This document shows, one piece after another, positions 1-64,000 of a DNA stretch of 64,000 bases. Numbering within the stretch: position 1 is the stretch's first letter; every line of letters starts with the position of its first letter. The stretch is taken from assembly GCA_053919585.1 (NCBI GenBank), contig CM132819.1. The stretch is one strand, 5' to 3'. The position numbers were made by a program, and so were the translations under genes. The stretch is from Euprymna scolopes (Eukaryota). A model generated the notes under the pieces. That model was not told the origin of the DNA. It was given only the letters and a program-made list of their open reading frames with translations, and ran no database searches.

Positions 1-2444
1 TTTTAATAGGAAACCTTTTGATCTAACATTTTTACTGTTCAAGCGCGGTTCTTCACATCGCAAACTGGTTCCAAATACACTTTTTCGATCTTCTGTGTTT
101 TTGTTTTCATCGGAACACTTTGTATTTCACCTTTTCTCTTTATTAGTAAATAATCCGGTTGTCTCGACGTTTGGTCCTTCATCCCTTGCTTTAATTCATT
201 TGATTTCGTCTGCGTAAAAGTTAATATTTGATTTATATCCATAGCTATCACGAATTATTCTCATTATAGAAACTCACGCAAATTAAATTGAGTACAGATA
301 TTAGATTGAGAAGACTATTATTAAAAACGGTATTGTCACATACTATAAAATTACGCTGAGGATTAACAATTCAATGAGGCAAGATATTACGACGTCACGG
401 AAATAAAGTCTGAAATGAGACGTTATGAAGGAAAGAGATATGCAATTGCTCGCGACAGGAGATTTATTTTATGTAATAATTATAAGTTATCAAATAATGT
501 GAGGATAAGTATTCATAATATTGATTAATTTTCAATTTAATAATACAGAATATATTGAGAAAATAAGGCAGAACGAAAAAAAATGTTATTATTACTATGG
601 AGCGTATACGAAACGTATCTATTGTCACTGTATTTTAACACTATTATATTGAAGTTCTCAGAAAGTCAGTCATATGATAATGCGTTCTACGTAGGTGATA
701 TTCACTAAAAGAACATAATTATGTTAATGAATACTCCGTTTTATGCTAGACCAATATTGTTCACGTTATAGTCTATCAAGTTAAGAAAGCTCTGAGCGAC
801 AACACGACTTAAGTAATACTTCTACATCTACGGGTGTATATTAATATGCCAAATAATCGACATTTCCAAAAGGCATTAAACAAAAAGGGTCAGCGCTACC
901 TGTAAGACTATTACAGTGTTCGATTTGAAAGGAGGCGGATACGAAAAAAAAAGATCCTCATTTTTTTGGACCATGAACTACTAGTATGATCCGCAGTTTA
1001 ATCCCGATTAGAACTAACGTTTCTTAGTGCAAGACCGGATGCATGGCAACGAAACGATAAAGTAGATACCAAACTTGCGCTAAAGTTCCATTCAAATAAG
1101 AATTGAAATAAAAAAAAACTGAAGTAACGAACTCTTATCAGTTTTATTTAGTTGTATATGTTTCCTTGTTTTAAAAGTATATGAATGACTCATAAATAAT
1201 TAGCTGTAGATACTCAGATACTATATCAATATGTCGTGGATTATTTGGTTTACACTTGAGATATCAAACTGTTCAACATTTTATTACAATAGAAAATGCA
1301 TGCATGAAAAGTAATATGGTAAAGTGTAATCATGGAAAAAGAAAAGGACAAGATATTCTCGTAAAAATATAATACATTCATAATTTAAAATATTTCAGCA
1401 TTAAGAATTGGTTATATAATGTAAAATAAAATAAAAAAAACCCTTAACACTGCAATATTTTAAGTTATAAATTTATTATATTTTTTACTAGAATATCGTT
1501 TTCTTTTTCCTGTTTAAGCTTAATCATGTTACTTTTCATGCTCGAATTTTTCTATTGTAACCCATGATTTTTCCAGGCTTCCAGTAAATTTACGTGGGCT
1601 TTGTTTAATTTTAGATGATATTTTTGCCCCCATGAATATAACAAACACGCATGTAAAACAATGTATGCTTTCATTCTCTGTTTCACTTGTTACTTCTCTT
1701 TTCGCGAGGGCGGGGAATAAGTAGCAACAGTAGTCATTGAATCGACGATGTTGGTATGGAAGGCAGTCAGAAAAAACGTCGCTTATCTCCTCACGTTTTT
1801 TTTTTACGATTTTGAACACCAGTAAATTCAAGATAACTTTTATTTTACAGAACGAAAACTGATTTTCATTCCCAACGTAACTGAGAAGTAACAAACTCTA
1901 ATAATTGTTTGAAGTTTTGTCGAAAAATGAGTGAGCTGTGAAGCTTTAAAGCATTTCTAAATGACTAAATTTGTCACTTAAATATATACTTAAACACTAC
2001 CGTATTTGAATGATACACACTATTCGATAGAATAAAAAAATCCGATTCGCTTGGTCCACGACCGATATTGATCACTTTGTTTAAGACGTAAATTTCATAC
2101 GTTAAAGTATGTTTAATAAAAAATATATATGTTTAAAATAACCATACTATCTTGTAATTTGTTAGCATTAAAATTGTTCTACATTATATCTAAGTACATT
2201 CCACTCGGCTGTGAATTTGTTGAATAATAGGAGCTCAGAAAAAGAGGTGTAAATGTCCCACAATTCACAAGTATTTGAAATGCTTGAGTTCAAAAAGCAA
2301 CCTAGTAATTCAATGCATATAAATGTCCTAACTGCGCAGCCATGTATTTCACAGTTGTCCTGTTTTTAAATCTCTCAAACAACTACATGGTAGGCAGCTG
2401 ATGATCCCATTTTTCCATTTAACAATTTTAGTTAAGGTTTTCTG

Positions 2445-2677
2445 TTTTTCATACTTATATACATGGATTATTTTTTACCATTTTAGATTTTTATAAGTTT
2501 TCTTTTTTTCATACTTATATACATGGATTATTTTTTACCATTTTAGATTTTTATAAGTTTTCTTTTTTTCATACTTATATACATGGATTATTTTTTACCA
2601 TTTTAGATTTTTATAAGTTTTCTTTTTTTCATACTTATATACATGGATTATTTTTTATCATTTTACATTTTTATAAG
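2445..2677. repeat. 60-bp minisatellite, ~4 copies
   Basis: Consecutive 60-nt lines repeat almost exactly (acatggattattttttaccattttagatttttataagttttctttttttcatacttatat). Confidence 0.95.
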
Positions 2678-3302
2678 TCGGTTTATGCGAGTTCTAAGTC
2701 CATTTCTATTAAACGATTGTAGTTAAGTTTTTTAATCCGTATATAGCTGAATTCTCTTTTGTAAGTGTAGACATTTTAGAATAGAATATTCAAGTACTAA
2801 GTCTGCGCTAGGTTTAATTTGGTTTGTTTTTTACCCAGAATTTAAATTGCATTATTTATTTTTATTTATTTTCATATTTTTTGCTTCAAGATAAACTCAG
2901 ATACATTTGCACTCAATACGGCTACGTATTTGTGATAGCTTGAAATGAATAAAGATTAGCGTGGCTTAGTTAATATCAATATGGACTGTAGAATTGGATG
3001 TTTCAAGTTTTCACGTAATCGGTTTCAATGCTCTGTTTTATTCAACGATTCTCGCTACTTTCATGTGGTATATTTCTTACGTATTCAGTTTTTGTTAGAA
3101 AACTCGTCGAAAACCAAATTAAAAAAAAAAGAATCAAGGAACATTGATTCATACGTAATTACTTTATTTATAAAAATGCACGTTTTTTTATAATCGATAG
3201 TAGCTGAATACTAATAAATAGCTTCTACACCGAGAGGTAGCGGAAGCCGTCACTATTTTTATGGTATTACTCCAATCACCCTTCATTCAACAATTATAAT
3301 AC

Positions 3303-3308
<6 letters not shown>

Positions 3309-3349
<41 letters not shown>
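3309..3349. repeat. (TA)n microsatellite
   Basis: Direct reading. Similar (TA)n tracts at ~5809-5868, 24717-24776, 35705-35748, 38785-38836, 49029-49057, 49234-49282, 56554-56589 and 59897-59957. Confidence 0.95.
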
Positions 3350-3352
<3 letters not shown>

Positions 3353-5807
3353 GAGGAAGCAAGTAAAAATTGTTTAGTCATTGCCATGATTCTACTTCGT
3401 CTTCTAATCCATTAGCCAACACTATAATCACTTTAAGTGGTCACATTATAAGGATCGGATAATTATCTTAATTTTCTAACTATTTTCTAAAATTAAAACA
3501 AAAAAAACTCATTGTTCATCATTTTATTGATTCGAATGCATTTAACATACATATAATAGATAAATCCAATTCCTTTGTACTGAATATCCTTCTTATCCCA
3601 ACAAATCTATAAGGGTTCTTAATCGTAAATATTAAAAGAGACTTCCTTCTGCGCTTAAAGTGCTAAATCATTGGTAATAAGCAATTGTCGAATCCCCTCA
3701 CGTTCTTTGGTTTTATTGCTTGCTGTTTTTTTTGTTTTTTTGTACAGCCATCGTTTCTGGTTTATGACACAACGCCTATTTCTTCCCTAAAAGTGTCCTT
3801 TCGAGAAGCCGACCCTTGCCGTCCACACAACAAATCCTTCGTTCTAATCCGCGTATATCTCCCACCGGTCATCAAATGTGTGAACCCAGCAGCAGCTAAA
3901 AATTAGTTATTGTTCTTCTCTCGCCTTTGCGGTCAGCTCATTTGGCCCCAGTGACCATAAATAAGAACTCTTCATAGCGTCTCATTTCCAGACATAAAAT
4001 GGCCGCTGAGGTCAGTTTTCGACGCGCGCTTACGTGACATTTGTAACAATAGAGAAAACGAAGTTCAGTGTCTGAGCGACAATTGAGAAACCTGGAGAAA
4101 GGCTAGTCCGAATTATTACGTTGCACTATTATCTTTACGTGGAAATTCCAAGTCTTCTTGTTTCAGCCAGGTTCACAATTAACTGTTAATGATTATATTT
4201 TTCAGTCATCACTCAGAAAAGTTCACAGGCCCTTCCACATAAGGGCTAATCAGATTGTCAATTGGGTTGAATTGCATTGCTATGAGGGTATTAGATATAA
4301 TGATGGTTAGGGCATGATTTGATTTCTCACAAGGACAACAAGTATTGGTAAACATTCGTCTATAAACAGTACATTCAGCATAGAATCAATCACGTGGGAG
4401 CATGTTTCAGAAAATAGAAGTTCTGGGAAAAAATTCTGTTCTTAGAATTCATTTTCTATTCGGCACACAAAGGAAGAAACTATATTACTTTGCAATAATG
4501 ATAATTAGAATAGTTCTGGCTGTGAAAATGGGATCGACGAGATTCGAACTCGGTAGATACTTTTTCTCTTGAACCTAAATAAGAAAGATTTAATTGTATT
4601 AAAACCGTTGCCTTTTTGTCCAAAATTCTAATCATCAGTGCCGTATCAATAAATATAAAATAACATTAAACGATACTTTTTATATTGTGAATTGCAACAA
4701 TTTCATTCTTTTTTAATTACTAGATGTGTTATTTCTCCTCATCGTAAAATAACAGTAATATACTTTTCAAATGAACAGAACGAAAACTTTACCTTAGAAT
4801 TTAGTTATTATATAATTTAAATATTTTATAAATGCTGTTCTTACTATGAAAATACGCATTAACAAAATATTTAAAATAAATGACACAAATGTCTTAGTTT
4901 TTTTTTTCATTTATCGTTACAGTTAGGATATTTCGTATTTAGTGGATTTTCGGTAAGTGTTTCCATTACATATGTTTTTGTTACAAAATTTCAGTCCATG
5001 TAACCAAATACCTTAACAGGTGCACCGTTCCCAACTATACGAAATTTCTAACCAAATTTTTATTTAATCAAAGGGAGTAATTGTCTCTAGAACCATGACA
5101 AGTTAAGAGTCTTAAATACTCCATAATTGTACTTCTAGTTTTTATTACAAAAGACGTACAACAAAATTATTGCCGGAGATTATAGGTACAGATATGCTTT
5201 TCTATTTCATTACTTTCTTCTCACAGATGACAGCGTAAATGCAGTAACGTGGTTGACAAGTAAGCTAAAAACATGTGTCTGAAATAGGTTATATTTTATC
5301 GCTTAGAAATAATTTACTTTAATATATTGATTGCAATTACATCAGCGTTTAAATTGATATTATTGCAATATAATCATTAGTATGTATTACTGGCACACTC
5401 ACAAAATCACGCTGACAAACTCAATCATATATGTATAATCAAACATCGACGTCTATTTAAATATACTCATGTGTTCCACACGTATATGCAACAGTCCAGG
5501 AAGAAACTGAGAGAGAAAATAAGTGAAATGTTATAGGGGAGAGGCAATCATTATATGCAATTGCATTAAATAGAGATGCATATATTCTAGGAACGAAGTG
5601 ACCAGCAATGTATATAAAACCGAATTGAATCACCATTTTATTTGCTTTCTTAATTCGCATTCGCAATGTGCAATAGCGTGGAAACATAAATATATTGAAG
5701 ACGAAAGATGTAGTTTACTCTATACGTTGAAACAAAGTAGGGAACTATACTTTAGGTAGATCAACCATATATTTCGTATTTTATAAATTGTGTTCAATAA
5801 AAGTACG

Positions 5808-5877
<70 letters not shown>

Positions 5878-6444
5878 ATGGGTGGGTGTTAAAGCACACA
5901 TCATACACTGTTTTACCTTTTTAGTTTTAACATGCATTTCGATAAATATAATTGGGTTGCCAGTTATTATGCATTTGTTATAGACTGATGTGTGATCTAC
6001 TTGAAGGTATTGTGTAGCTACCTATCTAATAGTAAAATTGTTCTTACTAAATGTGTGATTAAACAATATTATATCACTCATGTATCAACAACTAGGACTT
6101 TTGACGCAAGATATCCTGTATTATATTATGACTTACGCCAGTAAGACGTCGCAGTTGTATGTAGTTGGAAATAACATGTAGCAGTATTAAATGAGTGATG
6201 GAGGCCCTATATTTCTTGGCAGAGAATGATAACCGTTACAATGTAATATTTTCCTATGTTCATAAACCAACATTTTATATTCAATTTTATTATCAATTAA
6301 TAGCCAGTAAAAACGGAAATCATGACAATCTCTTGGAATATTTGGCTTCTATATACGCTAAAATTATATTTAGATCATATATGCATATTTTAAGTTTAAG
6401 AGGTTTGAATGTGATGCCTTCAACATGATTCTATTCGGAATTGA

Positions 6445-9400
6445 GTAACATAGATATTTTTCACATAGATATTTGTAATTTAGATATTTGTAACATAGAT
6501 ATTTGTAATTTTCATATTTGTAACATAGATATTTGTCACAGATATTTGTAACATAGATATTTGTAATTTAGATATTTGTAACATAGATATTTGTAATTTA
6601 GATATTTGTCACATAGATATTTGTCACATAGATATTTGTAACATAGATATTTGTCACATAGATATTTGTAATTTAGATATTTGTCACATAGATATTTGTA
6701 AATAGATATTTGTAACATAGATATTTGTCACATAGATATTTGTAATTTAGGTATTTGTCAAATAGATATTTGTAATTTAGATATTTGTCACATAGGTATT
6801 TGTAATTTAGATATTTTTCACATAGATATTTGTAATTTAGATATTTTTCACATAGATATTTGCAATTTAGATATTTGTAATTTAGATATTTGTCACATAG
6901 ATATTTTAATTTAAATATTTGTCACATAGATATTTGTAACATAGATATTTGTAACATAGATATTTGTAACATAGATATTTGTAATTTAGATATTTGTCAC
7001 ACAGATATTTGTAATTTAGATATTTTTACATACACATTTGTAATGTAGATATTTGTAATTTAGATATTTGTAATTTAGATATTTGTAACATAGATATATG
7101 TCACATAGATATTTGTAATTTAGATATTTGTCACATAGATATTTGTCACATAGATATTTGTAACATAGATATTTGTAACATAGATATTTGTAACATAGAT
7201 ATTTGTAATTTAGATGTTTGTCACATAGATATTTATAATTTAGATATTTGTCACATAGATATTTGTAACAGATATTTTCCCATAGATATTTGTAATTTAG
7301 ATATTTGTCACATAGATATTTGTAACATAGATATTTGTAAGATAGATATTTGTAACATAGATATTTGTCACATAGATATTTGTAATTTAGATATTTGTGA
7401 CATAGATATTTTTAATTTAGATATTTGTAACATAGATATTAATAATTTAGATTTTTGTAACATAGATATTTGTAATTTAGATATTTTTCACAAAGATAAT
7501 TGTAATTTAGATATTTTTCACATAGATATTTGTAATTTAGATATTTTTCACATAGATATTTGTAATGTAGATATTTTTCACATAGATATTTGCAATTTAG
7601 ATATTTGTAATTTAGATATTTGTCACATAGATATTTGTAATTTAGATATTTTTCACATAGATATTTGTAATTTAGATATTTTTCAGATAGATATTTGTAA
7701 TTTAAATATTTGTCAGATAGATATATGTAATTTAGATATTTGTAACATAGATATTTTTAATTTAGATATTTGTAACATAGATATTTGTAATTTAGATATT
7801 TGTAACATAGATATTTGTCACATAAAAATTTGTAATTTAGATATTTGTAATTTAGATATTTGTAACATAGATATTTGTAATTTAGATATTTGTCACATAG
7901 ATATTTGTCACATAGATATTTGTAACATAGATATTTGTCACATAGATATTTGTAATTTAGATATTTGTAACATAGATATTTGTAACATAGATATTTGTAA
8001 CATAGATATTTGTCACATAGATATTTGTTATTTAGATATTTGTCACATAGATATTTGCAATTTAGATATTTGTAACATATATATTTTTCACATAGATATT
8101 TGTAACATAGATATTTGTCACATAGATATTTGCAATTTAGATATTTGTCACATTGATATTTTTAATTTAGATATTTTTCACATGGATATTTGTAATTTAG
8201 ATATTTGTCACATAGATATTTGTAATTTAGATATTTGTCACATAGATATTGGTAACATAGATATTTATAACATAGACATTTGTCCCATAGATATTTGTAA
8301 CATAGATATTTGTCACATAGATATTTGTAATTTGGATATTTGTCACATAGATATTTGTAAATAGATATTTGTAACATAGATATTTGTCACATAGATATTT
8401 GTAATTTAGGTATTTGTCAAATAGATATTTGTAATTTAGATATTTGTCACATAGGTATTTGTAATTTAGATATTTTTCACATAGATATTTGTAATTTAGA
8501 TATTTTTCACATAGATATTTGCAATTTAGATATTTGTAATTTAGATATTTGTCACATAGATATTTTAATTTAAATATTTGTCACATAGATATTTGTAACA
8601 TAGATATTTGTAACATAGATATTTGTAACATAGATATTTGTAATTTAGATATTTGTCACACGGATATTTGTAATTTAGATATTTTTACATACACATTTGT
8701 AATGTAGATATTTGTAATTTAGATATTTGTAATTTAGATATTTGTAACATAGATATATGTCACATAGATATTTGTAATTTAGATATTTGTCACATAGATA
8801 TTTGTCACATAGATATTTGTAACATAGATATTTGTAACATAGATATTTGTAACATAGATATTTGTAATTTAGATGTTTGTCACATAGATATTTATAATTT
8901 AGATATTTGTCACATAGATATTTGTAACAGATATTTTCCCATAGATATTTGTAATTTAGATATTTGTCACATAGATATTTGTAACATAGATATTTGTAAG
9001 ATAGATATTTGTAACATAGATATTTGTCACATAGATATTTGTAATTTAGATATTTGTGACATAGATATTTTTAATTTAGATATTTGTAACATAGATATTA
9101 ATAATTTAGATTTTTGTAACATAGATATTTGTAATTTAGATATTTTTCACAAAGATAATTGTAATTTAGATATTTTTCACATAGATATTTGTAATTTAGA
9201 TATTTTTCACATAGATATTTGTAATGTAGATATTTGTCACATAGATATTTGTAATTTAGATATTTGTAACATAGATATTTGTAATTTAGATATTTGTAAC
9301 ATAGATATTTGTCTCATAGATATTTTTAATTTAGATATTTGTAATTTAGATATTTGTAACATAGATATTTGTAATTTAGATATTTGTAATTTAGATATTT

Positions 9401-12400
9401 GTAACATAGATATTTGTCGGATAGATATTTGTAACATAGATATTTGTAATTTAGATATTTGTAACATAGATATTTGTAATGTAGATATTTGTAACATAGA
9501 TATTTGTAATTTAGATATTTGTAACATAGATATTTTCACATAGATATTTGCAACATAGATATGTGTCACATAGATATTTGTAATTTAGATATTTGTCACA
9601 TAGATATTTGTAATTTAGATATTTGTCCCATAGATATTTGTAATATTGATATTTGTCACATAGATATTTGTAACATAGATATTAATCACAATGCTATTTG
9701 TAATTTAGATATTTGTCACATAGATATTTGTAACATAGATATTTGTCACATATATATTTGTTACATAGATATTTTTATTTAGATATTTGTCACATAGATA
9801 TTTGTAATTTAGATGTTTGTCACATAGATATTGGTAATTTAGATATTTTTCACGTAGATATTTGTAATTTAGATATTTGTCACATAGATATTTGTAATTT
9901 AGATATTTGTCACATAGATATGTGTAATTTAGATATTTTTCACATAGATATTTGTAATTTAGATATTTGTCACATAGATATTCGTAACATAGATATTTGT
10001 CACATAGATATTTGTAACAAAGATATTTGTAACATAGATATTTGTAATTTAGATATTTGTCACATAGATGAGTGTAACATAGATATTTGTCACATATATA
10101 TTTGTAACATAGATATTTGTCACATAGATATTTGTAACATAGATATTTGTAACATAGATATTTGTCACATAGATATTTGTAATTTTGATATTTGTCACAT
10201 ATATGTGTGTAACATAGATATTTGTCACATAGATATTTGTAATTTAGATATTTGTCACATAGATATTTGTAATTTAGATATTTTTCACATAGATATTTGT
10301 AATTTAGATATTTTTCAGATAGATATTTGTAATTTAGATATTTGTCAGATAGATATATGTAATTTAGATATTTGTAACATAGATATTTTTAATTTAGATA
10401 TTTGTAACATAGATATTTGTAATTTAGATATTTGTAACATAGATATTTGTCACATAAAAATTTGTAATTTAGATATTTGTAATTTAGATATTTGTAACAT
10501 AGATATTTGTAATTTAGATATTTGTCACATAGATATTTGTCACATAGATATTTGTAACATAGATATTTGTCACATAGATATTTGTAATTTAGATATTTGT
10601 AACATAGATATTTGTAACATAGATATTTGTAACATAGATATTTGTCACATAGATATTTGTTATTTAGATATTTGTCACATAGATATTTGCAATTTAGATA
10701 TTTGTAACATATATATTTTTCACATAGATATTTGTAACATAGATATTTGTCACATAGATATTTGCAATTTAGATATTTGTCACATTGATATTTTTAATTT
10801 AGATATTTTTCACATGGATATTTGTAATTTAGATATTTGTCACATAGATATTTGTAATTTAGATATTTGTCACATAGATATTGGTAACATAGATATTTAT
10901 AACATAGACATTTGTCCCATAGATATTTGTAACATAGATATTTGTCACATAGATATTTGTAATTTGGATATTTGTCACATAGATATTTGTAAATAGATAT
11001 TTGTAACATAGATATTTGTCACATAGATATTTGTAATTTAGGTATTTGTCAAATAGATATTTGTAATTTAGATATTTGTCACATAGGTATTTGTAATTTA
11101 GATATTTTTCACATAGATATTTGTAATTTAGATATTTTTCACATAGATATTTGCAATTTAGATATTTGTAATTTAGATATTTGTCACATAGATATTTTAA
11201 TTTAAATATTTGTCACATAGATATTTGTAACATAGATATTTGTAACATAGATATTTGTAACATTAATATTTGTAATTTAGATATTTGTCACACGGATATT
11301 TGTAATTTAGATATTTTTACATACACATTTGTAATGTAGATATTTGTAATTTAGATATTTGTAATTTAGATATTTGTAACATAGATATATGTCACATAGA
11401 TATTTGTAATTTAGATATTTGTCACATAGATATTTGTCACATAGATATTTGTAACATAGATATTTGTAACATAGATATTTGTAACATAGATATTTGTAAT
11501 TTAGATGTTTGTCACATAGATATTTATAATTTAGATATTTGTCACATAGATATTTGTAACAGATATTTTCCCATAGATATTTGTAATTTAGATATTTGTC
11601 ACATAGATATTTGTAACATAGATATTTGTAAGATAGATATTTGTAACATAGATATTTGTCACATAGATATTTGTAATTTAGATATTTGTGACATAGATAT
11701 TTTTAATTTAGATATTTGTAACATAGATATTAATAATTTAGATTTTTGTAACATAGATATTTGTAATTTAGATATTTTTCACAAAGATAATTGTAATTTA
11801 GATATTTTTCACATAGATATTTGTAATTTAGATATTTTTCACATAGATATTTGTAATGTAGATATTTGTCACATAGATATTTGTAATTTAGATATTTGTA
11901 ACATAGATATTTGTAATTTAGATATTTGTAACATAGATATTTGTCTCATAGATATTTTTAATTTAGATATTTGTAATTTAGATATTTGTAACATAGATAT
12001 TTGTAATTTAGATATTTGTAATTTAGATATTTGTAACATAGATATTTGTCGGATAGATATTTGTAACATAGATATTTGTAATTTAGATATTTGTAACATA
12101 GATATTTGTAATGTAGATATTTGTAACATAGATATTTGTAATTTAGATATTTGTAACATAGATATTTTCACATAGATATTTGCAACATAGATATGTGTCA
12201 CATAGATATTTGTAATTTAGATATTTGTCACATAGATATTTGTAATTTAGATATTTGTCCCATAGATATTTGTAATATTGATATTTGTCACATAGATATT
12301 TGTAACATAGATATTAATCACAATGCTATTTGTAATTTAGATATTTGTCACATAGATATTTGTAACATAGATATTTGTCACATATATATTTGTTACATAG

Positions 12401-15400
12401 ATATTTTTATTTAGATATTTGTCACATAGATATTTGTAATTTAGATGTTTGTCACATAGATATTGGTAATTTAGATATTTTTCACGTAGATATTTGTAAT
12501 TTAGATATTTGTCACATAGATATTTGTAATTTAGATATTTGTCACATAGATATGTGTAATTTAGATATTTTTCACATAGATATTTGTAATTTAGATATTT
12601 GTCACATAGATATTCGTAACATAGATATTTGTCACATAGATATTTGTAACAAAGATATTTGTAACATAGATATTTGTAATTTAGATATTTGTCACATAGA
12701 TGAGTGTAACATAGATATTTGTCACATATATATTTGTAACATAGATATTTGTCACATAGATATTTGTAACATAGATATTTGTAACATAGATATTTGTCAC
12801 ATAGATATTTGTAATTTTGATATTTGTCACATATATGTGTGTAACATAGATATTTGTCACATAGATATTTGTAATTTAGATATTTGTCACATAGATATTT
12901 GTAATTTAGATATTTTTCACATAGATATTTGTAATTTAGATATTTTTCAGATAGATATTTGTAATTTAGATATTTGTCAGATAGATATATGTAATTTAGA
13001 TATTTGTAACATAGATATTTTTAATTTAGATATTTGTAACATAGATATTTGTAATTTAGATATTTGTAACATAGATATTTGTCACATAAAAATTTGTAAT
13101 TTAGATATTTGTAATTTAGATATTTGTAACATAGATATTTGTAATTTAGATATTTGTCACATAGATATTTGTCACATAGATATTTGTAACATAGATATTT
13201 GTCACATAGATATTTGTAATTTAGATATTTGTAACATAGATATTTGTAACATAGATATTTGTAACATAGATATTTGTCACATAGATATTTGTTATTTAGA
13301 TATTTGTCACATAGATATTTGCAATTTAGATATTTGTAACATATATATTTTTCACATAGATATTTGTAACATAGATATTTGTCACATAGATATTTGCAAT
13401 TTAGATATTTGTCACATTGATATTTTTAATTTAGATATTTTTCACATGGATATTTGTAATTTAGATATTTGTCACATAGATATTTGTAATTTAGATATTT
13501 GTCACATAGATATTGGTAACATAGATATTTATAACATAGACATTTGTCCCATAGATATTTGTAACATAGATATTTGTCACATAGATATTTGTAATTTGGA
13601 TATTTGTCACATAGATATTTGTAAATAGATATTTGTAACATAGATATTTGTCACATAGATATTTGTAATTTAGGTATTTGTCAAATAGATATTTGTAATT
13701 TAGATATTTGTCACATAGGTATTTGTAATTTAGATATTTTTCACATAGATATTTGTAATTTAGATATTTTTCACATAGATATTTGCAATTTAGATATTTG
13801 TAATTTAGATATTTGTCACATAGATATTTTAATTTAAATATTTGTCACATAGATATTTGTAACATAGATATTTGTAACATAGATATTTGTAACATAGATA
13901 TTTGTAATTTAGATATTTGTCACACGGATATTTGTAATTTAGATATTTTTACATACACATTTGTACTGTAGATATTTGTAATTTAGATATTTGTAATTTA
14001 GATATTTGTAACATAGATATATGTCACATAGATATTTGTAATTTAGATATTTGTCACATAGATATTTGTCACATAGATATTTGTAACATAGATATTTGTA
14101 ACATAGATATTTGTAACATAGATATTTGTAATTTAGATGTTTGTCACATAGATATTTATAATTTAGATATTTGTCACATAGATATTTGTAACAGATATTT
14201 TCCCATAGATATTTGTAATTTAGATATTTGTCACATAGATATTTGTAACATAGATATTTGTAAGATAGATATTTGTAACATAGATATTTGTCACATAGAT
14301 ATTTGTAATTTAGATATTTGTGACATAGATATTTTTAATTTAGATATTTGTAACATAGATATTAATAATTTAGATTTTTGTAACATAGATATTTGTAATT
14401 TAGATATTTTTCACAAAGATAATTGTAATTTAGATATTTTTCACATAGATATTTGTAATTTAGATATTTTTCACATAGATATTTGTAATGTAGATATTTG
14501 TCACATAGATATTTGTAATTTAGATATTTGTAACATAGATATTTGTAATTTAGATATTTGTAACATAGATATTTGTCTCATAGATATTTTTAATTTAGAT
14601 ATTTGTAATTTAGATATTTGTAACATAGATATTTGTAATTTAGATATTTGTAATTTAGATATTTGTAACATAGATATTTGTCGGATAGATATTTGTAACA
14701 TAGATATTTGTAATTTAGATATTTGTAACATAGATATTTGTAATGTAGATATTTGTAACATAGATATTTGTAATTTAGATATTTGTAACATAGATATTTT
14801 CACATAGATATTTGCAACATAGATATGTGTCACATAGATATTTGTAATTTAGATATTTGTCACATAGATATTTGTAATTTAGATATTTGTCCCATAGATA
14901 TTTGTAATATTGATATTTGTCACATAGATATTTGTAACATAGATATTAATCACAATGCTATTTGTAATTTAGATATTTGTCACATAGATATTTGTAACAT
15001 AGATATTTGTCACATATATATTTGTTACATAGATATTTTTATTTAGATATTTGTCACATAGATATTTGTAATTTAGATGTTTGTCACATAGATATTGGTA
15101 ATTTAGATATTTTTCACGTAGATATTTGTAATTTAGATATTTGTCACATAGATATTTGTAATTTAGATATTTGTCACATAGATATGTGTAATTTAGATAT
15201 TTTTCACATAGATATTTGTAATTTAGATATTTGTCACATAGATATTCGTAACATAGATATTTGTCACATAGATATTTGTAACAAAGATATTTGTAACATA
15301 GATATTTGTAATTTAGATATTTGTCACATAGATGAGTGTAACATAGATATTTGTCACATATATATTTGTAACATAGATATTTGTCACATAGATATTTGTA

Positions 15401-18400
15401 ACATAGATATTTGTAACATAGATATTTGTCACATAGATATTTGTAATTTTGATATTTGTCACATATATGTGTGTAACATAGATATTTGTCACATAGATAT
15501 TTGTAATTTAGATATTTGTCACATAGATATTTGTAATTTAGATATTTTTCACATAGATATTTGTAATTTAGATATTTTTCAGATAGATATTTGTAATTTA
15601 GATATTTGTCAGATAGATATATGTAATTTAGATATTTGTAACATAGATATTTTTAATTTAGATATTTGTAACATAGATATTTGTAATTTAGATATTTGTA
15701 ACATAGATATTTGTCACATAAAAATTTGTAATTTAGATATTTGTAATTTAGATATTTGTAACATAGATATTTGTAATTTAGATATTTGTCACATAGATAT
15801 TTGTCACATAGATATTTGTAACATAGATATTTGTCACATAGATATTTGTAATTTAGATATTTGTAACATAGATATTTGTAACATAGATATTTGTAACATA
15901 GATATTTGTCACATAGATATTTGTTATTTAGATATTTGTCACATAGATATTTGCAATTTAGATATTTGTAACATATATATTTTTCACATAGATATTTGTA
16001 ACATAGATATTTGTCACATAGATATTTGCAATTTAGATATTTGTCACATTGATATTTTTAATTTAGATATTTTTCACATGGATATTTGTAATTTAGATAT
16101 TTGTCACATAGATATTTGTAATTTAGATATTTGTCACATAGATATTGGTAACATAGATATTTATAACATAGACATTTGTCCCATAGATATTTGTAACATA
16201 GATATTTGTCACATAGATATTTGTAATTTGGATATTTGTCACATAGATATTTGTAATTTAGATATTTGTCACATTGATATTTGTAACATAGATATTTTCA
16301 CATAGATATTTGTCATTTAGATATTTGTCACATAGATATTTTTAATTTAGATATTTGTAACATAGATATTTGTAATTAAGATATTTTTCACATAGATATT
16401 TGTAATTTAGATATTTGTCACATAGATATTTGTAATTTAGATATTTGTCACATAGATATTTGTAACATAGATATTTGTAACATAGATATTTGTAACATAG
16501 ATATTTTACACATAGAGATTTGTAATTTAGATATTTGTCACATAGATATTCGTAACATAGATATTTGTCACATAGATATTTGTAATTTAGATATTTGTCA
16601 CATAGATGTGTGTAACATAGATTTTTGTCACATAGATATTTGTAACTTAGATATTAATCACAATTATATTTGTAATTTACATATTTGTAACATAGATATT
16701 TGTAACATAGATATTTGTCACATAGATATTTGTAATTTAGATATTTGTCACATAGATGTGTGTAACATAGATATTTGTCACATAGATATTTGTAATTTTG
16801 ATATTTGTCACATAGATATTTGTAATTTAGATATTTGTAACATAGACATTTGTCACATAGATATTTGTAACATAGATATTTGTAATTTAGATATTTGATA
16901 GCATAGATATTTGTAATTTCGATATTAGTAACATAGATATTTGTCACATAGATATTTGTCACATAGATATTTGCAACATGGATATTTGTAATTTACATAT
17001 TTTTAATTTAGATATTTGTAACATAGATATTTGTAATTTAGATATTTGTAACATAGATACTTGTCACATAGATATTTGTAACATAGATATTTGTCACATA
17101 GATATTTGTAATTTAGATATTTGTCACATATATATTTGTAACATAGATATTTGTCACATAGATATTTGTAATTTAGATATTTGTCACATAGATATTTGTA
17201 ATTTAGATATTTGTAACAGATATTTTTCACACAGATATTTGAAACATAGATATTTGTCACATAGATATTTGCAATTTAGATATTTGTCACATTGATATTT
17301 GTAATTTAGATATTTTTCAAATGCATATTTGTAATTTAGATATTTTTCACATAGATATTTGTAATTTAGATATTGTCACATAGATATTTGTAATTTAGAT
17401 ATTTGTAACATAGACATTTGTCACATAGATATTTGTAAAATAGATATTTGTCACATAGATATTTGTAACATAGATATTTGTCACAAAGATATTTGTAACA
17501 TAGATATTTTTACATAGATATTTGTAATTTAGATATTTGTCACATAGATATTTGTACTTTAGATATTTGTAATTTAGATATTTGTAATTTAGATATTTTT
17601 CACATAGATATTTGTAATTTAGATATTTGTCACATAGATATTTGTAATTTAGATATTTTTCACATGGATATTTGTAACATAGATATTTGTCACATAGATA
17701 TTTGTAATTTAGATATTTTTCACATAGATATTTGTAATTTAGATATTTTTAACATAGATATTTGTTACATAGATAATTGTAATTAGATATTTGTAATTTA
17801 GATATTTGTAACATAGATATTTGTCACATAGATATTTGTAACATAGATATTTGTAATTTAGATATTTTTCACATAGATATTTGTCACATAGATATTTGTC
17901 ACATAGTTATTTGTCACATAGATATTTGTAACATAGATATTTGTCACATAGATATTTGTAATTTAGATATTTGTCACATAGATATTTGTAACATAGATAT
18001 TTGTAACATAGATATTTGTCACATAGATATTTGTAATTTAGGTATTTGTCACATAGATATTTGTAATTTAGATATTTGTCACATAGATATTTGTAATTTA
18101 GATATTTTTCACATGGATATTTGTAATTTAGATATTTTTCACATAGATATTTGCAATTTAGATATTTGTAATTTAGATATTTGTCACATATATATTTTAA
18201 TTTACCTGTTTGTAACATAGATATTTGTAACAGATATTTGTAATTTAGATATTTGTCACACAGATATTTGTAATTTAGATATTTTTACATACATATTTGT
18301 AATGTAGATATTTGTAATTTAGATATTTGTCACATAGATATTTGTAACATAGATATATGTCACATAGATATTTGTAATTTAGATATTTGTCACATAGATA

Positions 18401-21400
18401 TTTGTAACATAGATATTTGTAACATAGATATTTGTAACATAGATATTTGTCACATAGATATTTTTTATTTAGATATTTGTCACATAGATATTTTTAATTT
18501 AGATATTTGTAACATAGATATTTATAATTTAGATTTTTGTAACATAGATATTGGTAATTTAGATATTTTTCACAAAGATAATTGTAATTTAGATATTTTT
18601 TACATAGATATTTGTAATTTAGATATTTTTCACATAGATTTTTGTAATGTAGATATTTTTCACATAGATATTTGTAATTTAGATATTTGTAACAGAGATA
18701 TTTGTAATTTAGATATTTGTAACATAGATATTTGTCACATAGATATTTGTAATTTAGATATTTGTAATTTAGATATTTGTAACATAGATATTTGTAATTT
18801 AGATATTTGTAATTTAGATATTTGTGACATAGATATTTGTCAGATAGATATTTGTAACATAGATATTTGTAATTTAGATATTTGTAGCATAGATATTAGT
18901 AATTTCGATATTAGTAACATAGATATTCGTCACATAGATATTTGTCACATAGATATTTGCAACATGGATATTTGTAATTTACATATTTTTAATTTAGATA
19001 TTTGTAACATAGATATTTGTAATTTAGATATTTGTAACATAGATACTTGTCACATAGATATTTGTAACATAGATATTTGTCACATAGATATTTGTAATTT
19101 AGATATTTGTCACATATATATTTGTAACATAGATATTTGTCACATAGATATTTGTAATTTAGATATTTGTCACATAGATATTTGTAATTTAGATATTTGT
19201 AACAGATATTTTTCACATAGATATTTGAAACATAGATATTTGTCACATAGATATTTGCAATTTAGATATTTGTCACATTGATATTTGTAATTTAGATATT
19301 TTTCACATGCATATTTGTAATTTAGATATTTTTCACATAGATATTTGTAATTTAGATATTGTCACATAGATATTTGTAATTTAGATATTTGTAACATAGA
19401 CATTTGTCACATAGATATTTGTAAAATAGATATTTGTCACATAGATATTTGTAACATAGATATTTGTCACAAAGATATTTGTAACATAGATATTTTCACA
19501 TAGATATTTGTAATTTAGATATTTGTCACATAGATATTTGTACTTTAGATATTTGTAATTTAGATATTTGTAATTTAGATATTTTTCACATAGATATTTG
19601 TAATTTAGATATTTGTCACATAGATATTTGTAATTTAGATATTTTTCACATGGATATTTGTAACATAGATATTTGTCACATAGATATTTGTAATTTAGAT
19701 ATTTTTCACATAGATATTTGTAATTTAGATATTTTTAACATAGATATTTGTTACATAGATAATTGTAATTAGATATTTGTAATTTAGATATTTGTAACAT
19801 AGATATTTGTCACATAGATATTTGTAACATAGATATTTGTAATTTAGATATTTTTCACATAGATATTTGTCACATAGATATTTGTCACATAGTTATTTGT
19901 CACATAGATATTTGTAACATAGATATTTGTCACATAGATATTTGTAATTTAGATATTTGTCACATAGATATTTGTAACATAGATATTTGTAACATAGATA
20001 TTTGTCACATAGATATTTGTAATTTAGGTATTTGTCACATAGATATTTGTAATTTAGATATTTGTCACATAGATATTTGTAATTTAGATATTTTTCACAT
20101 GGATATTTGTAATTTAGATATTTTTCACATAGATATTTGCAATTTAGATATTTGTAATTTAGATATTTGTCACATAGATATTTTAATTTACCTATTTGTA
20201 ACATAGATATTTGTAACATAGATATTTGTAATTTAGATATTTGTCACACAGATATTTGTAATTTAGATATTTTTACATACATATTTGTAATGTAGATATT
20301 TGTAATTTAGATATTTGTAACATAGATATTTGTAACATAGATATATGTCACATAGATATTTGTAATTTAGATATTTGTCACATAGATATTTGTCACATAG
20401 ATATTTGTAACATAGATATTTGTAACATAGATATTTGTAACATAGATATTTGTAATTTAGATGTTTGTCACATATATATTTATAATTTAGATATTTGTCA
20501 CATAGATATTTGTAACACAGATATTTGTCACATAGATAGTTGTAATTTAGATATTTGTCACATAGATATTTGTAACATAGATATTTGTAACATAGATATT
20601 TGTAACATAGATATTTGTCACATAGATATTTGTAATTTAGATATTTGTCACATAGATATTTTTAATTTAGATATTTGTAACATAGATATTTATAATTTAG
20701 ATTTTTGTAACATAGATATTGGTAATTTAGATATTTTTCACAAAGATAATTGTAATTTAGATATTTTTTACATAGATATTTGTAATTTAGATATTTTTCA
20801 CATAGATTTTTGTAATGTAGAAATTTTTCACATAGATATTTGTAATTTAGATATTTGTAACAGAGATATTTGTAATTTAGATATTTGTAACATAGATATT
20901 TGTCACATAGATATTTGTAATTTAGATATTTGTAATTTAGATATTTGTAACATAGATATTTGTAATTTAGATATTTGTAATTTAGATATTTGTGACATAG
21001 ATATTTGTCAGATAGATATTTGTAACATAGATATTTGTAATTAAGATATTTGTAACATAGATATTTGTAAGGTAGATATTTGTAACATAGATATTTGTAA
21101 TTTAGATATTTGTAACATAGATATTTTCACATAGATATTTGTAACATAGATATGTGTCACATAGATATTTGTAATTTAGATATTTGTCACATAGATATTT
21201 GTAATTTAGATATTTGTCACATAGATATTTGTAATGTTGATATTTGTCACATAGATATTTGTAACATAGATATTAATCAAAATGCTATTTGTAATTTAGA
21301 TATTTGTCACATAGATATATGTAGCATAGATATTTGTAACATATATATTTGTTACATAGATATTTAATTTAGATATTTGTCACATAGATATTTGTAATTT

Positions 21401-23078
21401 AGATGTTTGTCACATAGGTATTGGTAATTTAGATATTTTTCACGTAGATATTTGTAATTTTGATATTTGTCACATAGATATTTGTAATTTAGATATTTTT
21501 CACATAGATATTTGTAATTTAGATATTTGTAACATAGATATTTGTAATTTAGATATTTGTCACATAAATATTTTAATTTAGATATTTTCACATAGATATT
21601 TGTTACATAGATATTTGTCACATAGACATTTGTAATTTAGATATTTTTCACATAGATGTTTGTAATTTAGATATTTGTCACATAGATATTTGTAATTTTG
21701 ATATTTGTCACATAGATATTTGTAATTTAGATATTTTTCACATAGATATTGGTAATTTAGATATTTGTCACATAGATATTTGTAATTTAGATATTTGTCA
21801 CATAGATATTTGTAATTTAGATATTTATAACATAGATATTTGTCACATAGATATTTGTAACTTAGATATTTGTCACATAGATATTTGTAATTTAGATATT
21901 TTTCACATAGATATTTGTAATTTAGATATTGTCACATAGATATTTGCAATTAAGAGATTTGTCACATAGATATTTGTAACATAGATATTTGTAACATAGA
22001 TATTTGTAATTTAGATATTTGTTATTTAGATATTTGTCAGATAGATATTTGTCAGATAGATATTTTTAATTTAGATATTTGTAACATAGATATTTGTAAT
22101 TTAGATATTTGTAACATAGATATTTGTAATGTAGATATTTGTAACATAGATATTTGTAGTTTAGATATTTGTAACATAGATATTTGTCACATAGATATTT
22201 GTAACATAGATATGTGTCACATAGATATTTGTAATTTAGATATTTGTCACATAGATATTTGTAATTTAGATATTTGTCACATAGATATTTGTAATTTAGA
22301 TATTTGTCACATAGATATTTGTAACATAGATATTAATCACAATGATATTTGTAATTTAGATATTTGTCACATAGATATTTGTAACATAGATATTAGTAAC
22401 ATATATATTTGTTACATAGATATTTTAATTTAGATATTTGTCACATAGATATTTGTAATTTAGATGTTTGTCACATAGATATTGGTAATTTAGATATTTT
22501 TCACGTAGATATTTGTAATTTAGATATTTGTCACATAGATATTTGTAATTTAGATATTTTTCACATAGATATTTGTAATTTAGATATTTGTCACATAGAT
22601 ATTTGTAATTTAGATATTTTTCACATAGATATTTGTTACATAGATATTGGTCACATAGATATTTGTAATTTAGATTTTTTTTCACATAGATGTTTGTAAT
22701 TTAGATATTTGTCACATAGATATTTGTAATTTTGATATTTGTCACATAGATATTTGTAATTTAGATATTTGTAAAATAGATATTTGTCACATAGATATTT
22801 GTAACATATATATTTGTCACATAGATATTTGTAATTTAGATATTTTTCACATAGATATTTGTAATTTAGATATTGTCACATAGATATTTTCAATTAAGAT
22901 ATTTGTCACATAGATATTTGTAACATAGATATTTGTAACATAGATATTTGTAATTTAGATATTTGTAACATAGATATTTGTCACATAGATATTTGTAACA
23001 TAGATATTAGTCACATAGATGTGCGTAATTTAGATATTTTTCACATAGATATTTGTAATTTAGATATTTTTCACATAG
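6445..23078. repeat. 15-bp tandem satellite array (~16.6 kb, ~1,100 monomers) with higher-order repeats
   Basis: Monomer TAGATATTTGT plus a variable tetramer (AATT, CACA or AACA; also TAGATATTTTTCACA). The rare variant cataaaaatttg recurs at 7821, 10453, 13085 and 15717 (period 2632). ORF-track duplicates are offset by 2632 (9743/12375/15007) and 1986 (16978/18964). Confidence 0.98.
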
Positions 23079-23246
23079 TTTTGTGTAATACAGAGGATGT
23101 TTGGTAAGATTCGGAACAATTTTCAGTATGTTTCGCGTAGAATTGCATAGATATAATATAAATGTAATCAAAATAGGGTGTATCTCTTTAAGCAATATAA
23201 ACCTTCATTGCTCCCTAACGTAAAGAGGTAGTTGTAGATTTGGGCC

Positions 23247-23376
23247 NNNNNNNNNNNNNNNNNNNNNNNNNNNNNNNNNNNNNNNNNNNNNNNNNNNNNN
23301 NNNNNNNNNNNNNNNNNNNNNNNNNNNNNNNNNNNNNNNNNNNNNNNNNNNNNNNNNNNNNNNNNNNNNNNNNNNN
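23247..23376. other. assembly gap (N run)
   Basis: N characters. Other gaps: 42336-42552, 56824-56953, 59032-59172, 63232-63390. Confidence 0.99.
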
Positions 23377-23429
23377 TTGCGTGGTCGCTTTGTATTGTTC
23401 ATAACTTTATGTGCATATGTATATATATT

Positions 23430-24160
23430 AAAAGGTTGGACTCATGTCCAGGTCACCTACATCTAAAATTTCAAGTGTTTGGGCGCACAATTGGCGGAGG
23501 AGTTTATAAAGTCTGCAAAGGTGAAATCTTTTCACTTTGACCTTTCGTACAGCTACAGTTTTCGCCAAAAAAAACTGATTAAATAGATTGCTGCGTTCCA
23601 TTATGTAAAATTTCAAATGTTTAGACCCAAAATTAGCTGAATATTTGGCTAGAGACCACAACGCTCACATCCGAAGAACTGTTATTCTTTGGCAGCCAAT
23701 TATTAAAAAAAAGCGTGTATTATGTCTCAGTATACTTTATATAAAATTCCAAAGATCTAGACCAAAAATTGCTCTAGTAATTTAGTAGAGACTGCAGAGA
23801 ACGAACTTTTTTAAACTTTTCTCCCAATTCTGACCGATTAACATTTATATATTTGGGATCAAATCAATTTAAAATGTTTAATCCATGTCCAAGTAACTTC
23901 TAAAATTTCAAGTATTTAGACGGAAAATTGGCTGAGGAGGGTAGTAGAGTTTTCAAAGATCAACTCGTTGAGCCTTCACCCCATGACAGCCAAATTTCTG
24001 GCCGAAAACCAATTAAAAAGATGTTTCTAAATCTCAATATCCGTTATCTCAAATTTCGAGTCTGTAGACTGAAAATTAAAAAAGGATTTTCGTAGACAAA
24101 TGTACACGCACACATACACGCACAGACGGGCAATTTTCGTCTAGCAATTAATGATATAGC
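23430..24160 (+). repeat. dispersed non-autonomous repeat with internal subrepeats (inverted homolog at ~49285-49915)
   Basis: 23880-24105 (tccaagtaacttctaaaatttcaagtatttagac...cagccaaatttctggccgaaaac...actgaaaatt...aaatgtacac) matches the reverse complement of 49300-49510 (gtgtacattt...aattttcagt...gttttcggccagatatttggctg...tacttgaaatctta...gttacttgga). Recurrent aaatttcaa-n-tgtttagaccc-aaaatt subunits. Class uncertain, possibly Helentron/HINE-like. Confidence 0.65.
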
Positions 24161-24713
24161 TATAAACTTTTCAATGATTTTTTTAAAGTGCAACAGAATG
24201 TACATTACATAAAATAACTCCAAGGTTATTTTTAATTCAATTTAATTGAAATATTTATACTTTACTTTGTAAAATTTATAAAAGTACACTATGAAGATTA
24301 ATAAATTTCAAATTGAATCTTTGTATTATTGCAGGTCTGAATATTCACTCTGTTTCAGTGTGTATTTCTCCTCACACCACATCTCCTTTTTTGCAACACC
24401 CTCTTTGAAATACAGGTGTGAATAATGAGAAAATCTGATTTTTTAAAGAAGAACTTTAAAACAACTTTTTTAGATTAAATTTTTAAAAACTTATTTCAGA
24501 ACTGAACATCTTTAAAATTTAGTAAGGAACATATTTCATATAGGTTTCATTCACAAATATTCAGTGCATAACGGGAAAAATAGAGATGAAGATTTCAAAA
24601 GGACGGAATAACTGGTTACGGTCAGTAGTAGTCCTCGACAGCGAATGTCTTTGTTATTGTTATTCTATTATTATCATTTAAAACATTTTGCGTCCTGCTC
24701 TTTTGCACGAGGA

Positions 24714-24779
<66 letters not shown>

Positions 24780-25227
24780 TTATAAAACCAATATATATTT
24801 GAAGTTTTAGGTGACTAAATATTTGACGATCCTCGTAAATGTACAGTTAGATATCTGGAAACGCGTCTTCAGGAAATTCATCAATTAATATACACCTTTA
24901 TATTTTATGTACATATCTTACAATTTCTTTCTTTAGCGAACACACAGACGTAACGCGCATGCACACACTCAATGGATTTTCTATATAAAACGTATAATTG
25001 CATTGTAATGTTGTGTTGTAAACACGTGTTTTAAATGTAATAATAATAGTTTACAAATACGATGGTTATCTTTGTATATATATTTAAACGATGTGAATGG
25101 TGCTCTATATGACACCATTCATATCAGCAGCTTTGTTACAATATATATTGCATTTACTATTACTTTTTTGACAGGCCTGTTTTCTGACATGCTACTAGTA
25201 CCAGGTAAGCTAATTAGACTTGTTATG

Positions 25228-26753
25228 CAGTCATTGTCAAAATCATAAGACCACTTAAGAAAGTAAACGTTTACGCATATTATCGAATTTTTAATCAAAC
25301 ATTCTTCATTCGAAACCTTAACCCTGATCCAATAATTATTTTTTAAAAAACAAACATTTTCACCTGGTCAAAATGATAAGACCATTTTTACAAAATCGTC
25401 TAGTTTGAGAAAATGAATGCGAAAAACTTTCTATGTTATTAAAAGTAACTTGTTCATGGCTAAAAAACAAACATCCTAATAAATTATAAATGACAAAAGG
25501 GAACCCATTATCAGAGTGTGAGAGAGGAAGGATCGTTAGGCTCCATAGGGGTGGACTCTCCCATAGATCCATTGCAAACGAAGTGAATCGTAGCAAAACG
25601 TTCATCACAATTTTTTTAAGAAATCCAGATCTATATGGGCACAAAAAGAGTCCAGGTCAAAAAAAAAAAAAATGAAATAAAAAATAACCCCATCACTGGA
25701 TCGCCGTATCAGAAAAAGTTAAAAAAAAAAACTCCAGTATGAGCTCAAGTCGATTGAAAAGCCAAACAGCAGCAGAATGTAGTCCTAAAACCATCAGAAG
25801 GCATCTGAAAATGAAGGGTTTCAATCATTTAAAGCGACTGCACAAACTGTCTTCTTGAACAGCACAAAACTAACCGATTTAAATATGCCGCCAAATACCA
25901 GACTTGGGATGAAGAGAAGTGGGAAAAAGTAATTTTCTCTGATGAGAAAAAGTTTAATCTAGATGGTCCAGATGGATTTCAACACAATTGGCATGATAAA
26001 AATTTGCCCAAAGAGAGTTTTTTCAACTCGGCATAGTGGATGACGGTCATTTATGATCTGGGATGCTTTCTCCTCAGCTGGGACCCTAAAGTTGCAAGTA
26101 GTGAAAGGCCGGCAAACATCATTGAAGTACATTTCAATGTTTGAAAATGCTTCTATCAGGACTGTAGGTCCACGTCCGTGTGGAAGAATTATTTTTTTCC
26201 ATCAAAACGACGCTGCGATACACACTTCTCGACAAGCACGAGAATACTTTTCTTACAATAATATATAATTGTTAGATCATCCAGCATGTTCTCCGGACCT
26301 CAATCCCATTGAAAATCTTTGGGGACTGATGGCAAAAGACGTGTTCAAGGATGGAACCAAGTATGATTCGATAAAATAACTTTCTGATTCAGTTTTAGTA
26401 CATGGGATAAAATCCCTTCACAACTGATAAAAGCTTAGCAAGTATGCCGAAGAGAATTTTTGAAGTAATTCGTAATAATGGAGGCTATACTAAATACTGA
26501 GACCCTTTTTAGTCATTCATAATTGCCTTTTGTTAGATAAATTATCAGTGGTCTTATAATTTGGGTCAGGAGAAAATGGTTGCTTTTAAAAAAAAAAAAT
26601 ATTAGATCAGGGTTAAGGTTTCGAATGAAGCAGGTTTCATTTTTTCCATCAAATTTTCCCTTTTGACAATGGTTTCAACCATTTGTTTGATTAAAAATTC
26701 GATAATATGCGTAAACGCTTACTTAAGTGGTTTTATGATTTTGAGCAGGACTG
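25228..26753 (+). mobile_element. Tc1/mariner superfamily, Tc3-like DD34E DNA transposon (decayed)
   Basis: TIRs begin CAGTC (left cagtcattgtcaaaatcataagaccacttaag; right reverse complement cagtcctgctcaaaatcataaaaccacttaag), with TA at 26754-26755. The TIRs are long (~155 bp left, ~205 bp right) and contain an internal direct repeat, tcaaaat(c/g)ataagacca. Confidence 0.93.
25490..26500 (+). pseudogene. Tc3-like transposase, frameshifted
   Basis: N-terminal paired-like HTH MTKGNPLSECERGRI...LRNPDLYG. Catalytic motifs [22 protein letters not shown] and SPDLNPIENLWG. C-terminal GGYTKY*. Frameshifts at poly-A runs and in-frame stops. Confidence 0.92.
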
Positions 26754-27364
26754 TATATAGCCAGCAAGCCAAACAGGCAGCTATATAAAGGCTGTCTTGG
26801 ATAGCACAACGATGTGAGTTTGTAGGAGCACAGGAATGCGACATACAAGGATACAGCGGCTATACCTACGTTTTTAATTTAAAAAATGAGCATAGGTTTT
26901 ACTATTGGTCACCTCATACTTATAGCAATGCCCTACTTTGTTTTTTTTTTATCTTTACATCCCATGAGAGATGTTTCTGATAAAGGAGGAATAATTTTGG
27001 GGTCGCCCTTTGGTCTGAGTATTTAGTACGTAAATATTTAGAATATTCTAATAATGTCCAGATATATTTAGCTATCTATTTATTTAATGGAACTTTATGT
27101 TGTATCTGTTGTATAAGGATCAGTGATTATATTACAAACAACTAATAATACGTGCATTGGATTTTCAGATGATGTATTCTAATGTACATTAAACACATGA
27201 CGGTATAACAGAAAGCGTGTTTAATATTTTATATTGAACATAAAAGAAAATAAAATCTAAATATTTTCATAATTTCGTTTTGTCGTAGATCCTCCATTAA
27301 CTGAACTAAATCTTAAAATAAATTTATATTTACAACTCTGGCAATTCATTATTGAGATGAGTAT

Positions 27365-27683
27365 TATTTATTAATTTATTTATTGCGGATTATTATTCTC
27401 ATCTTTCTTAGATGTTGTTTCATGACGTTTTGGCCAACTATTCCTCTGGCCATCGTCAGGTGGTAACCGCGACGGGATAGGAACCCCTAAATCTCAGCAA
27501 TTACTGTCATCCATATTTGTTGCCGTCTCGCTTACTTACTTGGCCAATAAACATGGTGAGACGACAGCAAATATGGATAGCAGTAATTGCTGAGGATGAA
27601 GTCAGGAGATTCAGAGTTCCTATTCCATCGCGGTTACCACCTGACGAAGGCCAGATAAATAGTTTGCTGAAACGTTGTGAAAC
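27365..27683. mobile_element. palindromic non-autonomous element with hammerhead-like cores (Penelope pLTR/retrozyme-like)
   Basis: Arms 27417-27531 and 27556-27683 are inverted copies. Each arm carries CTGACGA-ggccag...tggcc/ttgct-(G/A)AAACGTY (plus strand 27641-27676; minus strand from 27459 down to ~27424). Confidence 0.6.
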
Positions 27684-27716
27684 TGTTGCAATATTTTTGA
27701 CTCATAATGGGGTATA

Positions 27717-27756
27717 AATTTAATTGCCGAAGCCGCTAGGAGACACATCCCAATCA
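27717..27756 (-). repeat. internally deleted mini-copy of the 380-bp unit
   Basis: On the minus strand, the unit head (tgattgggatgtgtctcctagcggcttCGGC) is joined directly to the unit tail (CGGCaattaaa), which fits a deletion via CGGC microhomology. Confidence 0.6.
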
Positions 27757-27773
27757 GACGAAGTAATGGTGTA

Positions 27774-28135
27774 TATATTTAAATGCTGCCCACATCAGAA
27801 TTATGTGGCAGAAGGCCTGGAAGTGGGAACCTCACAGGCTCCCCTAAAGAAGGGGAACTCCTGCAATTTTAAAAATTGCCTGAATAACCCCGTCAGCATT
27901 CCCCGGTCGGGGCGCCTCAGGCAGCAAGCAATAAACTTGCCCCACCAGAAAGCCCAGTGGCAAGGCCTGGGAGGGATGACCTCCAAGGTATTACCCAGGC
28001 GGCGTACCTCAGTCCAACAGGTGATGGGCCGGTTCCCAGCCCCTCAACTGTTGGGCTGAGTGTCAACTGACGAATCCTTGACGTGTACTACCCTGTTTCA
28101 CTGCAGCCGAAGCCGCTAGGAGACATTCCCCATCA
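27774..28135 (-). mobile_element. ~380-bp GC-rich hairpin-rich unit, copy 1 (candidate Tx1-dependent SINE)
   Basis: Direct repeat of 34243-34612. Bounded by GACGAAGTAATGGNGTA at 27757-27773 and 28136-28152 (period 379). Its 3' motif ggccttctgccacat resembles the LINE 3' end. Confidence 0.65.
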
Positions 28136-28820
28136 GACGAAGTAATGGAGTAAATATTTATTTTCGTAAAATACATTAAAAAATATTTTAAGAAAAATTT
28201 GGCACAAGGCCGAAAATGGGGGAGGGGGAAGGGCGGTTTTCTCTGTCTAAAGCTAACTAATCTAACCTAACTAGTTCCTACATTCACTCTACTTTCACCA
28301 CAATACCACATCCATACTATACATCAATCAGCGTATACATCCTTCGTCATTCACCATAAGAACATCATACCATGATAAACTAATTAAAACCCATGAGAAA
28401 AAGGGGGGGGGTTCGGGATATAAAAATTTTATGATACAAGATAAAATGGAATATATACAATGTTAGTAACAAAAGTCCCCCCTGTTGCTGAACTGTGGCA
28501 GGTGCGCTGATTCGCCAGTCGAAAAGGTATGCGGATCCGACCGCTTTATTTTATCACCTCTTACGAAAACCCTAACCCGCATCTCTGGCGAATCAAGCGA
28601 TCTGTCACTCAAATTGGGAAAGGGGAATGGGGCTAAAAAAATTAAAAAAAAAAAAAAAAAAAAACGGGGCAAACTTAAAAAGGGCCTAATTATCTCTATC
28701 ACACACTAGTTAGGTCACAAGAGCCTAGAAAATGGTCCTAATCTTGCCTAAATCGTGACCTACTCTGAACTTTAAACGAGTCAGGGCTTACGTTCGTTTT
28801 TGTTACCCAAAATTCTTTTC

Positions 28821-31800
28821 CTAAGGGACATCCAAGAACAAGTCAAGACTTGCTTCTCTCACCTGACACACACGCGCAACTGACACCCACCTTTCAACAA
28901 AATCTGACGAAGAGAGTCTAACTCTCTCGGCCTTGATACGACTCTTCAAATGATAACGGGGGATTCGTATAAGGTCGAGGGGATCGAAGTCCTCAGATCC
29001 GTACACCACTCTCATACGTGTGTTCCAAATGACAAGTCTCATTACTGCTAGCAAGGTCAAACACAATTCTTTTCTAATCCTATCCGTTGTCGGAGCCTAA
29101 TTGCTACATACCAAAGTGAGCGACGATATGTTTAGTATGCGGACCATGAGACCTGTAACAAACTCAATCAGCGGCACCACGATGCGACAGTAGACGAAGG
29201 CGTGGCATAAAGTCGCGACATCATCGCCGCATCGTTTGCAAATAGGCGAAACCGCCAAGCCAGCTGAGTGAAGTCACTTACCGATCCAGAGAGCATCCCG
29301 AATTACCAGCCAGGTCAAGGATGCCTCGTCATTAGTGAGGCATCCCGACCCAGGCGCCCAAGGCCAGATTGAGCGAAGCGGTCCCTTCGTCAAAGGGAGC
29401 CCCTCGCCAATAACATCCCTTACGGATCCCCTCACTAGCACCCGATATAATGCCTTTCGGGACAACAGCAGAGCGTTGAAGAGGCTTTCCTTAACTCTTA
29501 AGAGGAACTTCAGCGCGCGCCGGCACTCGCGGTAGAAGGTGCATTCACCTCGGGGCAACCTGTGTGCCCCCCTTGGACTCGTGCCCCCCTCTAAAAGCCG
29601 GAAAGGCTTTCTTAGTGTCCTCCATTCAGAGGGCACCGTCTTTCCTCTCCTGTGTGCACATTGGATCTAGGTAGTAGACCCGTAATGTGTGGAGCCGAAT
29701 CTCCACGTTTGGCATACCTAGACCGCCTTCAGAAGGATGTAGGTAGCAGACATCGCGACAGATGATGGGGGCCTTTCCAAGCCATAAAAAATTGAAAAGA
29801 GCCCTGTGCAAATATAGCAGTGTATCTGACGGAATTGGAGGCACTGATAGACGATAAATGAAGATTGGATAGATGTGGGTATTACACACCTCCGCTCTCC
29901 CCTTTAACGAAAGGTTTCTACTGATCCACCGCGCAGCTGCGGATCGGACCGCTTTCAGAACCTCCGACCAATTTTTCTCCAGCTAGAGGTCAGGACCAAA
30001 CCAGACGCCGAGTATCTTGCAAGGCCCGTCGCTCCAACTAAAGGATCCCTGAAGGGACATACCCCTTCAGGCACCGATGCGCAAACCCGAAGACTTGTCG
30101 CAGTTAATTTTGGCCCCTGTTACCGTTTCATACAATCTTATTTCTATACCGACGACACTAATCTCAGCACTGCTCGTTACAAGCACAGTTACGTCGTCGG
30201 CATAGGCGGAGTACTTTATCTGGGTATCCGCACCTGGCAAAGTGATTCCGCGTAGGACCGGGTTCACCTTTAGCTTGCGCAAAAATGGCTCTATTGCGAG
30301 GACGTACAGCATGGGTGATAACGGGCACCCTTGACGAATTAAACGTGACAAATTGAAGGGTCTCGACCTTCTCACATTTACTTCTACTATCACCGTGGGG
30401 TAAGCATAGAGCAGATGAACCCACGAGCGAAATCGCGGGCCAAAACCGGCCGCCGACAAAACAGCACCCAAGTACCGATGGTCAACCCGATCGAAGGCTT
30501 TGGACTGATCTAAATTGATCAGCGCGGCCTCAGTGTCGACTTTTTCTATCATCAGGCATATCGTGTGCAAGTTATCCTGGATTTCCTGTCCTTCACGGCA
30601 CACGTTTGCTCGGGGCTAATAAGACGATCCAGGACAAGCTGCAGACGATTTGCGAGAATCTTGGCCAAAATCTTTAACTCCGCGTTAAGCATCGTTAAGG
30701 GCCAGAAATTACCTAACCCATTCCCACCATCTTTGCTTTTACGAACAAGTTTTATCACGCCCATGGTAAAGTACTTGGGGATTGAGCCGTTCCTAAACCA
30801 TGAGTTAAATAAAAAAATAAAACCGTCAGCAAAGGGACAAAGATGTGCGACAACATCAAATACACTTCGTAGGGCAGACCATCGATCCCCGGAGACCTAT
30901 TAAGGCCGACCCGCTTTAAGGCTTCAATGACTTAATCCTCCGTTATACCACCTTCGCACCTAGCCGCTTCGGTTGTCGAAAGACGAGAAAAGTCAGCCAA
31001 ATAGGTGACGAACTGTTCTAATGACAGACCGGGTTCCATGGAAAAAAAACTCCTGGAAATGAGATCTAAACGCCTCCAGCACACCCTGGTTTGTGATCAC
31101 GGTACGCCCGTCCGGCAATGTGACACGAGCGCAGTTCAGCGGCCATGTTTGTTACTTCCTGGGGCATTCTTTTTAACCTAGCCCTAATCGCTTAAGCTTG
31201 GTGCTCCTTTTCAGTAAGGGAGGCTAGCTGAGCCTTAATTAAATTAACGCTAGCACTATCCCCCTCTTCCACCGCCCGATCTAATCTAGATTCTAGCGTC
31301 GCTTTAGCTGACCTAGATTCTAGGTTGAGTCTTTAGCTAAAATTGGCAGAAAAAGACCTAATCTTTTCCTTAATTTTTACCCACCACCTATTCTCTATAA
31401 TTGCCCCCGTCAGTTCCCGCTGTATGGTTAGTAATAGCCCTTCCCGGAAGCCCTTCACATCGAATAACGACGTGTTGAGCTTCCAGTAACCGGCTAATCT
31501 AGGCTTAGGTCTATCTAAGTTTATTCGTACACGGACAAGTCTGTGATCCGAGTAAACTATGTTGTGGAAACTTGGCCAATTAAATACTCCTACATCGACT
31601 CGCCTAACTAAGAACCGGTCGATATAGCTCGAGAACTGTACAGGACCGGAGCCGCGTCTACCTGTCCAAGTCCACACTAAGTCACGGGGCTTTTCATTTC
31701 GGAATTTGTCGATAAGATCAAACTTATCCACAAATTCACGAAATAAAACAGCATCCCGATCTTTTAGTTCCCCTAGAAGGTAACCCAAATCGATCTAACT

Positions 31801-32240
31801 CGGGATTCAGGATCGCGTTCCAGTCTCCCGCTAAGATAACCGTTCGAGAAGTATACATGAACTGCTTGATTCGCCGAAAAAAGGCAGCCAGCTCAACGTG
31901 ACTATTGGGCGCTTACATCCCAATAAGACGTAATGCGCTACCCTTTATGGTAACATCCAAAACGCATAGTCTTCCCTCCGGATCCATGTAGCACGGGTCA
32001 CACGACACATCTAGAGACCTTTTAATTAGCCAGGAGACCCCTCTAGAGTGAGAATTAAAGTACGCTGAATAATCCTTAAAGGTGTTATACAGCGACCGTA
32101 AATGGTCACCAGGAATAAAATGGGTTTTCATGCACACAGCAAATATCCCCTCCAAGGTGCTGCAGGTCCAAACTCAAGTGCCATTTTCGCGAGTCGGCCC
32201 TTAGCCCTCGGACATTCACACTAGCAAGCTTTAGATCCAT
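28821..32240 (-). pseudogene. LINE ORF2: APE endonuclease, reverse transcriptase and C-terminal zinc finger (frameshifted)
   Basis: Starts MDLKLASVNVRGL. APE motifs LAGDWNA, SYIDRFL and SDHR, then YWKLNTSL. RT motifs WPLTMLNAELKILAKILANRL, LDQSKAFDRVDH, IRQGCPLSPMLY and YADDVT. Also HPSEGGLGMP and C-terminal CKRCGDDVATLCHAFVYC. Confidence 0.95.
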
Positions 32241-32255
32241 GATTGTACCTTAGGG

Positions 32256-34043
32256 TTAGGAACCAGAAACGGACATCGCGGTCGTAAGCGTGCCGACGGC
32301 TCTCGTGAGGGAATAGGTACCCATCTGACTGTCGATGAGTCCGTCACGAGAGATACCGCCAACATGCAAAGGATAGGTTAGTTTTGCTATCTTATACAGG
32401 GAAGGGTGCATTTTAACCGGGACCCTCCCAATGCAACATTTTTTTAGATATTTTATATCAGAATCCTTAAAAACAACTAGGGGAGGGGAAACATTAAAAG
32501 TCGTGTTTGCTTCTTCAAGCATTGACCACAAGTCCCTTGCTTCTTCCTTTTTCCTAATTACTGTAAGGACTCTGTTTGCCTTGGGAAAGTTTGTGGGTAA
32601 ATCAATAAGTTTCCAACCTACCTCCTTTAATTCGATCAGTTTGATCATGTCTACTCCTTTAAAGTGTTTATTATTATTTAAGGCTGAATTATTAATGATA
32701 GAAATGTCTTATCCAGGGAGGTAGAGGGTGTTTTTCTTGTCAAGGGAGGGGCTTTTCTCAATATCCATAGCAGTATGTATGTTGGAGGATGGTTTTTCAG
32801 GGGAGGCAGCGGGAGTAACCCAGGTGGAGGGAACAGGAGAAGATGGTTTACTGTTTTTTTTCATTGGACTGAGGGGAATAAATTTGGGAAGTTTTTTGGG
32901 GGAACAGGAGATGTGACAGGTGGGGACATTCTGACTGGCGAGCGAGTTTTTGATTTTGTGGGAGACTGTGTGTTAGGATTGGCAGGGAGTTTAGGGCTTT
33001 GTTTTGGGGGAGGGGGTTTGCAATTTGCAGGGGGAGGGAAAGGGACCGTTTGCTGTTGTTGGTCCTTGGGCATCAAGTTGTTTTTAAGTTGGACGATCTC
33101 AATATGCTTGGCTTTGCAGGGATCATTTTTTAGCATCGCCTCCTCTCTCATATATTCAAGACACAGACGGCCATGAGTTTTCTTACCGGTAGCGATTTGC
33201 CAGGGTTCTTCTTGAGTATTCTATCTGGGGTGTCATTATTAGTCTTTTCGTGGGGGAGGGGGTTGGATGGTTGAATTCTTAAATGCTGTCCTATTCTTGT
33301 TTTTGGGTTCGAAGGGAGTTTCTTAAGGGGGCACTCTGATGTGAGGTGACCAATCTTACCACAATTCCAGTAGGTTGGCCTCCTGCCTGCTACAATAATA
33401 GGGATTTTCTCCTCCCCTACTTCGAAGAAGAATGGTATATTTGTGAAGTTTTCTTTATCTAATAAGATATCGAATGACCAGATGCCGTGAAACTCATCTA
33501 CTTGGATGGATATTATTTCACCGAATTGGAGTAGAAATGCGCCTATATGTTCCCCTTCTATATAATGTGGAACGTGGAAAACGGAGGCAGTCGTTCTCCG
33601 TTACCCATATATTCAGTTCTAAGTACATAGTTTTGTGTAATGACTTCTTTTTGGGATAACATTAAATATTCCTCCGTAGAGTTGAACAAAGCACTCCCTG
33701 TGTTGTACCCCTTACATTTTATAATGTGTAGGGGTCTGACGCCAGTTTAAGCCAATAAATTTATGATGATATCTGCTGTAGCTCTTATTACTTTTTTGGA
33801 TTTCCGATCCACGATAAACAAGGTCAAGCATCTCTTTTGTATTTCTTGCAGTTTGGGCAGGTTTACGATTAGCCCTTTTCCTGTGACGTAATCCATGCTT
33901 TGTTTCGCTTTCTCTACAAAGTCTTTGACGTTAAGTTCTACGTTTAGTGGTTTAATCCAGCTTGCCGCAGAAGGTGTAGTATCTTCCGCCTCCATAGTAT
34001 CCACCACCACTGGCGTCTGGCTCGCGCAAGCGGCCATAGCCAA
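32256..34043 (-). pseudogene. LINE ORF1 (gag-like nucleic-acid-binding protein), disrupted
   Basis: Minus-strand fragments 33747-34043, 32861-33151 and 32256-32648. Zinc knuckle GRRPT(Y)WNCGKIGHLTSECP near 33330-33390 (first Cys mutated), followed by a Pro-rich low-complexity linker. The stop lies 16 nt before the ORF2 ATG. Confidence 0.85.
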
Positions 34044-34242
34044 ACCATTATAAAACGGTTAAAAAGTCCGGCAGAAACGTATAAAATGTCGGGAAAAAAT
34101 GTCACAGCAAGAAAAATAGGTAGCAACAATAACAACAAAAATGACAACAGAAATAACACGTAGAAAAGGGAAGAGAAACGCAATAATAATATTACCTTGC
34201 AAAACACCTGACGTATAATGAGAAGGACGAAGTAATGGGGTA

Positions 34243-34612
34243 GTTATTTAATTGCCGCCCGCATCGGCAATATTTGGCACAAGGCCTGGAAAGTGGGAAC
34301 CCCGCAGGCTCCCCTAAAGGAGGGGAACTCCTGCAATTTTAAAAATTGGCCGAGTAACTCCGTCGGCATTCCACGGGCAGGGCGCATCAGGCAGCAAGCA
34401 ATAAACTTGCCCCACGTGAAAGCCCGGTGGCAAGGCCTGGGAGGGTGGACCTCCTAGGTATTACCCAGGCGGTGTACCTCAGTCCAACAGGTGATGGGCC
34501 GGTTCCCGGCCCCTCACCTGTTGGGCTGAGTATCAAGTGACGAATCCTTGACTTGTAATACCCTGTCTCCCTGCAGCCGAAGAGGAGGACACATCCCATC
34601 CAAACAGTGTTT
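34243..34612 (-). mobile_element. ~370-bp GC-rich hairpin-rich unit, copy 2 (candidate Tx1-dependent SINE)
   Basis: Homologous to 27774-28135. Contains the near-perfect hairpin ctcagtccaacaggtgatgggccgg-ttc-ccggcccctcacctgttgggctgag. Its minus-strand 3' motif ggccttgtgccaaat is identical to the LINE 3' motif. Confidence 0.65.
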
Positions 34613-34904
34613 TAATGGGGTATACTCCCACACGATCGGACGATTCTATTTATAAACAATGCTGCTAGGAACTGATGAATCGAATTAATTCATGTTCTGC
34701 TACCAACCAATCGGAAACCAGAACTGCTCCATAAATATTAAACCTTTTTCTGTAGCAATTTCGGATGTTTTTTTCCGTGTCGACACGGTAAGAATCTTTT
34801 GCTCTGTGGAACTCTCTACTGCAAACCAGTCACCTCTCAAGACTTGTTTAGAACAACGAACCATCGGAAACTGTCCTGAAAGTAAACATGGCTTACACTC
34901 CTAG

Positions 34905-35001
34905 TAACCTCCTGACGAAGGCTAGAGAAATAGTTGGCTGAAACGTTGTGAAACAATATCTAACGATGAGAATAATAATCTGCAATAGATAAATTAATAA
35001 A
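34905..35001 (+). mobile_element. terminal arm of the hammerhead-like inverted-repeat family
   Basis: cctgacgaaggctagagaaatagttggctgaaacgttgtgaaacaatatctaacgatgagaataataatctgcaatagataaattaataaa is a close reverse-complement match to 27367-27460. Confidence 0.65.
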
Positions 35002-35702
35002 CTATGGTAATATGATTATGTAAAGAAAATACAAGAAACGAGTAAAAATATCGAAACACTTGAAAGGTTTAATCGATATGAGAATTTGGGTGAACGGTTA
35101 AACAGTTGTGTGATTGCCGAACTCCGGGAAACCGACTCTGGCCCACCACTAGAATATCGCTATAATTCGTCAATTTACAACTTTTTACCTCCCTGTTCTC
35201 CAATGTGATGGGCATTAACTGACCCAATTTGCACTATCATACATATGAGACTTCCAATTTGGTTTCCGGCACCGAATTGTAACATCGATAGTGATCACAT
35301 TAGATCGCACTAAACTCACAGGGTTACATTATTGAAAATAGACACGAATGGACAACAGTATTTTCTCTAAATGCAGATACATAAATAATTACAACTATAA
35401 ATAAATATTAATCAATATTTGCTATATTATTTTACTAAAATTAATAAGTATTTCTTCATAAACATTATAAAACAGAAAAACGGTAGTTACAAATACTAAG
35501 GTATACACTCGAAGTCGCTATCTGATTTGAAGCATAATTAATGATCGTCTGTATCTGTAATATTTGACATTGAAAACCATACAATATTCGGCATAAAAAA
35601 CCCTAATACAAAATCAGATAGAAAATATTATAACCCGAGAAAAGGGGCATATTCTGACTATATTTTAGAATTGAATCGTACGTAAAATAATCTTATACTA
35701 AT

Positions 35703-35753
<51 letters not shown>

Positions 35754-36249
35754 TATTTGCGTGTATGTGTGTATGTATATGTACATGTTTATCTGTGTTT
35801 GTGCGTGTATATGTGTATAAAAATAATTGCAATATGTATAGTGAGAGAAACGACTTTTTTATATAATAAAGAATCTTTAAATACAACGGGTGACATTAAA
35901 GAAACGAAAATAATATTTGCAGTAATATTTATTTAATTTAATTTTTTTTTTGCTTGGTTATTTTCAAAATTGCCATAATTATATTTCATTTTTATCAGAG
36001 AAATAGGGGAAAATTCGGTGAAAGTGTTGAGTTTTAAGACTATGCAACGGGTTCTTCTTTAAATACAATGATAGGTACGAGAAAAGGATTTACATCTTTA
36101 TAAAATAAAGTAATTGTAGTGTATTATTCGTTTCTTTGTGTGTTTATGTATCTATTAATTTATCTCAATATATAATATTTAGATTGCAGAAATTTCCCTC
36201 TGGACCAAAGCAAAGCGTTTTTTTTTTTTTTAATTTTAGATATTATGGC

Positions 36250-37450
36250 AGGTATTAGCTCAGGCTCACATGCATTCGAGGTGTCTAGATTTTTATGGCA
36301 ATACAAAGAATGGCATGGATGATTTCCAGGTCATTGATTGTGGCTACTGTCCACAAATGGAAATATGGGTGGGGGTTTTCTGCTAGATCTAAAATGGAAC
36401 GTTGGGCAAGCCGATTTGCTATTTCAGTCGCTGAGCATATAATCTCCAGCCTGTCGACTGTCCTTTAGTTTACTACATTCTTATAAATTTTCCAGAAACC
36501 ACGAGTTCCTAGTTTCTGCGATTCGATGCTCTCTGATGACTTCAGAATATCTTCTCTTGTCTGCGGTTATATCTCTCGTACAATTATTACTAATTTCTAC
36601 AAAAGTGTGCCTATTTGTATTGAGCGATTGCAGTTTCACAATCAGAACTAATCTATTGTGGAGAGTACGATGAGATAAAGTACTTCCATATAAGAACGTG
36701 TGCTTAAATTGCTGCTTTGAACTTGTTCCACAGGAAGAGAAAGATACTAATCTATGGGGAGTTCTTCGTGTGATCTCTTATGCCATCCCAGTAAGCCTTT
36801 TTATAGTATCTTTATGTTTGGAGTAATGGCTCAACAGCTTTGGGTCGAGAGTTTATGATGCTTTTTACAATGACCTCAACGTGGTCAGCATGGTCGAGTG
36901 GGCTATGGGCATTTGTTACACAATTATCGAAACTCTAATCAGAAATAGATTGAAACGTATTATTCTTAAGTAGCCTGTTCCTGTTTGACAGTGCTGTTAG
37001 TGTGTCTGTACTGATATAAAAAATCTGCAATATTTCTTGTTTATTTCGATCTTGAATCTCTTTATTACCAGTGCTTATATTTTTTTTTAATCCTCAGATT
37101 ACCTAAGTCTTTTTCTATGGTTTATGTTTTTCGTATGTCTTTGACGGCGTTGTGATTGCCAGATAGGCGTTTATGGAATTCAGATAACATAATTCTGGTG
37201 TGTTCTTTTATGTGTATGTGCAATGCCCTTACAATTCTACCGAAGTATATTTAATTGAATATTGCACATTATTTTTCATATACTGAATGCATACGATTGT
37301 ATACACATGTGTTTTATAGGGCAATTTGTTAGAATCCCGGAGTCGTTGCTTGTTAGAGTTTATTTCTGGATAAGTATTGTTTCAGCGTTGGCCCAGAGCG
37401 TGTGAGTTAGATATCTAATTTTTCTTTGCTAATAGCTTGCTGATATATTA
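36250..37450 (-). mobile_element. highly degraded RTE-like LINE reverse-transcriptase remnant
   Basis: Minus-strand fragments appear in the expected order: VYNRM (cf. K.YNRML), LSEFHK (cf. VDF.KA), NLFLI (cf. YLFII), LDHADHV (cf. LDYADD), then FKAAI..FLYGS (cf. LF.A...LLYGSE). Many stops and indels. Confidence 0.4.
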
Positions 37451-38045
37451 AATCATTAAATGTGTCTGTTTTCTAAACGTATCGAACTTTAACGCAATGG
37501 CAATAAAAAGGAAACCATAGGAAGAAGTGACCATAGCTAAAAATAAAGAGTATATATATATATAAAGCTACGAATGTCAGCATATTAAATGGATATTTAA
37601 TCGAATATGATGAGAATAATTTTTCAAAGAACCAGATGGGTAATTATTTTTGTAAAAAAAATCGGGTGCATTAATCTCGCTAAACTCCACAAAACGAAGA
37701 AAAAACGCTCTTTTCGATTATATTTCATCTTTGAAAACAAACACTTGCCATTATTCAAAATGAACAATACCATTATTATAAACATGGCATTCACGACTGG
37801 ATCACTATTGTGTCGCTGCTAGTTTTAAATCAAAGCTAACTAAAAGCAATATATTAGAAAATACATAAAATGCAAAGTAGACAAAAAATAATATAATATG
37901 GAAAACGCAAAGAAAAAATACCCAAATGATATTCTCTGATTATATTCAAAACCAATGAACTGGAAAACAGATTTCAAATAATGTTTTATTGTCTCTAAGA
38001 AATCCACGACATCGACGAAGGAACTATATGTAAATATTGGGATAT

Positions 38046-38115
38046 TTCTAAAAGGTGGGAGAGGAAATTCTATAAAAATTCTAAAAGGTGGGAAAGGAAA
38101 TTCTATAAACATTCT
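38046..38115. repeat. 33-bp tandem duplication
   Basis: ttctaaaaggtggga(g/a)aggaaattctataaa(a/c)a occurs twice. Confidence 0.85.
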
Positions 38116-38783
38116 TAAATATCAAATTTGTGGAGTGCAAAATCTTATTACTATTTTTATTGAAACAACCGAAATCATTTCGATAACGAGATTTCACAAT
38201 CGAACGGGTGCCGTCTTTATTCTGTCAGTACTAAGTCAGTGTGCTTGTCTGAGATTATAGAATGCAGAAATCTCCGACACACAAACACACGTATGTCTGT
38301 GTGTGTACATATATACATATATATTTCAACTTGCATTAAAAAAATGCGTAAAGAGCCAACATCTGATTTAAAAAATCGAAGATATGTGCATCATTTATCA
38401 ATCACTTTTTTATACTCAGCGGCACAGAAATTATTTTCAACATGAAAATCCATAGAACTTGTGAGAGATATACCTGCGTTAGCTACAAATAAAGTGATCA
38501 AAACATGCCGAAAGACAATCCGTTAATAAAGGAGTCCTATCCCAAGAACCAACAGTGAATATTCATATAGTTGAACAAGATACAGTTTTGTATGTTATTA
38601 TTAATGCAGTTCCTATTCTGTTTTCGCGTTTTTCTCTTGTTTAAACCATTTAACCGGGGTTATTACAACACTCTTTATACATTTATTTATATTTTTAGTT
38701 AATTCCATTCAGAGAAAATTCTTTATTTACGCTAAATTGAAAGCATCGATTTTACTATGATACTACACCCTTCAAAAGGAGTG

Positions 38784-38843
<60 letters not shown>

Positions 38844-38874
38844 TTGTGTGTGTGTGCGTGTGTGTGTATTTATA

Positions 38875-38901
38875 TTAGCAGCCTATCCGGCGTTGCCCGG
38901 T
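38875..38901 (-). mobile_element. Helitron-like 3' terminus (hairpin plus CTRR)
   Basis: Minus strand reads ccgg-gcaacg-ccgg ataggctgCTAA. A related end lies at 60942-60966 (minus gcaacgctgggttatcagCTAG). Confidence 0.5.

Positions 38902-64000: not shown

What the first reader, a model, noticed from the sequence alone, without database searches (positions are those of the whole stretch)
27705..34624. Head-to-tail array of a Tx1 LINE and SINE-like units with the same motif at every junction (candidate self-regenerating site-specific retro-array)
Seen: TAATGG(G/T/A)GTA occurs five times in this block, at 27705, 27764, 28143, 34233 and 34613, each at a module boundary. The modules are a mini-unit, a 380-bp unit, a 6.07-kb Tx1 LINE and a ~370-bp unit, all co-oriented. 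The three internal copies extend to GACGAAGTAATGGNGTA (17 bp), and the outer pair share TAATGGGGTATA (12 bp). Known: Tx1-group LINEs have sequence-specific APE endonucleases. Xenopus Tx1L inserts into a ~400-bp internal tandem repeat of Tx1D, and Keno, Mutsu and Dewa target U2, 5S and tRNA arrays. Inference: each insertion duplicates the target and recreates a landing pad, so autonomous and non-autonomous modules stack into a growing array. I do not recognise the target as any known RNA gene.
Basis: partly seen in the sequence, partly recalled or inferred. Interest (0 to 1): 0.82.

Follow-up and report, generated by a model that had tools for sequence, protein, structure and literature searches.

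The report
LINE and SINEs stacked head-to-tail
A dead jumping gene (a Tx1-like LINE) and three copies of the short element that depends on it landed one after another in the same 12-base spot of a cephalopod genome; that spot looks like the elements' own tail end, so each landing re-creates it, which is a variant of a known behaviour of site-specific LINEs.

Summary
TAATGGNGTA occurs five times in the window, only here, at every module boundary, and the 17-mer occurs three times (0 of 100 shuffles). All modules lie on the minus strand. The 6,079-bp LINE has APE, RT and zf-RVT domains and is broken by frameshifts and stops. Units A and B and a 48-nt deletion derivative share the LINE's 3' tail (GGCCTTGTGCCAAAT ... 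AAATATnTACnCC). The unit is a very abundant SINE: its depth is about 15-20 times the LINE's ORF2, and it also occurs in a second species.

The motif is the reverse complement of tail end TACnCC, plus ATTA, plus CTTCGTC at the inner joins. One 12-bp duplication (TATACCCCATTA) brackets the stack, and its first 8 nt equal the tail end. The upstream flank shows no element homology.

Units A and B (85.8% identical) are no closer to each other than to a copy on an unrelated contig, so this is not a local tandem repeat. On that contig a LINE tail is again followed by a unit, with a different sandwich (TCAAAATC).

Best reading: repeated target-primed insertion at a tail-like site that regenerates itself. 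This is a variant of the known double-insertion and Tx1-Mar/SINEU stacks. The scan noted the same family elsewhere in this genome. Genome-wide flanks could not be sampled.

The parts
34613..34624 (-). Upstream copy of the 12-bp direct repeat (minus sense TATACCCCATTA). This is the target-site duplication that brackets the whole stack.
   Evidence: The flank upstream of it has no similarity to unit or LINE tails: local alignment scores of 14-17 against shuffled means of 15-18.
34237..34612 (-). Unit A, a SINE-like element. An 11-nt variable leader (34602-34612) is followed by head, body and a tail ending in TACCCC at 34237. The tail box GGCCTTGTGCCAAAT is at 34273-34287.
   Evidence: Alignment A1. 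It is 85.8% identical to unit B and 86.1% to the L002 unit.
34226..34236 (-). Sandwich 1: ATTA plus CTTCGTC, between the tail of unit A and the 5' end of the LINE.
28147..34225 (-). Degraded Tx1-like LINE, 6,079 bp. Its layout is: 5' UTR 34038-34225; ORF1 remnants 33466-34037, with a weak zinc knuckle in 33151-33600; ORF2 remnants (APE, RT, zf-RVT region) 28824-32240; 3' UTR 28147-28823, with the tail box at 28197-28211 and the terminus TACTCC at 28147-28152.
   Evidence: Pfam RVT_1 matches 30070-30615 at E = 8e-20. tblastn with P0004, P0002 and the L002 ORFs shows frame switches. Stop-to-stop ORFs are all 182 aa or shorter. It is 82.6% identical over 6.3 kb to L002 LINE2.
28136..28146 (-). 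Sandwich 2: ATTA plus CTTCGTC, between the LINE tail and the head of unit B.
27768..28135 (-). Unit B, a SINE-like element. The head starts TGATGGGG at 28135 and the tail ends TACACC at 27768. The tail box is at 27803-27817.
   Evidence: Its RNA fold is -162.5 kcal/mol, z = -5.15. There is no Rfam family and no tRNA. Summed word depth is 246k-530k, against 15-37k for the LINE ORF2.
27757..27767 (-). Sandwich 3: ATTA plus CTTCGTC, between the tail of unit B and the head of the mini unit.
27709..27756 (-). Mini unit, an internal-deletion derivative of the unit. It is 31 nt of head (27726-27756) joined to 17 nt of tail (27709-27725) at a 4-nt GCCG microhomology.
   Evidence: (D3, D10).
27705..27716 (-). 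Downstream copy of the 12-bp direct repeat. It overlaps the last 8 nt of the mini unit's tail, followed by ATTA.
27343..27683 (.). Flank: a very abundant MITE-like foldback whose right arm stops at 27683. The rest of that arm, with a 51-bp overlap (27633-27683 = 34904-34954, 90%), resumes at 34904-35018.
   Evidence: (I1-I3, D7).

Best explanation
All sequences here are given in the elements' sense (minus strand).

[quoted passage not shown] The first-strand nick lies just 5' of a sequence identical to the last 6-8 nt of the elements' RNA (TA[T]ACCCC). The second-strand nick lies 12-19 nt downstream. Every insertion therefore ends in ...TACnCC followed by the duplicated ATTA(...), and both a genomic copy and a tail copy of the landing site survive.

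Later insertions into a surviving copy put elements head to tail, separated by 'sandwiches' of duplicated target. The 7 nt CTTCGTC is most simply the leader of the first-arrived mini unit. It would have been copied twice when unit B and the LINE landed with a longer stagger.

Shown:
- the anatomy of the stack;
- the shared LINE/SINE tail;
- the single outer 12-bp duplication;
- that the copies are independent of each other;
- that tail-to-element joins recur at other loci.

Inferred:
- the order of the insertions;
- the nick positions;
- whether recognition is by the endonuclease, by RNA-to-DNA annealing, or both.
For: - The motif counts are far above chance.
- The LINE and the units share the 3' tail in the same orientation (alignment A4).
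- The outer 12-mer is duplicated exactly, and the upstream flank has no element homology.
- The three inner joins carry the same 11 nt after the tail.
- Units A and B are 85.8% identical. That is no more than either is to the unit on contig L002, at 88.8% and 86.1%.
- In L002 a LINE tail TACCCC is followed by TCAAAATC, a unit, TACCCC, TCAAAATC and then flank. This is an independent stack with a different sandwich. Its LINE1 and LINE2 are only 83.4% alike.
- A related LINE fills a 26-kb contig with four or more head-to-tail copies.
- The unit is a highly abundant repeat and is also present in a second species.
- One contig from another locus shows CCCCATTA plus a 12-nt spacer in front of a unit head (loose end at 28126).
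- ORF2 has APE, RT and zf-RVT domains, and a relative's model matches Xenopus Tx1 ORF2 best.
- Tx1-clade endonucleases are sequence-specific, and Tx1-Mar/SINEU elements stack in tandem 'sandwiching a TSD' (PMC4494074; PMC1950540).
- Double insertion leaves the target duplication in the tandem junction (10.1101/158386).
Against: - Only this locus, L002, one loose-end contig and an unchecked scan note bear on the target. I could not sample genome-wide flanks.
- ATTA could be a constant part of this subfamily's tail rather than target.
- The LINE-to-LINE joins in L002 and in L001/L004 have no sandwich at all, which the model explains only by a blunt second cut.
- One outer duplication around four elements is also what a single chimeric event would give.
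- The L002 sandwich shares only TACCCC with this site, so any specificity beyond the tail-like 6-8 nt is unproven.
Confidence: 0.55

Rival explanations
1. The stack formed in one event. During a single target-primed reverse transcription, the RT reached the 5' end of one RNA and jumped to the 3' end of another (mini, then unit B, then LINE, then unit A). This produced a chimeric head-to-tail cDNA enclosed in one 12-bp duplication.
For: Only one pair of duplications flanks all four elements. Tail-to-head joins without any sandwich exist in L002 and L001/L004. End-to-end template jumping is an established property of non-LTR RTs (my own knowledge of the R2 literature; not checked here).
Against: The three inner joins carry 11 extra nt (ATTA plus CTTCGTC) that are not part of the tail in L002. 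The jump model needs three different RNAs, including the LINE's, to begin with the same 7 nt, or to end with the same 11 nt. The L002 unit is bracketed by its own TCAAAATC pair next to a LINE tail, which is a classical separate insertion.
Confidence: 0.15
2. The stack was built at another locus and copied here as one long read-through transcript, by 5'/3' transduction. The inner 17-mers would be duplications made at the source locus, and only the outer 12-mer was made here.
For: A single outer duplication brackets the stack. The inner sandwiches (11 nt) differ in length from the outer repeat.
Against: ATTA follows the tail at all five joins, inner and outer, which points to one and the same site. 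The model needs a 6.9-kb transcript that runs through three functional 3' ends. It still requires stacking at the source, so it moves the question rather than answering it.
Confidence: 0.1
3. There is no real site specificity. TACnCCATTA is simply the constant 3' end of the LINE and SINE. The elements pile up because the endonuclease likes short AT-rich sequence such as the tail region, in a genome crowded with these SINEs.
For: The motif overlaps the shared tail. The unit is extremely abundant. The L002 site shares only TACCCC with this one.
Against: The upstream outer 12-mer sits in DNA with no element homology yet matches 8 nt of the tail plus ATTA. All joins are exact at the tail end and all are co-oriented, in at least three independent loci.
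Confidence: 0.12
4. The array arose at the DNA level. It is an ordinary tandem repeat of a ~380-bp unit (made by unequal crossing-over or replication slippage) that a LINE happened to hit once.
For: Two units and a partial unit lie in the same orientation within 7 kb.
Against: Units A and B are no closer to each other (85.8%) than to a copy on an unrelated contig. Tandem Repeats Finder reports no array here. The unit is a dispersed, hugely abundant repeat that shares the LINE's tail. The LINE sits exactly between a tail and a head, not inside a unit.
Confidence: 0.04

Closest known systems
Tx1-Mar LINEs and SINEU SINEs of crocodilians (Kojima 2015, PMC4494074)
   Same: These are Tx1-clade LINEs with partner SINEs that share a target. 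[quoted passage not shown]
   Different: There the target lies inside an unrelated DNA transposon (Mariner-N4_AMi), and the SINE heads derive from U1/U2. Here the site resembles the elements' own 3' terminus, flanks differ between loci, and the SINE head matches no known RNA family.
Double insertion of site-preferring TEs, e.g. the Drosophila R1 tandem array with a 33-nt rDNA duplication between copies (McGurk and Barbash, 10.1101/158386)
   Same: Head-to-tail tandems arise because the target duplication leaves a usable site, and the junction contains a copy of the target. Dimers can later expand by unequal exchange. This may explain the array of four or more LINE copies in L001/L004.
   Different: R1 targets a host rRNA gene and its arrays are homogeneous. 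Here autonomous and non-autonomous partners are mixed, and the copies are 83-89% alike.
Microsatellite-specific Tx1-clade LINEs Kibi and Koshi, which insert in (TC)n and (TTC)n (cited in PMC4494074)
   Same: The target is a short sequence rather than a gene. From my own knowledge, not checked here, the element's 3' end carries the same repeat, so insertion regenerates the target.
   Different: The landing sequence here is a non-repetitive 8-12-mer. It is not a microsatellite.
Xenopus Tx1L in Tx1D
   Same: The ORF2 architecture is APE, RT and a C-terminal zinc domain. Tx1 ORF2 (P14381) is the best Swiss-Prot structural match to a relative's model: E = 4e-66 and 23% identity, against 18-20% for L1 ORF2. 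The endonuclease is sequence-specific (PMC1950540).
   Different: Tx1L targets a repeat inside a DNA transposon. No partner SINE or self-tail landing is described for it in the papers I read.
U2-homing Tx1 LINEs with U2-headed SINEs, noted by this scan in the same genome (s1-279846, s1-280696, s1-295483)
   Same: The genome, the LINE group and the idea are the same: the short partner carries the landing pad, so elements pile into each other.
   Different: There the pad is a U2 snRNA piece at the SINE's 5' head. Here it is at the 3' tail, and no U2 or other Rfam family is detectable. I did not check those notes.

Membership tests
Tx1 clade (L1 group) non-LTR retrotransposon | ORF2 with an N-terminal APE-type endonuclease | tested here: met
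   Exo_endo_phos is found in the relatives P0004 and P0017. Their APE parts align to window 32143-31129, and the L002 APE ORF aligns to 32240-31126 at 79-88%.
Tx1 clade (L1 group) non-LTR retrotransposon | RT domain followed by a C-terminal zinc-binding (zf-RVT / CCHC) region | tested here: met
   RVT_1 matches window 30070-30615 at E = 8e-20. zf-RVT is found in P0002, P0004, P0005 and P0017, and their C-terminal parts align to 29642-28830. The window copy itself is interrupted by stops.
Tx1 clade (L1 group) non-LTR retrotransposon | RT phylogeny places it with Tx1L, Keno, Kibi, Koshi and the like, rather than with L1 proper | tested here: inconclusive
   No reference sequences were available for a tree. 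As a proxy, the AlphaFold model of P0004 (pLDDT 84) finds Xenopus Tx1 ORF2 first in Swiss-Prot (E = 3.9e-66, 23% identity), ahead of human, mouse and loris L1 ORF2 (E about 1e-60, 18-20%). Octopus repeat annotations list 'L1-Tx1' families.
Tx1 clade (L1 group) non-LTR retrotransposon | Insertion at a specific target sequence | tested here: inconclusive
   Four elements lie at one site, with a 12-bp duplication whose first 8 nt equal the tail. L002 has a second stack next to a LINE tail. One further contig shows CCCCATTA before a unit head. No genome-wide flank census was possible.
SINE (non-autonomous partner of a LINE) | Short, non-coding, and with a 3' tail shared with a partner LINE | tested here: met
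   The unit is about 370 nt. Its longest stop-to-stop ORF is 111 aa and has no relatives. It shares the tail box GGCCTTGTGCCAAAT and the terminus AAATATnTACnCC with the LINE.
SINE (non-autonomous partner of a LINE) | High copy number and dispersed, exceeding that of the LINE | tested here: met
   In DNA run X1 the summed word depth is 246k-530k over the unit, 15-37k over ORF2 and 0.4-1.1k over the LINE's 5' part. The same pattern holds in X3 and in the other species X7. Dispersal itself is inferred. Depth is not a copy number.
SINE (non-autonomous partner of a LINE) | 5' head derived from tRNA, 7SL, 5S or snRNA with an internal pol III promoter | tested here: not met
   There is no tRNA. No Rfam family matches the unit at E up to 10. 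By eye there are only weak A/B-box-like strings and a 15-of-16 match to part of 5S box C, which I do not count.
Tandem stack by repeated insertion at one target (double insertion) | A copy of the target duplication sits inside each tandem junction | tested here: met
   ATTA plus CTTCGTC occurs at three inner joins, and ATTA at all five. TCAAAATC occurs twice in L002. This is not met at the LINE-to-LINE joins of L002 and L001/L004.
Tandem stack by repeated insertion at one target (double insertion) | The stacked copies are independent, not duplicates of one another | tested here: met
   Unit A to unit B is 85.8%, against 88.8% and 86.1% to the L002 unit. L002 LINE1 to LINE2 is 83.4%.
Satellite / ordinary tandem repeat | Homogeneous head-to-tail units detectable as a tandem array | tested here: not met
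   Tandem Repeats Finder lists nothing in 27.7-34.6 kb. The units are separated by a LINE and are as diverged as unlinked copies.

The most novel reading that the evidence does not exclude
This LINE/SINE pair homes to its own non-repetitive 3' terminus (about TAYACCCCATTA). Every one of the very many SINE copies would then be a landing pad. The family would spread its own target through the genome and build mixed LINE/SINE 'retro-arrays', which can seed satellites and would help explain SINE clustering in cephalopod genomes.
Probability: 0.3. Interest if true: 0.6.

Novelty: new variant of a known kind. Interest (0 to 1): 0.42.

Why it matters
Site-specific LINEs are usually explained as parasites of multicopy host genes or of other transposons. 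A lineage whose landing site is the last 8-12 nt of its own, and its SINE's, RNA would make its target as it spreads.

That gives a simple route from dispersed retroelements to head-to-tail arrays and satellites. It also offers a compact, natural example of RNA-end/target matching, which bears on how target-primed reverse transcription chooses its sites. Finally, it pairs a very abundant, so far unclassified, strongly folded cephalopod SINE with its likely LINE.

The value is limited because stacking at a regenerated target is already known for the Tx1, R1 and P elements, and because the evidence here comes from few loci.

Tried and rejected
Searches that found nothing:
- Rfam on 27000-35500, and a permissive run on the unit alone. 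The only hits were chance-level, plus a foldback hairpin in the flank.
- ARAGORN: no tRNA.
- The unit's 111-aa pseudo-ORF against the protein collection, tried as a trick to fetch other unit copies: nothing.
- Conserved unit 29-30-mers in JGI metagenome contigs (two scans) and in IMG/VR: 0 hits.
- The bacterial promoter/terminator scan is irrelevant here.
- The Tx1L endonuclease paper PMC85248 is not held.

Look-ups that gave no usable DNA:
- P0004's TARA scaffold has an unrelated 3' region.

Ideas considered and rejected:
- The upstream 12-mer is the end of an older truncated copy. There is no similarity beyond the 12-mer.
- The motif is part of the flanking MITE arm. MAFFT aligns it in register, but the intervening 21 nt match at only 8 of 21, so I treat this as chance in AT-rich DNA.
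- The unit is U2-headed, like other SINEs the scan noted in this genome. No U2 signal was found.
- The units are local duplicates.

Limits:
- Only a few of the 6,647 loose ends were shown.
Full report
OBSERVATION. TAATGGNGTA occurs five times in the 64-kb window, at 27705, 27764, 28143, 34233 and 34613. All five are on the + strand and all lie in this block (expected 0.96; 1 of 100 shuffles reaches 5). The 17-mer GACGAAGTAATGGNGTA occurs at 27757, 28136 and 34226 (expected 0.03; 0 of 100 shuffles reach 3). The outer two copies extend to the 12-mer TAATGGGGTATA.

ANATOMY. Everything is sense on the minus strand.

- tblastn with full-length relatives places ORF2 from about 32240 down to 28824: APE at 32240-31126, RT at about 30946-29548, and the zinc-domain region down to 28824.
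- Pfam finds RVT_1 in 30070-30615 (E = 8e-20) and a weak zinc knuckle in the ORF1 region.
- The copy is dead. No stop-to-stop ORF exceeds 182 aa, and homology jumps between frames at least five times.

Read in element sense, the block runs as follows:

1. flank gtgggag
2. TATACCCCATTA
3. unit A, with an 11-nt leader and ending in TACCCC
4. ATTA-CTTCGTC
5. the LINE, 6,079 bp, ending in TACTCC
6. ATTA-CTTCGTC
7. unit B, ending in TACACC
8. ATTA-CTTCGTC
9. the mini unit, 31 nt of head fused to 17 nt of tail at a GCCG microhomology, ending in TATACCCC
10. ATTA
11. flank tgagtc

LINE/SINE PARTNERSHIP. The LINE and the units share the box GGCCTTGTGCCAAAT, a spacer and the terminus AAATATnTACnCC. The same holds in a related contig (alignment A4; A1).

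- Laying Logan contigs of two DNA runs, one RNA-labelled run and a run of a second species gives summed word depths of 246k-530k over the unit, 15-37k over ORF2 and 0.4-1.1k over the LINE's 5' part. The unit is thus a very abundant repeat, the LINE is mostly 5'-truncated, and both exist in another species. Most laid pieces are 80-95% alike, so the family is old.
- The unit folds strongly (z = -5.15).
- It matches no Rfam family and no tRNA. Its head is of unknown origin.

FAMILY. Relatives carry Exo_endo_phos, RVT_1 and zf-RVT. An AlphaFold model of the 1,145-aa relative P0004 (pLDDT 84) finds Xenopus Tx1 ORF2 as the best Swiss-Prot match (E = 3.9e-66, 23% identity). L1 ORF2 proteins come next (18-20%), and jockey, R1 and R2 fall far behind. 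Named protein hits are from cephalopods, and octopus repeat surveys list L1-Tx1 LINEs and many unclassified SINEs. 'Tx1-like' is reasonable but not proven by a tree.

RELATED LOCI. Two public contigs bear on the question.

Contig L002 (ENA ERZ26051807) holds LINE1, LINE2, a unit and flank.
- LINE2 is 82.6% identical to the window LINE over 6.3 kb, and its unit is 86-89% identical to units A and B.
- LINE2's tail TACCCC is followed by TCAAAATC, an 11-nt spacer, the unit, TACCCC, TCAAAATC and then unrelated flank.
- This is an independent case of a unit landing exactly at a LINE tail, with its own duplication.
- What follows TACCCC therefore differs between loci and is target-derived, whereas TACCCC itself is element-derived.
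- LINE1 joins LINE2 with no sandwich, and the two are only 83.4% alike.

Contig L001/L004 is a more distant LINE (73% aa identity in the RT). It fills a 26.3-kb contig with four or more head-to-tail copies and an identical join each time.

Two further pieces of evidence come from this genome. One contig from another locus shows CCCCATTA plus a 12-nt spacer in front of a unit head (loose end at 28126). An unchecked scan note reports another array of the same three kinds of module 'joined at ACCCCATTATA' (s1-268955).

NOT A LOCAL REPEAT. Units A and B are 85.8% identical, no closer than either is to the L002 unit. Tandem Repeats Finder sees no array here. The DNA upstream of the outer 12-mer has no similarity to any tail. 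The outer pair is therefore a genuine 12-bp target duplication in non-element DNA, and its first 8 nt equal the elements' terminus.

MECHANISM. The best fit is repeated target-primed reverse transcription at one site.

- The first-strand nick lies just 5' of the tail-like TA[T]ACCCC.
- The second-strand nick lies 12-19 nt downstream.
- Each insertion leaves both a genomic copy and a tail copy of the site.
- CTTCGTC is most simply the leader of the first-arrived mini unit, duplicated when unit B and then the LINE landed with a longer stagger. Unit A then landed with the 12-nt stagger.

The same end state follows whether later insertions used the genomic copy or a tail copy, so this locus cannot show that the tail itself is the pad. 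L002 suggests it can be.

RIVALS.
- One chimeric event by template jumping. This is favoured by the single outer duplication and by the sandwich-free LINE-to-LINE joins. It is disfavoured by the three identical 11-nt sandwiches.
- Retrotransposition of a read-through transcript from a stack built at another locus.
- Mere preference for AT-rich tails, without real specificity.
- DNA-level duplication, which is disfavoured.

COMPARISON AND NOVELTY.
- Tandem Tx1-Mar/SINEU insertions 'sandwiching a TSD' are described (PMC4494074).
- Double insertion that leaves the target in the junction, with later expansion, is described for R1 and other elements (10.1101/158386).
- Tx1L's endonuclease is sequence-specific (PMC1950540).
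- Two things differ here. The landing sequence is not a host gene, transposon or microsatellite but resembles the elements' own non-repetitive 3' end. The SINE has no recognisable head.
- This scan has already reported analogous self-carried landing pads (U2 heads) for other Tx1 lineages in the same genome, and apparently this same family at other places.
- I therefore rate it a new variant of a known kind, of moderate interest.

LIMITS.
- Genome-wide flanks could not be sampled.
- Depth from contigs is not a copy number.
- The RNA-labelled run does not show transcription.
- I built no consensus and no repaired frame.

Noticed in passing
window 6445-23078: A 16.6-kb satellite of a 15-bp unit, GTAACATAGATATTT. 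It has about 1,112 copies at 80% matches, a GC fraction of 0.20 and a strong GC skew of +0.3.
   Followed up: no
window 27343-27683, 34904-35018, 45694-45883, 46586-46862: A very abundant MITE-like foldback, with summed depth of 1.25 million in X1. Two overlapping pieces of one arm (the 51-bp repeat 27633-27683 / 34904-34954, 90% identical) bracket the stack together with about 300 bp of host DNA. The host piece may therefore itself have been inserted into the MITE, or be a mobile carrier of the landing site. The weak Rfam mir-549-like hit at 27494-27593 is this hairpin.
   Followed up: partly
window 54240-55142 (-): The RT of a different LINE, about 25% amino-acid identity to the relatives of the LINE studied here. 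The region 52-56 kb has a strong AT skew of -0.32 to -0.45.
   Followed up: no
L001 1-16180 and L004 1-18444 (one ENA contig, ERZ26052130 ctg11195c): The contig consists entirely of four or more head-to-tail copies of a related LINE with a period of about 7.55 kb. The copies are 85-96% alike and every join is identical (tail ...AATATCA directly followed by GCCAACCTCG...). One copy keeps an intact 1,153-aa ORF2, P0270.
   Followed up: partly
L002 8816-8835 and window 34602-34612: Variable 11-nt spacers sit between the sandwich and the unit head. In L002 the spacer ttgattttgtt contains the inverted copy of the sandwich CAAAATC. In unit A the spacer aaacactgttt is nearly palindromic. These may be footprints of 5'-end joining.
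   Followed up: no
window 27900-28010 (-): The unit contains CCGCCTGGGTAATACC, a 15-of-16 match by eye to the box C region of 5S rRNA. Rfam's 5S model gives no hit even at E = 10, so I treat this as chance.
   Followed up: partly
window 44738-45123: A 60-bp tandem repeat of 6.5 copies at 94% matches, next to a MITE copy.
   Followed up: no
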